From assembly GCA_021108405.1 (NCBI GenBank), contig JAIOQW010000336.1, positions 1,777 to 65,776 of the forward strand: a stretch of DNA of 64,000 nucleotides. Reading direction: 5' to 3'. Origin of the DNA: Methanosarcinales archaeon (GTDB lineage Archaea; Halobacteriota; Methanosarcinia; Methanosarcinales; Methanocomedenaceae). The notes beneath the pieces were generated by a model that was not told the DNA's origin, did not search any database, and saw only the letters and a program-made list of their open reading frames with translations. Position 1 is the first letter of the stretch. Each line of letters opens with the position of its first letter. The translations under genes and the position numbers were made by a program. Of this stretch, positions 1 through 64,000 are shown in pieces.

Positions 1-2879
1 AGGTTAAATTTATTACTACAACATCTGATACACCAATACCAATAGATTTTCCTCAGCCTGTTAATGTGGTATTAGGTGAGGAAAATTCTGATAACTCAAT
101 TGATTCAGGTGAGAGGGTTGGCTCAGGTGAAAGTTATGTAAGTGGAAATGGGTCAGAATTCTCAAAACTAATGATCGACAATAATCTTACTGATATAGGA
201 ATAAGGGCAAGAACAAGTGGGCTTGAACTCGGTGATGCACCTGATCCGACATATCCGTCTTTACTTGCCAGTGATGGTGCCAGGCACAACCCGACCGATA
301 CGGAATGTTTTGGTTTGAGAAGTGATGGTGACTGGAAAGAGTCTGAACCGGATGCCAGGATTTCTGATTCTGACCCATTTGATGATGGGTTGAAAAATAT
401 TTTCATATTATCAGATAATTCCAGTCAAACAGTTACTTTTGAAGTAAGTGACCTTATGGCTCCATCATCAAATCTCATAGTTAACATCCTGATCGATTTA
501 AATAAAGACGGAGACTGGGAGGATCAGGGAGAACATGCTGTTTGTAACCAGCAAATAACAACAACCAATCAGGAAGAAGTAATTATTTCCGACCCCTTCT
601 CAACAATCGGGACAACCATGGGACCCACATGGCTCAGGATTACACTGACCAGACATGATATTTTAAATACGCCATGGGATGGAACAATGAGCGGATATGC
701 TCCTATGATTCCATTTGAATATGGTGAGACCGAAGATTGGGAGGTATATCTGATAGAAGAGGGGGCATTTGTCCATAATCTGAATACTGGTGAGGATTTC
801 TCAACGATCAATGCTGCAATAAATGATATTGATACAAAGGATGGTCATACGATCACTGTTGATCCCGGGACGTATTATGAGAATGTAATAGTGGACAAGC
901 AATTATCTATTCTTTCCAGTTCTGGGAATCCTGTGGATACGATCGTAACTGCAGTTGATCCGAACAATCATGTTTTTAATGTAACAGTCGGCCATGTTGA
1001 CATCTCAGGGTTAACAGTGACAAGAGCCAAACGCAGCTATAAAGCCGGGATATATCTTGGGAGTGGTGTGGATCGGTGTAATATTTCCAATAATGATATA
1101 TCTAATAACTTCAACGCAATCTACCTGGATTCTTCAAATAATAATATACTTTCAAACAACATGGTAAAATCGAATAACCTTAACGGTATAAGCCTGGATT
1201 CTTCAAATAGCAATACACTTAAGGATAATATTGCTACAGAAAATTTTGAAAACGGTATCAACCTGCTTAATTCCACTAGTAACACACTTACGGATAATGA
1301 TGCATCAGGTAATGCCTTTTCCGGAATCTTCTTAGGATATTCTGATGACAACATTATTAATAAAAACTCAGCAAACTTAAACGGTCTTGGTATCTATCTA
1401 CTGACTGCGTGCAATAACACACTCGTGGATAATTCAGCGTGTTTGAACTACTATGGTATTGAAGTATTATCTTCAAATACTAACATGCTTATAAATAACA
1501 ACGCATCAGGTAACTACTTCATCGGTATTCGTCTGTGTGATTCGAATAATAATACGATCATGAACAATTCAGCAAACTCGAGTGACTACATTGGTATCTA
1601 CGCGCTATTATCAAATAATAATACATTCACGAGCAACTCGGTAAACTCGAATGAATACTATGGCATCTCATTGGAATTTTATTCAAACAACAACCTTGTC
1701 TATAACAACTACTTCAATAACATACACAACGCCTATGATGATGGAATAAATATCTGGAACACAACAAAGACAATACGGACGAATATTGCAGGTGGTCCGT
1801 ATCTTGGCGGCAATTACTGGTCGGATTATTCAGGAAATGATATGGATGGAGATGGTCTTGGTGATACATTCATTCCATATAATTCCACTGGAGGAATTAT
1901 AAACGGCGGCGATTACCTTCCACTGGTCCATGTCGAATCGGTAAATGAAATAAATATATATGTCAACACGACTGGCTGGTGGCGCAAAGGCAGCGTATTC
2001 AATACAAGCTCAACACCGATACAGGCAGCGATAGATAATGCGATCAAAGGTGAGCATGTGTTTGTGTACAATGGCACATACACCGAGAATGTGAACATTA
2101 ACAAGCAGATCACACTGGAGGGCGAGGGGCCGGACAAGGTGAGTGTGACTGCAAAGTCGATATATCATGTATTTACAGTGAATTCAGACCGGGTGAATAT
2201 ATCAGGGTTCAATATTATTGGGAAGAAAAAAGATTCTGATAAATTTTATCCTGGTAATGACGGGATTGTTGTTTTAAATGATCATGGGAGTGATATAGAT
2301 CATTGCATTATTTCCAATAATAACATCTCGTACAACTGGAATGGCATTCAACTGTGGACTTCAGGTAACAATACGCTCATGAACAATAGTGTTTCGAACA
2401 ACTGGAACGGCGTCTTCTTGAGATCTTCAAGTAACAACATGCTCAATAACAATAGTGTTTCGAATAATTGGAACGGCGTCTTCCTGGAATCTTCAAGTAA
2501 CAACATGCTTATGAACAATGACTTCTTATGCAACTGGATTGGCTTACACCTGGGAACTTCAGGTAACAATACGCTCATAAACAATAATGTTTCAAATAAC
2601 ACTAACGGAGTCTACCTGCGTCTTTCGAGTAACAACATAATCTATAACAACTACTTCAACAATATAATGAATAACGTCATAGGTCATAGAGACAACATCT
2701 GGAACTCAACAAAGACAGCGGGTACGAATATAGTAGGTGGCCCGTATCTTGGTGGTAACTACTGGTCTGATTATATTGGTATTGATACGGACGAAGATGG
2801 AATAGGAGATACGGATCTTCCATATAATAAAAGGATAAGTAGTGGCGGTGATTATTTGCCTCTGATCCCGGAGGAATAA
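1..2879 (+). CDS. Cell-surface protein, probably 5'-partial: GEVED-like domain followed by two right-handed beta-helix (PbH1/NosD-like) modules
   Basis: The frame is open from nt 3 to the TAA at 2877-2879. The track ORF 66..2879 starts at an internal GTG, so the true start probably lies upstream of the window. GDAPDPTYPSL..GARHN ... YGETEDWEV resembles a GEVED domain. Dozens of N..SNN/GI.L rungs are present. Each module ends in GGPYLGGNYWSDY.G.D.D.DG.GD..PYN...GGDYLPL. Confidence 0.75.
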   Translation, partial: VKFITTTSDTPIPIDFPQPVNVVLGEENSDNSIDSGERVGSGESYVSGNGSEFSKLMIDNNLTDIGIRARTSGLELGDAPDPTYPSLLASDGARHNPTDTECFGLRSDGDWKESEPDARISDSDPFDDGLKNIFILSDNSSQTVTFEVSDLMAPSSNLIVNILIDLNKDGDWEDQGEHAVCNQQITTTNQEEVIISDPFSTIGTTMGPTWLRITLTRHDILNTPWDGTMSGYAPMIPFEYGETEDWEVYLIEEGAFVHNLNTGEDFSTINAAINDIDTKDGHTITVDPGTYYENVIVDKQLSILSSSGNPVDTIVTAVDPNNHVFNVTVGHVDISGLTVTRAKRSYKAGIYLGSGVDRCNISNNDISNNFNAIYLDSSNNNILSNNMVKSNNLNGISLDSSNSNTLKDNIATENFENGINLLNSTSNTLTDNDASGNAFSGIFLGYSDDNIINKNSANLNGLGIYLLTACNNTLVDNSACLNYYGIEVLSSNTNMLINNNASGNYFIGIRLCDSNNNTIMNNSANSSDYIGIYALLSNNNTFTSNSVNSNEYYGISLEFYSNNNLVYNNYFNNIHNAYDDGINIWNTTKTIRTNIAGGPYLGGNYWSDYSGNDMDGDGLGDTFIPYNSTGGIINGGDYLPLVHVESVNEINIYVNTTGWWRKGSVFNTSSTPIQAAIDNAIKGEHVFVYNGTYTENVNINKQITLEGEGPDKVSVTAKSIYHVFTVNSDRVNISGFNIIGKKKDSDKFYPGNDGIVVLNDHGSDIDHCIISNNNISYNWNGIQLWTSGNNTLMNNSVSNNWNGVFLRSSSNNMLNNNSVSNNWNGVFLESSSNNMLMNNDFLCNWIGLHLGTSGNNTLINNNVSNNTNGVYLRLSSNNIIYNNYFNNIMNNVIGHRDNIWNSTKTAGTNIVGGPYLGGNYWSDYIGIDTDEDGIGDTDLPYNKRISSGGDYLPLIPEE

Positions 2880-2990
2880 AATCCTCCCTTCGGTCGGATT
2901 TTCTTGACTGAAGCTTCGAAGAAGCTGAAGATTAAAAAATGTGACCGAAGTGAGCATTTTTGATATATCAAGTTATACTTGATATACTAT
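2878..2990 (+). repeat. Interspersed three-hairpin element, family A, copy A1
   Basis: Starts inside the stop codon of the upstream CDS. Composed of AAAATCCTCCCTTCGGTCGGATTTT (hairpin), AGCTTC-GAA-GAAGCT (hairpin), AGATTAAAAAATGTGA..GAGCATTTT, and ATATCAAGT-TAT-ACTTGATAT (palindrome). Related copies lie at 5127, 15525, 16262, 44743 and 57220. Confidence 0.9.
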
Positions 2991-3035
2991 AAAAAATATA
3001 CGAACTACAGATTTATGTAAAAAGACTAAATAGAA

Positions 3036-4022
3036 ATGAAAAAAAGAAATCAATCAAACGATATACCTGCAGCCGTATGGCCAGGGCAAGACCTGCTTAA
3101 TAGTAAACCAGTAGGATCACTTACTATAATCTTTCGTACTATAGGATGCTACTGGACCGGATGTACGATGTGTGGATTTTACAATGAGAGTGCAATAACA
3201 CCACCTACAGAGGATGATCTTTTATCTCAACTTGAATATGCTATTAGAAAAATGGAACCTCAGACCAATCTTTTTAAGATATTCACATCCGGTAGTTTTT
3301 TTGATAACAGGGAGATATCACCTTCTACAAGAAACCTGATACTTGAACGTATTGCCAGTACGGGTACTATAAAAAAAATAGTAGCTGAAACACGTCCTGA
3401 ATTTATAAATAAAAACACTCTTTCCAGTGCCCTTGAGACACTTGAAAAATATAATGTAAAGCTTGAGGTCGCTATGGGGCTTGAAACCAGCAATGATGTT
3501 ATCAGGGATGAATGTATTAATAAAGGATTCAATTTCACTGATTTTGTTAAAGCTTCCGGTATAGCCGGTGAGATGGGAGTATCTACTAAAGCATACCTAT
3601 TATTAAAGCCACCATTGTTATCTGAAAAAACAGCAATAAATGATATGCTGGCATCTATCAAAGATACCATACCCTATTCCTCAACGATCTCATTAAATCT
3701 TTGCAATGTACAACGAGCTACGAAAGTAGAAAGGCTTTTTAATAAAAAGGATTACCGTCCTCCCTGGCTCTGGAGTGCGGTGTTTATTTTAAGTAAGGCA
3801 AAAAAGATGTTTCCTGATGTAACGTTTATGTCTGACCCGGTTGGTGCAGGTGCAAAACGTGGTCCGCATAATTGCAGAAAATGTGATAAAGATGTAGCCC
3901 AATCACTTCGTGATTTTTCTATTACCCAGGACACGAATATATTATCAAATGTAGACTGTGACTGTTACTATCTATGGGAGAAAGTGATTGAGCTTGAAGA
4001 TTTTGCTTATGTACCTTATTAG
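3036..4022 (+). CDS. Radical SAM protein (archaeal TIGR01210-like family; possibly the archaeosine-pathway RaSEA type)
   Basis: 328-aa ORF with the Cys cluster GCYWTGCTMCGF near the N-terminus and a TIM-barrel-like remainder. The family assignment is from memory of the motif only. Confidence 0.55.
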   Translation: MKKRNQSNDIPAAVWPGQDLLNSKPVGSLTIIFRTIGCYWTGCTMCGFYNESAITPPTEDDLLSQLEYAIRKMEPQTNLFKIFTSGSFFDNREISPSTRNLILERIASTGTIKKIVAETRPEFINKNTLSSALETLEKYNVKLEVAMGLETSNDVIRDECINKGFNFTDFVKASGIAGEMGVSTKAYLLLKPPLLSEKTAINDMLASIKDTIPYSSTISLNLCNVQRATKVERLFNKKDYRPPWLWSAVFILSKAKKMFPDVTFMSDPVGAGAKRGPHNCRKCDKDVAQSLRDFSITQDTNILSNVDCDCYYLWEKVIELEDFAYVPY

Positions 4023-4423
4023 ATCAAGAATTTGATCAGGTCTTTACTTAGACGTGTTTCCATTTCCAGGCGAGAACGGATATCCTCATCTGATATCCCA
4101 TCTATTCTAAGTTCAGTGATCCGGTCAAATATCTGGGGCTTTATCTCATAATATTCATTGATATCCTTTCTGTGACCCCAGACATCTCCTTCAAGTAGTG
4201 TAACATTCTGCATTTCCAGGAACATTTCAGTTGATTTGGATAGTGTCTTTTTATAAGAACTTGGTACATGTATGGCTTTCAAGCCGGGACATGTCTGAAC
4301 AAGAGTAAAAATATCTTTATTTGATGGTCGAAAAGCCATGTGTACTATCTCTTCACTGTCTCCAAGTGAATCTATTTCTTCTTTAGAACTAACAACTCTA
4401 ATTTTCATATTTTTTACCTGCAT
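4019..4423 (-). CDS. Conserved hypothetical protein
   Basis: 134-aa ORF, convergent with 3036..4022 and overlapping it by 4 nt. A more likely start is the internal ATG at 4408 (MKIRVVSSKEE...). No domain recognised. Confidence 0.5.
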   Translation of the reverse strand: MQVKNMKIRVVSSKEEIDSLGDSEEIVHMAFRPSNKDIFTLVQTCPGLKAIHVPSSYKKTLSKSTEMFLEMQNVTLLEGDVWGHRKDINEYYEIKPQIFDRITELRIDGISDEDIRSRLEMETRLSKDLIKFLI

Positions 4424-4547
4424 TTTTTAAAAATTTTTTTTGAATTCTTTTTTAATAATTAATAGTATTTAATAGGTTAATATTGTTTAAATATTAGCCC
4501 ACATATAAATATCTTTCCCTTTTAACAGTATCTCCAAAAAACTTTTT

Positions 4548-4633
4548 GACACTGATTTCGCAGATACATCCACCTTTCATGAAGGTGAATGCCTGCAACG
4601 CTTACAAGGGCGTGCAGGGAAAACAGATTTTTT
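4548..4633 (+). repeat. GC-rich double-hairpin element, family B, copy B1 (divergent)
   Basis: ACACTGAT..CAGATACAT, then hairpin CACCTT-TCATG-AAGGTG, then hairpin CCTGCAACGC-TTACAA-GGGCGTGCAGG, then AAACAGAT plus a T-run. The architecture matches 5363..5497, but the first stem has a different sequence. Confidence 0.8.
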
Positions 4634-4851
4634 AAGTCAAAATGCTAATTTGATGATTTCCATTGTATTACAGGTATAAATAACCATTCCGGAATAAATC
4701 AGATTTCAACCTTATCGATTATTTCTTTCATACATCGAGTATTTTGAAAGGAAATTAAGTAATTTGTTAGATCTTATGTACCATCTCATCCTGAAAGCCA
4801 TATTGCTATAATATCCTGGAGATCGGCTATGGACATTAAGTGTCCTCTTAC

Positions 4852-4986
4852 TCAAATATCTTTTAACCAGTGATGAATAGCATCTTGACCATCATCATCC
4901 ACAACCCACGTTGCACCACCTGCCACATTCACTAGAGCAAATACTATTGTGACTGTAACCACCAGCATTGGTAACAATCGTATCAT
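4852..4986 (-). pseudogene. 44-codon relic: signal peptide plus the first residues of a beta-helix surface protein
   Basis: GGAGG lies 8 nt upstream of the ATG at 4986. The ORF reads MIRLLPMLVVTVTIVFALVNVAGGATWVVDDDGQDAIHHWLKDI*. The ATWVVDDDG opening is typical of the N-termini of NosD-like surface proteins, but the ORF stops after 44 codons. It could instead be a genuine small secreted peptide. Confidence 0.35.
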
Positions 4987-5126
4987 AATGCTGCCTCCAT
5001 ATGCGTATTTAGATTATCCACCCTACTGTTATCATCTCTAAATAATTCCGCTGCTTTTAGCTCTTTGTCCTCAACTACGATTAAAGACATTATTGAATTT
5101 ATTAAAAAGTAAAATATACTGTTTTT

Positions 5127-5185
5127 TATAGTATATTAAGTATAACTTAATATACTCAAGAAAATCCGACCGAAGGGAGGATTTT
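5127..5185 (-). repeat. Family A element, short copy A3
   Basis: TATATTAAGT-ATA-ACTTAATATA palindrome followed by AAAATCCGACCGAAGGGAGGATTTT. The central module is missing. Both palindrome arms carry matched changes (C to T, G to A) relative to the other copies. Confidence 0.85.
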
Positions 5186-5362
5186 GTTCTAGTTATATCC
5201 TTTAATATAATCCTCTTAATACAATTGTATACTACATTAATACTATTTAAATAAAAACTTTTTTCACCTATTTCACTACCTCACAAAATTTTTATATACA
5301 AATGGCACTATCCTAAAAACCAGTTATTTCAATAGAGGATTATTTAAATCGATAATTTCATA

Positions 5363-5497
5363 GACACGGATACATTCAACTCCTGCGGAGTTGAATGCCT
5401 GCAACGCCTAAGGGGCGTGCAGGTAACACAGATACACTCACCTCCTACGGAGTTGAGTGCCTGCTACGCCTGAAGGGCGTGCAGGTTACACGGATTT
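5363..5497 (+). repeat. Family B element, copy B2 (two tandem units)
   Basis: Unit a: ACACGGATACAT, then CATTCAACTCC-TGC-GGAGTTGAATG, then CCTGCAACGCC-TAAG-GGGCGTGCAGG, then TAACACAGAT. Unit b follows directly with CACTCACCTCC-TAC-GGAGTTGAGTG and CCTGCTACGCC-TGAA-GGGCGTGCAGG. Confidence 0.9.
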
Positions 5498-5568
5498 AAG
5501 GTTGTTGTGGTCGATATCATAGGATTCCATTAAGTTTGTGATAGAAGGTATTTGATCAAAATCAAATC

Positions 5569-5601
5569 GGTGTTAATCCGTGTAAATCCGTGTCTGAAAA
5601 A
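5569..5601 (-). repeat. Family B terminus (phased octamers)
   Basis: GGTGTTAATCCGTGTAAATCCGTGTCTGAAAAA. ATCCGTGT occurs twice at a 10-nt spacing. ATCCGTGTCT is the inverted complement of AGACACGGAT at 5362-5371. Confidence 0.75.
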
Positions 5602-5754
5602 TAACTGGAAAATGGTACAGTGCCTATACAAATATAGGTATCAATTTAAATTCATTTTAATCTTTCTATTTATTCTTAATATTTTGTCTATTTATAAAAA
5701 TTCTACAAAATATAGAAAACTACGTTAAAAATATTGATCTTATATTTCATAAAC

Positions 5755-6492
5755 TCACGCTTTAGTAATAATATCAGTCTTCATCCTACTTCTAACGATC
5801 TTTGGAAGGTCACCCCATACCGCAAATCTATCTTTCTTTACAATAAGTGCCCCATCTATACCCTTAATACCCCTTATCATATCAAAACAACTCTCGATCC
5901 CATCAACATCATTCACTTCATTACCAAGTGCAGTACCCATTGCGTCTGCAAGTGGAACATCTCCTGAAACCACAACTGCAGCATCAGCATTCCCCAAACT
6001 TATCGATGGCCCCACAGTACCTGACGATGTGCAGATACCTATGATATCCTGGCATGGCGCTACATCCAATGCCAGGTCCTGTATGGAAGAGCATGCTGTA
6101 TATACTCCTACTATAACCGGCCTATCGGTAACAAGAGCAATATCCCCTCCATTATCAACAAACGCATACACTGCACCTGCATCAATCATAGCCTCTACTG
6201 CAAGAACTGCTATAGTACCTGCCACAGCACTCATGGGTCCGATACCTGCAACCTGTCCGGCGTGTGCCATACGGCGAATGATCTCAGGAGCAGACGAGAG
6301 AACTTCATATGGCTCAAAAGTAATTTGAAAGAAAGGATCTGATCTGATAAAGTCTTCCAGAAGGCTTCGCTGATATCTGATAGAGGCCCTGGCAATCTCG
6401 ATGATATCTTCTGAGTCAGCACCTATGGTTACAATAGTCTCTTTAAGTCTGTAATGGACATGCAAAGTAATATCACTGTTCGGATCAAACAT
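5755..6492 (-). CDS. UPF0280-like (ApbE-fold) conserved archaeal protein
   Basis: 245-aa ORF. The overall sequence (MFDPNSDITLHVHYRLKETIVTIGADS..., Gly/Ala-rich core) matches my recollection of the methanogen UPF0280 family. Not verifiable here. Confidence 0.5.
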   Translation of the reverse strand: MFDPNSDITLHVHYRLKETIVTIGADSEDIIEIARASIRYQRSLLEDFIRSDPFFQITFEPYEVLSSAPEIIRRMAHAGQVAGIGPMSAVAGTIAVLAVEAMIDAGAVYAFVDNGGDIALVTDRPVIVGVYTACSSIQDLALDVAPCQDIIGICTSSGTVGPSISLGNADAAVVVSGDVPLADAMGTALGNEVNDVDGIESCFDMIRGIKGIDGALIVKKDRFAVWGDLPKIVRSRMKTDIITKA

Positions 6493-6533
6493 ATATAATA
6501 GATTTTATCTGCATTAAATATAATCCAAGGATC

Positions 6534-7730
6534 ATGAAAATTGTACGCGACCCCATACACGGATCTATTGAACTTGACGAACTGGCGCTTTCTCTTATTG
6601 ATACACCTCAAATGCAGAGGCTGCGGCGCATATGCCAGCTTGGCATGTCCAATCTTGTTTATCCCGGTGCTAACCATACCAGGTTCGAACATTCATTGGG
6701 TACGTATCACCTTACCTGTAAATTGCTTGAACATGTAGATTATCACCATCCGCAAGAGATCAAGGCAGCAGCTCTTTTACATGATATCGGACACGGTCCG
6801 TTTTCACATGCAACCGAGGAACTATTGCAGTATTATAATAGAACCGGACATGAAGAGATATACCACATCCTTAAACAACCTGAAATACGGGATATATTTG
6901 AGAAATATGACATTAAGCCATCATCAGTCATTGCCCACATCAAGGGTAATAGTATGATCGGCAGTATATTAAATAGCGAGATCGATATCGACCGGATGGA
7001 TTATCTTGTAAGGGATGCACATTATACCGGAGTGGCTTATGGTATTATTGATCTGGAGCGTTTGATCCATTCCCTGAAGTTCCATGAAGGCAGGTTTGTT
7101 ATTGTCTCAGGAGGTCTCCAGGCGGCTGAGAGCCTTTTGGTATCCAGGTTCTTTATGCACCCGACAGTATATTTTCATCATGTGAGCAGGATAGCAGAGA
7201 CCATGCTACTGCGAGCATCCCAATATGCCATATCAAACAATACACTTGACCCTGCCGGATTACAGTTAATGGATGATTTCGGGCTTGAGAATGTGTTAAT
7301 GAATAGCAGCGGGTATGCAGCCGAAATGATAAACAGGATAAGGGAGCGCAGACTTTTTAAACGTTCTCTATATGCAAGTCTGGAATCTATTGAATGGAAT
7401 ATAGTAGAACAATACCAGGCCAATCCACAAAGACTGGAATGGGAACTCTGTGAACAAGCACACGTTCCCCATGGATATATACTGGTTGATATACCGGATA
7501 TGCCTGAAATGGCTGAGATGAAAGCTGTGATCATGTTCGAAGGCAGGATGATAACTCTTGATGAAGCTTCACCTATTGTACGCAACCTTGAGCAGGCACA
7601 GATGGAAAACTGGAGGGTTGGGGTATATACTCTTCCTGAATACAGGGAGAAGGTAACAAAGGTGGCCAGGGAGTTCTTTCAGGTTAAGAAGGATATAAGA
7701 CAGGTTAATTTTAGTGAATTGCTAGAGTAA
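6534..7730 (+). CDS. HD-domain phosphohydrolase (SAMHD1/dNTPase-like)
   Basis: IRDPIHGSIEL..LIDTPQMQRLRRI.QLG, RFEHSLG, LLHDIGHGPFSH, DIDRMDYLVRDAHYTG. Confidence 0.8.
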   Translation: MKIVRDPIHGSIELDELALSLIDTPQMQRLRRICQLGMSNLVYPGANHTRFEHSLGTYHLTCKLLEHVDYHHPQEIKAAALLHDIGHGPFSHATEELLQYYNRTGHEEIYHILKQPEIRDIFEKYDIKPSSVIAHIKGNSMIGSILNSEIDIDRMDYLVRDAHYTGVAYGIIDLERLIHSLKFHEGRFVIVSGGLQAAESLLVSRFFMHPTVYFHHVSRIAETMLLRASQYAISNNTLDPAGLQLMDDFGLENVLMNSSGYAAEMINRIRERRLFKRSLYASLESIEWNIVEQYQANPQRLEWELCEQAHVPHGYILVDIPDMPEMAEMKAVIMFEGRMITLDEASPIVRNLEQAQMENWRVGVYTLPEYREKVTKVAREFFQVKKDIRQVNFSELLE

Positions 7731-7838
7731 TTTTGAAGAATATCGGGCTAATAGTAATGTTTATTAATGATAATAACCTTAGAATAATAGGATAAATATT
7801 CAATCCGTTCCGTAAATTAATAGGGGGAGTGTTAATTC

Positions 7839-10800
7839 GTGGAGTTAGACAGATATATCTTATGTAATCCGGTAAGTAGTATTAAGGGCACTTTATCTCG
7901 TGTTTGTATGGCTATAATGCTGTTGTTTGTAGTCGCAGTATTTTTCTGTGCAACAGTGAATGCAGAAGAATTGCATGTTGGGTCGGGAGAGGTGTATTCT
8001 ACTATATCAGGTGCTGTGGATGCTGCTTCTGATGGGGATGTTGTTATTGTACACGCTGGCAATTATATAGAGAATGTGGATGTGGACAAGCGACTCGATT
8101 TACAGGGTGCGGGTGCGGATGTAGTAACTGTAACTGCTGGAAATCCGAATGATCATGTCTTTGATGTGTATGCGAATAGAGTAAATATTTCCGGATTTAC
8201 AGTGACAGGGGCGGAATATGGGACTAATGATGAAATGATTGGTGGTATTTATCTCTATACTATGGGACACTGTAACATCTTAAATAATAATATATCAAAT
8301 AACGGCTGGGGTATCATCTTAGATGGTTTCAACAATACTCTTACAAACAACATTATAAATTCTAACGAAAATAACGGTATCGCTTTAATTGGTTTCAACA
8401 ATACCATTACAAATAACACTATAAATTCTAACAAATATGACGGTATCAGCGTATATGCTTTCAACAATACTATTAAAAACAATATTATAGATTCGAACAA
8501 AGGATTCGGCATATCTATAGCAGAGCCGAATAACACACTCTTACATAATATCATATCGAACAATAGGGTAGGCGTCTTGCTAGGTGAGTACAATCACGTT
8601 CTTATAAGTAACAATATATCAAACAATGAAATTGGTATTTCACTTAGCCACAGTGTTCATAACATACTCGTAAATAACACCGTATCAAACAATGGGATAG
8701 GCATTCAACTGCACAATTCGAATTCCAACAAGCTTACTAACAACATTATAAACTCGAATAATAATAGCGGCATCTTCATGTCTGAATCGAGATACAACAA
8801 GATTATCAACAACACTGTATTAGATAATGAAATGGGTATCTACCTGGATTTATCTGGTAGTAACCGCATCTACAACAACTACTTTAATAATATAAACAAT
8901 GTTTATGACAATTTTATTGAACGTAGCAGTACTATCGCTGGGACAAATATCTGGAATATATATGAAAAAACCCCGGGAACAAACATCATAGGAAGGTCTT
9001 GGCTTGGCGGCAACTACTGGAGCGATTATACAGGAAAAGACACAGACGGCGATGGACTTGGAGATTCACAGATTCCATACAACTGCTTAGGAAATATTAC
9101 AGAAGGCGGTGATTATCATCCATTGGTCCGATATGGACCCAGATCGCCGCCAATCATAATAACTGCACCAACCGGATCTGCTCCGGTTTGCAGAAATGGT
9201 GCAGAGCAGTTGTGGATAAATTTTACTTGCTTTGTACCGGATCTAAAGAACTATACTATCATAATAAGAAATAGCACAGCAATTATAAACTCTGCCACGA
9301 TCGAAAGTACTGCCAGTGGAACAGAACACTCAATTAGTGAAAATTTTTATCTTAATTCGACAGCAACGGATGGTTTATATAACGTATCAGTTGAAGTATA
9401 TGATAATGCATCAAATTATTATTTTTCGTACCAGAATAATTCAGTAGTTAAGTGTATCTATAATGCTGTTATCTCACAGCCTGCGGATCAAACAACATAC
9501 CCTGATAAAAATGCCACATATGAACTGGAAATTACCAATACGGGAAATTTCAAAGAGACATATGTGCTTGCTATTACCATGATCGACCCTGTAGATATTG
9601 CAGTGCTGGATAAAACGGAAATAACAGATATCGAGGTAGGTGAATCATGTGATGTTATATTATACATAGCAGATGCAGATACTGGAATATATAGAGCCAT
9701 TCTTAATGTTATATCCAAAAGTACTGGAATTAAGGTAGCACAGACTGACTGTATAATGACTTTTGTTAATTATGATAATGTAGGTCCGGCAGATATCTAT
9801 GTCAATACAAGTGGGTGGTGGCGAAAGAACGGTAGGTTTAATGGTTGTATGGCACCAATCCAGACAGCAGTAAATATTGCAGCAACAGGAGAAACCATTT
9901 TTGTGTATAACGGCAGCTATACAGGACATGTGAGCGTGAACAAACGACTCACACTGCAGGGTGAGAGTGTAAATGGTGTAATTGTACACGGAGTGTGTAA
10001 TTGGAAAAATGTAATAAATGTGGAAAGTGATTGGGTAAATATATCCGGTTTTACTCTGGTGGAACAAGGTGCCGGGAAGTTTCAGGGTTACAGTGATGGG
10101 ATTGGTGTTTTTGGGAATAATTGTATTATTTCTAATAATATAATATCATCTAGTACGGGTAGTATTTATGTTATAGGAAATAATTCTACTATCTCAAATA
10201 ATATATTTGGTGGTGATAAGATTCGTGTTTTTGGGGATTACTGTAATATCTTGAATAATTCTGGTAGTGGGATTTTTATTAGTGGAAATTACAGTAATAT
10301 CTTGAATAATTCTGGTGGTGGGATTTATATTAGTGGAAATTATTGCAATATCTCTTATAATATTGTATCAAATACTAACGGCGATGGCATTCACTTAGAT
10401 AATTCAAGCGATAATGCACTCACTGGTAATACACTATTAAACAACCGTTGTGGTCTCCATTTGGATTGTTCAGAAGATAATATTATATTTAACAACTACT
10501 TCAACAACTCATACAACGCTTATGACAATGGAAATAACACCTGGAACACCACCAAAACAGCAGGATTAAACATCATAGGCGGCCCCTATATCAGCGGCAA
10601 CTACTGGATTGACTATACAGGAAACGACACAGACAGCGACGGATCTGGAGATACACAGATTCCATACAACTGCTCAGGAAATATAACAACAGGCGGCGAT
10701 TATTATCCCCTGGTCACTACCAACTCCACAAAAATATATATTGAAAACATTGTTGTCGATCCCGAAGAAAAGATCACAGTCCCAATCATGATCAAAAGCC

Positions 10801-11660
10801 CAACCGACCTTGGAATCTGTGCAATAAATATAAATTTCAATTCCTCGGTTCTTCATGTACTAGACATTACACCCGGTGATATGGGTGATCTGATATATAA
10901 TTTCAACAACACAACTGGCTGGATGTATATTAGCGTGATAAACAGATCAGGACTAAGCGGGAATGTAATCTTTGCATATCTCAAACTTGCTGCGACTGGT
11001 AGTATAGATGATACAAGTTTTCTTGATATCACTGTAGAGCAACTTTATGACATTCATTACATGCCAATCGATCATATTGTATCCAATGGAATGTTCACCA
11101 TAACAGATAACCGGCCACCGGTTGTAACAGATGCATCAGCAAGCAGGAATACTATTCTAAACGATAATGGCAGACCCAGAGCACCTGGAACAAATGTTAC
11201 CGTATTAAGTGCCATAGTAACTGACGCAAAAAGCAGCAGTATATCAAAAGTTACCATTAACCTATCATCAATAGGAAGATCAGCAGTCCAGCCTATGGAA
11301 CGAATTCCAGGAACCAATATCTGGGAAGTGACCACAAATGCAGTGGAGGGTATTAACCATACACATCAATTGACTATCAATGCCACGGATATTAGAGGTA
11401 ATTATAACAATTCAGTGAACATCACACTAAGCGTTCTAAGAAGAGGTGATGTAAACAGGGATAATATCATTGACAGTAAGGATGTGATATATATAGCAAG
11501 ATACCTTGTATCATTAGAACCTGAATATTCAAACCCACCAGGCATACTGGTCGCAGATGTTGTGGGCATATCAGCAGATCCGAAGGGTGATGGTGTAGTG
11601 GATTTATTGGATGCACTTTATATAAAAAGGTATGAAGTCGGTTTGGAGGATGAGCCATAA
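7839..11660 (+). CDS. Giant surface protein: signal peptide, two beta-helix modules, Ig/CARDB-like region, cohesin domain, Ig-like domain, C-terminal dockerin
   Basis: The likely true start is ATG 7908 (MAIMLLFVVAVFFCATVNA signal peptide). AEELHVGSGEVYSTISGAVDAA..GNYIENVDV opens the beta-helix. Two GGNYW.DYTG.DTD.DG.GD..PYN motifs are present. The cohesin-like segment is ~10728-11105 (KIYIENIVVDPEEKITVPIMIKSP..LHVLDITPGDMG). Dockerin-like duplicated Ca-loops lie at ~11439-11657 (GDVNRDNIIDSKDV...DGVVDLLDALYI). Confidence 0.75.
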   Translation: MELDRYILCNPVSSIKGTLSRVCMAIMLLFVVAVFFCATVNAEELHVGSGEVYSTISGAVDAASDGDVVIVHAGNYIENVDVDKRLDLQGAGADVVTVTAGNPNDHVFDVYANRVNISGFTVTGAEYGTNDEMIGGIYLYTMGHCNILNNNISNNGWGIILDGFNNTLTNNIINSNENNGIALIGFNNTITNNTINSNKYDGISVYAFNNTIKNNIIDSNKGFGISIAEPNNTLLHNIISNNRVGVLLGEYNHVLISNNISNNEIGISLSHSVHNILVNNTVSNNGIGIQLHNSNSNKLTNNIINSNNNSGIFMSESRYNKIINNTVLDNEMGIYLDLSGSNRIYNNYFNNINNVYDNFIERSSTIAGTNIWNIYEKTPGTNIIGRSWLGGNYWSDYTGKDTDGDGLGDSQIPYNCLGNITEGGDYHPLVRYGPRSPPIIITAPTGSAPVCRNGAEQLWINFTCFVPDLKNYTIIIRNSTAIINSATIESTASGTEHSISENFYLNSTATDGLYNVSVEVYDNASNYYFSYQNNSVVKCIYNAVISQPADQTTYPDKNATYELEITNTGNFKETYVLAITMIDPVDIAVLDKTEITDIEVGESCDVILYIADADTGIYRAILNVISKSTGIKVAQTDCIMTFVNYDNVGPADIYVNTSGWWRKNGRFNGCMAPIQTAVNIAATGETIFVYNGSYTGHVSVNKRLTLQGESVNGVIVHGVCNWKNVINVESDWVNISGFTLVEQGAGKFQGYSDGIGVFGNNCIISNNIISSSTGSIYVIGNNSTISNNIFGGDKIRVFGDYCNILNNSGSGIFISGNYSNILNNSGGGIYISGNYCNISYNIVSNTNGDGIHLDNSSDNALTGNTLLNNRCGLHLDCSEDNIIFNNYFNNSYNAYDNGNNTWNTTKTAGLNIIGGPYISGNYWIDYTGNDTDSDGSGDTQIPYNCSGNITTGGDYYPLVTTNSTKIYIENIVVDPEEKITVPIMIKSPTDLGICAININFNSSVLHVLDITPGDMGDLIYNFNNTTGWMYISVINRSGLSGNVIFAYLKLAATGSIDDTSFLDITVEQLYDIHYMPIDHIVSNGMFTITDNRPPVVTDASASRNTILNDNGRPRAPGTNVTVLSAIVTDAKSSSISKVTINLSSIGRSAVQPMERIPGTNIWEVTTNAVEGINHTHQLTINATDIRGNYNNSVNITLSVLRRGDVNRDNIIDSKDVIYIARYLVSLEPEYSNPPGILVADVVGISADPKGDGVVDLLDALYIKRYEVGLEDEP

Positions 11661-11725
11661 TTAAGAGCAAACAATTATGTACATAGTCAGGCATTTACCA
11701 TCCTAAACTATAGACCCTGACAATC

Positions 11726-13432
11726 ATGTTCCTACAATTCAGATCAGAAGTAATAGAAGTCCTATCCACAACCTTAAAAGAACTCGATCTCCCTGTCAAT
11801 GACCTTGATATTGAAGAGTCCATTCACGCTGATCTTGCTTCTCTGGTTGCATTCAAGTTAGCACCAATATGCAAAAAGAGTCCCGTGGATATAGCCCGAA
11901 TGATACACTCATCTATCAAACTCCATGATGATGGGCTTATCGAGAAAGTTGAAACAACAGGTCCGTATTTAAATTTCTTTGTTACCAGGAAGTTTTTAGA
12001 TAAGACACTATACAACATTCAAGAACAAGGAGTGGATATCAAGTCCCTTGAGAACCGCGGTAAAGTGATCCTGGAGCATACATCGGTCAACCCCAACGGA
12101 CCGCTGCATGTTGGACATATCCGAAACTCCATTATTGGTGATACACTTACCAGGATCCTCAAAAGAGCTGGCTATGAAGTAGAATCCCAGTATTACATCA
12201 ATGATATGGGCCGGCAGATCGCTATAGTTTCATGGGCACTGGAACAATTCGATTTTGATCCTGAAAAAAAACCTGACCATGCTATTGCTGATATTTATAT
12301 CAAGGCTAATCAAGTGCTGGAACAGGAACCTGAAAAGGTAGCCTACATAGATGAACTGATGCAGCGTATCGAAAAGGGTGATACTGAAATTGCTAAGCAG
12401 TTCAAGCACGGCGTTGAGCTGGCTATGGACGGTATCAAGCATACACTCGATCGCATGAATATCAAACATGATTCCTTTGCCTGGGAATCTACATTTGTCA
12501 GGAACCAGGATGTAGATAACACTATAGAACGTATAAAGAAGACTGGCAGGGCTAAAATCCATGACGGCGCATTAATGGTTGATCTGTTAGATTACGGCTT
12601 TAAGAAAAAACTGGTGATCCAGCGAAGTGACGGGACATCCCTGTATACCACCAGGGATCTTGCCTACCATCTCTGGAAAGCCGGAAGGTGTACCTGGATG
12701 ATCGATGTTCTGGGTGCTGACCACAAGCTTATATCAGGTCAGTTAAAGGCTGTTTTGAATGCACTTGGCGAGAAGGAACCTGATATTGTAATATTCGAGT
12801 TCGTATCCCTTCCCGAAGGCAGTATGAGCACCAGGCGCGGAAAATTCATAACAACTGATGAACTGCTGGACCAGGTCGAAGCCCAGGCATTGCTTGAAGT
12901 AGAGAAGCGCAGACCTGATACTACTTCGCAGTTCAAACAACAGGTGGCAAAATTTGTTGGTATCGGAGCAGTCAGGTATGATGTGATCAAGGTATCACCG
13001 GAAAAATCCACTGTCTTTGACTGGCGTGAAGCGCTTGATTTTGAGAAACAGGGTGCTCCTTTTATCCAGTACAGCCATGCCAGGGCATGCAGTATACTGG
13101 CTAATGCGAAAGGATCAGGTTTTTATCAAATAAATACGGATCACGATATTGATGTATCTGTGCTGATCGAAGATACTGAGATCGAGCTGATCAAACAATT
13201 AAGCCGCTTTTTGTGGGTAATAGAAACGGCTGCCAGGGACCTGAAACCTCATTATCTTGCTGTATATGCCAGAGAGCTGGCAGATTCGTTTAACCAATTC
13301 TACAGGGATGTACCGGTACTAAGCGCTGATGAACACCTGCGCGGCTCAAGACTTGTACTGGTGGACTGTGCCAGGACCATGCTGGAAGTAGCGCTTGATA
13401 CCCTGGGAATATACCCTCCGCAGAATATGTAA
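11726..13432 (+). CDS. argS: Arginine--tRNA ligase
   Basis: 568 aa. Class I HIGH variant NPNGPLHVGH, typical ArgRS body, and the C-terminal DALR-type anticodon-binding region (...YARELADSFNQFYRD). Confidence 0.9.
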   Translation: MFLQFRSEVIEVLSTTLKELDLPVNDLDIEESIHADLASLVAFKLAPICKKSPVDIARMIHSSIKLHDDGLIEKVETTGPYLNFFVTRKFLDKTLYNIQEQGVDIKSLENRGKVILEHTSVNPNGPLHVGHIRNSIIGDTLTRILKRAGYEVESQYYINDMGRQIAIVSWALEQFDFDPEKKPDHAIADIYIKANQVLEQEPEKVAYIDELMQRIEKGDTEIAKQFKHGVELAMDGIKHTLDRMNIKHDSFAWESTFVRNQDVDNTIERIKKTGRAKIHDGALMVDLLDYGFKKKLVIQRSDGTSLYTTRDLAYHLWKAGRCTWMIDVLGADHKLISGQLKAVLNALGEKEPDIVIFEFVSLPEGSMSTRRGKFITTDELLDQVEAQALLEVEKRRPDTTSQFKQQVAKFVGIGAVRYDVIKVSPEKSTVFDWREALDFEKQGAPFIQYSHARACSILANAKGSGFYQINTDHDIDVSVLIEDTEIELIKQLSRFLWVIETAARDLKPHYLAVYARELADSFNQFYRDVPVLSADEHLRGSRLVLVDCARTMLEVALDTLGIYPPQNM

Positions 13433-13475
13433 GCAAATACCGAAAAAGTAATCATTGATATGCTCATACAAATCT

Positions 13476-13502
13476 ATTATTATTATTATTATTATTATTA
13501 TT
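13476..13502. repeat. (ATT)9 microsatellite
   Basis: Nine perfect ATT units sit between the argS stop and the purS start. Confidence 0.95.
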
Positions 13503-13507
13503 AGATA

Positions 13508-13774
13508 TTGAGGTATAATATAATGCAATATCATATTGAAGTTACTATCGGACTTAAGGACGGGATGCTTGATCCCGAAGCTGCTACCATAAGAAAAGCA
13601 CTTGAACACCTGGGATATCCCACTGTTTCTCTGGGATTGCAGAAAAAGTTTATCATTGATCTGGATGAAGCATCATCGGATGAGGCATATAGTAAAGTAG
13701 ATGAGATGTGCAAAAGACTGCTGGCAAATCCGGTGATACATAATTATGACATTGTTATAGAGGAATCAATATGA
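13508..13774 (+). CDS. purS: Phosphoribosylformylglycinamidine synthase subunit PurS
   Basis: ~84 aa. The likely start is ATG 13523 (MQYHIEVTIGLKDGMLDPEA...). The stop overlaps the purQ start (ATGA at 13771-13774). Confidence 0.85.
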   Translation: MRYNIMQYHIEVTIGLKDGMLDPEAATIRKALEHLGYPTVSLGLQKKFIIDLDEASSDEAYSKVDEMCKRLLANPVIHNYDIVIEESI

Positions 13775-14472
13775 AGATCGCAGTTCTTCAGTTCGGCGGC
13801 AGCAATTGCGATTATGATGTGCAGTATGTACTAAGTGAGATCATCGGAGTGGATACTGATCTTGTATGGTATAAAGATGAGTTAAATGGATATGACGGTG
13901 TGGTAATACCAGGAGGTTTCTCATACGGGGACTATCTGCGTGCAGGTGCTATCGCAGCCAGGACGCCTATTATGAATTCCATCAAGAGGATGGCAGAAGA
14001 AGGTCTTCCGGTCATAGGTATCTGCAACGGTTTTCAGGTTCTGGTAGAATCAGGTATGCTGCCCGGCGCTCTGATGACTAACCAGTATCCAAAATTTCGA
14101 TGTCAATGGGTTTATCTCAAAGTAGAGAACAATACTTCACCTTTTACCAGGGAATTTAAGGAAGGTGAGATTATCAGGATACCTATTGCTCATATGGAAG
14201 GAAATTACTTTGCCGATGAATCTGTTATATCCGGGCTTAATTCCAGGCATAGGGTCGCATTTCGATATGTGGATCCAGGTGGTAATGCCACAGAGGAAGT
14301 AAATCCTAATGGTTCAAAGCAGAATATTGCAGGAATCCTGAATGTACAGGGTAATGTACTCGGGATGATGCCCCATCCTGAAAGAGCATCAGAGGAGATA
14401 CTGGGCTCAAAAGATGGAAAGAAAATATTTCATTCGATGATAAAATATATTTCGTCCCTGGTTTCTACTTAA
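13771..14472 (+). CDS. purQ: Phosphoribosylformylglycinamidine synthase glutaminase subunit PurQ
   Basis: GGFSYGDYLRAGA, catalytic GICNGFQ, and a C-terminal MPHPER triad motif. Confidence 0.9.
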   Translation: MKIAVLQFGGSNCDYDVQYVLSEIIGVDTDLVWYKDELNGYDGVVIPGGFSYGDYLRAGAIAARTPIMNSIKRMAEEGLPVIGICNGFQVLVESGMLPGALMTNQYPKFRCQWVYLKVENNTSPFTREFKEGEIIRIPIAHMEGNYFADESVISGLNSRHRVAFRYVDPGGNATEEVNPNGSKQNIAGILNVQGNVLGMMPHPERASEEILGSKDGKKIFHSMIKYISSLVST

Positions 14473-14490
14473 GCTAATGGCAAAATTCGT

Positions 14491-14937
14491 ATGACGATTT
14501 TTAAGGGCGATAATATGGGACAAAACATTATTTCAAAAAAGTTTTATAAATTTGTACCACTAACATTTTTCATAGTAATAGGCATTATAGGTATCATCAT
14601 GTTCTACCCCTCATCAGAGTTACCATTTTATATAAGTATCATGTCAATTCTACTTGGTGCAATATACGGAGCATGCATGGGATGGATAGGTAGTATAGCG
14701 TATCAAATTAGAAAAACCAATAAAATTGATTCCTTAAAAATTATAATCGCTGTCATACTTTCTTCACCGCCGTATTTAGGAATTGGTTACTTAATTATAA
14801 AGGTCCCGGAGAAATGGGATGTGTGTCTTCTTGCAGGATCAGGTATGCTAATAGGCTCAGGAATTTATCTGTTTATCTGGTATATGAGTCATAACTGGAA
14901 ATCAACTCAGGGATCAGACAAACAGTCTATACACTAG
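14491..14937 (+). CDS. Hypothetical membrane protein (4 predicted TM segments)
   Basis: Hydrophobic stretches throughout. An alternative start is ATG 14515. No recognised domain. Confidence 0.5.
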   Translation: MTIFKGDNMGQNIISKKFYKFVPLTFFIVIGIIGIIMFYPSSELPFYISIMSILLGAIYGACMGWIGSIAYQIRKTNKIDSLKIIIAVILSSPPYLGIGYLIIKVPEKWDVCLLAGSGMLIGSGIYLFIWYMSHNWKSTQGSDKQSIH

Positions 14938-15458
14938 TTCTCTATATTATTTTCATATAGCACCCAACCCGATGAATCAATTTTTCCATTTGGTAGTATT
15001 ACTATTGTTCCATCATCAGTTTTAATACGTGTTTTTCTCAATGTTACATCAAATATTTCTCCACTGTGACCCATGGTTTTGATACTATCTCCTATATTGA
15101 AATGTCTATCTAATAAAAGAAATACACCCGCAACTGCATCAGCCAGAATATCCTTAACAGCAAGAGCAATTGCAGCACCAACAAGAACAGATGCTCCCAT
15201 AAGTGGTAGAAAGATCTCTTCTAAATTTAATTCTATAGTGGTGTACATCAAGACAGCGAAGCATAAAAGATATATTACGATCCTTCGCAGGAGGAATTGT
15301 ACGTCTATAGGTAAAAGTGTATTATTCAGCAATCGCTTAATAAACCTGCTAATTAAAGTAATTATAAAAAAAGCAGCGATTATAACTAATATAACTTTTA
15401 CATATGGTAAAATTTCTTCATACTCATTAAGAAAATTCATATTTTCTGATACATTCAT
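14934..15458 (-). CDS. Small MscS-family mechanosensitive channel-like protein
   Basis: Three N-terminal TM helices, then LLLDRHFNIGDSIKTMGHSGEIFDVTLRKTRIKTDDGTIVILPNGKI, which is the MscS beta-domain signature. Confidence 0.6.
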   Translation of the reverse strand: MNVSENMNFLNEYEEILPYVKVILVIIAAFFIITLISRFIKRLLNNTLLPIDVQFLLRRIVIYLLCFAVLMYTTIELNLEEIFLPLMGASVLVGAAIALAVKDILADAVAGVFLLLDRHFNIGDSIKTMGHSGEIFDVTLRKTRIKTDDGTIVILPNGKIDSSGWVLYENNIEN

Positions 15459-15524
15459 TTCTATTTCCTCATTTTATTCCACTGGTGTCGGACTCAAGTA
15501 AAGGAATCTTCGTATTTATCTGTT

Positions 15525-15668
15525 ATTTCTTTTTATAGTATATCAAGATAACAATAGGAACAAAATCCTCCCTTCGGTCGGATTTTCTTGACTGAAGCTT
15601 CGAAGAAGCTGAAGATTAGAAAATGTGAAACATTTTCGATATATCAAGTAATACTTGATATACTATAC
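15525..15668 (+). repeat. Family A element, copy A2, with 14-bp terminal inverted repeats
   Basis: TATAGTATATCAAG (15525-15538) and CTTGATATACTATA (15654-15667) bracket the core AAAATCCTCCCTTCGGTCGGATTTTCTTGACTGAAGCTTCGAAGAAGCTGAAGATTAGAAAATGTGAAACATTTTCGATATATCAAGTAATACTTGATAT. Confidence 0.9.
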
Positions 15669-15858
15669 AAAAATTTCAATAATTACTTATATGATTAATA
15701 CTTAAGCAAACTCACACATAATAGCAATCGATGATGTTTCTGATTTTATTCAGGTCAATGGATATGGATTCGCAGAGAAAAAACTTGAAAATCCAATATT
15801 CATGGAGGGGATAAAAACGCAAATTGTAAATGATTGTTATTAATTTGGAGGATAAGAA

Positions 15859-16233
15859 ATGAAAAAAAATATACAAATAACAGCAATTCTTATGGCACTT
15901 GCAATATTTGGATTGTGCGCACTTATTGCCCCTGTTTGCGCAGATTCTGAGGCTACAGATGCCGAAGAAGTAGTTGCTGAAGACGAAGGAAACGCAAGTA
16001 ATGAATCAGAAGCTGCAGACGCAGATGCAGACTCTGAAGCAGCAGATGCAGATGCAGACTCTGAAGCAGCAGATGCAGTTGCAGACTCTGTAGCAGTAGA
16101 CGCAGATGCGGACTCTGAAGCAGCAGTTGCAGATAATGATTCCGAAGATGCAGAACCCTCACCAGGCTTTGGCATAGTCGCTGTAATGATCTCAATGGCA
16201 GTATTATTCCTATTAATTAGGAAGAATGAATAA
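15859..16233 (+). CDS. Small secreted acidic repeat protein with PGF-CTERM-like anchor
   Basis: GGAGG lies 8 nt upstream. The signal peptide is MKKNIQITAILMALAIFGLCALIAPVCA. The D/E/A/S-rich body has 9-aa repeats (DADADSEAA). The C-terminus is SPGFGIVAVMISMAVLFLLIRKNE. Confidence 0.75.
   Translation: MKKNIQITAILMALAIFGLCALIAPVCADSEATDAEEVVAEDEGNASNESEAADADADSEAADADADSEAADAVADSVAVDADADSEAAVADNDSEDAEPSPGFGIVAVMISMAVLFLLIRKNE
16018..16152 (+). repeat. 27-nt in-frame tandem repeat (4 good units plus 1 degenerate)
   Basis: GAYGCAGATGCAGACTCTGAAGCAGCA units at 16018, 16045, 16072 and 16099, and a degenerate unit at 16126. Confidence 0.9.
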
Positions 16234-16259
16234 AGAGCCTTATGGCTCTTCTTTTTTTT
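16233..16259 (+). terminator. Hairpin plus T8 terminator-like signal
   Basis: AAGAGCC-TTAT-GGCTCTT followed by C and eight T, starting within the stop codon of 15859..16233. Confidence 0.6.
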
Positions 16260-16261
16260 AA

Positions 16262-16389
16262 ATATATCAAGTATAACTTGATATATCGAAAATGCTCACT
16301 CTGTTCACATTTTCTAATCTTCAGCTTCTTCTAATCTTCAGCTTCTTCTAATCTTCAGTCAAGAAAATCCGAGCGTTAGTGAGGATTTT
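16262..16389 (-). repeat. Family A element, copy A4
   Basis: ATATCAAGT-ATA-ACTTGATAT, AAAATGCTCACTCTGTTCACATTTTCTAATCTTCAG, three tandem TCTAATCTTCAGCTTCT-type units, then AAAATCCGAGCGTTAGTGAGGATTTT. Confidence 0.9.
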
Positions 16390-16426
16390 GTTTCAAAAAA
16401 TTGTTGAAATAATTAATGTTAAACAA

Positions 16427-16439
16427 AACCTTTAAATTA
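16427..16439 (+). promoter_or_regulatory. BRE/TATA-like motif AACCTTTAAATTA (copy 1)
   Basis: Identical 13-mer to 16707-16719, but ~155 nt upstream of tRNA-Met with no ORF in between. Confidence 0.4.
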
Positions 16440-16592
16440 AAGAATAACATTACAAGGAGTCGAAAGATAACGGATATAATGTTATAGAACTTTAATCGTG
16501 AAGTCACCGTCTGTTAAATATCTTTTACGGCGTACATCAATCCGAATGTCAAAGGTTTTTAAGACCTGTTGACAGCGCATAAGCTTCCAAGG

Positions 16593-16667
16593 GGGCCTAT
16601 AGCTTAGTCAGGTTAGAGCGCCCGGCTCATAACCGGGCGGTCACCGGTTCAAATCCGGTTAGGCCCA
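16593..16667 (+). tRNA. tRNA with anticodon CAT (elongator Met or Ile2; not initiator-like)
   Basis: Manual cloverleaf: GGGCCTA/TAGGCCC acceptor, anticodon stem CCCGG/CCGGG, loop CTCATAA, T-arm ACCGG-TTCAAAT-CCGGT, discriminator A. 75 nt with no encoded CCA. It lacks the GGG/CCC anticodon-stem signature of initiators. Confidence 0.9.
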
Positions 16668-16706
16668 TAACGATCAATAATTTATCCCGAGTACCGCATT
16701 GAACAC

Positions 16707-16719
16707 AACCTTTAAATTA
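16707..16719 (+). promoter_or_regulatory. BRE/TATA-like motif AACCTTTAAATTA (copy 2), promoter of tRNA-Asn
   Basis: Centred ~48 nt upstream of the mature 5' end of tRNA-Asn, consistent with an archaeal TATA box plus a short leader. Confidence 0.5.
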
Positions 16720-16760
16720 GAGCATGTCAATAGAACGTGTCAATAGAAAATAGACATAAT

Positions 16761-16857
16761 GCCGCCATAACTCAGTTGGTAGAGTGTCTGGCTGTTAAAT
16801 AACCTTAAGTGGTATGCAGCAACCAGAATGTCACAGGTCCGAGTCCTGTTGGCGGCG
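16761..16857 (+). tRNA. tRNA-Asn (GTT) with a 24-nt intron at position 37/38
   Basis: GCCGCCA/TGGCGGC acceptor, D-arm ACTC-AGTTGGTA-GAGT, anticodon stem TCTGG...CCAGA (16787-91 and 16823-27), anticodon GTT at 16794-96. The intron is ~16798-16821. T-arm ACAGG-TCCGAGT-CCTGT. 73 nt after splicing. Confidence 0.9.
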
Positions 16858-16890
16858 TATTTAACAGTTTAAGAAAAAGGAGGATTTAGT

Positions 16891-17361
16891 ATTAAGACGA
16901 TCGAAGTTCCAGAAGCATTAGGTGGGGTATTAAATGGATTTCGTAAGATCACCAAGTATTCTAAGATAATAACATTCATTGGTACACCAGGGTTTTGCAC
17001 TCCATTTGCGGAATTAATATCCTTTGTGATTCGAGATAGTGGAATCGAAATAGCTTTTATACCCAACATCTCAGTTGATAAGGCAAGGACCATTATCTCT
17101 ACTTCACAGGGCATGCAGCTCGGTGAGAGTACTGATCCGTCATGTGATACGGTAGTTCTGCTGGGTGGTCTCGCTATGCCGAAGATGAAAATGGATGTCA
17201 ACAAAATTAAGAATATCATAGAAGACATCACAAACACTGATAAACCCTTAATAATCGGGATTTGTTTTATGAGCATCTTCAAGGAATCCGGATGGATAGA
17301 TGTGATTGATTTCGATTATATAATTGATTCCTACATAAAAAATACTACACTTGAAAAGTAA
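16891..17361 (+). CDS. Conserved hypothetical protein (DUF2124-like?) with uncertain, possibly non-canonical start
   Basis: The frame is open from 16873. The first ATG/GTG/TTG in frame is GTG 17026 (track ORF). The 45 upstream codons look like real protein (IKTIEVPEALGGVLNGFRKITKYSKIITFIGTPGFCTPFAELISF) and are preceded by GGAGGA (16879-84) plus 6 nt before ATT 16891. Confidence 0.45.
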   Translation: MKTIEVPEALGGVLNGFRKITKYSKIITFIGTPGFCTPFAELISFVIRDSGIEIAFIPNISVDKARTIISTSQGMQLGESTDPSCDTVVLLGGLAMPKMKMDVNKIKNIIEDITNTDKPLIIGICFMSIFKESGWIDVIDFDYIIDSYIKNTTLEK

Positions 17362-17458
17362 CCGGCAGTTCCGAGTTCCTATTAGTATTGCCAGGTACGA
17401 TTCCGGACAAAGATTAATTAGTGATAATAGATCATATATTATGTCAGGAGGATAAAAC

Positions 17459-18250
17459 CTGGAAGAAGTTGCTTTATTATGTGAGGACGTTTCATTAGCA
17501 GTAGCCGATGCTATAAAAGGACTTGTTGGGTCTCCACGGGGAGATAAAGTTATTGGAATGGGGGCAGATGGAACTCCCTCAAGGTTAATAGATATCGCGG
17601 CCGAAGATGCTGCTCTTAATATCCTTTCATCCTCTGGTATTGATATGAAGATCGTTACTGAGGAAAAAGGGATAATAATTTTTGGAGATAAGCCTGAATT
17701 TACTGTAGTGCTTGACCCATTGGACGGGACATATAATGCTACTCACAATATTCCTTTCTATTCAGTATCCATAGCCATTGGAAATGATGAAATAACAGAT
17801 ATAAAGTATGCAAAAGTATACAATCTTTCCAATCGAACGGATTTTACTGCAGAACTGGGTGGAGGTGCGTTTTATAATAATAACGAGATTCGGGTCTCAT
17901 CTACGTTAGAAATAGAAGAATGTGCAATAGCTGCCTATGGATATAATAAAGGGGAAGAGGTATTTAAACGTCTGGCCAGACGGGTACGGAGGATCCGCTC
18001 TTTAGGTAGTGCCGCTCTTGAGTTGTGTTATGTAGCTTCAGGCAGGTTCGATGCTTTTATAGATCTGAGGAACAGACTGCGTCCTACGGATGTAGCTGCT
18101 GGTATACTTATTGTCAATGAAGCAGGTGGTATAGTAACTGATGGATATGGTAATCCTCTATGTATTAAACTGGATGTTATCAGTAAGGTCAATCTTGTAT
18201 CTTCCAACAGTTTGATACATAATACTCTTGAAAAAACAATAGGATTATAA
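17459..18250 (+). CDS. Inositol monophosphatase-family phosphatase (candidate NADP phosphatase / FBPase-IMPase); start uncertain
   Basis: MGADGTPSRLIDIAAE, VLDPLDGTYNA and W.IDP-like motifs mark the IMPase family. The frame is open from 17456. The 34 codons upstream of the first ATG (17558) look like the family's N-terminal helix (LEEVALLCEDVSLAVADAIKGLVG). AGGAGGA (17446-52) lies 6 nt before CTG 17459. Confidence 0.7.
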   Translation: MEEVALLCEDVSLAVADAIKGLVGSPRGDKVIGMGADGTPSRLIDIAAEDAALNILSSSGIDMKIVTEEKGIIIFGDKPEFTVVLDPLDGTYNATHNIPFYSVSIAIGNDEITDIKYAKVYNLSNRTDFTAELGGGAFYNNNEIRVSSTLEIEECAIAAYGYNKGEEVFKRLARRVRRIRSLGSAALELCYVASGRFDAFIDLRNRLRPTDVAAGILIVNEAGGIVTDGYGNPLCIKLDVISKVNLVSSNSLIHNTLEKTIGL

Positions 18251-18310
18251 TACTATACGATATAACAGGTAATTAATAGAGTTGAAAACCAATGATACAG
18301 GGGTTATAAA

Positions 18311-19138
18311 TTGATCAAGAAAGTAGGATTGGTCTCACGCTGTGATAAACCGAATGCGATTGCAATTGCAAAAGATATCATAGCATATCTAAAGAACAGG
18401 ACTGATGTGTTTGTAGATCCTTGTACTGCCCGTAAACTGAACATGGAAGAAACCCAGGTTAGCAGAATGCGGGAAAAAGGAGTTGAGATAGTGATAACTG
18501 TCGGTGGAGACGGGACTGTATTAAGAACAATACAGCATATGAGTGATCCACTTCCTGTTCTTGCTATTAATATGGGTACTCTGGGCTTTCTCGTGGATGT
18601 GGATGTAGAAGATGCAAAACAGACGATTGATTCAGTCCTATCAGGATTTACAGTCGAAGAACGATTCAGGTTCAACGTGTGGATCAATGATCATTTACTT
18701 CCTCCTGCTACCAATGAGGTAGTGATAATCACATCCCAACCTGCCAAGATGCTGGGTTACAGGATCCTGGTAGATGATCATGAACTTGAACAATTGCGTG
18801 CAGATGGCCTGATCATAGCTACCCCTACCGGTTCCACTGCATATGCCATGAGTGCGGGAGGTCCGATTGTAGACCCAAGAGTAGATGCAATGGTAGTAGT
18901 ACCCCTGGCACCTTTCAAATTAGCATCAAGACCGTGGACCGTGCCCGGCCAAAGTGTAATAACAGTTGAACTCATGCTTCCTGATAAAGAGGCCCAGGTA
19001 GTAATAGATGGACAGTATTTTAGAAATATTGCTGCAAGTGATACGATCAAGATCGAAAAGGCATTGATTCCCGCCCGTTTTGTACATATCAAGGATGATA
19101 ATATCTATGATAAGGTGAAGAAAAAACTTCATCAATAA
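18311..19138 (+). CDS. nadK: NAD kinase
   Basis: TTG start. The signature is GGDGTVLR, plus TPTGSTAYAMSAGGPIV. Confidence 0.9.
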   Translation: MIKKVGLVSRCDKPNAIAIAKDIIAYLKNRTDVFVDPCTARKLNMEETQVSRMREKGVEIVITVGGDGTVLRTIQHMSDPLPVLAINMGTLGFLVDVDVEDAKQTIDSVLSGFTVEERFRFNVWINDHLLPPATNEVVIITSQPAKMLGYRILVDDHELEQLRADGLIIATPTGSTAYAMSAGGPIVDPRVDAMVVVPLAPFKLASRPWTVPGQSVITVELMLPDKEAQVVIDGQYFRNIAASDTIKIEKALIPARFVHIKDDNIYDKVKKKLHQ

Positions 19139-19187
19139 AACTTCTGTATTTAAGTTATTATATGACATAGAGCATGCAGGTAATAAT

Positions 19188-19859
19188 ATGAAAATTGTAA
19201 TATCTATCGGTGGGTCAGTGCTGATCAGCAATCAGGATCTTAAAAAGATCCGGTCCTTTGCTGATACCATTAAAAAACTTGCAAAGGATCATACTGTTTA
19301 TGTAATAGTAGGCGGGGGCTGGATCGCCAGGGAATACATATCAACAGCCAGGTCATTAGGTGCCAATGAAGCAGAATGTGATTGTTTGGGTATTGATATT
19401 ACCCGTATAAATACCAGACTTCTTATTACGGCTCTTGGCGAAAAGGCATATCCTTTGGCCCCAACAAGTTATCAAGACGCAAGAAAAGCGGCATTATCAA
19501 AAAAGATCGTCGTGATGGGGGGTTTGATACCTGGCCAGACCACTGACGCAGTTTCTGCCGTACTGGCTGAATACGAAGGGGCTGATCTTCTTATCAATGC
19601 TACATCAGTGGATGGTGTATATACTGCTGATCCCGGGCACAATAAGGATGCAAAGAAATTTACTACTATGACTGCATCGCAGTTGGTTGATATTGTAACA
19701 AAAATAGATATTTCGGCGGGTTCCAACTCACCTATTGACCTGCTTGCTGCCAAGATCATCCAGCGTTGTGGTATCAGGACAATCGTGATCGACGGTCATG
19801 ATCCGAATAATATTATTGAAGCTGTAGAAGGACGAAATAACGGGACATTGATCGAATGA
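19188..19859 (+). CDS. pyrH: UMP kinase (archaeal type)
   Basis: MKIVISIGGSVL, VGGG..AR.Y, GQTTDAVSA and VDGVYTADP are amino-acid-kinase fold motifs. Confidence 0.85.
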   Translation: MKIVISIGGSVLISNQDLKKIRSFADTIKKLAKDHTVYVIVGGGWIAREYISTARSLGANEAECDCLGIDITRINTRLLITALGEKAYPLAPTSYQDARKAALSKKIVVMGGLIPGQTTDAVSAVLAEYEGADLLINATSVDGVYTADPGHNKDAKKFTTMTASQLVDIVTKIDISAGSNSPIDLLAAKIIQRCGIRTIVIDGHDPNNIIEAVEGRNNGTLIE

Positions 19860-20656
19860 ACTTCGGATTTAATGTTAAGGGGATCAGTTTATCATCTACT
19901 GCAGCCAATGCGACCACAAGGTCATTTGATTGGGTCTATGATCTGGAAGATATGGGATTTACCGGATGGGAGATCGTTTGTGAGGGAAATCAGGCTCTAA
20001 GTAAGAAGAACATGCCTGAAGTATTAAAAATCATCGAGACCACTGATCTCACTCTTACTATCCACCTACCCTTCTCTGATCTGAACCTTGCCAGTCTTAA
20101 TGACCCTATATGGAATGAGACTATCAGGCAAATGAAAGATTATATTGAACTGGCATCGCCTTTTGCAAGGCTTGCAGTAGTACATCCTGGTCATCTCTCA
20201 CCTCTTGGTATGCAGTTACCTGACATGGCATGGCAGAGGAATATTGAAGGACTGAGAGTTTTATGCGATCATGCGGCGCAGTTTGATATGACCGTTGGTG
20301 TTGAGAATATGGTCAATATGCATTTTATCTTTGGTAAACATGCAGAGGAAATGCTCGGAATGATCGAATCAGTTGACAGGGATAATCTCGGTCTGACCTT
20401 TGATGTGGGACATGGTAATACTAATAAGGCTGTGGATATTTTTATTGAGAAGTGTATTGATAAGATTGTGCATGTACACCTTCATGATAATAACGGAATA
20501 CGGGATGATCATCTTCCGGCAGGGAAAGGTATGATCAACTGGGCAGGGGTTGTTGATAGACTGAGCAGATTAGATGTGCAGTTCGTATTAGAAGCGCGAA
20601 GTGTTAATGATGGTAAAGCCAGTATTAATTTTCTTAGATCACTTGTAATTGATTAG
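19856..20656 (+). CDS. Sugar phosphate isomerase/epimerase (xylose isomerase-like TIM barrel)
   Basis: Start overlaps the pyrH stop (ATGA). Motifs are VHPG, VENM, FDVGHGN and HLHDN. Confidence 0.6.
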   Translation: MNFGFNVKGISLSSTAANATTRSFDWVYDLEDMGFTGWEIVCEGNQALSKKNMPEVLKIIETTDLTLTIHLPFSDLNLASLNDPIWNETIRQMKDYIELASPFARLAVVHPGHLSPLGMQLPDMAWQRNIEGLRVLCDHAAQFDMTVGVENMVNMHFIFGKHAEEMLGMIESVDRDNLGLTFDVGHGNTNKAVDIFIEKCIDKIVHVHLHDNNGIRDDHLPAGKGMINWAGVVDRLSRLDVQFVLEARSVNDGKASINFLRSLVID

Positions 20657-20670
20657 CTTAGTATTTATTA

Positions 20671-21417
20671 CTAAACCATGGAATGAATTACTGAATCAGT
20701 GGGAAAAACCACAATTCCATTATCAATTATAGTATATGGATGCATAATCTCGTCATGCTTTACTCCCCTCATTTTCAAGATCTCAATAGCTTTTTCCTTG
20801 TTCCCGCCTATTCTAAACACATGAAGCTTGATCACTCCTTCACAAAGGTATTCCTCTACTGAAAAGGAACTGTTCTCCTTTATTATCTCACTTGATAACA
20901 GAGTGGTACAGTCAAGTTTCTCAAGGTTCTTGATCATTTCCATTATGGTAAAACGTACCATTGATTCATCCGGAGATATTTTAAGTGAAGTGATGGAATC
21001 TATAAAGAGCCTCCTGGCATTAATTTCTTTGATCATCAATTGTACCTGGTCAAGCGTGCTCTTGAGCATATTTCCTTCGGGCTTTAATTGAATGGCTGCG
21101 GAATGTGCCTCTTTAATTATAAAATCCTTGTACCGGATCGGATCTACCTGGATGATCCTTAGCATATTTTCTCTGACATGCTGTTCTAAGTCCCACCCGA
21201 ACCTCCACATATTCCTGATCACTCGCGCCGGTGTTTCTTCAAAGGAAACATATATCCCTGGTTCATTCTTATCCTTGATCCCACCAATAAGGTATTGTAT
21301 CCCAAAAGTGGTTTTACCAGTACCAGGCCCACCTGTGATAAGGATAACATCATTTTCTACAAACCCACCTTCTATTAGATCATCAAGACCTGGAATAGAG
21401 GTACATACACGGCTCAT
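20671..21417 (-). CDS. KaiC/RecA-superfamily single-domain ATPase
   Basis: IPGLDDLIEGGF....ILITGGPGTGKTTFGIQYL (Walker A), and RLFIDSITSL (Walker B-like). Confidence 0.8.
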   Translation of the reverse strand: MSRVCTSIPGLDDLIEGGFVENDVILITGGPGTGKTTFGIQYLIGGIKDKNEPGIYVSFEETPARVIRNMWRFGWDLEQHVRENMLRIIQVDPIRYKDFIIKEAHSAAIQLKPEGNMLKSTLDQVQLMIKEINARRLFIDSITSLKISPDESMVRFTIMEMIKNLEKLDCTTLLSSEIIKENSSFSVEEYLCEGVIKLHVFRIGGNKEKAIEILKMRGVKHDEIMHPYTIIDNGIVVFPTDSVIHSMV

Positions 21418-21914
21418 GTAGTCACCTCTTCTACATTGTTAGAAATGTATCCGGTTAAAAATACTATCATCACTATTAGTAGAATGGCTTTCAAAGTTCA
21501 GATCCTCCCACATTAATTATACTATTATAGTTATATAATTACTTAAGAATTTCGTATTGGTATAGCTCAGATCACATACTATCTCGGTCGAAATGATTTG
21601 AAGTATATTCATGGTATGGTAATCTATTTCTTTAAACTTAAGAGTGGCTGTGCTCTTTGGTATTTCATCATTTTAACGCAAAGGCGCAAAGGCACTAAAA
21701 CGCAAAAAGTATTATTATTTTTCTTTGCGTCCTGGCATCTTTGGGTTTTTGTTATGTTCTTGCATTAGAGTAAGAACAAAATCACTCAAAAATGGAGTTT
21801 GAATTCAAATAACTAAATGATGATAATAATATGTGTCGATTGATCGAAAAGTATAAATATCTACAAACCAATTAGTAAGTGCATAGAGTTGTGTGAAAAT
21901 AAATTAAGAATGGA

Positions 21915-22181
21915 ATGATGAAAATGAGAGTAAAATGCAGGTACCCGGGATGTGATGTTATTCTACATACTACTGCTGGGCGTGACTATCATGAAGAAAC
22001 AGCTCACGGGATGATCTACAATAAACCATTGCAACCATTACTTCAACAGATGCAATTATTTAGTAATATTACTAAGATCTTTAAATCCACTGAACTGCAA
22101 TTAAAGGAAATCCTGGATATAGCTTTTGTGGATATGACAAATTCTCACATTCAACCAATCGGATTGGAATGCAACAGATAA
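21915..22181 (+). CDS. Small hypothetical protein with C2H2-like zinc-finger motif
   Basis: CRYPGCDVILHTTAGRDYHEETAHG (C-x4-C...H-x6-H). Otherwise no similarity recognised. Confidence 0.4.
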   Translation: MMKMRVKCRYPGCDVILHTTAGRDYHEETAHGMIYNKPLQPLLQQMQLFSNITKIFKSTELQLKEILDIAFVDMTNSHIQPIGLECNR

Positions 22182-22317
22182 TCGATCTTCATTCTAATTA
22201 TTGGTATAAGTTTTTATAAGCGGCTGGGTGCTGGGAGGTGCGGATCCCGCTGTAAGAGGGGGAAGGTGCGTCGGTAGATTGAAGGAATTAAAAGGAATTA
22301 TAGTTAATTTCTTTATA

Positions 22318-22542
22318 TTAAGCAATTGTATTCACAGTCACGTTTCCAATTACAAATTCCCTATTGGCATATATCTCCTGAAGACCTTCCTTCAAAGCTA
22401 TTATATGGGTCTCTATTGCTTCTTTCACGTGTTCCATTGTCTCTTCTACTGTTTCACCTTGAGAATAACAACCAGGAAGGGATGGTACCTCTGCCCAAAA
22501 GCCTCCTTCTTCATCCTTGTAAATAAGTACTGTATAATCCAT
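22318..22542 (-). CDS. hicB: HicB-like antitoxin (UPF0150)
   Basis: MDYTVLIYKDEEGGFWAEVPSLPGCYSQGETVEETMEHVKEAIETHI is the classic HicB N-terminal domain. GGAGG lies 8 nt upstream. Confidence 0.8.
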   Translation of the reverse strand: MDYTVLIYKDEEGGFWAEVPSLPGCYSQGETVEETMEHVKEAIETHIIALKEGLQEIYANREFVIGNVTVNTIA

Positions 22543-22553
22543 AATCTTACCTC

Positions 22554-22724
22554 CTATTGTATTAATATCTGAAAATCTTCCACAGTCAACCCGGCTTTTT
22601 TGATTGCTGCTCGAAGTAAACCAACTTTTAAGTCACTTGAACAGAGCAATGTGATTATCTGACCATTTGGTATCTTTATATTAATGTGGTCCCCTTTACC
22701 TTTTCGTATGGTTCTTCCTGCTTG
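22554..22724 (-). pseudogene. hicA: HicA-like toxin, 5'-truncated
   Basis: Hand translation: QAGRTIRKGKGDHINIKIPNGQIITLLCSSDLKVGLLRAAIKKAGLTVEDFQILIQ*. This is the HicA core (G.GDH..., L..G.L..I.K.AGL). The ~20 N-terminal residues and any start codon are missing, and an in-frame TAG lies immediately upstream at 22725-22727. The stop is 11 nt before the hicB ATG. Confidence 0.7.
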
Positions 22725-22726
22725 CT

Positions 22727-22993
22727 ATGATAACGCCGATGACCACTCCGAAGGAGACCGCTAAAGGCATATTCAGTTATGTGATAGCAGTACTTGTGGT
22801 TGTAGTAATCATCTCGTTTATCATATCCGGTGATATGACAAGCTTAGAACGCTGGTACAAATGGTCTCCGGCATTTCTTGGGCTTATGATGGTGGGAGCT
22901 TTTCACTATATGGGATCGAAGTCAGGAAGCGTTCGTTTTCAGGTCTTTGCTGTCGTGTCAGTAACACTCGGCTTTGTTTGTCATGATCCATAG
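22727..22993 (+). CDS. Small two-TM membrane protein (first gene of the GC-richer insertion)
   Basis: 88-aa ORF with two hydrophobic helices. It lies directly upstream of a PadR regulator, a common pairing. Confidence 0.45.
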   Translation: MITPMTTPKETAKGIFSYVIAVLVVVVIISFIISGDMTSLERWYKWSPAFLGLMMVGAFHYMGSKSGSVRFQVFAVVSVTLGFVCHDP

Positions 22994-23028
22994 AAAAGTA
23001 TATAACCATTCCACATATAGAGTATTCT

Positions 23029-23571
23029 ATGGATAGAATATCAAATCTGGAGGTTGCCGTCCTCGGACTGCTCTGCGAAAGACCGCGCTATGGCTACGAG
23101 ATCGAAAAGACGATCGAAGAGAGGAATATGCGCAACTGGACAGATATTGGTTTCTCTTCGATCTATTATGTCCTGAAAAAACTGGAAGAGAAGGAATTGA
23201 TCAAGAGTAAGACCGAAGTGGTCGAAAACAAGCCGCCCAGAAAGGTATACACCGTAACCGATGAGGGCTACAGTGTGATGAAAGAGAAGGTAAAGCAACT
23301 GCTCTCCGGGTTTGAGAGGGTTATCTCAGCATTTGATCTTGGTCTCATGAACATGTCCCTGCTTGATACGGACGAAGTAGTCGAATGCTTTGGGAAGTAC
23401 CTGCACTCGATTGACGATACCCTCGTCTTTCTGAATAATTCAAAGCGTGAAATGGAGGAATTCGGACTGCCCGAACATGTGATTGCTCTTGCGACAAGAC
23501 CGCTGGTACATGTTCATACCGAGAAGAGATGGATTGAAGACTACATGAAAAATATACTGGAAAAGGAATGA
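23029..23571 (+). CDS. PadR-family transcriptional regulator
   Basis: LEVAVLGLLCERPRYGYEIEKTIEERNMRNWTDIGFSSIYYVLKKLEEKELI...KVYTVTDEG is a winged-helix PadR signature. Confidence 0.85.
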   Translation: MDRISNLEVAVLGLLCERPRYGYEIEKTIEERNMRNWTDIGFSSIYYVLKKLEEKELIKSKTEVVENKPPRKVYTVTDEGYSVMKEKVKQLLSGFERVISAFDLGLMNMSLLDTDEVVECFGKYLHSIDDTLVFLNNSKREMEEFGLPEHVIALATRPLVHVHTEKRWIEDYMKNILEKE

Positions 23572-24419
23572 TCAATATGAATGAAGTATACGAAAATGCA
23601 AAGGTATTCATCCTTGAAAATGGAAATGAGGTTCAAAATAAGCTATTTCTGCATCTGATAGGAGAATCCGACCTGAGTTGTGCCATTGAAGCACTCAAGA
23701 GATATCAGAACGAAGACGGCGGGTGGGCAAACGGACTTGAGATCGAATATAACGGGAATGTGAGTACACCTATGACAACGGCTGCTGCGCTCGGGTATAT
23801 CTACTTCTTTGACCTGTTAGAAACAGAATTGCTCTCAAGGACGCTTCACTACCTCAAGTCCACGCAGAAGGAGAACGGAAGCTGGGATGATCCAAAAGAG
23901 ATAACGAGGTTCGAACTCCCGCCATACATGGGACCCGGAATCTATGTGGAGTTCAAGACCGGTATGATCATAAAGTGGCTGAGCCGCCTGAACCTGAATA
24001 TCGAAGATAGGGAGATGATCATAAGGGCAAGAGACTATCTCATCGAAGAATTCCCACAGGTGTCAAAAGGAGATGATATATGGTCTGCAATCGCTTATAT
24101 CAACGCTTTCGGTGAGCTGCCTCCATTAGAACAATCTGAACATATCCAGCAGATCATGGGGTGGGCGATGAGTATCCTGATGCCGGACGGACCTCCTGAC
24201 CCGGATACGGATGAACTGGAATGGACATTTGTCCAGGGCATGATCCATGATGATAACCCAGTACTCGATTCCATGAAAGAGAAGGTGGCTCATGCCATCG
24301 TGGCGAACCAGCTCCAGTCTGGCGGATGGCAGCATCAGTTCGGAATGTACAACGCAGTATGGGCAGCCATACTGATTGTCAGGTTCCTCTGGAGAAACGG
24401 GTCTATCACGATTGCGTGA
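23568..24419 (+). CDS. Alpha/alpha-toroid repeat protein (prenyltransferase/terpene-cyclase-like repeats)
   Basis: Start overlaps the padR stop (ATGA). Repeats are QNEDGGW, TQKENGSWDD and QLQSGGWQ. Confidence 0.5.
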   Translation: MINMNEVYENAKVFILENGNEVQNKLFLHLIGESDLSCAIEALKRYQNEDGGWANGLEIEYNGNVSTPMTTAAALGYIYFFDLLETELLSRTLHYLKSTQKENGSWDDPKEITRFELPPYMGPGIYVEFKTGMIIKWLSRLNLNIEDREMIIRARDYLIEEFPQVSKGDDIWSAIAYINAFGELPPLEQSEHIQQIMGWAMSILMPDGPPDPDTDELEWTFVQGMIHDDNPVLDSMKEKVAHAIVANQLQSGGWQHQFGMYNAVWAAILIVRFLWRNGSITIA

Positions 24420-24547
24420 AGACGTTCATACGTTCATACGTTCAGATATCCGGTAGTCGGCAGCAGATCGATCTGATTTGGGACAACATATATCTGTACT
24501 GTGGGATGAGATAGAACCAGTCAATAAACAAAAAGAAGAGTATAGAA

Positions 24548-25393
24548 ATGGAAAACGAAAAGAATAGCACAAAAAGCACTGTACACAACACAGATAGTTA
24601 CCTGCAGAGCCTGATGGTGACAAAAACCCTGCAAGAATCCGTCATGCGCAGTGCAATCCATGCACTCGATCTCCTGCCAGGAAGCCAGGGGCTTGACGTG
24701 GGATGTGGGATCGGCTTGCAAGCCATCATGCTTGCAGAGGCCGTGGGAGAAACTGGGCATGTCACAGGTGTTGATCTGTCTCCCGAGTTCCTGGATTGTG
24801 CTAGAAGCATTGCAGAGAAGGCAGGCATCTCTGAGCAGGTCTCCTTTCAGGAGGGGGATATGAACAACCTCCCGTTCGACAACGATACTTTCGACTGGGT
24901 GTGGAGTGCGAACTGCGCAGGATACGCAGCCTGAGAGCCCCTGCCGCTACTAAAGGAGCTCGCACGGGTGGTAAAGCCCGGCGGAAGTGTGATCATCCTC
25001 GCATGGTCATCTCAACAACTGCTCCCGGGCTATCCCGTGCTGGAGGCACATCTGAATGCGACATTATCAGGGATTGCCCCGTTTGTTGAGGGAGCGGCGC
25101 CAGAGTTACATTTTCCACGCATGATGGGGTGGTTTCGTCGTGCTGGCATGGAGGACGTTACTGCCCGGACATTCACAAGCGACGTCTACGCCCCGCTATC
25201 TGATGAGATCCGGAGCGCATTTACCGCACTTATTGAGATGCGGTGGGTGGATGTGAGGGCGGAGTTATCAGAAGAGGATTGGGCGCAGTATCAGCGGCTG
25301 TGTATGCCTGAGTCGCCGGAGTTTATTCTGGATCATCCGGATTACTACGCGTTCTATACGTATTCGATGTTTTGGGGGCGGGTCGTCAGGTGA
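24548..25393 (+). pseudogene. Class I SAM-dependent methyltransferase interrupted by one in-frame TGA (24932-24934)
   Basis: LDVGCGIGLQA (motif I), and FDWVWSANCAGYAA-TGA-EPLPLLKELARVVKPGGSVII (post-I/II motifs continue in the same frame). Track ORFs 24548..24934 and 24968..25393 are in the same frame: 24968 minus 24935 is 33 nt. Confidence 0.75.
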
Positions 25394-25671
25394 ACGCTAT
25401 AACTGTTGAAGCTGTCGATGTCAAATCTTCCAGATAACGAGACGAAACGATGCCTACAAGCACACTAATAGCAAAAGCGGCAATGATCTCGATAGCAGTT
25501 TTTTTCCGATGATCGATTCGGTGTTCCTCTAGTTGCAATTCTTTAGTTACCTTAGCGTCATGAGTTACGGTAACATCACCGCTTCTCTGCGTTCCTCAAC
25601 CTCATCACTTACAGCCTTTCTGTGAATCTCAGCCTGATCGAGCGATTCTGCCTGCAGGTGCACATTCAGGA

Positions 25672-25931
25672 CTAATCATAAACATTCTTTCGATGGCCTA
25701 TAGCAATAACCACTATTATAAGATGATTTTCCTGAATGTCATATAAAAATCGATACTTACCTACACGCAGTGACCTAAACCTTTGGACCTACCCTTCAAA
25801 GGCTTACCAGATTTAGGATACTTTAAAAGGTCCTTTAATCTTTCAACTATTCGCTTCTGAGAAACTCTATCTAGTTGAGAAAAAAACTTATCAAACTTAT
25901 CTGATAAAATTATACTGTACTTAACATCCAT
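25672..25931 (-). pseudogene. relE: RelE/ParE-family toxin with a frameshift
   Basis: Hand translation. ATG 25931 gives MDVKYSIILSDKFDKFFSQLDRVSQKRIVERLKDLLKYPKSGKPLKGRSKGLGHCV*, stopping at 25761-63. The C-terminal half RVGKYRFLYDIQENHLIIVVIAIGHRKNVYD* continues in another frame from 25767 to 25672. The start overlaps the antitoxin stop by 11 nt. Confidence 0.75.
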
Positions 25932-26160
25932 GTTTACTCAGAAAATCCTCAAATGTTATGAACCGTCCTTCTTTAATGTCTCTTAAACCTTCTTCGATAT
26001 TGTTCAAAGTTTCAGGGTCATTCATAATCTCAAGGGTGTCTATTGCTGATTCAATCTCGTCATCCAGTTTTTCAAGTGTTCCTAATAGAATATTGAGGGC
26101 ATTTTTATCCTTAATTATTGAATCCATGTAAATCGCCTGAATATAATATATTATCTTCAA
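25921..26160 (-). CDS. RelB/Phd-type antitoxin-like small protein
   Basis: The likely start is ATG 26127 (MDSIIKDKNALNILLGTLEKLDDEIESAIDTLEIMNDPETLNNIEEGLRDIKEGRFITFEDF). It is helical and acidic, and sits immediately upstream of and overlapping the RelE-like reading frame. Confidence 0.6.
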   Translation of the reverse strand: MKIIYYIQAIYMDSIIKDKNALNILLGTLEKLDDEIESAIDTLEIMNDPETLNNIEEGLRDIKEGRFITFEDFLSKHGC

Positions 26161-26302
26161 CTATTTCTAATTCTCCCTTGTTCAACTCACACACGGCAAT
26201 CTGTCCTCTCACATGAGCAAGCTGGAATCTGGAATATAAGCTACAAGTGGTAGGAATGCGAAGCATTGGCGTGGCCAGCAAAGTGATTGCCAGGAGATAA
26301 GA

Positions 26303-27127
26303 TCATGATAGTCCAAGCCATTCGAGAACTCCGAGCATTTTCAATCCGACATATATCATCATAGTGATGAATATGTACTGAAGCTCTCTTGCCGGGAGTT
26401 TGTGGGAAGCTTTGACACCCACCTGTGCCATCATGACACTTGTTGTAGCAAGCACGAGCCATGAACTCAAATTCACATACCCGATCGAATACGCCGGGAG
26501 ACCTTCGACACCAAGTCCGTTGATTATGTAGCCGATCACTCCTCCGATACTTGTGAATATCATAATAGCTGTTGATGTTCCAATAGCCTGATGCATCTTG
26601 AATTTCAGTACAACTATCATCACAGGGATCATTATAATACCACCACCAATTCCAATAATACCTGACACAATACCGATTGGAAAAGCCAATAAGACCCACA
26701 GGAATTGACTATCCTTTAACTCTTCATGGAACTTAGGCGGCTTTGATGTGAGCATTCTAATAGCACTTAATAAAACCACCAGACCGAAGGCAAATTCAAG
26801 GATCGCACCAGGCAGTTGTGCCGCAATCGTAGCACCGATCACCGCTCCGATCGCACTCGTAATACCAAGAACAATTCCAGCCCTCCAGAACACCACACCC
26901 TTCTTGCTATGCCCATAAGCACCACTTATCACTGTTGGCAGCACAACCAAAAGGTTCGTTCCGAACGAGACCTTGATCGCAGTATCAGGGCACACTCCCA
27001 TTGATGTATATACCCAGTACTGCACAGGAACCATAATGAAACACCCACCAATACCGAGTAGTCCACTGGCAAACCCTACACAGATACCAGTGATAGCCAG
27101 TGCAATAATTGCTATGATCGGATCCAT
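26303..27127 (-). CDS. TauE/SafE (TSUP, DUF81) family anion exporter-like membrane protein
   Basis: 274 aa with ~8 TM segments. Duplicated G.GGG..(M/I)VP motifs (LLGIGGCFIMVP and IIGIGGGIIMIPV). Confidence 0.75.
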   Translation of the reverse strand: MDPIIAIIALAITGICVGFASGLLGIGGCFIMVPVQYWVYTSMGVCPDTAIKVSFGTNLLVVLPTVISGAYGHSKKGVVFWRAGIVLGITSAIGAVIGATIAAQLPGAILEFAFGLVVLLSAIRMLTSKPPKFHEELKDSQFLWVLLAFPIGIVSGIIGIGGGIIMIPVMIVVLKFKMHQAIGTSTAIMIFTSIGGVIGYIINGLGVEGLPAYSIGYVNLSSWLVLATTSVMMAQVGVKASHKLPARELQYIFITMMIYVGLKMLGVLEWLGLS

Positions 27128-27163
27128 AGGGATTTTATTACCTTACTTCTTTAAAGGGATAAC

Positions 27164-27874
27164 TCAACATCTTATAATACCCCATACTGACCTTATAACC
27201 TGTCTGTTGGTAGAAAATCTTATGATCGGTGGAAATATATTTATCGGTGTAAAGGTTATTTGTGCCATCATGTCCCAGTCTAGCATCGGGCCTGTAAAAT
27301 CAGGAGTGAACCTGATCTCATGTTCTGTTTTGCATGAACCAAGGGTCGCATAGAAGAAACCTGCTGTAATACCTGTGTGGGCAGGGTCATCCAGACCGTA
27401 TATTGTATCGATCTTAAGATGTCTGAATTTTATGGTATTGACCATTTCCCTGGATAATTTTCTCATTGGTTTGACCAGACCAGTGATATGTCTTATATTA
27501 TCCGGACTTACGAGTCGTTTGCTCTTATTTAAAGCACGAGAAGGTATACGGTGTTTTTTTATAAAAGAAGTGATCCTTGACTTTTTAACAGCTGGTTTCG
27601 AGACGTTTGGTTTTTTTTTTTCTGTTTTTTTTTTCTTAGGAGTTTTTCCTTTTGATACCAGATCAACAATTCTATGATTAAAAAAAAATATCTCAATCTG
27701 GCTGTCCTTTAGTGTATATTTTATCTTAAATATCAGCCAGCTTATAGCCAGGTTAAAATTTATAATTTCATTTGATCTACTTGATTCTGTATGGAATTTT
27801 ATAGGGATTATTAAGATAGCTAAAGCTAATAAGAATATTATCAGTATAATCCCTATTACCAATAACCAGAGCAT
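27164..27874 (-). CDS. DUF2953-like membrane-anchored protein (YtfI-like)
   Basis: N-terminal TM segment and a Lys-rich linker (KGKTPKKKKTEKKKPNVSKPAVKK). The C-terminal DDPAHTGITAGFFYA...FTPDFTGP matches what I recall of DUF2953. Paired with a GerW/YtfJ gene, as in Bacillus ytfI-ytfJ. Confidence 0.5.
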   Translation of the reverse strand: MLWLLVIGIILIIFLLALAILIIPIKFHTESSRSNEIINFNLAISWLIFKIKYTLKDSQIEIFFFNHRIVDLVSKGKTPKKKKTEKKKPNVSKPAVKKSRITSFIKKHRIPSRALNKSKRLVSPDNIRHITGLVKPMRKLSREMVNTIKFRHLKIDTIYGLDDPAHTGITAGFFYATLGSCKTEHEIRFTPDFTGPMLDWDMMAQITFTPINIFPPIIRFSTNRQVIRSVWGIIRC

Positions 27875-27895
27875 TTTATTAAATGCCGGTTAAGT

Positions 27896-28318
27896 TTATT
27901 CGGTATCAGTATTAGATCCGCTTTTTTCTATACTCTCAGGTGATTCCTTTTTCTTACGCCCTTCTATTATGGATTTTGATCTATCCAATAATTCAGGCAT
28001 AATATCTGCGATCTGCGTGACCACACCTTTTTCTTTCATTGTGAGTAATTTTACATCATCAGATGTTACTACAAGAAAAGCAATTGGTAAAACGGATGCA
28101 CCGCCGCCGCCACCGCCGCCTATACCTTTATTTTTTTCGTCACTTCCACCTTCTCCTCCACCACTGCCGAAACCGAATGTGACTTTGGTGACCGGAATAA
28201 TTGTAGTCCCGCTAACAGTTATATGTTCCCCTATAACAGTTTTTGTAGAGATCATAGTGGTAATCTCTTCAGTAATTATTTTTAATAAATCTTCTACTGC
28301 CATTTTTATTACCTCCAT
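27896..28318 (-). CDS. GerW/YtfJ-family protein
   Basis: VIGEHITVSGTTIIPVTKVTFGFGSGGGEG...GGGGGGASVLPIAFLVVTSDDVKLL matches the sporulation protein YtfJ (GerW) family pattern. Confidence 0.75.
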   Translation of the reverse strand: MEVIKMAVEDLLKIITEEITTMISTKTVIGEHITVSGTTIIPVTKVTFGFGSGGGEGGSDEKNKGIGGGGGGGASVLPIAFLVVTSDDVKLLTMKEKGVVTQIADIMPELLDRSKSIIEGRKKKESPESIEKSGSNTDTE

Positions 28319-28462
28319 TAATGGTGATTATATATTGTATCTAATATTAGTTATAATTTATGTGTACTTGCAATGAAATTCTATATGAATATAAAAATAT
28401 TAAACAGGATAGACAGGATATACCTCAACGTCAATATCCTGTCGATCAGGTGTGTTCTGCAT

Positions 28463-28957
28463 CTACCCGTCGGACCCAAGCAACCACTTCCAGATAGGAA
28501 CATATGTTATCCCGTCCTCTGATTTTTCAACATTCCTTGTAAGCAGGACCAGTTCTGAAATTCTTCCCTGAAAGTTCTCTTTAAATTCAAGTAATGCTTT
28601 GATCTCTCTTTCATCTATAGCATCAGTGTAAGTGACATTAATTCCAGTCAGGGTATTGTCCCTGTTTTTTACAATAAAATTCACTTCTTTACGACCTTTC
28701 CAGTAATAAACATCAAGATTTCTTCTTCTAAGTTCGATGAAAGTGCTGTTCTCTACAAGTTTACCTTCATCAGATGAGAATTTGAAAGATGCTGCATTCC
28801 GAAGACCAGTGTCTATGCAATATATTTTTCTCGGTTTCTGGATGGCTAATGACGTTTTTATGGAATACGAAAAAAAGTTAAGTTGAAAGATAAGGTACGC
28901 CTGTTCCAAATATAGGAGATATTCCTTTACACTGCTTACAGACAAACTTAATACCAA
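28463..28957 (-). pseudogene. C-terminal (DUF4143) fragment of an AAA ATPase; N-terminal P-loop half missing
   Basis: ...SVKEYLLYLEQAYLIFQLNFF....KIYCIDTGLRNA...ENSTFIELRRR...YYWKGRKEVNFIV...VPIWKWLL. The same C-terminal family occurs at 55965..56318. The ORF begins abruptly at the ~28950 junction. Confidence 0.7.
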
Positions 28958-30890
28958 GGGTGCGGATGGCCATTATAATGGAATTTATATCAGTACAAAA
29001 AATCCACCAGCCCCATTTGGACAATACAACATTGTATCAAACAATACTGTATGCGGAAGCCAGGCAGAGGATATATTAATTGATGGTACTGCTGCTGGTA
29101 CAAACGATGTTAACGATAACACCTGCGACTTATCAATTGGTGGTGCCGGGAATGGTTGCCCCTGGAACTGCAACAACCTGGTATCAGTCTACTTTGATTT
29201 CGATGAAGATACATACTACAGTGATGAGCCTGAAAATTGCGAATGCGATATAGCTGGCAGTGGTAAGTGTGCATGCTGCAATCCGGGAATGTTCAATGGA
29301 AGCGATCCTGCTAAAGCATCATACGAAGCTTCATGCGATTGCCAGTGGACTGTCGGAAACGATCCCAATGACTGCAATGCAAGTATAACTCCATCACAAA
29401 CACAGACCTACAAGATCAGCGGTTACACAGACCCGGCAGCGGACACAGTTAATATTACGAACCTGAACAAGCCGGATGTTGTTGATGATAGAGCTGCTAA
29501 CATCGCAAATGATTTTTACGAAATCACACTTAACGTCTCGGATGAGGTTGAACCAGGTGATGTGCTCCGGATCACTGCATGTAAGGACGTTGGCAATTAC
29601 GAGAGTAACTGTAATGTAACAAATTATACGGTTGTGAATGCACCAGGAGAAGATACCAACGTCAACATCACATTAAACCACTACTGTCTGAACTACCATC
29701 CGGATTATCCGTTTAGCACATGGGAGCAAGATAACTGGAGTGGACCTGCTGTCATGCAGATGATGGTTAATCATTATAGATCTATGGAGCCGGCTCAATC
29801 GGATTTAAACGAAACAGGTATTGTACATAATCAGCCGTGCAACTCAGAACTTGAGTTCGTTGATCCGGACGGTATGAGGTGGACACTAAACGATATTCTG
29901 CATAATACCTCCTCCTATGGTGGTGGTAATTATGCGAATTACGATATCGGAAATTATGACAATCTTGATAGTGTACTCCACTACATCTGCTACTGGCAGC
30001 ATAAGGGACCTGGAGTGGCGCCGACTGATGGAGACTATTCCAACTGGATGGTAATTCGAGGAATCCATACCAGTGTAAATCCGTACCCGCAGTCTTCTGG
30101 TAGCTATGACATCTATGGATTCTGGATAAATGATCCAAATCCCACTGGCATTGGAGAGAACACCTATAAGACTGTGAATCAATGGACAAACGATTATTAC
30201 TCCACTCTCACAGGAGTAAATGTCGATGATAACTACCTGAACAGGTATGTTGCAGTATGTGAGCCACCGGTACAACCCGATTGCGAAATAAAGTTAGTAT
30301 CTTCGAAGCCAAGGTTTGATGATGCAATAACAACACCACTTGCTGAGATGACGCTCACAGCAAACAGCCCTGAACAAGTGAGTTATAAGAAGGTGCTCAG
30401 GAATGATAATTCACGTAAGATCGTAACGGCTGCGATCGATGGTGTTAATGAGGAACTTGTTCCATATGATGCTGCATTTGCAGAAGTTTTTGCAAAAACA
30501 GTTTCAGGTAAACCTAAGTTTGTCTCAGGCGACAACGAGAATTACTACATAATACCCTTTGATCTTTCTGTAAAGGAACGACTAAAGCCAATCAAAAAGT
30601 CAATCGCAGATATACGGAAGATCAAGCAGAAGACACTTGTCGTTGTGCTTATTGATACAGAGGATGGAAGCTTCAAGGAGGCTTCATGGGTCGAAGATCC
30701 TGTAGAGTACTTGCCTGTATCCGAAGCAAAGGCATTGCAGCTCATACACAATGAGGCAGATATATCAATAGAAAAACCGACGACTGAGCTTGTTCATAGG
30801 GATGCAAGCCCATACTATCCGGACTGGAAAGTTACGATCGGTGATAATGTCTTCTTCGTGAGCCAGGATGGAACGGTGAGCCAGGAATAA
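28950..30890 (+). pseudogene. 5'-truncated beta-helix surface protein (last rungs only) fused to a C-terminal C39-like domain region
   Basis: The frame of track ORF 29289..30890 is open upstream to ~28944 without a start. 28950-29170 encodes NTKGADGHYNGIYISTKNPPAPFGQYNIVSNNTVCGSQAEDILIDG...NDNTCD...GNGCPWNC, a close paralogue of 32036-32260 in ORF 31214..33163. It has no signal peptide and no N-terminal module. Confidence 0.6.
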
Positions 30891-30909
30891 GTAGTAGTAT
30901 ACACATTTG

Positions 30910-30939
30910 AAAAGGGGGGTTATTATACCCCTTTTTTTT
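30910..30939 (+). terminator. Hairpin plus T8 terminator-like signal
   Basis: AAAAGGGGGGT-TATTAT-ACCCCTTTTTTTT, ~20 nt after the stop at 30888-30890. Confidence 0.6.
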
Positions 30940-31213
30940 ATATACTAAGAGGCACAATACCAAAATCCAGTGATTTTAAAAAATATATTTATAAACACTA
31001 ATTCATACAGATTTCATTACACTGCTTTTTAAATTTGTTTATGTCCCTAATTTTATCACTTTTTAGTGAATAATTAGGTTTTATTTCCAAAACCGAGATT
31101 TGTTAGAGCATATTATTAGTATACCTAACAGCAATTATCTTTTCAAGTGATCTTTGTAAATCGCTTAAGATAGATAAAAAATTAACAGAAGAAAAAATTC
31201 GGAGGATAAATGG

Positions 31214-33163
31214 ATGAATAGGAAAATATTATTTGAAATATTTCTTGTAATGATGATCATTATGGTAGGAAATGCAAGCGGCGAACTGCCTGCTTGCCCT
31301 GCACCCGGAGATACAGCAATTACAAGCAGTTGTCAACTCAATGATGACTATATTGTTACAGCAGGAAATGGTTATATTATCGGAGCAGATGATGTCGTCA
31401 TTGATGGTGCCGGTCATAAGATAAGTGGAGATGTTACAAGTGCAACATGCACTGCCGGCCAGACAGAGCCATGTGTAACACATTCCGGAATAGTCAACAA
31501 TGGGGGCTATAACAATGTGGTTATAAAGAATCTTGAAATAGAGAACTTCTGTACTGGTGTTGTGATGGGAATTTCCGTTGAGAATATGACAGTAGAGGAA
31601 TGCGAGATACATGATTGTGGTGCTTCTGATAGCGTAACACATGGCATACACATAGCAGGTGCATATAACTGCACTATAAAGGGAAATGAGATCTACAATC
31701 AAAAGGGAACAGCAGATGATACCTGTGGTGCAGGTGGAAACGGTATTTCATTACATGGAGTTACAGCAGATGAAAACTATGGAGGAGATTGGAACACCAT
31801 AATCTACAACAATCTTCATAACAATGCAAAATGTGGTCTCCATGCAAAATTTCAGTGTATGCATAACACAATCAGTCATAACCTGGTGACAGAAAATGCA
31901 AAATCAGGAATTATGCCAGAATGCAAGATGTCAAATTATTTCACTATCGAGTATAATACTATAACTGATAATGGTCCATATTATGGATTCTATACCCGTG
32001 GTCATGATAACGTTATTAGACATAATACCATTACCAATACCAAGGGTACGGATGGCCATTATAATGGAATTTATATCAGTACAAAAGGAGCACCAGGCCC
32101 ATTTGGAGAAAACAACATTGTATCAAACAATACTGTATGCGGAAGCCAGGAAGAGGATATAAAAATTGATGGTAATGCTGCTGATACAAACAATGTTAAC
32201 GATAACACCTGCGACTCGACCAGTGGTGGTACCGGGAATGGTTGTCCATATAACTGCAGCCAAACGCAATTATCACTATCAATTTCAGCCAGTCTAAGCG
32301 AAGTGAAAGTTGGTGAGGCTACGAATGTTACTTTTACAGTAACAAGCGATGACAACCCGGTTGAGGGTGCAAATGTAACTCTTAGCGGAAGTGCTGACGG
32401 TAGCGGCATTACAGAAGCCGATGGATCAGTGGTTATTTCAGTAAATGCAACCAGTGCAGGTACAATCACAGCCACAGCAATTAAGGAAAATTATACCAAC
32501 GGTACTACTACATTAACTGCCAAAGTGGATGAAATACACACACTATCAATTTCAGCCAGTCTAAGCGAAGTGAAAGTTGGTGAGGCTACGAATGTTACTT
32601 TTACAGTAACAAGCGATGACAACCCGGTTGAGGGTGCAAATGTAACTCTTAGCGGAAGTGCTGACGGTAGCGGCATTACAGAAGCCGATGGATCAGTGGT
32701 TATTTCAGTAAATGCAACCAGTGCAGGTACAATCACAGCCACAGCAAACAAGGATGGTTATACTGATGATACTACTACGTTGACTGCCAAACCAAAAGAA
32801 GATGGAGTCTCCTCATCTGTATCGCTGAGTGTGAATATCAAACCAACCATCTCATTGATAGTTACACCTGATAACATTGATTTTGGTGAACTTTATTCAG
32901 GTGAAACCAGTGATGTGCAATCCATGACTATTGAGAATAAAGGCGGATCCAGTTTCAATGTGACTACTCAGGTAAGTGATAATCCGGCAGAAGATACACT
33001 GTTCAAGAGCGGATTGCTGCTTGACTCAGCTATATGGAGTGATTATACTATATCCATAGATGCACAAGCATCAGTAATAGCTAATGGATCGCTTAATGTC
33101 CCTGGCGACTATATGGGAATTGGACAAAAACAAGGAGAAATAGTGTTCTGGGCGCAAGCCTAG
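31214..33163 (+). CDS. Secreted Cys-rich beta-helix protein (module 1) with two identical Ig-like repeats and a PapD/ASH-like C-terminal domain
   Basis: GGAGGA upstream and a signal peptide. Module motifs: HGIH, D.CGAGGNGISLH, NAKCGLHAKFQCMHN, GIMPECKMS, DGHYNGIYIS and NNTVCGSQEEDIKIDG. Two copies of LSISASLSEVKVGEATNVTFTVTSDDNPVEGANVTLSG... Confidence 0.75.
   Translation: MNRKILFEIFLVMMIIMVGNASGELPACPAPGDTAITSSCQLNDDYIVTAGNGYIIGADDVVIDGAGHKISGDVTSATCTAGQTEPCVTHSGIVNNGGYNNVVIKNLEIENFCTGVVMGISVENMTVEECEIHDCGASDSVTHGIHIAGAYNCTIKGNEIYNQKGTADDTCGAGGNGISLHGVTADENYGGDWNTIIYNNLHNNAKCGLHAKFQCMHNTISHNLVTENAKSGIMPECKMSNYFTIEYNTITDNGPYYGFYTRGHDNVIRHNTITNTKGTDGHYNGIYISTKGAPGPFGENNIVSNNTVCGSQEEDIKIDGNAADTNNVNDNTCDSTSGGTGNGCPYNCSQTQLSLSISASLSEVKVGEATNVTFTVTSDDNPVEGANVTLSGSADGSGITEADGSVVISVNATSAGTITATAIKENYTNGTTTLTAKVDEIHTLSISASLSEVKVGEATNVTFTVTSDDNPVEGANVTLSGSADGSGITEADGSVVISVNATSAGTITATANKDGYTDDTTTLTAKPKEDGVSSSVSLSVNIKPTISLIVTPDNIDFGELYSGETSDVQSMTIENKGGSSFNVTTQVSDNPAEDTLFKSGLLLDSAIWSDYTISIDAQASVIANGSLNVPGDYMGIGQKQGEIVFWAQA
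32274..32747 (+). repeat. Perfect 207-nt direct duplication at 267-nt period (Ig-like domain pair)
   Basis: 32274-32480 reads identical to 32541-32747 by eye. The 60-nt linkers differ. Confidence 0.9.
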
Positions 33164-33202
33164 AACTCCCTTTTTTTTTCGATAGAATGATGGTATGAAT
33201 TT

Positions 33203-33688
33203 ATGAAGAATATTATTATATTGTTAATAATAATTTTTTTTATATTAGAAACAGTTTCAGCTATCGGTATAGGCGTTACACCCGGGAATTTGAATTTTAG
33301 TACTCAAGTTGGCCTTTCCGATAGCAGATCGCTATATATAATCAATACAGGCACTGAGATTTCAAATTATAAAGTATACGTGGATGAAGATTATGCTAAC
33401 TGGTTTCATATTTCACCTGATAATTTCAGTCTGAATGCTAATGAGAATAAAGAAGTAATACTGAAATTCACACCGCCTATATCTTCAAAAGGAGACTTCG
33501 ATTTTACAGTATATTCAGTTTCTTCATCTCCATCTTCTGATTTCAGTGTAGGAAGCGGTATTAAAGTACCTGTTCAAGCCACAGTCTTTAATTCAGGAAT
33601 AATAGTAGCAGGATTAATACTGGTATTATTAATCATTGGAACTGGTGGTTATTGTATTTACAGAAAAAAAGGTAGAAATAATCAATAG
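33203..33688 (+). CDS. Small secreted PapD/ASH-like Ig-fold protein with C-terminal TM anchor
   Basis: Signal peptide. IGIGVTPGNLNFSTQVG...YIINTGTEISNYKVYVDEDYANWFHISPDNFSLNANENKEVILKFTPP. C-terminal IIVAGLILVLLIIGTGGYCIYRKKGRNNQ. Confidence 0.6.
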   Translation: MKNIIILLIIIFFILETVSAIGIGVTPGNLNFSTQVGLSDSRSLYIINTGTEISNYKVYVDEDYANWFHISPDNFSLNANENKEVILKFTPPISSKGDFDFTVYSVSSSPSSDFSVGSGIKVPVQATVFNSGIIVAGLILVLLIIGTGGYCIYRKKGRNNQ

Positions 33689-33700
33689 TCTTAAAAAAAG

Positions 33701-36700
33701 ATGAGAAAAAGTTTCATTCTTATGGCACTGGTGATAATATACTTTTCACTGATTGGAAGCTCCATAGCAGAGCATGCATGTGTTGTGGATGATGGCACCG
33801 CCTTCTTCTGTGGAGACACAGTAACAAAGAGTTGCACACTCAATGGAAGCATGACATGTCCGAATGCAGGATATGGATTGATCATAGGAGCAAAAGACGT
33901 TGTAATTAATGGTACAGGTTTTAAGATTATAGGAAATCGGGAAAATATTACTTGTAATAATAGTCAGACTGTGGCTGCAGAACATTCCGGAATTATCGAT
34001 ACTGATTATGGCAATGTCACAATAAAGAATCTGGAGATCGAAAATTTCTATACTGGAATCGCTTTAGGTAAATGTTCACTTGGTATTGATAACATAATAG
34101 TAACTGATTGCAAGATCCATGATTGCGGCAACTCTGATAGTATAACTCACGGTATCCATATGATAGGTGTGAATAACTGCACAATTAGCAAGAATGATAT
34201 CTATAACATTAATGGAACAGGGCCTGATTCTGGTTGTGGTGGGGGTGGAAATGGTATTTTTATGTATGGAGTAAGTAGAGACCATGGTAACTATAATAAT
34301 ATAATCCACAATAATTTTACTAATAATGTAAAAAGTGGCTTCTTTATGAAAATGATGTGCATGTACAATAATATTGGTTATAATAAAATGACTGGAAACG
34401 GTCAGGGAGGGGTTGTAATGATGTGCAAGGAATCAAATTATAATAATATTGAAGGTAATAATGCATCAGAAAATGATTGGTATGGTATCTTTACAGGTGG
34501 GAACAATAATACCATCAGATACAACACAATGACTAATAACGGGTACCATGGAATCGAATTGGGGAGAAGCGACGGGTCATACAATAACAAGTTGTATAAT
34601 AATGTAATTTGTGGAAATAACGATACAGATATAAAGATATATGGATCTGGCTCCGGAACTGCAGGTGGGAACAACACCTGTTGCACAACAATGCACTTTA
34701 ACGATGATGGAACTACTGGATGTAATTATGATTGTTCGCCTGCCCCGGATCTCACAATAATAGAAATGTCAGAAGATTTGATTGACTCAGAAGATAAGAT
34801 AAATAAGACATACAAGATCAACTATACAATCAGGAATAATGGTGATGAGGATGCAGAGGCAAGCAATACCTCGATCAAGATTGATGGAATAGAAGTTGCA
34901 GTCGATCCTGTTAAACCATTGAATGTGGGTGAGAAACACACCATCACAATCGGTCCTTTTAAAATCTCGGGAGGATACGACACAATCTGCCTCAATATCG
35001 ATAAAGATAATAATGTTTTTGAGAAGAGCAAGGAGTACAATAACTGTCTTGAGACTATACTCTTTCATCCTGAGATGCCTGACCTTGTGATATCAACAAA
35101 AACAGAGAATTGGATTACTGAAGGTTCAATATACAATATCACCTGCACGGTAGAGAATATCGGCACCACAAAAGCCAATGCGAGCAACACTTCTATCAGG
35201 ATAGATGAAATTGAGGTTGCAGTTGATCATGTTAACACATTAAACATTAATGAGAGCCATACCATTACATTCGGTCCTTTCATAATCACTGGAAATAACG
35301 ATACGGTTCTCATCTGTGCAGACTGTGATAATAATGTTGCAGAGAGCGATGAAACGAACAACTGTAAAGTGAATTCATTTGGAAACTCAAATGGAGATGA
35401 TAACAGGTCAACATGTTCGGATGGAACGCCTTATGGTGAATGCTCGGTAGATAAACCAAAGTACTGTGACAATGGAATTTTAATCGATGACTGTATTAGA
35501 TGCGGGTGTCAGGAAGGACAAAACTGTAACGAAGTATCAGGTTCTTGCTATGAACCAGGAGAAGGTGCCTGTATCGGTAAGACAAAGACCTTCTACTGCC
35601 AGGATACGGTAACAGAGTCCTGCACACTCAATGGAAATATGGTTTGTTCACCAGGACATGGCTTGATCATAAAAAAAGACGGGATCACGATTAACGGAAA
35701 TGGATACAAAATTACAGGGAGAAAATCCACTAAAGATTGTGCTAACTGTATGGAGACAGGTCCGACTGGAGGCCAAGAATCCGGGTTTTATTGTGGAATT
35801 TATAATAATGGCTATGACGATGTAACAATAGAGAATCTTGAGATCGAGGACTTCTGCACAGGAATTGGCCTTTTTGGAAATAGGCAGAGGATTATTGAGA
35901 ACAATAAAATAACCAATTGTAATATTCATAACAACGGATTTAAAACTACTTTCAATGGCCAGGATATGGTAACGCATGGTATCCATGCAAGCTTTGTACG
36001 GAATCTCGAGATAACCGGAAATGAGATTTACGAGAATGAGGGTACTGGTGATTTCTGTGGTGCAGGTGGAAATGGGATCTTCCTCTATGCAGGCGTGTCT
36101 GAAAATCATTGTGATATTAGCCACAATATATTATACAATAATGCGAAAGCAGGTTTCTGGACAAAGATGATGTTATCCAAGAGCACTATTACTCATAACG
36201 AGATATGGGGTAATGGAGATGGGTCAGGCATAGCTGATGATGTAAGAGGAGGGATCGTACTACGGTGTAAGAAATCGAGTGATAATCATATAGAATACAA
36301 TAACGTCCACGATCACGTTGCAGATGGATATGGTTACGGGATATATATTGGAGGTAGTAACAATACAATCGAGCACAATACCGTAACTTCAAATTCCGAA
36401 TCCGGGATCAATATGGGACGAAGCGATGGATCATTCGATAATAAGCTGTACAACAATCTCATTTGCGACAATGAAGTCGATATTGGTGTTACTACTGGTG
36501 TTACTGGAAATACCGGTGATGGAAACACCTGCAAAATAACAAATAATTATGACGATACCGGAACCACAAACTGCCTATATTCATGTCAGGGATCAAAACA
36601 AGAGAATGGTAGAAGGGATGTAGATTCAAAAAAGATGAAAGAAGAGGCTAAAGAAACACCGTTTGCCAAGGCTGGTGGAAATGGATCCATATCTTTAGCG

Positions 36701-36886
36701 AAGACAAAACCTGCACCTATAAAAGAAACTGAAAAGATTAACGGAGCTTCGTTATGGAAACCTGAGAAGGAGGATGGTATTTTTATAGATATCTCAATTC
36801 CATTTAAGATGGAGCATTTAGTTACATGCAGCTATTTCTTTATTACATCCATCATCGTGGTGATATTATTATGGCACCGTAAATGA
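33701..36886 (+). CDS. Cys-rich beta-helix protein with two modules (2 and 3) separated by two CARDB-like domains and a Cys-knot; C-terminal TM anchor
   Basis: Signal peptide. Both modules start with the C..F.C.DTVT.SCTLNG.M.C..G.GLII..(D/K)..ING.G.KI.G knot. CARDB-like PDL(T/V)I....Y.I.(Y/C)T(I/V).N.G...A..SNTSI(K/R)IDEIEVAVD appears twice (~34730-35380). The tail is SYFFITSIIVVILLWHRK. Confidence 0.75.
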   Translation: MRKSFILMALVIIYFSLIGSSIAEHACVVDDGTAFFCGDTVTKSCTLNGSMTCPNAGYGLIIGAKDVVINGTGFKIIGNRENITCNNSQTVAAEHSGIIDTDYGNVTIKNLEIENFYTGIALGKCSLGIDNIIVTDCKIHDCGNSDSITHGIHMIGVNNCTISKNDIYNINGTGPDSGCGGGGNGIFMYGVSRDHGNYNNIIHNNFTNNVKSGFFMKMMCMYNNIGYNKMTGNGQGGVVMMCKESNYNNIEGNNASENDWYGIFTGGNNNTIRYNTMTNNGYHGIELGRSDGSYNNKLYNNVICGNNDTDIKIYGSGSGTAGGNNTCCTTMHFNDDGTTGCNYDCSPAPDLTIIEMSEDLIDSEDKINKTYKINYTIRNNGDEDAEASNTSIKIDGIEVAVDPVKPLNVGEKHTITIGPFKISGGYDTICLNIDKDNNVFEKSKEYNNCLETILFHPEMPDLVISTKTENWITEGSIYNITCTVENIGTTKANASNTSIRIDEIEVAVDHVNTLNINESHTITFGPFIITGNNDTVLICADCDNNVAESDETNNCKVNSFGNSNGDDNRSTCSDGTPYGECSVDKPKYCDNGILIDDCIRCGCQEGQNCNEVSGSCYEPGEGACIGKTKTFYCQDTVTESCTLNGNMVCSPGHGLIIKKDGITINGNGYKITGRKSTKDCANCMETGPTGGQESGFYCGIYNNGYDDVTIENLEIEDFCTGIGLFGNRQRIIENNKITNCNIHNNGFKTTFNGQDMVTHGIHASFVRNLEITGNEIYENEGTGDFCGAGGNGIFLYAGVSENHCDISHNILYNNAKAGFWTKMMLSKSTITHNEIWGNGDGSGIADDVRGGIVLRCKKSSDNHIEYNNVHDHVADGYGYGIYIGGSNNTIEHNTVTSNSESGINMGRSDGSFDNKLYNNLICDNEVDIGVTTGVTGNTGDGNTCKITNNYDDTGTTNCLYSCQGSKQENGRRDVDSKKMKEEAKETPFAKAGGNGSISLAKTKPAPIKETEKINGASLWKPEKEDGIFIDISIPFKMEHLVTCSYFFITSIIVVILLWHRK

Positions 36887-36938
36887 TGTTAAAGATTGAT
36901 ATAAAGCGGGTTTATTATAAAATAGAAAGAGGTAAAAT

Positions 36939-38423
36939 ATGAAAAAAACAGTAAAAGGTCTCATTAGTATTGGAATTATAATAGTGTTTCTGGCAGGGTC
37001 TGTGAGTGCTAAGAACTGTGGTGATGGAATTGCTCCTTGTGATTGTGGTGATACAGTTGTATCAAACTGGACATTCACCGGTGATATTACCTGTCCTGCC
37101 GGACATGGCTTGATCATTGGATCAGATGGGATCACGATCGATGGGAAAGGATATACAATAACCGGATCCGCTCAATCGTGTGGGTATATTACTGAAACAG
37201 ATCCCTCACAGGGATATTGTGGAATTTATAATCCCGGATATGATAATATTGTGATAATAAATTTAGAAGTTGAGATGTTCTGCAACGGGATCGCACTTCA
37301 CGGCACAGGATCAAATCCTGTTGTTAGCAACTCAATAGATAATTGTAACATCCATCATAACGGAAATTCTACAGATGGTAAGAGCCATGGAATCCATGCA
37401 TGCTTTGTGAGTGAATGCATAATAAGCAATAACGATCTTCATCATAACACCGGGATAGGCGATGCCTGCGGTGATGGAGGAAATGGGATTTTTCTATATG
37501 CAGGACATGAGGAATATAAAGGCAACATTATAACCAAAAATGTTTTTCATGAGAACAGAAAAGGCGGCTTTTTTGCAAAGATGATGCTCCAGCATGCAGA
37601 GATAACACAAAACCATGCCTATGCAAACGGTCAGGGCGGGATTATATTACGATGCAAGAAATCCAGCAACAATCTCATCGAAAATAACAATGCATCGCAA
37701 AACCACGGGGATGGGATCTTTATAGGTGGTAAGAATAACACGATCAGTAAGAACATCGTAGAGAATAACATGGCTGGTTTCAAGATCAGTTCGACTGATG
37801 TCGTCGGTGATGGCGATGGGATCGATATGGGACGAAGCGATGGATCATTCGGTAATAAGTTGCATGATAATACAGTCTGTGGAAATGAGGATATGGATAT
37901 AGATACTTTCGGACCCGATTCAGGAACAATTGGGAATGAGAACACGTGTGAGACTACGGATTATTATAATGATGAGGATGTTACAGGATGCAGTTATTCA
38001 TGTATCGATCCGGAAGAGCTTGCCAGAATGCTAACCTCACAGGGCTGGATGATTTATGGCACATCCGGGGATGAGTGGTGTATCAAACAGAAAGAAGTGT
38101 TTGGAGATGCTTTTAGGAATCTGAATTATATCAACTGTGATGAAAATGAAGAGGCATGTATAAATGCCAATATTAAAAACATTCCTTGCTGGATTTCACC
38201 TAATAAAACACATTACCCTGGCTATTATGATCTGAACAGACTTTCAGAGCTTACGAAAGAATATCATAGAGCAGTTTCACCTTCAGAAAATCTACATGGG
38301 TCAAATCAGACGTCTTCCGGATCGAATTCTCTGGGTGGTTCTGTGGGTTGTTTTGAATTGATACTTACATTAATTGTGATATCTATCTTTCTGGTGGGGC
38401 AAAAAGGAAAAAACAATAGGTGA
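36939..38423 (+). CDS. Cys-rich beta-helix protein (module 4) fused to a thioredoxin-like domain and a C-terminal TM anchor
   Basis: Signal peptide. Knot: CGDGIAPCDCGDTVVSNWTFTGDITCPAGHGLIIGSDGITIDGKGYTITG. The C-terminal ~38000-38260 encodes GWMIYGTSGDEWCIKQKEVFGDAFRNLNYINCDENEEACINANIKNIPCWISPN, a paralogue of ORF 42353..42799. Confidence 0.75.
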   Translation: MKKTVKGLISIGIIIVFLAGSVSAKNCGDGIAPCDCGDTVVSNWTFTGDITCPAGHGLIIGSDGITIDGKGYTITGSAQSCGYITETDPSQGYCGIYNPGYDNIVIINLEVEMFCNGIALHGTGSNPVVSNSIDNCNIHHNGNSTDGKSHGIHACFVSECIISNNDLHHNTGIGDACGDGGNGIFLYAGHEEYKGNIITKNVFHENRKGGFFAKMMLQHAEITQNHAYANGQGGIILRCKKSSNNLIENNNASQNHGDGIFIGGKNNTISKNIVENNMAGFKISSTDVVGDGDGIDMGRSDGSFGNKLHDNTVCGNEDMDIDTFGPDSGTIGNENTCETTDYYNDEDVTGCSYSCIDPEELARMLTSQGWMIYGTSGDEWCIKQKEVFGDAFRNLNYINCDENEEACINANIKNIPCWISPNKTHYPGYYDLNRLSELTKEYHRAVSPSENLHGSNQTSSGSNSLGGSVGCFELILTLIVISIFLVGQKGKNNR

Positions 38424-38427
38424 TGTA

Positions 38428-40311
38428 TTGGTATTTATTGTAAAAAGATTCTATATTGTAGTTGTATCTTTAATGATTTACTCAATCTTTATGGTTGGAA
38501 ATGGAAGTGCGGGATGTATCGGTGAGATAACAGGCACAGACTATGGATGTGGTGATACTGTAATAGAAAGCTGCACATTCAATGAGAATCTAAGGTGTCC
38601 AAATGGTGGATTGATCATCGGAGCAGACGGGATCATTATTAATGGAAACGGATACACACTCGTTGGTACAGGTAGTGGACAGGAAGGAATTTATAATGAA
38701 AATTGTAATGATGTAACGATAAAAAATATAAATATCCGTGAATTCTGTTTTGGGATTTATTTTACAGGTGTAAATAACTGTAGTATAATAAATAACAGCA
38801 TAAGCTATGGTACTGGAAGCGGGATCTGGCTTCATAGTTCATTATACAACGAGATAATTGGCAATCGTATATATCACGGCGATGAGGGTCATGGGATCTT
38901 GTTATCATCTTTTTCACATAGAAATACTCTGGAATCTAACAACATAACAACCTTAAACGGAATGGGGATCTGTATAGAGGAATCGGATGGAACCAGGCTT
39001 TTTTGTAATTATATCTGTAATAATAAACAGGGTGATATCGTTGTTAACGGATCTGAAAACAGAGGTGTTAATAATACCTGCGGGATAACAGATAATTATA
39101 ATGATACACAAGGAACACTCTGTACCTATTCCTGCCCTTCATCCATGGATTTTACGGATGAAAGACCGATAAGTGGGGAAAAAAGTGATAGTAGTTGTGG
39201 ATGTGTATCTGATAAAGACCCATCAAAGATATTTGGCTGTGGGGATATAGTGAACGAAAGCTGCACATTTAATTGCAATCTTGAATGTGAAAAGGGACAC
39301 GGCCTGATCATAGGTGCTAACAATATAACAGTGGATGGGAATGGGTATACACTGGATGGTCTTCTTGTTGGTACGTGTGTTTTGGATGAGCGGTCGGGGA
39401 TATATAATAAGGGATATGATGACTTCACGGTAAAAGATCTTGAGATCAAGAACTTTTGCAATGGAATATACTTCGAAGGAGAGATAAAAGATACCATCTA
39501 CCAAAACACGATAGATAGCTGTAATATCCACCATAACGGCAATACAGGCAGTGGGGATACACAGACACATGGAATTAAGATGCGTTATGTTTATAACAGC
39601 ACGATAAGTAGTAATGAGGTACACCATAATCTTGGAAGTGGAGATGGGTGTGAGAATGGTGGTAATGGTATATTTTTCTATGCCGGTGATTACAACCTCA
39701 TTACGAATAACACTGTTTCTGAAAACACAAAAGCAGGCATCTTCACAAAGATGAAGCCGAAGTACAACAACATCTCCTCTAATATTGTGAAAGAGAATGG
39801 TCAGGGAGGAATTGTACTAAGATGCAAGCTATCGAGCTTGTTCATTATCGAGAACAATATTGCATCCGATAATAAGGGTGTGGGGATTTATGTAGGCGGT
39901 GAAGGTAACACACTTAAGAATAACACTGCGATGAATAATAAGAACGGTTCGGATTATGGATGGAGTGGCACGGGAATCTGGATGGATAGGGAAGCATACA
40001 ACACTACACTTATCTCAAACAATGTTACAGGGAATGATTATATGGATATGAAAGTAAAGGAAGGGCTCATCGGGATAGAAGGCTCAAATAATACCTATGA
40101 AAAATCTTCAAAATATGAGGATAATTCCAGGCAGAGCGAGATTATCGAAGGAAAGAAGGTGGAGTGTAAATCAAATAATTGGAGTAACGACATTACACCA
40201 GAAAGATCCGTATTGCCATCTGTAAATATTACGCCATTCATGGCCACGTTTCTTATCCTTCTTTTATTAATGTTTGTTTTTTTTGGTTATCTGCAAGGGA
40301 AAAAAAATTAA
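38428..40311 (+). CDS. Cys-rich beta-helix protein with two modules (5, degenerate; 6, complete) and a C-terminal TM anchor
   Basis: TTG start 4 nt after the previous stop. Knots: GCIGEITGTDYGCGDTVIESCTFNENLRCPNGGLIIGADGIIINGNGYTLVG and FGCGDIVNESCTFNCNLECEKGHGLIIGANNITVDGNGYTLDG. The tail is FMATFLILLLLMFVFFGYLQGKKN. Confidence 0.75.
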   Translation: MVFIVKRFYIVVVSLMIYSIFMVGNGSAGCIGEITGTDYGCGDTVIESCTFNENLRCPNGGLIIGADGIIINGNGYTLVGTGSGQEGIYNENCNDVTIKNINIREFCFGIYFTGVNNCSIINNSISYGTGSGIWLHSSLYNEIIGNRIYHGDEGHGILLSSFSHRNTLESNNITTLNGMGICIEESDGTRLFCNYICNNKQGDIVVNGSENRGVNNTCGITDNYNDTQGTLCTYSCPSSMDFTDERPISGEKSDSSCGCVSDKDPSKIFGCGDIVNESCTFNCNLECEKGHGLIIGANNITVDGNGYTLDGLLVGTCVLDERSGIYNKGYDDFTVKDLEIKNFCNGIYFEGEIKDTIYQNTIDSCNIHHNGNTGSGDTQTHGIKMRYVYNSTISSNEVHHNLGSGDGCENGGNGIFFYAGDYNLITNNTVSENTKAGIFTKMKPKYNNISSNIVKENGQGGIVLRCKLSSLFIIENNIASDNKGVGIYVGGEGNTLKNNTAMNNKNGSDYGWSGTGIWMDREAYNTTLISNNVTGNDYMDMKVKEGLIGIEGSNNTYEKSSKYEDNSRQSEIIEGKKVECKSNNWSNDITPERSVLPSVNITPFMATFLILLLLMFVFFGYLQGKKN

Positions 40312-41432
40312 TGAACATTACAAGAGTGATATTACTGATTTTTATATTATTTATCGCATCATCACAAGCCAGTGCAAATGAGGATGCAGAGGTGCTTGAA
40401 TCCTATGCGGAAAAGCTTGATGACGTTGGAAAATACGAAGATGCAGGTAGATTGTACGATAAAATTGCACTCCATTATGAGAACGAGAGCGATTGGGAGA
40501 ATGCATCAGGATATTATTTGCTCGCCGCAGAAAATTTTAAGAATGTGGAAATGTACAAAACTGTAGGGGCATCATATATAAATGCCGGAAATTGTTACTA
40601 TACAATACATGATTGTGATAACGCATCTAAATACTATTTACTGGGTGCAGAAAGTTATAAAAAATCTGATCCGGGGTATGATGATGAATGGATAGAAAAA
40701 AAGAATAATCAGTGCAAAGAAGGGGTGCTGATGCGCGGGCTTGCAATGTTCGGAATTCTATTCGGCATGATAAAATTCGCAAGTAAAGCCGCATTTGGGC
40801 TTGGTTTTGCAAATGTCGGAAGAAGAGAGATCTTAGCGGTTGCAGATTTTTACTTCCTTATAGCGTTTTTGATGAGCTTTTTTATCAGTATGATGCGTGA
40901 GACACTGTACGAATTCATTAATATACTTTTTAGTTTTGGCATGGCATTCGGTGTGTTTCAATTTATACTGGCATTTCTGCTGCTTACACTTGGATTTTAC
41001 ACGTTAAAAAAGTGGAAGGAGAAAAAAAACGTCTCAAAGAAGACCTTCCTCTTGATGATACTTCCATGTCCTGTGTCGCTGGTAACGATCTTTATGACGT
41101 GTGCGTTTTTTATAATCACAGGAATGGAAGCTATAAAGGTTGGAATTCTCGTAGGAGGTATATTTTCTCTTTCAATTATCGGAATAACCATGCTCATACA
41201 AAGATCAAAACTCGATAAGACCCCTTCAAACCTTGGAGCTGTTATGATATTCTTTGGAATGCTCTATCTGCTCTCTATCATATTTATACCAGCTTACCTC
41301 GCGGTATATGATATGAATATCGTAGTCGAAGGCTTTTCCGGAAAAAATATGATGTCCGGATATCTTCTTGCAGCATTTTTGATTTTTATAGGGTTTATTT
41401 ACGGACAAATAATTAACAAAAGGATGACATAA
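40311..41432 (+). CDS. Membrane protein: signal peptide, extracytoplasmic TPR/SNAP-like repeat domain, then ~7 TM segments (DUF2162-like predicted transporter?)
   Basis: Start shares a base with the upstream stop (TAATG). Three A..YY.LAAE.(F/Y)K-type helical repeats. The polytopic region contains LMILPCPVSLVTIFMTCAFFI. The DUF2162 assignment rests on memory of its co-occurrence with MotA/ExbB plus DUF2149 genes in methanogens. Confidence 0.5.
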   Translation: MNITRVILLIFILFIASSQASANEDAEVLESYAEKLDDVGKYEDAGRLYDKIALHYENESDWENASGYYLLAAENFKNVEMYKTVGASYINAGNCYYTIHDCDNASKYYLLGAESYKKSDPGYDDEWIEKKNNQCKEGVLMRGLAMFGILFGMIKFASKAAFGLGFANVGRREILAVADFYFLIAFLMSFFISMMRETLYEFINILFSFGMAFGVFQFILAFLLLTLGFYTLKKWKEKKNVSKKTFLLMILPCPVSLVTIFMTCAFFIITGMEAIKVGILVGGIFSLSIIGITMLIQRSKLDKTPSNLGAVMIFFGMLYLLSIIFIPAYLAVYDMNIVVEGFSGKNMMSGYLLAAFLIFIGFIYGQIINKRMT

Positions 41433-41434
41433 AC

Positions 41435-41995
41435 ATGTATTCTGAACTGATGAAAATATTTTTAGCTATAAGTAATGCACTATTATATCCCGTGTTGATT
41501 CTGCTTATTGTACTCATTATACTCTGCTTTATAGATCTCGGAGTACTTTTATCTGAATATCCGAAAAGAAGCAAAAATTTTGATGATAAGTTTAAAGGAG
41601 GTCATTTAAGCAGGTTTTACAATGTACTGAATGAAGTTATATTAAAATATCGTGATGATGAGGACCTCTGTACGATTGAGATAGAAAAACTGCTCCGTGA
41701 TTGCATGGCTGAAATCTCAGTGAAACTGGAGCGAATACGCCTGATGATTAGAATTGGTCCAATGCTTGGTCTTATGGGAACGCTCATACCGCTCGGTCCT
41801 GCATTATTGGGATTAAGCGCGGGAAATATCGAACAGCTTGCAAATAATCTTGTGATTGCATTTACATCAACTGTAATTGGACTTTTTATTAGTGCAGTCT
41901 CGCTTGTTGTGACCACTGTGAGGCGGCGATGGTATAAAGAGGATATGAAAGATATGGAGTATATAGCCGAGAAAATGATAAGGGGATCAGAATGA
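41435..41995 (+). CDS. MotA/TolQ/ExbB-family proton-channel protein
   Basis: Three TM segments. IGPMLGLMGTLIPLGPALLGL....LANNLVIAFTSTVIGLFISAVSLVV parallels the ExbB/TolQ signature (ap.lGLlGTv.G ... AL.tTa.GL..aip). Confidence 0.7.
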   Translation: MYSELMKIFLAISNALLYPVLILLIVLIILCFIDLGVLLSEYPKRSKNFDDKFKGGHLSRFYNVLNEVILKYRDDEDLCTIEIEKLLRDCMAEISVKLERIRLMIRIGPMLGLMGTLIPLGPALLGLSAGNIEQLANNLVIAFTSTVIGLFISAVSLVVTTVRRRWYKEDMKDMEYIAEKMIRGSE

Positions 41996-42333
41996 ATAAA
42001 AAAATCAGATTTATGGGAAAGAAAAGAGAGATTGAAGAGGAAGACGACGATCCGATGGCAGGCATTGCGAATCTATTTGATGTAGCGATCATTTTTGCCG
42101 TAGCTCTAATGGTTGCACTCGTGACGCACAACAGCTTGCCAGAGCTTATCTCTGATGAGAACTTCACGATCGTGAAGAATCCCGGAACTGAGGATATGGA
42201 GATTATTATAAAGGAGGGCGAAAAGATAGAGATTCAGAAGATCACAAACGAAACGATGAAAGGTACCGGAGAGAAACTGGGTACGACATACCTCCTGCCA
42301 AACGGGGAGGTTGTCTATGTGGTGGAAGATTAA
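41992..42333 (+). CDS. ExbD/TolR-like single-TM protein (DUF2149-type)
   Basis: ATGA overlap with the ExbB-like gene. An acidic N-terminus is followed by one TM helix with a buried Asp (GIANLFDVAIIFAVALMVALV), analogous to ExbD FIDVMLVLL. A small beta-rich C-terminal domain follows. Confidence 0.6.
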   Translation: MNKKIRFMGKKREIEEEDDDPMAGIANLFDVAIIFAVALMVALVTHNSLPELISDENFTIVKNPGTEDMEIIIKEGEKIEIQKITNETMKGTGEKLGTTYLLPNGEVVYVVED

Positions 42334-42352
42334 GACGATGCAAACATACCAA

Positions 42353-42799
42353 TTATCTTCTTCTTATCAACAAAACGATAAGAATAGCTATTAGACTATA
42401 CATAAATCCAAAACCGGCTGTATTATTATTTGCTGATGGATCAAAATGTTCTGCCCGATAGTCTTTCATTATCTCATTAAGCTCTGTCAAATTATAGTAC
42501 CCCGGATAGAATGTGCCGTTTGGTGAAACCCAGGATGGAATACTTTCGATGCCAGCATCGATGCATACCTGCATATTTTCGTTGCAGTTAATATATGTCA
42601 GATTTGTAAAAGAATCACCAAATTCTTCTTTTTGTTTGATACACCACGGGCATTGATCTGTGCCGTATAATACCCATCCATTATTATTTAATTCACAAGC
42701 CAGAACTTCAGCTGTGGTTTCTTCTGCATATACCATTCCTGTTAACAATACTAAAAGTACTGTGAAACTAATTATCAGTATAATATAAATTTTTTCCAT
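42353..42799 (-). CDS. Extracytoplasmic thioredoxin-like protein (VKOR-associated Trx type), CPWC active site, C-terminal TM anchor
   Basis: Signal peptide. GWVLYGTDQCPWCIKQKEEFGDSFTNLTYINCNENMQVCIDAGIESIPSWVSPNG.FYPGY resembles the Trx-like domain fused to bacterial VKOR homologues (YGA.WCPHC..QK..FG....YVEC.....C...GI..YPTW). The tail is GFGFMYSLIAILIVLLIRRR. Confidence 0.6.
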   Translation of the reverse strand: MEKIYIILIISFTVLLVLLTGMVYAEETTAEVLACELNNNGWVLYGTDQCPWCIKQKEEFGDSFTNLTYINCNENMQVCIDAGIESIPSWVSPNGTFYPGYYNLTELNEIMKDYRAEHFDPSANNNTAGFGFMYSLIAILIVLLIRRR

Positions 42800-42927
42800 T
42801 TTCCAACTTGCTTTTATTGCGAATGTTCAGAGTGATCGAACTATCATTCTAATAGTTGTTAGGTCTATAATAATCCTACCCTAATAAAATTAGGTGTCTA
42901 TCAAAAAGTGGTCGTATCCCCGGGTTT

Positions 42928-43155
42928 TTAACGCGTCGTTTTTACAATCTCTTCCACATCATCCTTTGAACTTGTCATTATATCATTAGTCCTGTAAAAA
43001 TCCAGTGCAGATTTTGTAAACCCGTTTTTAGGACAGACGTAGATACTTTTCCTCAAGCTTTGATACCAAACTGTCCAGCACCATTTTCTGCGGCACTTCT
43101 TCGATCTCGATTCCTTTTTGCGTAAAACCGACCCATGCACAAAGAACCGGACCAA
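42928..43155 (-). CDS. Hypothetical small ORF (doubtful; overlaps a 53-codon ATG-initiated ORF in another frame at 43028..43189)
   Basis: The track ORF has a TTG start and a basic, Cys/Trp-rich N-terminus that looks non-native. It may be a frameshifted small gene. Confidence 0.25.
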   Translation of the reverse strand: MVRFFVHGSVLRKKESRSKKCRRKWCWTVWYQSLRKSIYVCPKNGFTKSALDFYRTNDIMTSSKDDVEEIVKTTR

Positions 43156-43236
43156 GAAAATAATATCTATTTTGGATGTAGCACTTCATCTATTTGCTCT
43201 GGCGAACTCGATTTCCATCCGGCAGCATCCAACAAC

Positions 43237-43330
43237 CTTAAATCCGTGTAAATCTGTGTTACTTGCACGCCCCTTAGGCGTTGCAGGCATTCAACTCCGC
43301 AGGAGTTGAATGTATCCGTGTCTGAAAAAA
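43237..43330 (-). repeat. Family B element, copy B3
   Basis: Its reverse complement is nearly identical to unit a of B2: AGACACGGATACATTCAACTCCTGCGGAGTTGAATGCCTGCAACGCCTAAGGGGCGTGCAAGTAACACAGATTTACACGGATTT. Confidence 0.9.
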
Positions 43331-43344
43331 GGTCTGAATCAAAA

Positions 43345-44427
43345 ATGAACACCACCACCCAAATCATTACAATAAATATCACAAACACTAACAAAACCAG
43401 GCAATACTCTCTAATACAACAAGCTGCTGCAATCATTAAAACAGGCGGTACTGTAGCTTTCCCTACGGAAACAGTATACGGATTAGGAGCTAATGCTTTA
43501 GACCCGAATGCAGTTAAAAAGATCTTCAAAGCAAAAAACCGGCCGTCTGATAATCCCCTGATCGTTCATATCTCATCAAAAGAACAGATACATGACCTTG
43601 CCGAAAACATACCAAAAACCGCACTTAAACTTGCAGATGCCTTCTGGCCTGGTCCGCTTACTATGATCCTCAAGCGAAAAAAGATAGTACCTGATATCAC
43701 TACATGCAATCTTGATACGGTTGCTATCAGGATCCCTGATAATCCTATAGCCCTTGAACTGATAACACTTAGTGGTGTTCCTATAGCCGCACCCAGTGCC
43801 AATCTGTCAGGTAGGCCCAGCCCGACGACTGCCCGGCATGTGATAAATGACCTTGGTGGCAGGATAGATGCAATAATTAACGCTGGGCCGGTAGAGATCG
43901 GAGTTGAATCTACGGTAGTGGATATGACATCAAGTTTACCGGTTATTCTTAGACCTGGCAGAGTCGGAATTGAGGAATTGAAGAAATGCATTGGTGAAGT
44001 TAGAATTGGTTATACTGAGCAATCAACTGCAAAAGAGGATATTGTCAGATCGCCTGGTATGAAATATATCCATTATTCTCCACAGACAAAAGTGGTACTG
44101 GTTAAAGGTAGCAGGGATGTGGTTGCAGATACTATAATGGAACTGGTATTAAAATATCAAGAAGATAAGCTTACTTGCGGACTTCTTTTATTAAACGAAA
44201 CCCAGAAACACATCGCAGAATATATAACTATAAAAGAGATGTTCTCATTAGGTAAAAAGAATGAACCATCGGATGCTGCATACAATTTGTTTGCCGGTCT
44301 ACGGTATCTTGATGAGCGAAATGTTGATGTGATCATAGTAGATGGGTCGCTGGGACATGAAGGTATAGGAGAAGCTGTTTGGAACAGATTGGGAAAAGCT
44401 GCTGATGAAATAATAAATGTTACATAA
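43345..44427 (+). CDS. sua5: Threonylcarbamoyl-AMP synthase (Sua5/TsaC with C-terminal Sua5 domain)
   Basis: IIKTGGTVAFPTETVYGLGANAL, KIFKAKNRPSDNPLIVHI, GPLT, SANLSGRPSPT. The track start at 43306 lies inside repeat B3, so ATG 43345 is preferred. Confidence 0.85.
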   Translation: MNTTTQIITINITNTNKTRQYSLIQQAAAIIKTGGTVAFPTETVYGLGANALDPNAVKKIFKAKNRPSDNPLIVHISSKEQIHDLAENIPKTALKLADAFWPGPLTMILKRKKIVPDITTCNLDTVAIRIPDNPIALELITLSGVPIAAPSANLSGRPSPTTARHVINDLGGRIDAIINAGPVEIGVESTVVDMTSSLPVILRPGRVGIEELKKCIGEVRIGYTEQSTAKEDIVRSPGMKYIHYSPQTKVVLVKGSRDVVADTIMELVLKYQEDKLTCGLLLLNETQKHIAEYITIKEMFSLGKKNEPSDAAYNLFAGLRYLDERNVDVIIVDGSLGHEGIGEAVWNRLGKAADEIINVT

Positions 44428-44440
44428 CTGATGTGGTCTT

Positions 44441-44674
44441 ATGAAAACCGAAAAAAGAGATCAACTTACTGATGAACAACAATATAAAGCGGTTCTTAAT
44501 AGAAACAGGAAAATAAGCAGGGTAAATATATTTATTTTAGGTGCCGGATTAATATTATCATTATTGGACCAAATGGTGATAGGAACAGTCCTTATTTATA
44601 TAGGTATAGCAATATTTATATTCACCTTAACCACCAATATTCTTATGTGGTTGAAGGTACGCAAGGGAAGGTAA
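44441..44674 (+). CDS. Small two-TM membrane protein
   Basis: 77-aa ORF: a charged N-terminus followed by two hydrophobic helices. Confidence 0.45.
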   Translation: MKTEKRDQLTDEQQYKAVLNRNRKISRVNIFILGAGLILSLLDQMVIGTVLIYIGIAIFIFTLTTNILMWLKVRKGR

Positions 44675-44742
44675 AAAAAAAGATAACTGTAAGAGTGGCT
44701 TTTTTAATGGAAAAATTAATGCTATTTCAAATTAACATTATA

Positions 44743-44904
44743 ATAGTATATAAAACATAACTTTATATATCTAAAATGCTCACTCGGTTCACATTTTCTA
44801 ATCCTCCATTCTTCGGGAATGTCGGACGAAGATTCTTTGAATCTTCTAATCCTCCATTCTTCGGGAATGTCGGTAAAGAAAATCAGACCGAAGGGAGGAT
44901 TTTG
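44743..44904 (-). repeat. Family A element, copy A5 (expanded central module)
   Basis: TATATAAA-ACATAAC-TTTATATA palindrome and AAAATGCTCACTCGGTTCACATTTTCTAATCC. Two copies of TCTAATCCTCCATTCTTCGGGAATGTCGG flank the hairpin GAAGATTC-TTT-GAATCTTC. Ends with AAAATCAGACCGAAGGGAGGATTTT. Confidence 0.9.
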
Positions 44905-44951
44905 TTTTAGATCTATTAGAGGTCTATCTACAGGGATAAGGAGAAATAAAT

Positions 44952-45158
44952 ATGACTGATAGAGAATACATAATTGAATCAAAAAGATATACAGATGTAA
45001 ATGGGAAGACTGTCTTTGACAGCTGGGTCACTTCAGCTAAGATCATTGAAGTGAAACATGAAGAGGAATATATGGTATTCTTTCCATTAGAAGGAGATCA
45101 TGCTGGTAAGAAGCATTATATTCCATTCTCAAACATCCATATAGTTTATGAAAGATAA
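44952..45158 (+). CDS. Small hypothetical protein
   Basis: 68-aa ORF with AAGGAG upstream. No domain recognised. Confidence 0.45.
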   Translation: MTDREYIIESKRYTDVNGKTVFDSWVTSAKIIEVKHEEEYMVFFPLEGDHAGKKHYIPFSNIHIVYER

Positions 45159-45166
45159 ACCAGGAT

Positions 45167-46063
45167 CTAATATTGTTCGATCCTGACAGATTCATTTGGC
45201 CTGGTATACCAGGGCAGAGCAGCTATGGCTCCGATAATTCCATTACCTGACATACATATATCCACATTATTAGAACGGGCGGTCTCAAGAGCAAATTGCT
45301 TAGTAAGTATCCTTGTTCTACATTCGTGACTGTAGTCCTTTAAATGTGAAGCATCAAAATCATCCAGCACTACCATTCCGGTCTCATCAGAGACACTGTA
45401 CTGCTCAAGTGCTGAGTGTATACTTTCAAGTAATACCTGTTTGGATGAGCTATTACTACACCCGAACTCCAGTACAGTAGATACACAGTTCTGGGTCTTA
45501 GCAGGTGCAGGGAATAACTGTACCAGGGCATGAGATAAATATCTGGTATCCGGTTGATCAAGATTGGCAGCAATATTGTGTGCCAGGGACCAGGTAGCGC
45601 CCTGTTCCTTATTATCAGTATCATCAATCCCTATCAGCAGACGTTCCAGTCTGGGTACTACAATAGTGCCTTTGGCAGCCCTACCGCCACCTGATTCGGA
45701 TATATCATATCTAAGTACACCCTGGCTTTTTGCCCGGCATACTGTTGCACCGACTCCTCCGCCTCCAAGTCCTGCATAGGTGATCTCAACTTCATCGGCT
45801 GTTACTTTCACGGATTCTATCCCGGCGGCAGCTACAGAGGCTTCAAGTTCAAGTTCTTTTGTTCCCACTTCACAACAATACCTGATCATATTGCCCAATG
45901 AGCTAATATCACTGATCAGCGGACTGCTTGCATAATGCTGCATTGTCCATGCAGAACCGCCGTAGCAGGTGGACCGTTCTATAATATCTACATATCGGTT
46001 CATACGGTCGCACACTGCATATATCCCATCATATGTAACAGTATAAGGTTCATCAAGTTTCAT
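45167..46063 (-). CDS. Conserved archaeal protein with a TiaS-like IGIDDTD motif in its C-terminal half (possibly methanogenesis marker protein 11)
   Basis: 298 aa. LLIGIDDTDNKEQGATWSLAHNIA resembles the N-terminal nucleotide-binding motif of tRNA(Ile2) agmatidine synthetase. The name is from memory only. Confidence 0.35.
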   Translation of the reverse strand: MKLDEPYTVTYDGIYAVCDRMNRYVDIIERSTCYGGSAWTMQHYASSPLISDISSLGNMIRYCCEVGTKELELEASVAAAGIESVKVTADEVEITYAGLGGGGVGATVCRAKSQGVLRYDISESGGGRAAKGTIVVPRLERLLIGIDDTDNKEQGATWSLAHNIAANLDQPDTRYLSHALVQLFPAPAKTQNCVSTVLEFGCSNSSSKQVLLESIHSALEQYSVSDETGMVVLDDFDASHLKDYSHECRTRILTKQFALETARSNNVDICMSGNGIIGAIAALPWYTRPNESVRIEQY

Positions 46064-46137
46064 TTTTATTGCTCCTGTTATAGTCCTAAACCAAACTATC
46101 TTATATGTATCAATAATCTTATACTAAAGGTGTTATT

Positions 46138-46557
46138 TTGAATAAGCATTCCCCTACAAAAAAAAAATACTCTAAACCCTCAGAAGGTGAACTGCTGGCA
46201 ATTACTGTCCTTGATATTGAAAAACGTACTATAGGCTGGTCACCTGGACTTAAAAGAAGTGTATATATCAATAAATCCACGCAACAAAAAGTGATTGAGG
46301 AACTTAAGAGGGTCAGGGAAGCAGAAGTAGTTACGGCCTATGATCAAATGAATGATAAGACTTTGTTCATTGAGCTCGATGAACTTGAACATGAGCAATT
46401 TAATAAAATCTATGATCAATATCTGGAAGCAAGCGGGCAGGTATTCTATACACGTAAAAAGGAAGGACGAAAGATGCGATCAGTATTTATATTCGATAAG
46501 AGCGCCGGAATAAAGGAGGATGTTGATGTACCTGAAAAAAAGATACTTTTCGAGTAA
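46138..46557 (+). CDS. Hypothetical protein
   Basis: 139-aa ORF with a TTG start, charged and helical. No domain recognised. Confidence 0.4.
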   Translation: MNKHSPTKKKYSKPSEGELLAITVLDIEKRTIGWSPGLKRSVYINKSTQQKVIEELKRVREAEVVTAYDQMNDKTLFIELDELEHEQFNKIYDQYLEASGQVFYTRKKEGRKMRSVFIFDKSAGIKEDVDVPEKKILFE

Positions 46558-46574
46558 TATATGGAGACCCAATA

Positions 46575-47429
46575 ATGGATCCTGATATCATGCAAAAATA
46601 TCTTGAAGCTGGCAGAATTGCTTCAAAAGTAAGAAATCAAACCGCAAAGGCAGTAGAAGAAAATATGCGTTTGATAGATATCGCCGAGTATGCAGAAAAC
46701 CTCACCTATGAAATGGGGGCAAAAGTAGCATTTCCCTGCAACATATCAATCAATGAAATAGCTTCTCATTATACTCCTGAATACGGGATACAACGAATCA
46801 TGGCTAATGACCTGGTAAAAATAGATATAGGGGTTCATATAGATGGTTATATTGCAGATACAGCTACCACGATCGAAGTTGGTACACACCGTAATAATAT
46901 ACTTATCCATTCGGCTGAGAAGGCACTGGATGCAGCGATCAAGATAATTCGCGAAGATATTAATACCAAACAGATCGGAACTGTTATAGAAAAGGTGATA
47001 AAGTCATATAACTGCACTTCCGTAACTGACCTGACAGGTCACAGTGTAGATAGATATACCATTCACAGTGGTATCACTATTCCAAACTATAGCAATGCTA
47101 CATTCGGGAATACCCTGCATGCCGGAGATGTGATCGCAATTGAGCCATTCACAACCCGGGGTCCCGGACTGATAAAGCAGGGGGAGACCAGGATATTTGG
47201 TCTGCTGTATGATAAAAAGTTTAAAGATCCGGGATATCAGCAATTAGTCTCACAGTTTAATACACTTCCATTTACCAGACGCTGGATGCAAAAACCAGAT
47301 AAACTGGAGATGATCAGACGGTTCTTAAGAAGATATCCGGTCCTGATAGAAAGTAACGGCTGTCCGGTTGCCCAGGCCGAACATACTATTATTGTTCTTA
47401 AGCATGGATGTAAAGTAATTACTGATTAA
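46575..47429 (+). CDS. map: Methionine aminopeptidase, type 2 (archaeal)
   Basis: FPCNISINEIASHYTP, DLVKIDIGVHIDGYIADTA, GHS, IEPF, AQAEHT are the pita-bread metal ligands. Confidence 0.85.
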   Translation: MDPDIMQKYLEAGRIASKVRNQTAKAVEENMRLIDIAEYAENLTYEMGAKVAFPCNISINEIASHYTPEYGIQRIMANDLVKIDIGVHIDGYIADTATTIEVGTHRNNILIHSAEKALDAAIKIIREDINTKQIGTVIEKVIKSYNCTSVTDLTGHSVDRYTIHSGITIPNYSNATFGNTLHAGDVIAIEPFTTRGPGLIKQGETRIFGLLYDKKFKDPGYQQLVSQFNTLPFTRRWMQKPDKLEMIRRFLRRYPVLIESNGCPVAQAEHTIIVLKHGCKVITD

Positions 47430-47519
47430 CATTATACTTTTTTATACATTAAGAACAGTAATATAAATGTTTATTTGTGGTGGGTATAACTGTGAAAATA
47501 ATAGAAGAATCATGAAATT

Positions 47520-49610
47520 ATGCTGGAAGAATTATTTGAACCAAACTCTATTGCAGTAATAGGAGCATCAAGGGACCCTAAGAAACCAGGGGGTGCGATC
47601 CTTGCGAACCTGATCAAGGAATATAAAGGTAGTATATATCCTGTTAATCCGAAGAGTGATACAGTCCAGGGCCTAAAATGTTACCATTCGGTGGATGAAG
47701 TACCCTCGGCAGAACTGGCTGTTATCGTTATCCCTGCCAGATTCGTGCCTGATACACTGGAACAGTGTTCTAAAAAGGATACTAAAAATGTTGTTATCAT
47801 TTCGGCAGGCTTTAAAGAATCCGGGCCTGATGGTGCTGTACTTGAGAAACAGATAATAGATATCTCAAATGATACAGGGATACGCATCCTGGGACCTAAC
47901 TGCCTGGGACTGCTTAATACACACAATGGTATGAATGCTACTTTTGCAGCCGGAAGTGCAAGAAAAGGCAATATTGCTATTATGTCTCAATCAGGAGCAC
48001 TATGTACATCCATACTGGACTGGGCAGCATCTGAAAATATCGGGTTTAGCAAATTCCTTAGTCTAGGGAACAAGGCAGATATTGCAGAAAATGACCTGCT
48101 GGATTCCTGGAGTTATGACGATGAAACTGATGTCATTCTTGCTTATCTGGAAGGTATAAAGGATGGCCAGCAGTTCATAAGTACGGCCCGTGATGCAACA
48201 AAAAGAAAACCTGTAGTAGTAATCAAAAGCGGCAGGACATCAACAGGTTCCAAAGCTGCTGCATCACATACCGGGACCCTGGCAGGAAGCGACCGAGCCT
48301 ATACTTCCGCATTTGATCAAAGCGGAGTGATCCGGGCATATTCTATGGAAGAACTATTTGATTATGCCATGGCATTTTCGGCCCAACCTTTGCCCAAAGG
48401 GTTCAATGTTGCTATTATCACTAATGCCGGAGGTCCTGGGATCATGGCTGCTGATGCCTGTGAGGAAGTTGGTTTGAGACTTGCCTCATTTAAACCTGAA
48501 ACCATAGATAAACTGCGGGAGGGGCTGCCTCCCCAGGCTAATATCTATAACCCGATAGATGTACTGGGTGATGCCACTTCCCAACGGTATGGCCTGGCAC
48601 TGGAAGCAGCGATGAGCGACCCGATAGTTGATTGTATAATCGTTTTGGTATCTCCACAGGCAATGACTGATGTGGAACAGATTGCCCGGGCCGTAATCCA
48701 GGCATCCAGGGACCATAGTAAACCGGTTGTTACAAGCCTTATCGGAGGCAGTAGCATGGTTAACGGCGATAAAATACTGGATATGGGAAAAGTACCTAAT
48801 TATCCTTATCCGGGACGGGCAGCAAAAGCATTGTCCGTACTGGCAAAGTACAGACAGTACCAGGAAGTGGTCCGATCGCCATACGAACAGTTTGATGTGG
48901 ATATGAATGGAGTACGCAGTATCATTGATAGTTCTATTAAAGAGGGTATATATACACTAGGTGTGGAATCACTGGATATTCTGGCATGCTACGGGATCCC
49001 AACTGTCAGGTCAATACATGCAAGGACCATTGAAGAAGCACTCAAGGCAGCCGAAATGATCGGATACCCTGTTGCTATGAAAATAGTATCTCCTGACATA
49101 TCACACAAATCAGATGTGGGTGGAGTAAAGATCAATATAAAGGACGAAAAGGAACTTACTTTTACTTATACGGTAATGCGCCAGAATATCACAAGGATAT
49201 TACCGGATGCCCGCATCAAAGGTGTACAGATACAGGAAATGCGGTATACAGGTAAAGAGATAATTGTAGGTATGCATAAGGATGCTCAGTTCGGTCCTAT
49301 GCTGATGTTCGGTCTGGGTGGTATTTATGTGGATATACTCAAAGATGTATCTTTTGCCGTAGCTCCTATTAATAGGGATGATGCAAATAAGATGATACAA
49401 CAGATCAAGTCATTCCCGCTGCTCACAGGGGTCAGAGGCGAAGAGGCCTCTGATATCGATTCTATCGTTGACAGTTTACTGCGGCTTTCACAGCTTGCAT
49501 GTGATTTTCCCGAGATAGTCGAACTGGATATCAATCCCCTGTTCGTATATACCAGAGGTAAGGGTTGTGTTGCACCGGATTTTAGGATCATATTGGAGGA
49601 AAGAAAATGA
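47520..49610 (+). CDS. acd: ADP-forming acetyl-CoA synthetase (fused alpha/beta, NDP-forming acyl-CoA synthetase family)
   Basis: LFEPNSIAVIGAS, PVNPK, GPNCLG, SQSGAL, the phosphohistidine loop AASHTGTLAG, and a C-terminal ATP-grasp (YPVAMKIVSPDISHKSDVGGVK). Confidence 0.85.
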   Translation: MLEELFEPNSIAVIGASRDPKKPGGAILANLIKEYKGSIYPVNPKSDTVQGLKCYHSVDEVPSAELAVIVIPARFVPDTLEQCSKKDTKNVVIISAGFKESGPDGAVLEKQIIDISNDTGIRILGPNCLGLLNTHNGMNATFAAGSARKGNIAIMSQSGALCTSILDWAASENIGFSKFLSLGNKADIAENDLLDSWSYDDETDVILAYLEGIKDGQQFISTARDATKRKPVVVIKSGRTSTGSKAAASHTGTLAGSDRAYTSAFDQSGVIRAYSMEELFDYAMAFSAQPLPKGFNVAIITNAGGPGIMAADACEEVGLRLASFKPETIDKLREGLPPQANIYNPIDVLGDATSQRYGLALEAAMSDPIVDCIIVLVSPQAMTDVEQIARAVIQASRDHSKPVVTSLIGGSSMVNGDKILDMGKVPNYPYPGRAAKALSVLAKYRQYQEVVRSPYEQFDVDMNGVRSIIDSSIKEGIYTLGVESLDILACYGIPTVRSIHARTIEEALKAAEMIGYPVAMKIVSPDISHKSDVGGVKINIKDEKELTFTYTVMRQNITRILPDARIKGVQIQEMRYTGKEIIVGMHKDAQFGPMLMFGLGGIYVDILKDVSFAVAPINRDDANKMIQQIKSFPLLTGVRGEEASDIDSIVDSLLRLSQLACDFPEIVELDINPLFVYTRGKGCVAPDFRIILEERK

Positions 49611-50677
49611 AGACCATACTTATTGGATCAACTGAAGGTTTTTCAGGAAAAAGCGCTATCACTCTTGGTCTTGCTATAATATTAAAAGAGACCGGATATA
49701 GAGTAGGGTTCATGAAACCCCTTGGTAATAAGCTTAAATGGAAGAATGACCGACTTATTGATGAAGATGCGCAAAAAATCAAGAAGATACTGGATCTGAG
49801 CGAGTCTATTGATGATATTACGCCCATCCATCTAACAGACGATTTTCTGCATAAAGTATTAAAAGGTGAAGTTAGCGGTCTGGACCAGAGTATCAGATCA
49901 GCTTTTGACAAATTATCAAGGGATAAGGATATTATGCTAATAGAAGGCAATGCTGCCTTCTCAGATGGAGCTATCTACGGAATGTCAGATGCTAATGTGG
50001 CACATCTTCTTAATGCTTCAATACTACTGGTGGCAAAGTACAGGTCTATGAAGAGTATTGATAATATTATAACAGACTACAAGATCATCAGTGAACCTGA
50101 AAGGATGATTGGAGTAGTCTTGAATGATGTCCCTGAGGATGAACTCGCTGATATAGAGGATCTTGTAAAACCTTATCTGAACAACCAGGGCGTGAATGTA
50201 CTGGGAGTTATCCCAAAGGACTTTACGTTACGCTCAATAGCAGTGGGACAGATAGCTGAGATGCTACCCGGTGAGATCCTTACAGCACAACAGAAGTGTG
50301 AAGATTTAGTGGAACATATCCTGGTAGGTGCTATGGAAACTGATAGTGCACTTCGGTTTTTTAGAAAATCCCATAATTATGCTGTGGTAACAGGAGGGGA
50401 TAGGGCAGATATACAACTTGCTGCTATGGAAGCCAATACTAAATGCCTGATACTAACAGGTAACCTGTATCCAAGTGCTGCTGTACTGGGTACTGCCCAG
50501 ACTAAAGAGGTTCCGATAATTTTGGTATCTGCTGATACCATGACCACCATCGATCATCTGGAGATATTGATGGGACGCTCAAGTATGAGTAATCCTGAAA
50601 AACTGAAAAAAATAGTAAAACTGTTAAAGAACACTCTTGATCTTGATACGATAATCCGTCATATTGATAAACAGTAG
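49607..50677 (+). CDS. Pta-N-terminal-like protein (CobQ/DethiobiotinS-like P-loop fold plus DRTGG domain)
   Basis: ATGA overlap with acd. The N-terminus is LIGSTEGFSGKSAITLGLA, and VVTGGDRADIQLAA is the DRTGG motif. No phosphotransacetylase catalytic domain is present. Confidence 0.7.
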   Translation: MKTILIGSTEGFSGKSAITLGLAIILKETGYRVGFMKPLGNKLKWKNDRLIDEDAQKIKKILDLSESIDDITPIHLTDDFLHKVLKGEVSGLDQSIRSAFDKLSRDKDIMLIEGNAAFSDGAIYGMSDANVAHLLNASILLVAKYRSMKSIDNIITDYKIISEPERMIGVVLNDVPEDELADIEDLVKPYLNNQGVNVLGVIPKDFTLRSIAVGQIAEMLPGEILTAQQKCEDLVEHILVGAMETDSALRFFRKSHNYAVVTGGDRADIQLAAMEANTKCLILTGNLYPSAAVLGTAQTKEVPIILVSADTMTTIDHLEILMGRSSMSNPEKLKKIVKLLKNTLDLDTIIRHIDKQ

Positions 50678-50683
50678 TAATAC

Positions 50684-51022
50684 CTAACCATACATAAGCT
50701 CGTCCGGCGGAGGTGATTGTAGAAGGGTTATGATATATTCCATTGGTACCGGAGAATATGCTTCCATCTCATTACCGCAATTCGGACACTGCATTTTAAA
50801 TCTAATAGGTGTGGCAGTGATCTCTTCTTCAATATAGGATTCCTGGATATAAGGGTTGGGAACAGTGGTAGGTTCACCGGTTTCAAACTGATTGGTTTTT
50901 AACAGGTGATAGTAAGTGGATTTTTCTGTGTTACCGCAATCTTGGCATGTAAGAATTATTTTATTTGACAGGAATTTATCTTTTTTTTTGGTTTTGATTA
51001 GTTTGTTCAGTATATCGTTCAC
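50684..51022 (-). CDS. Zinc-ribbon protein
   Basis: CQDCGN...(60 aa)...CPNCGN form two CxxC pairs. Confidence 0.5.
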   Translation of the reverse strand: MNDILNKLIKTKKKDKFLSNKIILTCQDCGNTEKSTYYHLLKTNQFETGEPTTVPNPYIQESYIEEEITATPIRFKMQCPNCGNEMEAYSPVPMEYIITLLQSPPPDELMYG

Positions 51023-51087
51023 GGTAATCTGTATGTTCTTGGTAGATATAAATCTTTTAGTTTTTGTTAATTATCCAAAAATAGATA

Positions 51088-54000
51088 TTACTTACCCTTA
51101 TGCCACATTACCAGATACGCTACCAATATCAGCACAGTGATGGTTAATCTACAATCAAACCCGGGTACTTCTTCGTTCTCATCCGGTGGCTCGGGTGCTC
51201 GTACAATTGTCATAATACTGTTAGTATTATCCATTTCATTTTCAAAGTCTAAAGAAAAAACATTTACCGTGACATTATATATACCCGCATCCGCATCTGT
51301 TATATTTAAAGTGACATTCCAAGAAGCGCCAATACCAAGATCAAGTATAAATGACCTGTTTAATTCTGCTACATCTGCACTATCCGAATTGTTGACTGTA
51401 AGTTGAAAGCTGTCTATGAAATTTCCTGTATTCTTTAACGTTAGTACATATGTTGCATTTATATTCGGTTTGGTTATTTGTTCAGCCGGCGAAGAGATAG
51501 TTGCATTATAAACTCCTTTTATAACCGAGTTGTTCTGGTATGAGATAGCATAATTCGATAAATTATCATACATTTCCACACATAGATTATACCTGCCATA
51601 CGCCGCGGTTGTATTGATATGAAAACTCTCGTTTACACAAAGCCCGGTTCCACCCAACACACATGTATTGGTTATTTTATTTATAACTGCAGTGCTGTTC
51701 TTTATTGTGATAGTGTAGTTCTTCGGAGTTAATTCCGTATAGGTGAAGTTGACCCAAAACATTTTTCCTCCCATTCCATAAAAAGGAGATAATTTAGTTG
51801 GTACATTTATTATAACATCCGGAGGTGTGACATTTGTTAGCATAAGAGGATGGTAATCACCACCGTTTAGGATTTCTCCGGAAGAATTATAGGGGGTAAG
51901 GGTATCTCCCAGTCCATCTTTATCAGTATCAATGCCAGTATAGTCTGACCAGTAGTTGCCAGCAAGATGCAAACCTCCAATGATGTTTAATCCTGCTGTT
52001 TTTGTGATGTTCCATATGTTATTATAGCTTCCTGAAGTATTAGCGTTGTGTATGTTGTTGAAGTGGTTGTTGTAGATGAAGTTGCAGTACGATTCCTTTA
52101 GATAAATACCGTAATGATTAGAGTTTATTGTACAATTTTCTATTATTGAATAATTAGTATGAACAAGCAACACACCTTCGTAATTCATTGTTAGTGTCAA
52201 ATCTTTAATAGTAGTATTCGTTGCGTTTACGACTGCTACATAGCCGGCATCATCCGGAATTACTTTATCTTGTTCATCTATTAAGTAATAGATCGGCTTT
52301 TCATCAACAATGTTACTTGTATCAATATTTTGTATGTATCCGGAAAGATTGCTACTATAAATACCAAAGTTGTATGAATTTTGGGACATAGTATTGTCTG
52401 AAAGCGTATTTTGGCTTGATTCGTATAGATAGATACCATAACCGAAGTCACTTATGTCATCTATTCTAATATTAGAATTTGCTGTGTTGTTCGTAAGCGT
52501 ATTATTGCCTGAATTATTCAGGTAGATGCCGTAGCCGAAGTTATGGTTATTATTACAATCTCCTGTAGAATGATTGTTGTTATTGTGGCTATAACCACAG
52601 GTACCGCATTTTCCACAATTTAAATTTGCAGTACAGTTTGTAAGAGTATTGTTGCTTGATGAATACAGGTAGATACCATAACCGTAGCCATAACCTCCAT
52701 CACCACCACCATCACCACCATCACCACCTGAGCCATTGTTTGAGCTTATATTGTTGTTTACCAGCGTATTATTACTCGAAGAATATAGATAGATGCCATA
52801 ACCATAGCCATCGCCACCACCTACCCCATAATAAGAATCATAATCACTACTATCACCACCTGAGCCATTATTTGAGCTTATATTGTTGTTTACCAGCGTA
52901 TTATTACTCGAAGAATATAGATATATGCCATAACCATAGCCATCGCCACCATCACCACCTAGCCCATAATAAGAATCATAATCACTACCATCACCACCTG
53001 AGCCATTGTTTGAGCTTATATTGTTGTTTACCAGCGTATTATTACTCGAAGAATATAGATAGATGCCATAACCATAGCCATCGCCACCACCTACCCCATA
53101 ATAAGAATCATAATCACTACTATCACCACCTGAGCCATTATTTGAGCTTATATTGTTGTTTACCAGCATATTATTACTCGAAGAATGTAGATAGATACCA
53201 TAACCATAGCCATGGCCGCCCCTACCAATATTACAGTTATACTCGTTTTTGCATGATCCGCTGGTGCCTCCTTTTCCTCCATTTAAGTGTGCAATATTGT
53301 TCGAAAGCGTATTATTGTTTGAAAAAAATAAATAAATGCCATGCCCGAACCCATCATTGCCATCACCACTACAGGAAACAGACCCACCAGAAAAATCTGG
53401 ACCGTTGGTACCACCTTTTCCACTATTCAAATCTGCTGTATTGTTCGTAAGTGAATTATTACTCGAATAATGTAGGTATACACCATAACCGTAGCCTTCA
53501 CCCCCATTACTACCACAACTACCATGTGAAGGACCTCCGCTGCCGTTACCTCCGCGGCCTTTGTTTGATCTCATATTGTTATTTTCAAGTATATTATCAT
53601 TTGAATAATTCAGGTAGATGCCATAACCGTAGCCATAGCCACCGCCATAGGCACTGTATGAGCTGCAAACGCCATTTTCACCATTTCCGCTATTCAAATT
53701 TGCTGTGTTGTTCGCAAGAGTATTATTGCTTGAAGAATCCAGGAGGATACCATAGCCGTAGCCATTGCCGCTACTACTGCCCATCCCAAGATCACCTCTT
53801 CCGCCTCTTCCATTATTTAAGCTTGCAGTGTTGTTCGTAAGTGTGTTGTTACTTGAAGAATACAGGTAGATACCGTAACCGTAGCCATCACCGGCCCAGG
53901 TGCCACGATACACATCACAATCACCATCTCCACCTCTTCCATTATTCAAGATTGCAGTATTGTTCGCAAGCGTATTGTTGCTCGAAGAATATAGGTAAAT

Positions 54001-54576
54001 ACCGCAACTGTAGCCATTATCACCCTCAAAGGGATTACTACTCACAAGGCCTTTTCCGTGGTTCAAGCTTGCATTATTATCCATAAGTAGATTATTGTTT
54101 GAATGGAACAGATAAATGCCGTAGTTGTTATACAAAGCGGAAATATTAGAAATATTGCAGTTATCTACACAATTGAGATAAATACCATTTCCTGATTTCG
54201 CCCCTGTTATTGTAAACCCGGAGATATTCACATAGTCCTTTGTCACCTTTAAGACATGTTCACTTGAATTAGCCGCTGTTACATTCACCACATCCGCACC
54301 CTCTCCCCGCAGCGTGAGATATTTGCTCACTTTCACATTTTCACTATAATTACCGGCATGTATAAGAATAATATCTCCATTCGATGCGGCATCCACAGCT
54401 TCCTGTATTTTAGAATATGTCTGTCCGGAACCAACGTGTATTTCTGCTGCACTTGCTGTGTGACAAATGAGCGCCATTGATAAGAGTAGCAGTAAAATTT
54501 TTTTATTACGATAAGAAGAAAGCAGCATGGTATCTGCTATCCTCATATATACTGTGACCTGATCTTTAATTGTCAT
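51088..54576 (-). CDS. Giant surface beta-helix protein with Gly/Tyr/Asp-rich inserted loops and a PGF-CTERM-like tail
   Basis: The signal peptide probably starts at an internal Met (..MLLSSYRNKKILLLLLSMALICHTASA). The N-terminus AEIHVGSGQTYSKIQEAVDAASNGDIILIHAGNYSENVKV is paralogous to 7839..11660. About 13 rungs of type GYGYGIYLYSSSNNTL.NN are separated by G/D/S/Y loops. GGLHLAGNYWSDYTGIDTDKDGLGD is present. The C-terminus is VPGFDCRLTITVLILVAYLVMWHKGK. Confidence 0.75.
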   Translation of the reverse strand: MTIKDQVTVYMRIADTMLLSSYRNKKILLLLLSMALICHTASAAEIHVGSGQTYSKIQEAVDAASNGDIILIHAGNYSENVKVSKYLTLRGEGADVVNVTAANSSEHVLKVTKDYVNISGFTITGAKSGNGIYLNCVDNCNISNISALYNNYGIYLFHSNNNLLMDNNASLNHGKGLVSSNPFEGDNGYSCGIYLYSSSNNTLANNTAILNNGRGGDGDCDVYRGTWAGDGYGYGIYLYSSSNNTLTNNTASLNNGRGGRGDLGMGSSSGNGYGYGILLDSSSNNTLANNTANLNSGNGENGVCSSYSAYGGGYGYGYGIYLNYSNDNILENNNMRSNKGRGGNGSGGPSHGSCGSNGGEGYGYGVYLHYSSNNSLTNNTADLNSGKGGTNGPDFSGGSVSCSGDGNDGFGHGIYLFFSNNNTLSNNIAHLNGGKGGTSGSCKNEYNCNIGRGGHGYGYGIYLHSSSNNMLVNNNISSNNGSGGDSSDYDSYYGVGGGDGYGYGIYLYSSSNNTLVNNNISSNNGSGGDGSDYDSYYGLGGDGGDGYGYGIYLYSSSNNTLVNNNISSNNGSGGDSSDYDSYYGVGGGDGYGYGIYLYSSSNNTLVNNNISSNNGSGGDGGDGGGDGGYGYGYGIYLYSSSNNTLTNCTANLNCGKCGTCGYSHNNNNHSTGDCNNNHNFGYGIYLNNSGNNTLTNNTANSNIRIDDISDFGYGIYLYESSQNTLSDNTMSQNSYNFGIYSSNLSGYIQNIDTSNIVDEKPIYYLIDEQDKVIPDDAGYVAVVNATNTTIKDLTLTMNYEGVLLVHTNYSIIENCTINSNHYGIYLKESYCNFIYNNHFNNIHNANTSGSYNNIWNITKTAGLNIIGGLHLAGNYWSDYTGIDTDKDGLGDTLTPYNSSGEILNGGDYHPLMLTNVTPPDVIINVPTKLSPFYGMGGKMFWVNFTYTELTPKNYTITIKNSTAVINKITNTCVLGGTGLCVNESFHINTTAAYGRYNLCVEMYDNLSNYAISYQNNSVIKGVYNATISSPAEQITKPNINATYVLTLKNTGNFIDSFQLTVNNSDSADVAELNRSFILDLGIGASWNVTLNITDADAGIYNVTVNVFSLDFENEMDNTNSIMTIVRAPEPPDENEEVPGFDCRLTITVLILVAYLVMWHKGK
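52717..53142 (-). repeat. Tandem 132/138-nt coding repeats; two ~156-nt blocks identical at 270-nt offset
   Basis: 52717-52872 reads identical to 52987-53142 by eye. Units begin TGAGCTTATATTGTTGTTTACCAGCGTATTATTACTCGAAGAATATAGATAGATGCC at 52741, 52873, 53011 and 53143. Confidence 0.85.
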
Positions 54577-54998
54577 ACACTAATTCCTCACGCATTTTTA
54601 TTGAACGGTCCTATATCTGGTTTTTTAATCCTGATAATTTTACTACTTTTGAAATTTTTGAAAGTTTGGACAATCTGAAAATTTATTACTTTCACAATAC
54701 CTTTTTTTATCTTCCTTTGATGGATATTGTGGTTCTATTTTATCAATACAAAAACATTCATTCAAAATGTAATACATACATTTCATAAATTTCAACCTCC
54801 TCTATTGATCAATCCCCCTATAATAAATGTTACTTACTTTTATATAAATTTTTCCTTCTTTTTGAGAAGTTCAATATGTTACAGAGTTGTGGGAGATAGC
54901 TTCCCTAACAACCCATTGAACCCAATTTCAGCAACGGCATTGTAATTGGTTGTCTGAAAAGATTCTGACATCACAATCACGGCCAGGCTCTGATACTC

Positions 54999-55937
54999 TC
55001 AACATATCGCATATTTTCTATACGTCATGGCGTCCAGGCGATTAGTTTCCAAAATATCCATCAGCATCTTCAAATCATTTGAGGTGGGCTGACACTTTTT
55101 GGTGGGAGAGATTACTTTTACATCACTTTTTACAAAAAGAGCACCTCCATGCATATTAGCGCACATGTATCCCCGGGTCTTTCGTGTAAGTATCAGGTTT
55201 CCTGCACGCATATTGGCTGCTGCAAACTCACCTACATTACCTTTTACCACCACAGTACCGCCAGAAAGTAGCGTCCCTGTGTTCATGCCTGCATTTCCTT
55301 CAATACTGATAATGCCGTTTTTCATGAGTATTCCAGTACTGAGTGCCACATCCCCTATAATCTCAATATTAGCATTTCTGCTATTTCGAGCTCCTATTGT
55401 ATCCCTGAGAACACCATCTGCCAGTCTCAAGGATGGTATTTCCCCCTCATTGATGATATTTTTGGTATGATAGAATTCATCATCTTCCATTCCATTTTGA
55501 AGGATATCTGTAATAGACCTGAAACATCTATAACCATTCATATCAGAAACAACTTCAACTATATTTCCCATTGGTTCAGATACGACCCCTGATACATATA
55601 TTCTACCTGATACCATGCTGATACCCATACGGGTGCCTGTATCCCCATCGATAATAATATTGCCGGTCTCTATAGCCTTTCCACTGCCTCCGAAATATTT
55701 TAGGTCTACTCCGAGGCTTGAGGCCAGACGGCTGCCTGGATTGCCTGTTATGTGGACGTCACCTCCTGATATCAGATGCTCTACCAGGTCCTTGTAAGTA
55801 TGATCACTACCGGATTGATCAGGGATAGGTGTGCTTGGTTCAAGTTCCAAGCCTTTGTGCTGCCAGTAGAAATTATAGGTGAAATCGCACAGGCAGCTTA
55901 CAGGAGATGTGATCTTAAGTGTTAGTGTGTCTGTCAT
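54999..55937 (-). CDS. GXGXG-motif beta-helix protein (formylmethanofuran dehydrogenase subunit C / glutamate synthase domain-3 family)
   Basis: Repeated G.(V/I)...G..G......G....V.G rungs (HITGNPGSRLASSLG, IIDGDTGTRMG, IEGNAGMNTG, VVKGNVGEFAA). It is a lone gene with no other fwd/fmd subunits nearby. Confidence 0.6.
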   Translation of the reverse strand: MTDTLTLKITSPVSCLCDFTYNFYWQHKGLELEPSTPIPDQSGSDHTYKDLVEHLISGGDVHITGNPGSRLASSLGVDLKYFGGSGKAIETGNIIIDGDTGTRMGISMVSGRIYVSGVVSEPMGNIVEVVSDMNGYRCFRSITDILQNGMEDDEFYHTKNIINEGEIPSLRLADGVLRDTIGARNSRNANIEIIGDVALSTGILMKNGIISIEGNAGMNTGTLLSGGTVVVKGNVGEFAAANMRAGNLILTRKTRGYMCANMHGGALFVKSDVKVISPTKKCQPTSNDLKMLMDILETNRLDAMTYRKYAIC

Positions 55938-55964
55938 ATGTATTGATTGTTCTACTTCATTTAA

Positions 55965-56749
55965 TTATTTATCGAAATCAAATAATAACCATTTCCACAT
56001 GGGAACATATTTTATCTTGAATCCCTTTATCTCTTCTTCACTTTCGAAATCGTCTGTGATTATGAGTCCTTTCGTCAATTTAAACTCCTTCATAGCCCGT
56101 ATCAATGATCTTATTTCCCTTTCCTTTGTTTCCATACTGGTGATGCCATGACAGACCTGAATCAACTGTATCACGTCCAGGCCTTCCTTTACAACAAAAT
56201 CAACTTCTCTTTGCTGGTAATCCTTCCAGTAATATATCTCGATCTGTGGATTGAACGATTGTCTTTTTTTTAATTCTACTGCTATGATGTTCTCCATGAT
56301 CTTGCTGAGATTTTCCAAGAACCTGATACGATTACTTTTGCCTCGCTCCGCTCATGCACCCCTCTTGCAAACCTTTCCCACTCCGGGATATTCTGTATCT
56401 CATCTAAAAATATGAAAGGTTTGCTTTTCGGTTTTACTTTTTCCAGATAGGTGTTGTAGGTATCTATCATTAATTCAAGATTTCTTTGCCAGTAACGTTC
56501 GTCCTCAAAATTAACTATAAGGGTGTCAGCATTTTGCTGATCGATCAATTGTCTGGCGATCTGTTTTATAAGAGTTGACTTCCCGCTTCGCCTAATTCCT
56601 GCTATGCAGATTATCTGGTTTGTTTTTGTAATAAGGCTTATAAGAGTGTTCAGGTATTCTTTCCTTGTTATCCCTGTATTTATTTCCTTAGCCCAAAAAT
56701 TCCAGTCTGAAAGGATTTCGATTATCTGGTTTTTTTGTATCCACTTCAA
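55965..56749 (-). pseudogene. AAA ATPase (DUF4143 family) with internal deletion and frameshift
   Basis: Track ORF 56282..56749 has the P-loop GIRRSGKSTLIKQ and Walker B FIFLDEIQ, and ends ..VIVSGSWKISARSWRTS*. The overlapping ORF 55965..56318 in another frame resumes at ..ENLSKIMENIIAVEL...YYWKDYQQREVDFVV...VPMWKWLL. The ~150 aa normally between these parts are absent. Confidence 0.75.
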
Positions 56750-56790
56750 AAAGTATGGTATTTTGACATTTGTGATCGGTTAAGGAATTT

Positions 56791-56880
56791 TAATCCGTGT
56801 TAATCTGTGTTACCTGCACGCCCTTTAGGCGTAGCAGGCACTCAACTCCGTAGGAGTTGAGTGTATCCGTGTCTGAAAAA
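56791..56880 (-). repeat. Family B element, copy B4
   Basis: TAATCCGTGTTAATCTGTGTTACCTGCACGCCCTTTAGGCGTAGCAGGCACTCAACTCCGTAGGAGTTGAGTGTATCCGTGTCTGAAAAA. The stem of hairpin 1 carries a C:G pair where B2a and B3 have T:A. Confidence 0.9.
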
Positions 56881-56984
56881 ACATTTTTTGACTTTATCAA
56901 GATTACTTTCTATTCTATATAATGTATAACCCTGGATAAGAATCGTAAACAATGTACACTTTCTTGTTAGAATGTACTTTTTTT

Positions 56985-57015
56985 TAGACACAGATTAACA
57001 CGGATTTACACAGAT
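56985..57015 (+). repeat. Three phased octamers ACAC(A/G)GAT (family B terminus, opposite orientation)
   Basis: TAGACACAGATTAACACGGATTTACACAGAT. The octamers recur at exactly 10-nt spacing. Confidence 0.8.
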
Positions 57016-57219
57016 TTTTCAAGAGGCAATATTTCATTAAAAAAATTAGTAAATTATCATGATTCTTAAAGAGGTACTAATTACCCTTAGATTTGAAGTG
57101 GATACGTTTTTTTGCATAATTTACTATTATGTGGATTAAATATTTAAGTTTTTAGTTCACATGTGGGTTAAAAACCGTGTTTTTAGATTTATTTGTGGGT
57201 TAAAATTATAGATTTTTAA

Positions 57220-57321
57220 TAGTATTTCAAGTATAACTTGAATCGACAATACTTTGAATTTTCTAATCTTCGGCTCTTTTAAGAGCCTCAGTCAAGAAAA
57301 TCCGACCAGAGGGAGGATTTT
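57220..57321 (-). repeat. Family A element, copy A6
   Basis: TTCAAGT-ATA-ACTTGAA palindrome, TTTTCTAATCTTCG, the hairpin GGCTCTT-TT-AAGAGCC, then CAGTCAAGAAAATCCGACCAGAGGGAGGATTTT. Confidence 0.9.
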
Positions 57322-57373
57322 ATTCTAGTCGCTGACCTAAATCCTTTTATCATACCAGGATATTCTATATCAT

Positions 57374-58456
57374 ATGAGACTATGGGCTGTTAAAGTACCA
57401 AGAACAATGGCAGAACATGTACGCAGGCGTCTGCTTATAGCTGGTCTGATACATCCTGATGCAAAGATATGCCAGGATGGCCATTTTATTTTTATCCCGG
57501 TAATAAAAAAGCCAGATATGTCTCTATTGAATGATAATATTGATAATGCCGATAATATTGATAACATAACTATTATCGAATCTGACTTTGAACCCAATTA
57601 TCACAACAACAGGCCATCTTTAGAGGATGAGCTGGGTTTTTCTCCTGCATATGATATTATAGGGGACATAGCCCTAATTGATATCGATGACCAAGACGCC
57701 GGGAAGATCGCAAATGCCTTAATATTATGTAAAAAAAATATTAAGGTCGTATTAGGAACTGCAGGTCCTGTGTCAGGCGAGTTCAGGACCAGGGATCTGG
57801 TTGTTTTGGCTGGTGAACACAGGACGCATACAATTCATACTGAGTTTGGATGCCGTTATAAACTTGATCTGTCCCTGGTTTATTTTTCACATAGGCTGGG
57901 TACGGAACGAAAACGGGTAGTTGATACTGTAAGGCCCCAGCAAAAAGTAATAGACCTGTTTGCCGGAGTGGGACCTTTTAGCATACTTATTGCAAAGAGC
58001 GTTCCAGGGACGAGTGTGGTAGCAGTGGACAAGAACCCGAAAGCTGTGCAGTTCTTAAAAGAGAACATAAGGTTAAACAAACTTGATAATGTTGTGGCAG
58101 TAGAAGATGATGCGAGACAAGCCGCCAATGAATTTAGATATTGTGCAGACCATGTTATTATGAACCTGCCCCATTCTTCCAGGGAGTTTCTTAATAGTGG
58201 TATGATGGTAGTAAAAAACGGCGGCCTGGTACATTTCTATGATATTACTCCCGAAGATGATCTTTATGGAACTTCATGGGAGATCATACAGGATACAGCA
58301 ATCAGTATTGGAAGAAAGGTCGAATGTGTAGAAAAAAGAATTGTAAGGTCTTATGCACCACATCAGTATAATGTGTATATAGGATTTCGTCTTATTGATC
58401 CGAATATGCGGGGGGAGGGATTCGAACCCTCGCACTCCTACGAGAATGGGTCCTAA
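57374..58456 (+). CDS. trm5: tRNA (guanine37-N1)-methyltransferase Trm5 (Met-10+ family)
   Basis: YDIIGDIALI, VIDLFAGVGPFSI (SAM motif), IMNLPHSS (NLP catalytic motif). The last ~17 codons read antisense through tRNA-Leu. Confidence 0.8.
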   Translation: MRLWAVKVPRTMAEHVRRRLLIAGLIHPDAKICQDGHFIFIPVIKKPDMSLLNDNIDNADNIDNITIIESDFEPNYHNNRPSLEDELGFSPAYDIIGDIALIDIDDQDAGKIANALILCKKNIKVVLGTAGPVSGEFRTRDLVVLAGEHRTHTIHTEFGCRYKLDLSLVYFSHRLGTERKRVVDTVRPQQKVIDLFAGVGPFSILIAKSVPGTSVVAVDKNPKAVQFLKENIRLNKLDNVVAVEDDARQAANEFRYCADHVIMNLPHSSREFLNSGMMVVKNGGLVHFYDITPEDDLYGTSWEIIQDTAISIGRKVECVEKRIVRSYAPHQYNVYIGFRLIDPNMRGEGFEPSHSYENGS

Positions 58457-58491
58457 GCCCATCGCCTTTGACCTGGCTGGGCCACCCCCGC
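58407..58491 (-). tRNA. tRNA-Leu (TAG)
   Basis: Manual fold of the reverse complement: GCGGGGG/CCCCCGC acceptor, anticodon arm ATGGG-CTTAGGA-CCCAT, long variable arm TCTCGTAGGAGTGC, T-arm GAGGG-TTCGAAT-CCCTC, discriminator A. 85 nt. Confidence 0.9.
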
Positions 58492-58614
58492 AAATGGTAT
58501 TGAACAGACTAAATGCTGTGGGTAAGGTCTTAGATAGTCTTTCGTAGATTTAATAGCTTTGGTGGTCTTTTACAAAAATAGATATGGTATGTTTGTCATA
58601 TACTGTAAAATAGA

Positions 58615-59415
58615 ATGAAAAATCCGGAACATGACCCTAATTTATTAGAAATAGAAAAAAGAATAGGATACCATTTCAAAGATAAAAATCTGGGTATTAC
58701 AGCAATAACTACTCGTGCATACTCTAATCAACACCCCGAATGTACAGATAACCAGGCAATGGAATACCTGGGAGATGCCGTATTATCTCTTGTTATTGCT
58801 GAACTATTATACGAAAAATGGATGCATCTTAAGGATAATGAAGCTTTCCTGGACCTGACACCGGAAGGCGTAATGTCAAAGATAAGGCAGGAGATAGTAA
58901 ATAACCAGTATCTATCTGACTGTGCAAACAAGCATGATCTATGTAAATATATCTACAATTGTCCTGATGACCATAGTGCTCGTAACAGCAATCTGACCAT
59001 CTGTTCCGGTGGTGATATTATTGAAGCTTTGATCGCTGCAATATATCTTGATAATAGCAAATTAGTTACCAGAGCAAAACGGTTTATCCTTGATTTTCTA
59101 AATATCTCAAATCTTCTTAATAATGAACCAAAACTGATCGAAGTTGTAGTACAAAAGAATCATAAAGATGTACTGATCCATAAATACCAGAAATTGAACC
59201 GATATACTCCTGTTATCGAGTATCCTGAACTTGAAGACAGGTTAAATAAGCATGATAATACCCATCATTTTGTACTTGGGATATGTATTGATGGCATACT
59301 ACTGCCAGGGGTAACAGGAGAAGGACTAAACAAAGCTGCTGCCGAGCTTGAAGCAGCAAAAGTAGCATACCAGTTCTTAGAAGCAATCGAGTGGGATCTT
59401 TCAAAAATCCATTAA
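58615..59415 (+). CDS. rnc: Bacterial-type (class 1) ribonuclease III with C-terminal dsRBD
   Basis: NQAMEYLGDAVLSLVIAELLY is the RNase III signature. The second catalytic block is GGDIIEALIAAIYLD. The dsRBD is ...HHFVLGICIDGILLPGVTGEGLNKAAAELEAAKVAYQFL. Confidence 0.75.
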   Translation: MKNPEHDPNLLEIEKRIGYHFKDKNLGITAITTRAYSNQHPECTDNQAMEYLGDAVLSLVIAELLYEKWMHLKDNEAFLDLTPEGVMSKIRQEIVNNQYLSDCANKHDLCKYIYNCPDDHSARNSNLTICSGGDIIEALIAAIYLDNSKLVTRAKRFILDFLNISNLLNNEPKLIEVVVQKNHKDVLIHKYQKLNRYTPVIEYPELEDRLNKHDNTHHFVLGICIDGILLPGVTGEGLNKAAAELEAAKVAYQFLEAIEWDLSKIH

Positions 59416-59443
59416 TAATTCAAATAGGTGCTAAGCTTTGTTG

Positions 59444-60268
59444 TTATGCTCTATACAACTTCGCAAGCAGGAGTGCATCTTGTTCTATATTAGGGCTTTC
59501 TGAGATCACTGTACCTTTTATATCATATTCTTTCCATGACTTAATAAGTCCGTGATAGTCCATGTCAGATTCTTCCAGTGTCAGGTGCTTCTTTTCGCCT
59601 TTAGGTCCATATTCAATACCAGATATGTGGATATGCATATTATCCAATCCCTCCCTGCCCAGGTGATCTTCTATTGTACTCAAAATTTTACAAAATTCTT
59701 CGTAAGAATTATTTACACCTTCTCTGGCATGCATGTGGGCGAAATCAAAACAAGGTAGTACTCCCTCAATTTCAGCACTTATCTCAAGAAGTTCAACTAA
59801 ACTTCCGAACTGTGAGACTTTACCCATGGTCTCAGGCCTCAGTAGTATATCAAGCCCCTCATTTTCCAGTTGCTTACTTAATTCCAGCAGATGTGTCTTT
59901 ACAATCCCATATACCATATCATGTGGATCATTATGATAGAAGGCAGGATGGAACACTACTCCTTTTGCACCCATTACTGCTCCGATGCGTGCCGAGGTGA
60001 GAATATGCTTCCTGCTAGCTTCTACCTTGTTCATTTCTCTTGAATTTAGATTAATATAGTATGGTGCATGGACACTGAGTGTCACATCACATTCCTCAGC
60101 TATTTTTTTTACCTTATTTGCAGTCTGAGTGCCCATTTTCACTCCACGGACAAATTCCATTTCCATGCAGTTCAGTCCCAGTTCTTTTACCTGCTTAACT
60201 CCTGATATGCTGTCTCTGGAGGAAGAACTAATTGGAATACCGGCTGTGCCGAATTGTAATTGTATCAT
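59444..60268 (-). CDS. nfo: Endonuclease IV-family AP endonuclease (TIM barrel)
   Basis: LGLNCMEMEF, LSVHAPYYINL, VVFHPAF, LRPETMG, FDFAHMHA, HIHISG are the Nfo metal-ligand pattern. Confidence 0.75.
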   Translation of the reverse strand: MIQLQFGTAGIPISSSSRDSISGVKQVKELGLNCMEMEFVRGVKMGTQTANKVKKIAEECDVTLSVHAPYYINLNSREMNKVEASRKHILTSARIGAVMGAKGVVFHPAFYHNDPHDMVYGIVKTHLLELSKQLENEGLDILLRPETMGKVSQFGSLVELLEISAEIEGVLPCFDFAHMHAREGVNNSYEEFCKILSTIEDHLGREGLDNMHIHISGIEYGPKGEKKHLTLEESDMDYHGLIKSWKEYDIKGTVISESPNIEQDALLLAKLYRA

Positions 60269-60728
60269 ATAATTACCACTATCAGAAGATTATATAATAA
60301 TATGTATTGCGGCAAATTCATCATTATCATGACTATTATGAAAAAGTATTTATAGATTAACTGATAATGTATATTTGATGGGGAGTATTTTAGATCTTAT
60401 TCCCACCCAACAGTATATATCCGTCAAATATACCTCCCTAAAATATCTGCCCATCCTTATTTTTTTGTAGACTTTTCAATTTCTTCCAGAATTTATCAAC
60501 AACTCACCCACACTACCAAAAATTCCTGCTTTACCTTTTCGGGGGGTTGCTCAAAAATACCCAATGTCCTGTTTATCATCTTTCTCTTTTACGCTTCAAG
60601 GCACGCCAGTAACACACCAAGTCAACGACCTCAGGCTGGAAAGCCCGAGGTATCTGGACCATGCTCATTGCTTTGACTTTTTTATTTTTTATGAGCTATT
60701 TTTCGAATTCGGCACGCATTTTCGGCTT

Positions 60729-61013
60729 TTAGTTACCCGTTGATTTTATTATGTTTCCGTTTTCATCTATTGTGACTTTACTCACAATGGGAATTTTTGC
60801 CCCATCTTCAGCAGTTACAGTTTTCTTGAAAGTAAATACCTTTGCATTTGTAGGTGTTTTTTTAGGATGTTCTAGTCCCAATTTTCTTTCCACTTTTTGG
60901 GGAATACTGCGCTCCTCCTCTTGAATACTAGGTTCCACATCTTTCAATTCTGGAGATTCCTTTTTGATGTGTTCTGTTGCTATTTTTTTCAGTTGTTCTG
61001 ATGTTAAAGTCAT
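60729..61013 (-). CDS. Small hypothetical protein translationally coupled to the C25-like protease gene
   Basis: 94 aa and Lys/Glu-rich. ATGA overlap at 61010-61013 with the upstream ORF. Confidence 0.5.
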   Translation of the reverse strand: MTLTSEQLKKIATEHIKKESPELKDVEPSIQEEERSIPQKVERKLGLEHPKKTPTNAKVFTFKKTVTAEDGAKIPIVSKVTIDENGNIIKSTGN

Positions 61014-62962
61014 TCTATCTCCTCCAATTTTAATAGCGGGTCGGCAAACATCACAAATTCTAATAACGTCTTTTTACCAGTTGCATCAAGATAACCATAC
61101 ATGCGAATAGTCTCAAGTGCAAAGTCTTGTTTAGCCCTAATAAAAGCCTCTCCAAAAGTGAGGCCTTCTTTGATATGTTCATAGAATTTCAACACAATAA
61201 GATCTGCATCGGTACTGGGCGGTGATAACGGTCCATAAGCAATCTTAGTTGAACCCACAAAACAAGCTGCCTTTTTTTCCAAGAACTTCAGCGAGATAGC
61301 TTCATCCACACTCTTGTTAATAATATTTGCCCCGTAGCAAGCCTCGGTGCAAATAACTGCATTTTCGACATTCGCATTAGCTAAGTTGTCCGGACTAAAT
61401 GCAACGGGATATCTTGAACCCTCTTGCCCATACCAATTAGGGGTTTCTTCCGAACCATGAACATTAAAATAAAAATATCCTTTATCATTGATCCAGTCTA
61501 TTTGCAGGTTGTTACTGAGGACAGGTGGTGACAATTTTAATTCTTGACCAGATTTTATTGCATCATAAACAGACTCAGACGCCCATCTCCAGACCTTCGC
61601 AGATATACCAAAAGAAGATTTCTTTGCCCTTTTAATCCTGGATGTGATTGCTTCCAATAAAGAAATTAAAAATGAGGCATTCGTAGAACTGTCATCAGGC
61701 AACCTTCCCAATGCGCGTTCGGGTATGAGAATATCCTCATCTCTGGAAGTATAAGGATTGTCAGAGTATACCTGGGTATCACCATCATCTCCACACGGAT
61801 TATCTATAATATGGAATGGAATTATAGAATGCCCACCCAAGATTAAAAAGTTATTTGGGACAAGTTTTTTATCCAGATCGTCGATCAATTCTTTTATTTT
61901 GGTAGCATCTTTCGGATCAACAGGATTTAACTCATATGGAGATAAACAGTTTTCATCATCCACATATATCAGATATCCAGTAAAACCAACATTACTTAAA
62001 GCTTGTATGTAACCATTAATTTTTTGTTCAATCTGATTAAATGCATCTTCTCCGTATTTATCAATCAACTGTCCCTTGCTACTTATTATTAATGCGGAAG
62101 GATTTGAAGTTGTTCTAAGCCAATTTAATGAGTTTTGTATTAATTTTTGCTGTATGTCAGGTTCGTCAATGTCATCTATATCAAAGGCGAAGTAAACTAT
62201 TCGACCGCCATTTTCCGATTCATATGTTATTAGCCCGTATGAGATACTTGCTATACTCTCTTTTACAAGGTTACCTTCGTAGGCAACATGAGACCAGTTA
62301 TATATACCTGTGGCATCTGGTAAAATCCTGACTGCGTTTGCATCTCCTGACTTATCACCGAGTTCAGTTGGCGTGAAGCCAATGGTTTCAGGAAGAATAT
62401 TGGGTGTGGTCGCAATTGGATGCGTATTTTCTAATTTCAAATCGCCAACATCGTGATATACCCAACAAGAGTATCCCCCACAATTTCTTTCTGCATGAAG
62501 CACCTTTTCTTGAAATTCGCGATCTACGATTGTTATTCCTGTTTCCCTGATCCATCCCGCAATATTTCCACCCTCAAGTATCAGACGCCCTCCTTGAGCT
62601 ACATAATCAATAAGCATCTGCTTGCTGTTAACATCACCTATGGCAGAATAATCATCCCCGCAGCTCCAGACTACAATATCATAACTGCTCCATGTTGAAT
62701 ATGATGTATCCTTTGCTTGTTCAACTCTCACTTCATCTCCCATGTTCTGAAATGCCGACATGAACACAAGCACGCTCTGATCGTCTTCGAAATGTATATC
62801 ATTGTCACCATTTATTATTAAAACGGTTTTTCCTTTTCTTGCTGCTTTGGCTTTGGCTGCTGCTTTATCTGCTACTTTGGCTGCTCTGGCTTTGGCTACT
62901 TCTAAGGGTACGGGTAAATCTGTTAGTTCTTCTGCCGGAGGTTTTATAAATTCATTGTTCAT
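61010..62962 (-). CDS. Cytoplasmic multidomain protein: A/K-rich tail, GATase1/ThuA-like domain, gingipain-like (peptidase C25-type) His-Cys domain
   Basis: No signal peptide. The N-terminus is ..EVAKARAAKVADKAAAKAKAARKGK. The ThuA-like block is TVLIINGDND...DIVVWSCGDD...GGRLILEGGN. The C25-like block has FLILGGHSIIPF, YSDNPYTSRDEDILIPERALGRLP, the His motif YFNVHGSEE and the Cys motif ICTEACYGAN. Confidence 0.55.
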   Translation of the reverse strand: MNNEFIKPPAEELTDLPVPLEVAKARAAKVADKAAAKAKAARKGKTVLIINGDNDIHFEDDQSVLVFMSAFQNMGDEVRVEQAKDTSYSTWSSYDIVVWSCGDDYSAIGDVNSKQMLIDYVAQGGRLILEGGNIAGWIRETGITIVDREFQEKVLHAERNCGGYSCWVYHDVGDLKLENTHPIATTPNILPETIGFTPTELGDKSGDANAVRILPDATGIYNWSHVAYEGNLVKESIASISYGLITYESENGGRIVYFAFDIDDIDEPDIQQKLIQNSLNWLRTTSNPSALIISSKGQLIDKYGEDAFNQIEQKINGYIQALSNVGFTGYLIYVDDENCLSPYELNPVDPKDATKIKELIDDLDKKLVPNNFLILGGHSIIPFHIIDNPCGDDGDTQVYSDNPYTSRDEDILIPERALGRLPDDSSTNASFLISLLEAITSRIKRAKKSSFGISAKVWRWASESVYDAIKSGQELKLSPPVLSNNLQIDWINDKGYFYFNVHGSEETPNWYGQEGSRYPVAFSPDNLANANVENAVICTEACYGANIINKSVDEAISLKFLEKKAACFVGSTKIAYGPLSPPSTDADLIVLKFYEHIKEGLTFGEAFIRAKQDFALETIRMYGYLDATGKKTLLEFVMFADPLLKLEEIE

Positions 62963-63331
62963 TAATCCATCTCCTATACCTGACCATACTATATACGGTT
63001 TCTATTCTATCATTTGATAGACATTTTTTTTCAATAATTTACTTGTAGAGGTTCACACATCGATAATCCTTTAATTTAGAATATAATCGAATACCATGTA
63101 ATATAAAATTTGAAAATAGATATACTTAAGTTTTTCGATAAATAAATAAGTCCAATTATATAATTCAATGCCCCCTAATTTATTTACATATCTGATGTGA
63201 TGAAAATAAATAATTTATAAAATAAAATAACTTCAAGCAAATTTTTTTCAATTTACAATATAAATATATGGAGTTGATATTAAAAAAGTGACGTGTGACA
63301 CAATTCTTACAGTTAGAGATAATGCCCACCG

Positions 63332-63360
63332 ACCTCTTGGATAGCAATACAACAAGAGGT
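63332..63360. promoter_or_regulatory. 8-bp inverted repeat (candidate RHH operator) overlapping the RBS of 63366..63548
   Basis: ACCTCTTG (63332-39) and CAAGAGGT (63353-60) are separated by 13 nt and end 5 nt before the GTG/ATG start. Confidence 0.4.
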
Positions 63361-63365
63361 ATTAA

Positions 63366-63548
63366 GTGATGGATAAGAAAAAGAAAACACACTATCCCCT
63401 GTTAAAATGTTTTCTACTTTCTGAGACTGACTATATCAAACTTGATGAGATTGCAAATGCTAACGGAGCATCAAAATCTGAGATAATCCGAAACCTGATA
63501 CGAAATGAATATCGAGAGCTGAGGAGGAATAACAATGACTGTAATTGA
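63366..63548 (+). CDS. Ribbon-helix-helix (CopG/Arc/MetJ-type) DNA-binding protein
   Basis: LLKCFLLSETDYIKLDEIANANGASKSEIIRNLIRNEY follows the beta-strand, helix, helix pattern. Confidence 0.65.
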   Translation: MMDKKKKTHYPLLKCFLLSETDYIKLDEIANANGASKSEIIRNLIRNEYRELRRNNNDCN

Positions 63549-63580
63549 ATTGATAGATATTATTATGCCGGTGGATTAAT

Positions 63581-63834
63581 ATGACTAACATTATCGAATA
63601 CTCTAAAGCTAATAGTCAGGTAAGAACCGAAATGGATTTGCCAATGTATATAATGTATGAAGAGTTTAAAAAATCTATTATTCACTATCAGGGAAAGATC
63701 AGTTACTTTGCGGTCTGATGTGGGAGACCGGCGGCAGGATATCAGATATCTTAAATCTCAAATGGGCAGACATTAATTTTAATAAAAAATTAGTAACTAT
63801 TCAGCCCTTCTCAAATTCCGACAAACTTATTTAA
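63581..63834 (+). pseudogene. Tyrosine recombinase/integrase remnant (frameshifted and 3'-truncated)
   Basis: ATG 63581 gives a 45-codon ORF ending at TGA 63716-18. A second frame, open from 63670 to TAA 63832-34, reads ..GKDQLLCGLMWETGGRISDILNLKWADINFNKKLVTIQP. This is integrase box I with the catalytic Arg. The boxes with the catalytic His and Tyr are absent. Confidence 0.65.
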
Positions 63835-63896
63835 TTTCTTCAGTTCTGAAACTTAAATACATCATTTCTTACCTAACGGCAGTACAATCAGAGAAC

Positions 63897-64000
63897 TTAT
63901 TTCTTTATGACTACGGTCTTGGCAATGATATCCCCCAAACGTTGTTTTTTATCTGAACTCCAGATGATTATCGCACCTACAAGATATCCAAAATTGCCAT
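63897..64000 (-). CDS. RDD-family membrane protein, 3' end only (gene continues beyond the window)
   Basis: Hand translation of the reverse strand: ..GNFGYLVGAIIIWSSDKKQRLGDIIAKTVVIKK* (stop at 63897-99). The QRLGD.IAKT.VV ending is typical of RDD domains. Confidence 0.5.
   Translation of the reverse strand, partial: GNFGYLVGAIIIWSSDKKQRLGDIIAKTVVIKK

Follow-up and report, generated by a model that had tools for sequence, protein, structure and literature searches.

The closest described relatives of the genes considered here lie in the hmuYRSTUV operons of Bacteroidota (P. gingivalis PG1554–1556 and B. thetaiotaomicron BT_0491–0493), which carry the same three families in the same gene order. 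HmuS of this operon is annotated as CobN-like, HmuU as a MotA/TolQ/ExbB protein and HmuV as a DUF2149 protein. HmuS has shown de-chelatase activity in vitro in the presence of membranes and NADH, and a requirement for HmuTUV is not stated (PMC12583661; PMC13227078). HmuT, HmuU and HmuV form an uncharacterised module of proteins without demonstrated function.

Cytoplasmic CobN and ChlH are driven by AAA+ subunits. The CobN-like proteins linked to the module differ from these in being exported and membrane-anchored, with no adjacent AAA+ genes. The canonical client of the module is a CobN/ChlH-family protein, as in CobNST and ChlHID, and is absent from the window (the whole 64,000-nucleotide stretch of archaeal DNA that was analysed). 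NosDFY offers a second parallel, in which an extracytoplasmic NosD-type β-helix protein at the cytoplasmic membrane is coupled to an energy-converting complex, and NosD itself is driven through this membrane complex (PMC8457098). The energy source of NosDFY is the NosF/NosY ABC ATPase, whereas here it would be a MotA/ExbB-type unit using proton-motive force (PMF), and the client differs from NosD in its pair of β-helix modules and in a C-terminal transmembrane (TM) anchor of its own. Pfam searches of the window found no nosZ, nosL, nosF or nosY near the three genes described below. MotA/ExbB-type units have also been recruited beyond flagellar rotation, with lineage-specific appendages, in GldLM/PorLM, AglRQS and ZorAB (PMC12505986). 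All of these are bacterial, and they lack both a DUF2162-type subunit and an enzyme-like client anchored at its C-terminus; archaea fall outside the coverage of the 'GIT' clade survey of non-flagellar 5:2 motors (PMC12505986).

The plus strand of the window contains three ORFs at 40311..41432, 41435..41995 and 41992..42333, whose products match DUF2162, MotA_ExbB and DUF2149 in Pfam, all above cut-off. By sequence, this trio is identified as an archaeal paralogue of the HmuT-HmuU-HmuV module. It shares with the Bacteroidota operons a polytopic T protein, a MotA_ExbB U protein and a DUF2149 V protein at 47–58 % identity, as well as invariant Asp and Thr residues in the U and V proteins. It differs in the absence of CobN/HmuS, HmuR and HmuY, in having a NosD-like double β-helix protein as the client, and in its host, an archaeon without an outer membrane. 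The domain identities assigned in the original prediction are upheld, as is its statement that trios of MotA/ExbB, DUF2149 and DUF2162 genes occur in methanogens, which a locus comparison bears out; the equivalence to HmuT/U/V and the usual CobN/HmuS-type chelatase partner had been overlooked. The three genes are inherited together at every locus examined, and in one MAG a single ORF fuses DUF2162 with the MotA-like protein. The MotA-like and DUF2149 genes do overlap by ATGA, as predicted. The TAATG that had been placed between the DUF2162 and MotA-like genes sits one junction upstream, where the stop codon of the β-helix gene (38428..40311) overlaps the start of the DUF2162 gene; the DUF2162/MotA-like junction reads TAAacATG, with a spacer of 2 nt.

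The second gene of the trio (41435..41995) encodes a minimal MotA/TolQ/ExbB-type proton-channel subunit of 186 aa with three TM helices, equivalent to HmuU. It matches PF01618 (E 9e-12; score 45.3 bits, cut-off 22.9) and contains the motifs GPMLGLMGTLIPLGP and FTSTVIGLF, in line with the predicted three-helix layout and motifs. Two putative channel threonines, T116 (41780–41782) and T146 (41870–41872), are invariant in 63/63 sequences and align with TolQ T145/T178 and ExbB T148/T181. This protein is shorter than ExbB and TolQ (186 versus 230–244 aa), its PDB sequence matches to TolQ and MotA are weak, and it scores far under the cut-offs of the NCBIfam ExbB/TolQ/MotA equivalog models.

The third gene (41992..42333) encodes the single-pass DUF2149 subunit of 113 aa, equivalent to HmuV (PF09919, E 1.3e-28), with a basic/acidic cytoplasmic N-terminus, one TM helix and, outside, a small β-rich domain that bears a VKNPG motif. 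Within the helix, Asp30 (codon 42079–42081) lies in a P-x5-NLFD motif (NLFDVAIIF) and does not vary among homologues (120/120 and 105/105). The pair resembles ExbB-ExbD and TolQ-TolR in the PF01618 signature, three helices and two channel threonines of one subunit, in the N-in, single-pass form and essential-type Asp of the other, and in the adjacent, overlapping genes. The DUF2149 protein had been predicted to be a single-TM, Asp-bearing analogue of ExbD; the intramembrane Asp stands, while membership of the ExbD/TolR family is not supported, and ExbD/TolR is undetectable in it by sequence. A PF02472 search of 30 DUF2149 members gave no match even at E<=10. With hhalign, D30 is set opposite ExbD D25 and TolR D23 in an alignment that covers the TM helix alone and falls below significance (E 0.04–0.08). 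The AlphaFold2 (AF2) model has low confidence (pLDDT 62.8) and places a helix at residues 21–48 followed by five strands, so that the outside domain is tentatively predicted to be all-β, unlike that of ExbD. The system also differs from Ton and Tol-Pal in having no TonB/TolA partner, outer membrane or peptidoglycan, and in the constant presence of a third, polytopic subunit.

That third subunit is the product of the first gene (40311..41432), a 373-aa DUF2162 protein equivalent to HmuT (PF09930, E 8.9e-38, residues 144–364). A signal-like helix (residues 1–23) is followed by an exported TPR/SNAP-like head (approximately 26–135) and about seven TM helices. The head yields weak SNAP (E 9.5e-6, barely over the gathering score) and TPR_12 matches at residues 47–121, and P252-C253-P254-V255…C264 of the L-P-C-P-V-S…C motif is invariant among 27 homologues; Pfam, topology and alignment agree with the layout proposed earlier. 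Plain archaeal DUF2162 proteins carry the Cys motif as PCPxC…C and align with Bacteroidota HmuT in hhalign at 95.9 % probability (E 5.8e-9, 220 columns), against E 0.02 and 2 % probability for controls. The window protein differs from bacterial HmuT in its exported TPR head, which was gained in the window clade, and in its intramembrane PCPV…C. The AF2 model is confident for the head (pLDDT 86–93) and less so for the TM part (55–80).

The comparison covered approximately 100 non-redundant loci, drawn from archaea and from at least four phyla of bacteria. Most often the trio lies beside the gene of a giant (de)chelatase of CobN/HmuS type, an extracytoplasmic protein held by a helix at its C-terminus. 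Of the evaluable bacterial pairs, 43 of 45 adjoin CobN, with the T-U-V and CobN order also present in Aquimarina, Porphyromonas and others, as do 14 of the 18 evaluable archaeal pairs with plain DUF2162. The archaeal pairs with a headed DUF2162 adjoin a β-helix gene in every case (13/13). Metagenomic loci divide in the same manner: at headed loci the β-helix gene lies directly upstream and CobN is absent (18/18), and at plain loci CobN is present and the β-helix gene absent (10/10). One contig (L010) carries both types 6 kb apart. Two Altiarchaeota loci combine a β-helix partner with an unheaded DUF2162, so the head is not obligatory. In a neighbour-joining tree without bootstrap support, the β-helix-linked trios group as a single clade within the archaeal CobN-linked trios. 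The window copy is a derived archaeal paralogue, of a clade found in ANME-2, ANME-1 and Altiarchaeota, in which a NosD-like double β-helix protein, its gene translationally coupled, has taken the place of CobN. The CobN gene of Methanoculleus adjoins a CorA gene, and cohesin/dockerin surface proteins flank related loci.

The partner gene in the window (38428..40311, plus strand) encodes a 627-aa protein in which a signal peptide precedes two Cys-capped β-helix modules and the C-terminus carries a conserved TM anchor (…TPFMATFLILLLLMFVFFGYLQGKKN). It matches Beta_helix (E 1.9e-35) and NosD (E 4.7e-27) in Pfam, and among solved structures NosD alone (7o0y, E 7.7e-12) resembles it in sequence. 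When eight related β-helix-type loci were compared, the best match at each was the gene directly upstream of DUF2162 (372–773 bits, versus <=257 for paralogues), which strongly supports the earlier suggestion that TM-anchored β-helix proteins belong to the trio system. Seven β-helix surface proteins lie within the window and this genome is very rich in them, which raises the prior for chance adjacency; orthology and translational coupling disfavour it.

CobN and β-helix clients are built alike: a signal peptide leads into a large outside body, followed by a single C-terminal TM helix and then a basic tail. Tethering by a C-terminal TM helix is common to the Bacteroidota hmu clients and the window. 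The anchor motif [TA]P[LIFM]-x15-22-G[FYL]-x0-3-[KR] occurs in all 22 β-helix partners, in 9 of the 14 CobN partners from archaea and in none of 208 other large ORFs (0/29 β-helix proteins and 0/179 ORFs >=300 aa), statistics that are partly circular as the motif was defined after the partners were seen. The five CobN partners that miss the TPL part are four from Methanosarcinaceae and one with a truncated end.

Ending 4 nt upstream of the partner gene is a 494-aa β-helix protein (36939..38423, plus strand; Pfam Beta_helix/NosD) with a C-terminal thioredoxin-like module, which has a degenerate DEWC, and a PGF-CTERM-like end. Orthologues of 485–498 aa occupy the same position in L007, L012 and L097–L099, and this is a conserved fifth gene of ANME-2-type loci. 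Three genes further upstream (31214..36886, plus strand) encode a 649-aa β-helix/Ig-like protein, a 161-aa protein and a 1061-aa β-helix and CARDB protein, the last with an orthologue in L012 (951 bits). Tightly spaced (gaps of 39, 12 and 52 nt), they probably share the operon; that they belong to the trio system is less certain. Downstream, a convergent gene (42353..42799, minus strand) encodes an exported thioredoxin-like protein of 148 aa with an intact CPWC and a PGF-CTERM-like anchor, for which the Thioredoxin_2 and PGF-CTERM matches are weak and under their cut-offs. It shares homology, at 55 % identity, with the thioredoxin-like module that lies C-terminally in the 494-aa protein, and CxxC copies recur at related loci.

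The reading we favour, at a probability of about 0.5, is that a PMF-driven ExbB/ExbD-like motor energises a membrane-tethered extracellular client through an HmuTUV-type module. It is based on the observed domain identities, residue conservation, HmuTUV homology, topology, strict synteny, partner swap and shared anchor motif. The HmuU-like and DUF2149 proteins would most likely form the proton-conducting unit, in which (de)protonation of Asp30, facing the two invariant threonines, could turn PMF into movement, with DUF2162 as the constant third membrane subunit. We infer a 5:2 assembly, proton flow and contact with the client. Two results weigh against this reading: DUF2149 gives no significant match to ExbD/TolR in any sequence comparison made, and the in vitro activity of HmuS comes with no stated need for HmuTUV. 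The ancestral client would be the giant CobN/HmuS-type enzyme on its single C-terminal TM helix, exchanged in the window clade for the double β-helix protein with a similar anchor, which the head gained by DUF2162 could hold. Energy would be delivered at the outer face of the cytoplasmic membrane, a place without ATP, as conformational work in the client by way of DUF2162 and/or the client's own C-terminal helix. The module may in this way stand in for the ATPases that drive related proteins elsewhere, either ABC (NosFY) or AAA+ (CobST/ChlID), and we infer such a replacement of the AAA+ motor for the CobN-type chelatases. By analogy with NosD, the β-helix client probably handles a metal or cofactor.

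Alternatively, DUF2162 could be the permease of a PMF-energised importer for a small substrate (a metal ion, a tetrapyrrole or a de-metallated product), energised or gated by the MotA-like and DUF2149 proteins, with the CobN-like or β-helix protein just capturing or processing substrate outside. DUF2162 carries the label 'predicted transporter', it is polytopic and its invariant intramembrane P-C-P-V…C resembles soft-metal sites, reviews of Hmu propose passage of heme or iron over the inner membrane by HmuTUV (PMC12094164; PMC13227078), and the CorA neighbour in Methanoculleus fits such a role. However, the Cys motif is missing from Bacteroidota HmuT, DUF2162 has no detected likeness to DsbD/CcdA (E 0.8), and Foldseek matches its model to TPR/SNAP proteins only and to no solved transporter fold. 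An ExbB/ExbD-type unit powering a transporter in the same membrane belongs to no known class, and the conserved C-terminal anchor common to unrelated clients is left unexplained. An importer is possible but doubtful.

The large, secreted, Cys-rich and membrane-anchored nature of the clients could also suit a motor that drives the export, folding, insertion or anchoring of the β-helix and CobN-like proteins themselves, or upkeep of an S-layer or matrix in the manner of GldLM/PorLM in type IX secretion or of Tol-Pal, with CxxC proteins handling disulfides. The recurrent exported CxxC thioredoxin-like modules and the cohesin/dockerin proteins beside related loci are consistent with this, as is a weak, sub-threshold match of the TPR head to T9SS PorW/SprE (E 0.0011, 17.7 bits, cut-off 250). 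It is unlikely given the strict linkage to one orthologous β-helix protein despite many paralogues per genome, and given that in bacteria already equipped for general secretion the module serves one enzyme, HmuS; profile searches of the window detected no homologues of secretion components.

A classical Ton-like role, with the pair energising only a TonB-type protein and an outer-membrane receptor, as for HmuU/HmuV with HmuR, and with the archaeal copies as relics or unrelated to their neighbours, is highly improbable. Bacteroidota operons do pair the module with a TonB-dependent receptor and HmuY, and HmuU/HmuV have been drawn as the power source of HmuR (PMC12583661). The universal neighbour, however, is CobN and not a receptor, and the low equivalog scores of the MotA-like protein also tell against this role. 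For archaea it is contradicted by loci that keep the trio, invariant catalytic residues and a conserved client without a TonB-dependent receptor, TonB or an outer membrane; as had been expected, the window yielded no TonB, TolA or TonB-dependent receptor and no component of an outer membrane. Least probable of all is an anti-phage system of the Zorya type, in which ZorAB is a MotAB-like unit recruited for defence (PMC12505986), since PADLOC matched 0/5 proteins, nearby nuclease or effector genes are absent and the housekeeping-like synteny with a metabolic enzyme is kept across phyla.

Recognition of a CobN/HmuS-type chelatase as the canonical partner reframes the function of the trio. The coupling of the trio to an anchored β-helix surface protein suggests a proton-driven machine acting outside a cell that has no outer membrane, and, if the motor reading is true, such a motor would work without TonB, TolA or an outer membrane.

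The three ORFs named in the original prediction of a stator-like trio are all present on the forward strand, exactly where they had been placed. The first (40311–41432) encodes a 373-aa protein with a Pfam DUF2162 domain across residues 144–364 (E 8.9e-38) and weak Pfam matches to SNAP/TPR families within residues 47–121. The next gene (41435–41995) encodes a 186-aa MotA-like protein with a MotA_ExbB domain at residues 73–175 (45.3 bits, gathering score 22.9, E 9e-12), and the last (41992–42333) encodes a 113-aa protein belonging to Pfam DUF2149 (E 1.3e-28). The ATGA overlap described for the MotA-like and DUF2149 genes is present and is preceded by a purine-rich AAGGGG ahead of the start. The TAATG junction, which had been placed between the DUF2162 and MotA-like genes, does exist but joins the gene of the upstream 627-aa β-helix protein (38428–40311) to the DUF2162 gene; the spacing between the DUF2162 and MotA-like genes is 2 nt. 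The genes from 31214 to 42333 are tightly packed (spacing -4 to 52 nt), and the one starting at 31214 follows a gap of 323 nt, which suggests a single eight-gene operon. Exact copies of the proteins are encoded in a MAG of a Methanosarcinales archaeon.

A gene convergent to the cluster (42353–42799, reverse strand) encodes an exported 148-aa thioredoxin-like protein with a CPWC motif and a PGF-CTERM-like end. The 494-aa β-helix protein encoded at 36939–38423 (forward strand) carries a C-terminal module homologous to this protein in which the first Cys is gone (DEWC); in related loci the CxxC is retained in fused or free thioredoxin-like copies (CPWC, CSWC, CGWC or CEWC). These modules suggest an extracellular thiol-redox or metal-handling part of the system. 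A 533-aa ORF (29289–30890, +) sits just upstream of the β-helix operon and, like the ORFs of 650 aa (61010–62962, -) and 245 aa (5755–6492, -), has no Pfam match at E ≤ 0.001. NosD/β-helix surface proteins are unusually abundant in this genome, with window examples at 66–2879, 7839–11660 and 51088–54576 (-). One window β-helix protein ends in a dockerin domain, and related loci (L007–L009, 1–4741 and 12267–13619) are flanked by proteins with cohesin or dockerin domains; a cohesin-dockerin surface scaffold is suggested for these archaea. The region 24400–26300 has a GC content of 0.476 compared with approximately 0.39 and contains no ORF of at least 150 aa, the ORFs present being small (128 and 141 aa); a search of this GC-richer gap (24.4–26.2 kb) for repeats and Rfam families found none. 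A 97-nt tRNA identified by Rfam at 16761–16857 (+, 58 bits), which is not called by ARAGORN, adjoins tRNA-Met (16593–16667) and is probably an intron-containing archaeal tRNA.

The recognition of the three genes as a trio was right, and they correspond to a known but uncharacterised module, HmuTUV. In the hmu heme operon of Bacteroidota, the literature describes HmuS as CobN-like, HmuT as a hypothetical membrane protein, HmuU as a MotA/TolQ/ExbB protein and HmuV as a DUF2149 protein, and papers up to 2026 identify HmuS as a membrane-bound heme de-chelatase. An Aquimarina locus encodes, in order, a 227-aa membrane protein, MotA_ExbB, DUF2149, CobN (1619 aa), a TonB-dependent receptor and HmuY, and the order in Methanoculleus bourgensis is DUF2162 (238 aa), MotA_ExbB, DUF2149, CobN (1587 aa) and CorA. 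Profile comparison by hhalign matched plain archaeal DUF2162, which has no N-terminal head, to bacterial HmuT with 95.9% probability (E 5.8e-9, 220 columns), and an unrelated membrane family run as a control against the same profiles gave approximately 2%. Because gene order and families agree in the fetched loci and the DUF2162 and HmuT profiles match, the trio is, on sequence grounds, the HmuT/U/V module, with a polytopic T, a MotA_ExbB U and a DUF2149 V in the same order. The window differs from the hmu operon in that no CobN-type HmuS is adjacent, the CobN-Mg_chel domain being absent from all Pfam-scanned window ORFs of at least 150 aa, and a NosD-like β-helix gene fills the client position; CobN is found beside paralogous archaeal modules. 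It also differs in that HmuR, the TonB-dependent receptor, and HmuY are missing from all archaeal loci examined. A literature search found no paper in which DUF2162, DUF2149 or ExbB-like genes were connected with archaea, ANME or β-helix proteins, and the window module is regarded here as a previously undescribed archaeal variant of HmuTUV in which both the client and the head domain are new. In two Methanoculleus loci (L005 16903–17844; L006 15372–16331), a gene for a CorA-type Mg/Co/Ni channel directly follows the module-linked CobN-like gene, a hint that the CobN-linked system of archaea may deal with divalent metals.

The MotA-like protein has three TM helices, the first two of which are joined by a cytoplasmic loop. 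Hydropathy analysis identifies a strong TM1 (5–44) and TM3 (137–163), and TM2 (approximately 106–128, GPMLGLMGTLIPLGP) is Gly/Pro-rich and under the hydropathy threshold, yet aligns to TM2 of TolQ. Two threonines, T116 and T146, show no variation across the family (63/63 sequences) and align with T145/T178 of TolQ and T148/T181 of ExbB. The NCBIfam equivalogs score far below threshold for this protein (MotA, 17 bits against a cut-off of 340; TolQ, 15.3 against 221). By the family tests that were run, it is a predicted A subunit.

The DUF2149 protein contains one TM helix (21–50) after a charged N-terminus, giving the N-in topology of ExbD/TolR with an Asp in the helix. This residue, Asp30, is invariant in the 120 best homologues (archaea and Bacteroidota, 47–100% identical), as are P21, N27, L28, F29 and the VKNPG motif of the extracytoplasmic part. 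It is likewise invariant in all 105 unique sequences translated from loci of archaea, Bacteroidota, Planctomycetota, Verrucomicrobiota, Myxococcota and Omnitrophota. The best local hhalign alignment to E. coli ExbD/TolR places D30 onto ExbD D25 and TolR D23, over the TM helix only (E 0.04–0.08). The ExbD/TolR family PF02472 has no match to the window protein at E ≤ 0.1, and 0/30 DUF2149 members match it even at E ≤ 10. In the low-confidence AF2 model (pLDDT 62.8; 53–66 past residue 53), the chain beyond residue 53 has five β-strands and is free of helix, a predicted small all-β domain on the outside; Foldseek against the PDB returned only noise for this model, and a PDB sequence search gave weak SH3-like matches that are not significant. 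Homology to ExbD/TolR was rejected, as Pfam, hhalign against E. coli ExbD, TolR and MotB, and the PDB search show likeness in the TM helix only. Of the ExbD-like partner that was originally proposed, the helix with its invariant Asp behaves as expected for ExbD/TolR, but membership of PF02472 could not be shown; the DUF2149 protein is therefore predicted to work like ExbD/TolR rather than to be a member of that family. One DUF2149 homologue (P0008, 180 aa, from a 75-kb contig) has a partial N-terminal duplication in which the DPM…NLFD TM segment occurs twice. Extra pairs of MotA-like (252–270 aa) and DUF2149 genes with no DUF2162 gene are found in three further loci (L016 2807–4020, L017 2206–3370, L116 6646–7830), directly after very large β-helix genes and upstream of a module with headed DUF2162. 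The MotA-like proteins of these pairs have a longer cytoplasmic loop, and the pairs form a separate small clade.

The 373-aa DUF2162 protein was modelled by AF2 with a mean pLDDT of 69, rising to 86–93 in the exported head, which is predicted to consist of five or six antiparallel helices running on into TM1. Foldseek against the PDB gave only TPR/SNAP-type matches, to the head (E ≥ 7.6e-3). Residues invariant in the headed family include C95, C102 and C135 in the head, K155/K159 in TM1, and P252-C253-P254-V255 with C264 in one helix; at the same place plain archaeal DUF2162 has PCPxC…C and bacterial HmuT has no cysteines. The PCPxC motif, together with thioredoxin-like proteins encoded nearby, prompted the idea of a DsbD/CcdA-like thiol-electron conduit, which was rejected with an hhalign E of 0.8–0.9 against E. 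coli DsbD and no Pfam DsbD match. In a Methanobacteriota MAG (L019, 4297–5388), a 363-aa ORF adjoining a CobN gene reads from DUF2162 (residues 4–198, the last helix missing) into a MotA-like domain (193–361); as a single MAG this is weak evidence, and the ORF is either a true fusion or an assembly/deletion artefact. Long MotA-like "fusions" in L047, L067, L021 and other loci are artefacts of the longest-ORF caller, and only the L019 ORF reads through as DUF2162 plus MotA-like.

The module is found in two client contexts. The fetched loci are mostly MAGs or metagenomes with ORFs called by a simple longest-ORF procedure, ORFs were classed by jackhmmer and HMMs seeded from the window, Methanoculleus and Aquimarina loci, and partners were counted over 100 non-redundant MotA-like/DUF2149 pairs. 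Where the neighbourhood could be evaluated, CobN adjoins 43/45 bacterial pairs and, among archaeal pairs, 14/18 of those in which DUF2162 is plain; Methanosarcina spp. (L080, L084) are among the carriers of the CobN-linked form. Where DUF2162 is headed, a β-helix gene adjoins 13/13 evaluable pairs and CobN 0/13. A second scan, run on metagenomes with the alignment of headed DUF2162 proteins as seed, found a β-helix gene directly upstream in 18/18 headed loci with upstream sequence and CobN in 10/10 plain loci with downstream sequence. In 8/8 β-helix-type loci compared, the best match of the 627-aa protein is the gene directly upstream of DUF2162 (372–773 bits compared with at most 257 for paralogues); since the best matches occupy this position, the linkage is orthologous synteny and not merely the product of a β-helix-rich genome. 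On one archaeal contig (L010 5803–21329; also L011), a β-helix-linked headed module is followed 6 kb downstream by a plain DUF2162-MotA-DUF2149-CobN module, so that a single genome contains both as paralogous systems. Concatenated MotA-like and DUF2149 sequences were used for a neighbour-joining tree, which carries no bootstrap support; in it the β-helix-linked modules make up one clade nested among archaeal CobN-linked modules. Headed DUF2162 is rare, with 28 proteins at 90% clustering and a handful of 50% clusters compared with approximately 70 DUF2162 clusters in total among 1.84 billion representatives, and its hosts are Methanosarcinales/ANME-2, ANME-1/Methanophagales and Syntropharchaeales. 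Two Candidatus Altiarchaeota MAGs (L014, L018) carry β-helix-linked modules that are 65–68% identical to the Methanosarcinales one and have unheaded DUF2162 (254–259 aa); these modules reflect a horizontal transfer across distant phyla of archaea or else the mis-binning of contigs.

Topology was compared for archaeal and bacterial CobN-like proteins and the β-helix partner. In both client types a signal peptide or N-terminal helix leads into a large body outside the membrane, and the chain ends with one C-terminal TM helix and a short basic tail. The anchor of the β-helix partner is strikingly conserved (…V/A-T-P-L-M-A-T-L-I-V…F-G-Y-L/S-R-K), and many archaeal CobN partners end alike (…S-T-P-L-I-P…A-G-F-W-L-K-R-R; in L019, …A-P-L-I-G…F-G-Y-L-R-R-R). 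A loose motif for C-terminal tails, [TA]P[LIFM]-x15-22-G[FYL]-x0-3-[KR], is found in 22/22 β-helix partners (19 scored automatically and 3 reassigned to this class by eye, their gap to DUF2162 being over threshold), 9/14 archaeal CobN partners, 0/29 other β-helix proteins and 0/179 other ORFs of at least 300 aa; as the motif was defined after inspection, the informative part is the match across two unrelated client families. The β-helix partner belongs to Pfam NosD (E 4.7e-27), and among solved structures in the PDB NosD alone resembles it in sequence (7o0y, E 7.7e-12). Its NCBIfam NosD subfamily score is below the cut-off (48.6 compared with 300), and the protein is therefore called NosD-like rather than NosD. 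NosD is a periplasmic β-helix protein on an energy-supplying membrane complex, NosDFY (PMC8457098). The window shares a NosD-type β-helix protein with that system, but no NosF ABC ATPase and no NosY/ABC-2 permease was identified among the cluster genes and scanned neighbours.

The MotA-like and DUF2149 proteins may form an ExbB/ExbD-type proton-driven unit that, together with DUF2162, would act on the anchored client from inside the membrane. Such a module could power extracytoplasmic work where ATP is unavailable, in the role that AAA+ subunits have in CobNST/ChlHID and an ABC ATPase has in NosDFY. In the clade of the window, a CobN-like client would have given way to a NosD-like one, and DUF2162 would have gained a TPR head that plausibly holds this new client. 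A broader reading, to which we give a probability of roughly 30%, is that HmuTUV-type modules are distinct cross-domain ExbB/ExbD-like proton motors operating without TonB/TolA or an outer membrane, in which a polytopic DUF2162 adaptor grips the C-terminal TM helix of an exported client and powers work outside the cell in place of an AAA+ or ABC ATPase. On this reading, methanogens and many bacteria would use the module for CobN/HmuS-type metal (de)chelatases, and ANME-type archaea for a NosD-like β-helix protein. Import through DUF2162 itself, energised by the PMF, is a tentative alternative; the membrane domain of DUF2162 matched no transporter fold in the Foldseek search of the PDB. A role in the biogenesis or tethering of surface proteins is considered unlikely. 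Ton-like action is very improbable, as the module persists in archaeal loci that lack any TonB-dependent receptor; for the same reason, powering HmuR, as HmuU/HmuV are commonly drawn to do, cannot be the general role of the module. A defence system of the Zorya or another known anti-phage type is the least credible, since PADLOC models gave 0 matches for the five proteins at E ≤ 0.01. If the proton-motor reading is true, the window represents a natural "client swap" that marks the anchor helix as the coupling element.

To our knowledge, units of the ExbB/ExbD, TolQ/TolR and MotA/MotB type are the only devices that convert PMF to mechanical work beyond the cytoplasmic membrane, and the well-studied examples are all bacterial and target the cell wall or outer membrane. 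The conserved archaeal relative, with its catalytic Asp and Thr residues intact, would represent the same principle in a single-membrane cell. The strict link to CobN/HmuS, seen in two domains, argues for HmuT/U/V acting on behalf of the de-chelatase and not of the TonB-dependent receptor, which alters how the medically relevant heme-iron pathway of Bacteroidota should be dissected. The same link could account for the numerous orphan "CobN" genes in methanogens, which have been noted as unexplained (PMC12583661). The proposed exchange of a CobN-like client for a β-helix one in methane-oxidising (ANME) archaea is a natural experiment; it implicates the C-terminal anchor and DUF2162 in the coupling, and the proposed mechanism is therefore directly testable.
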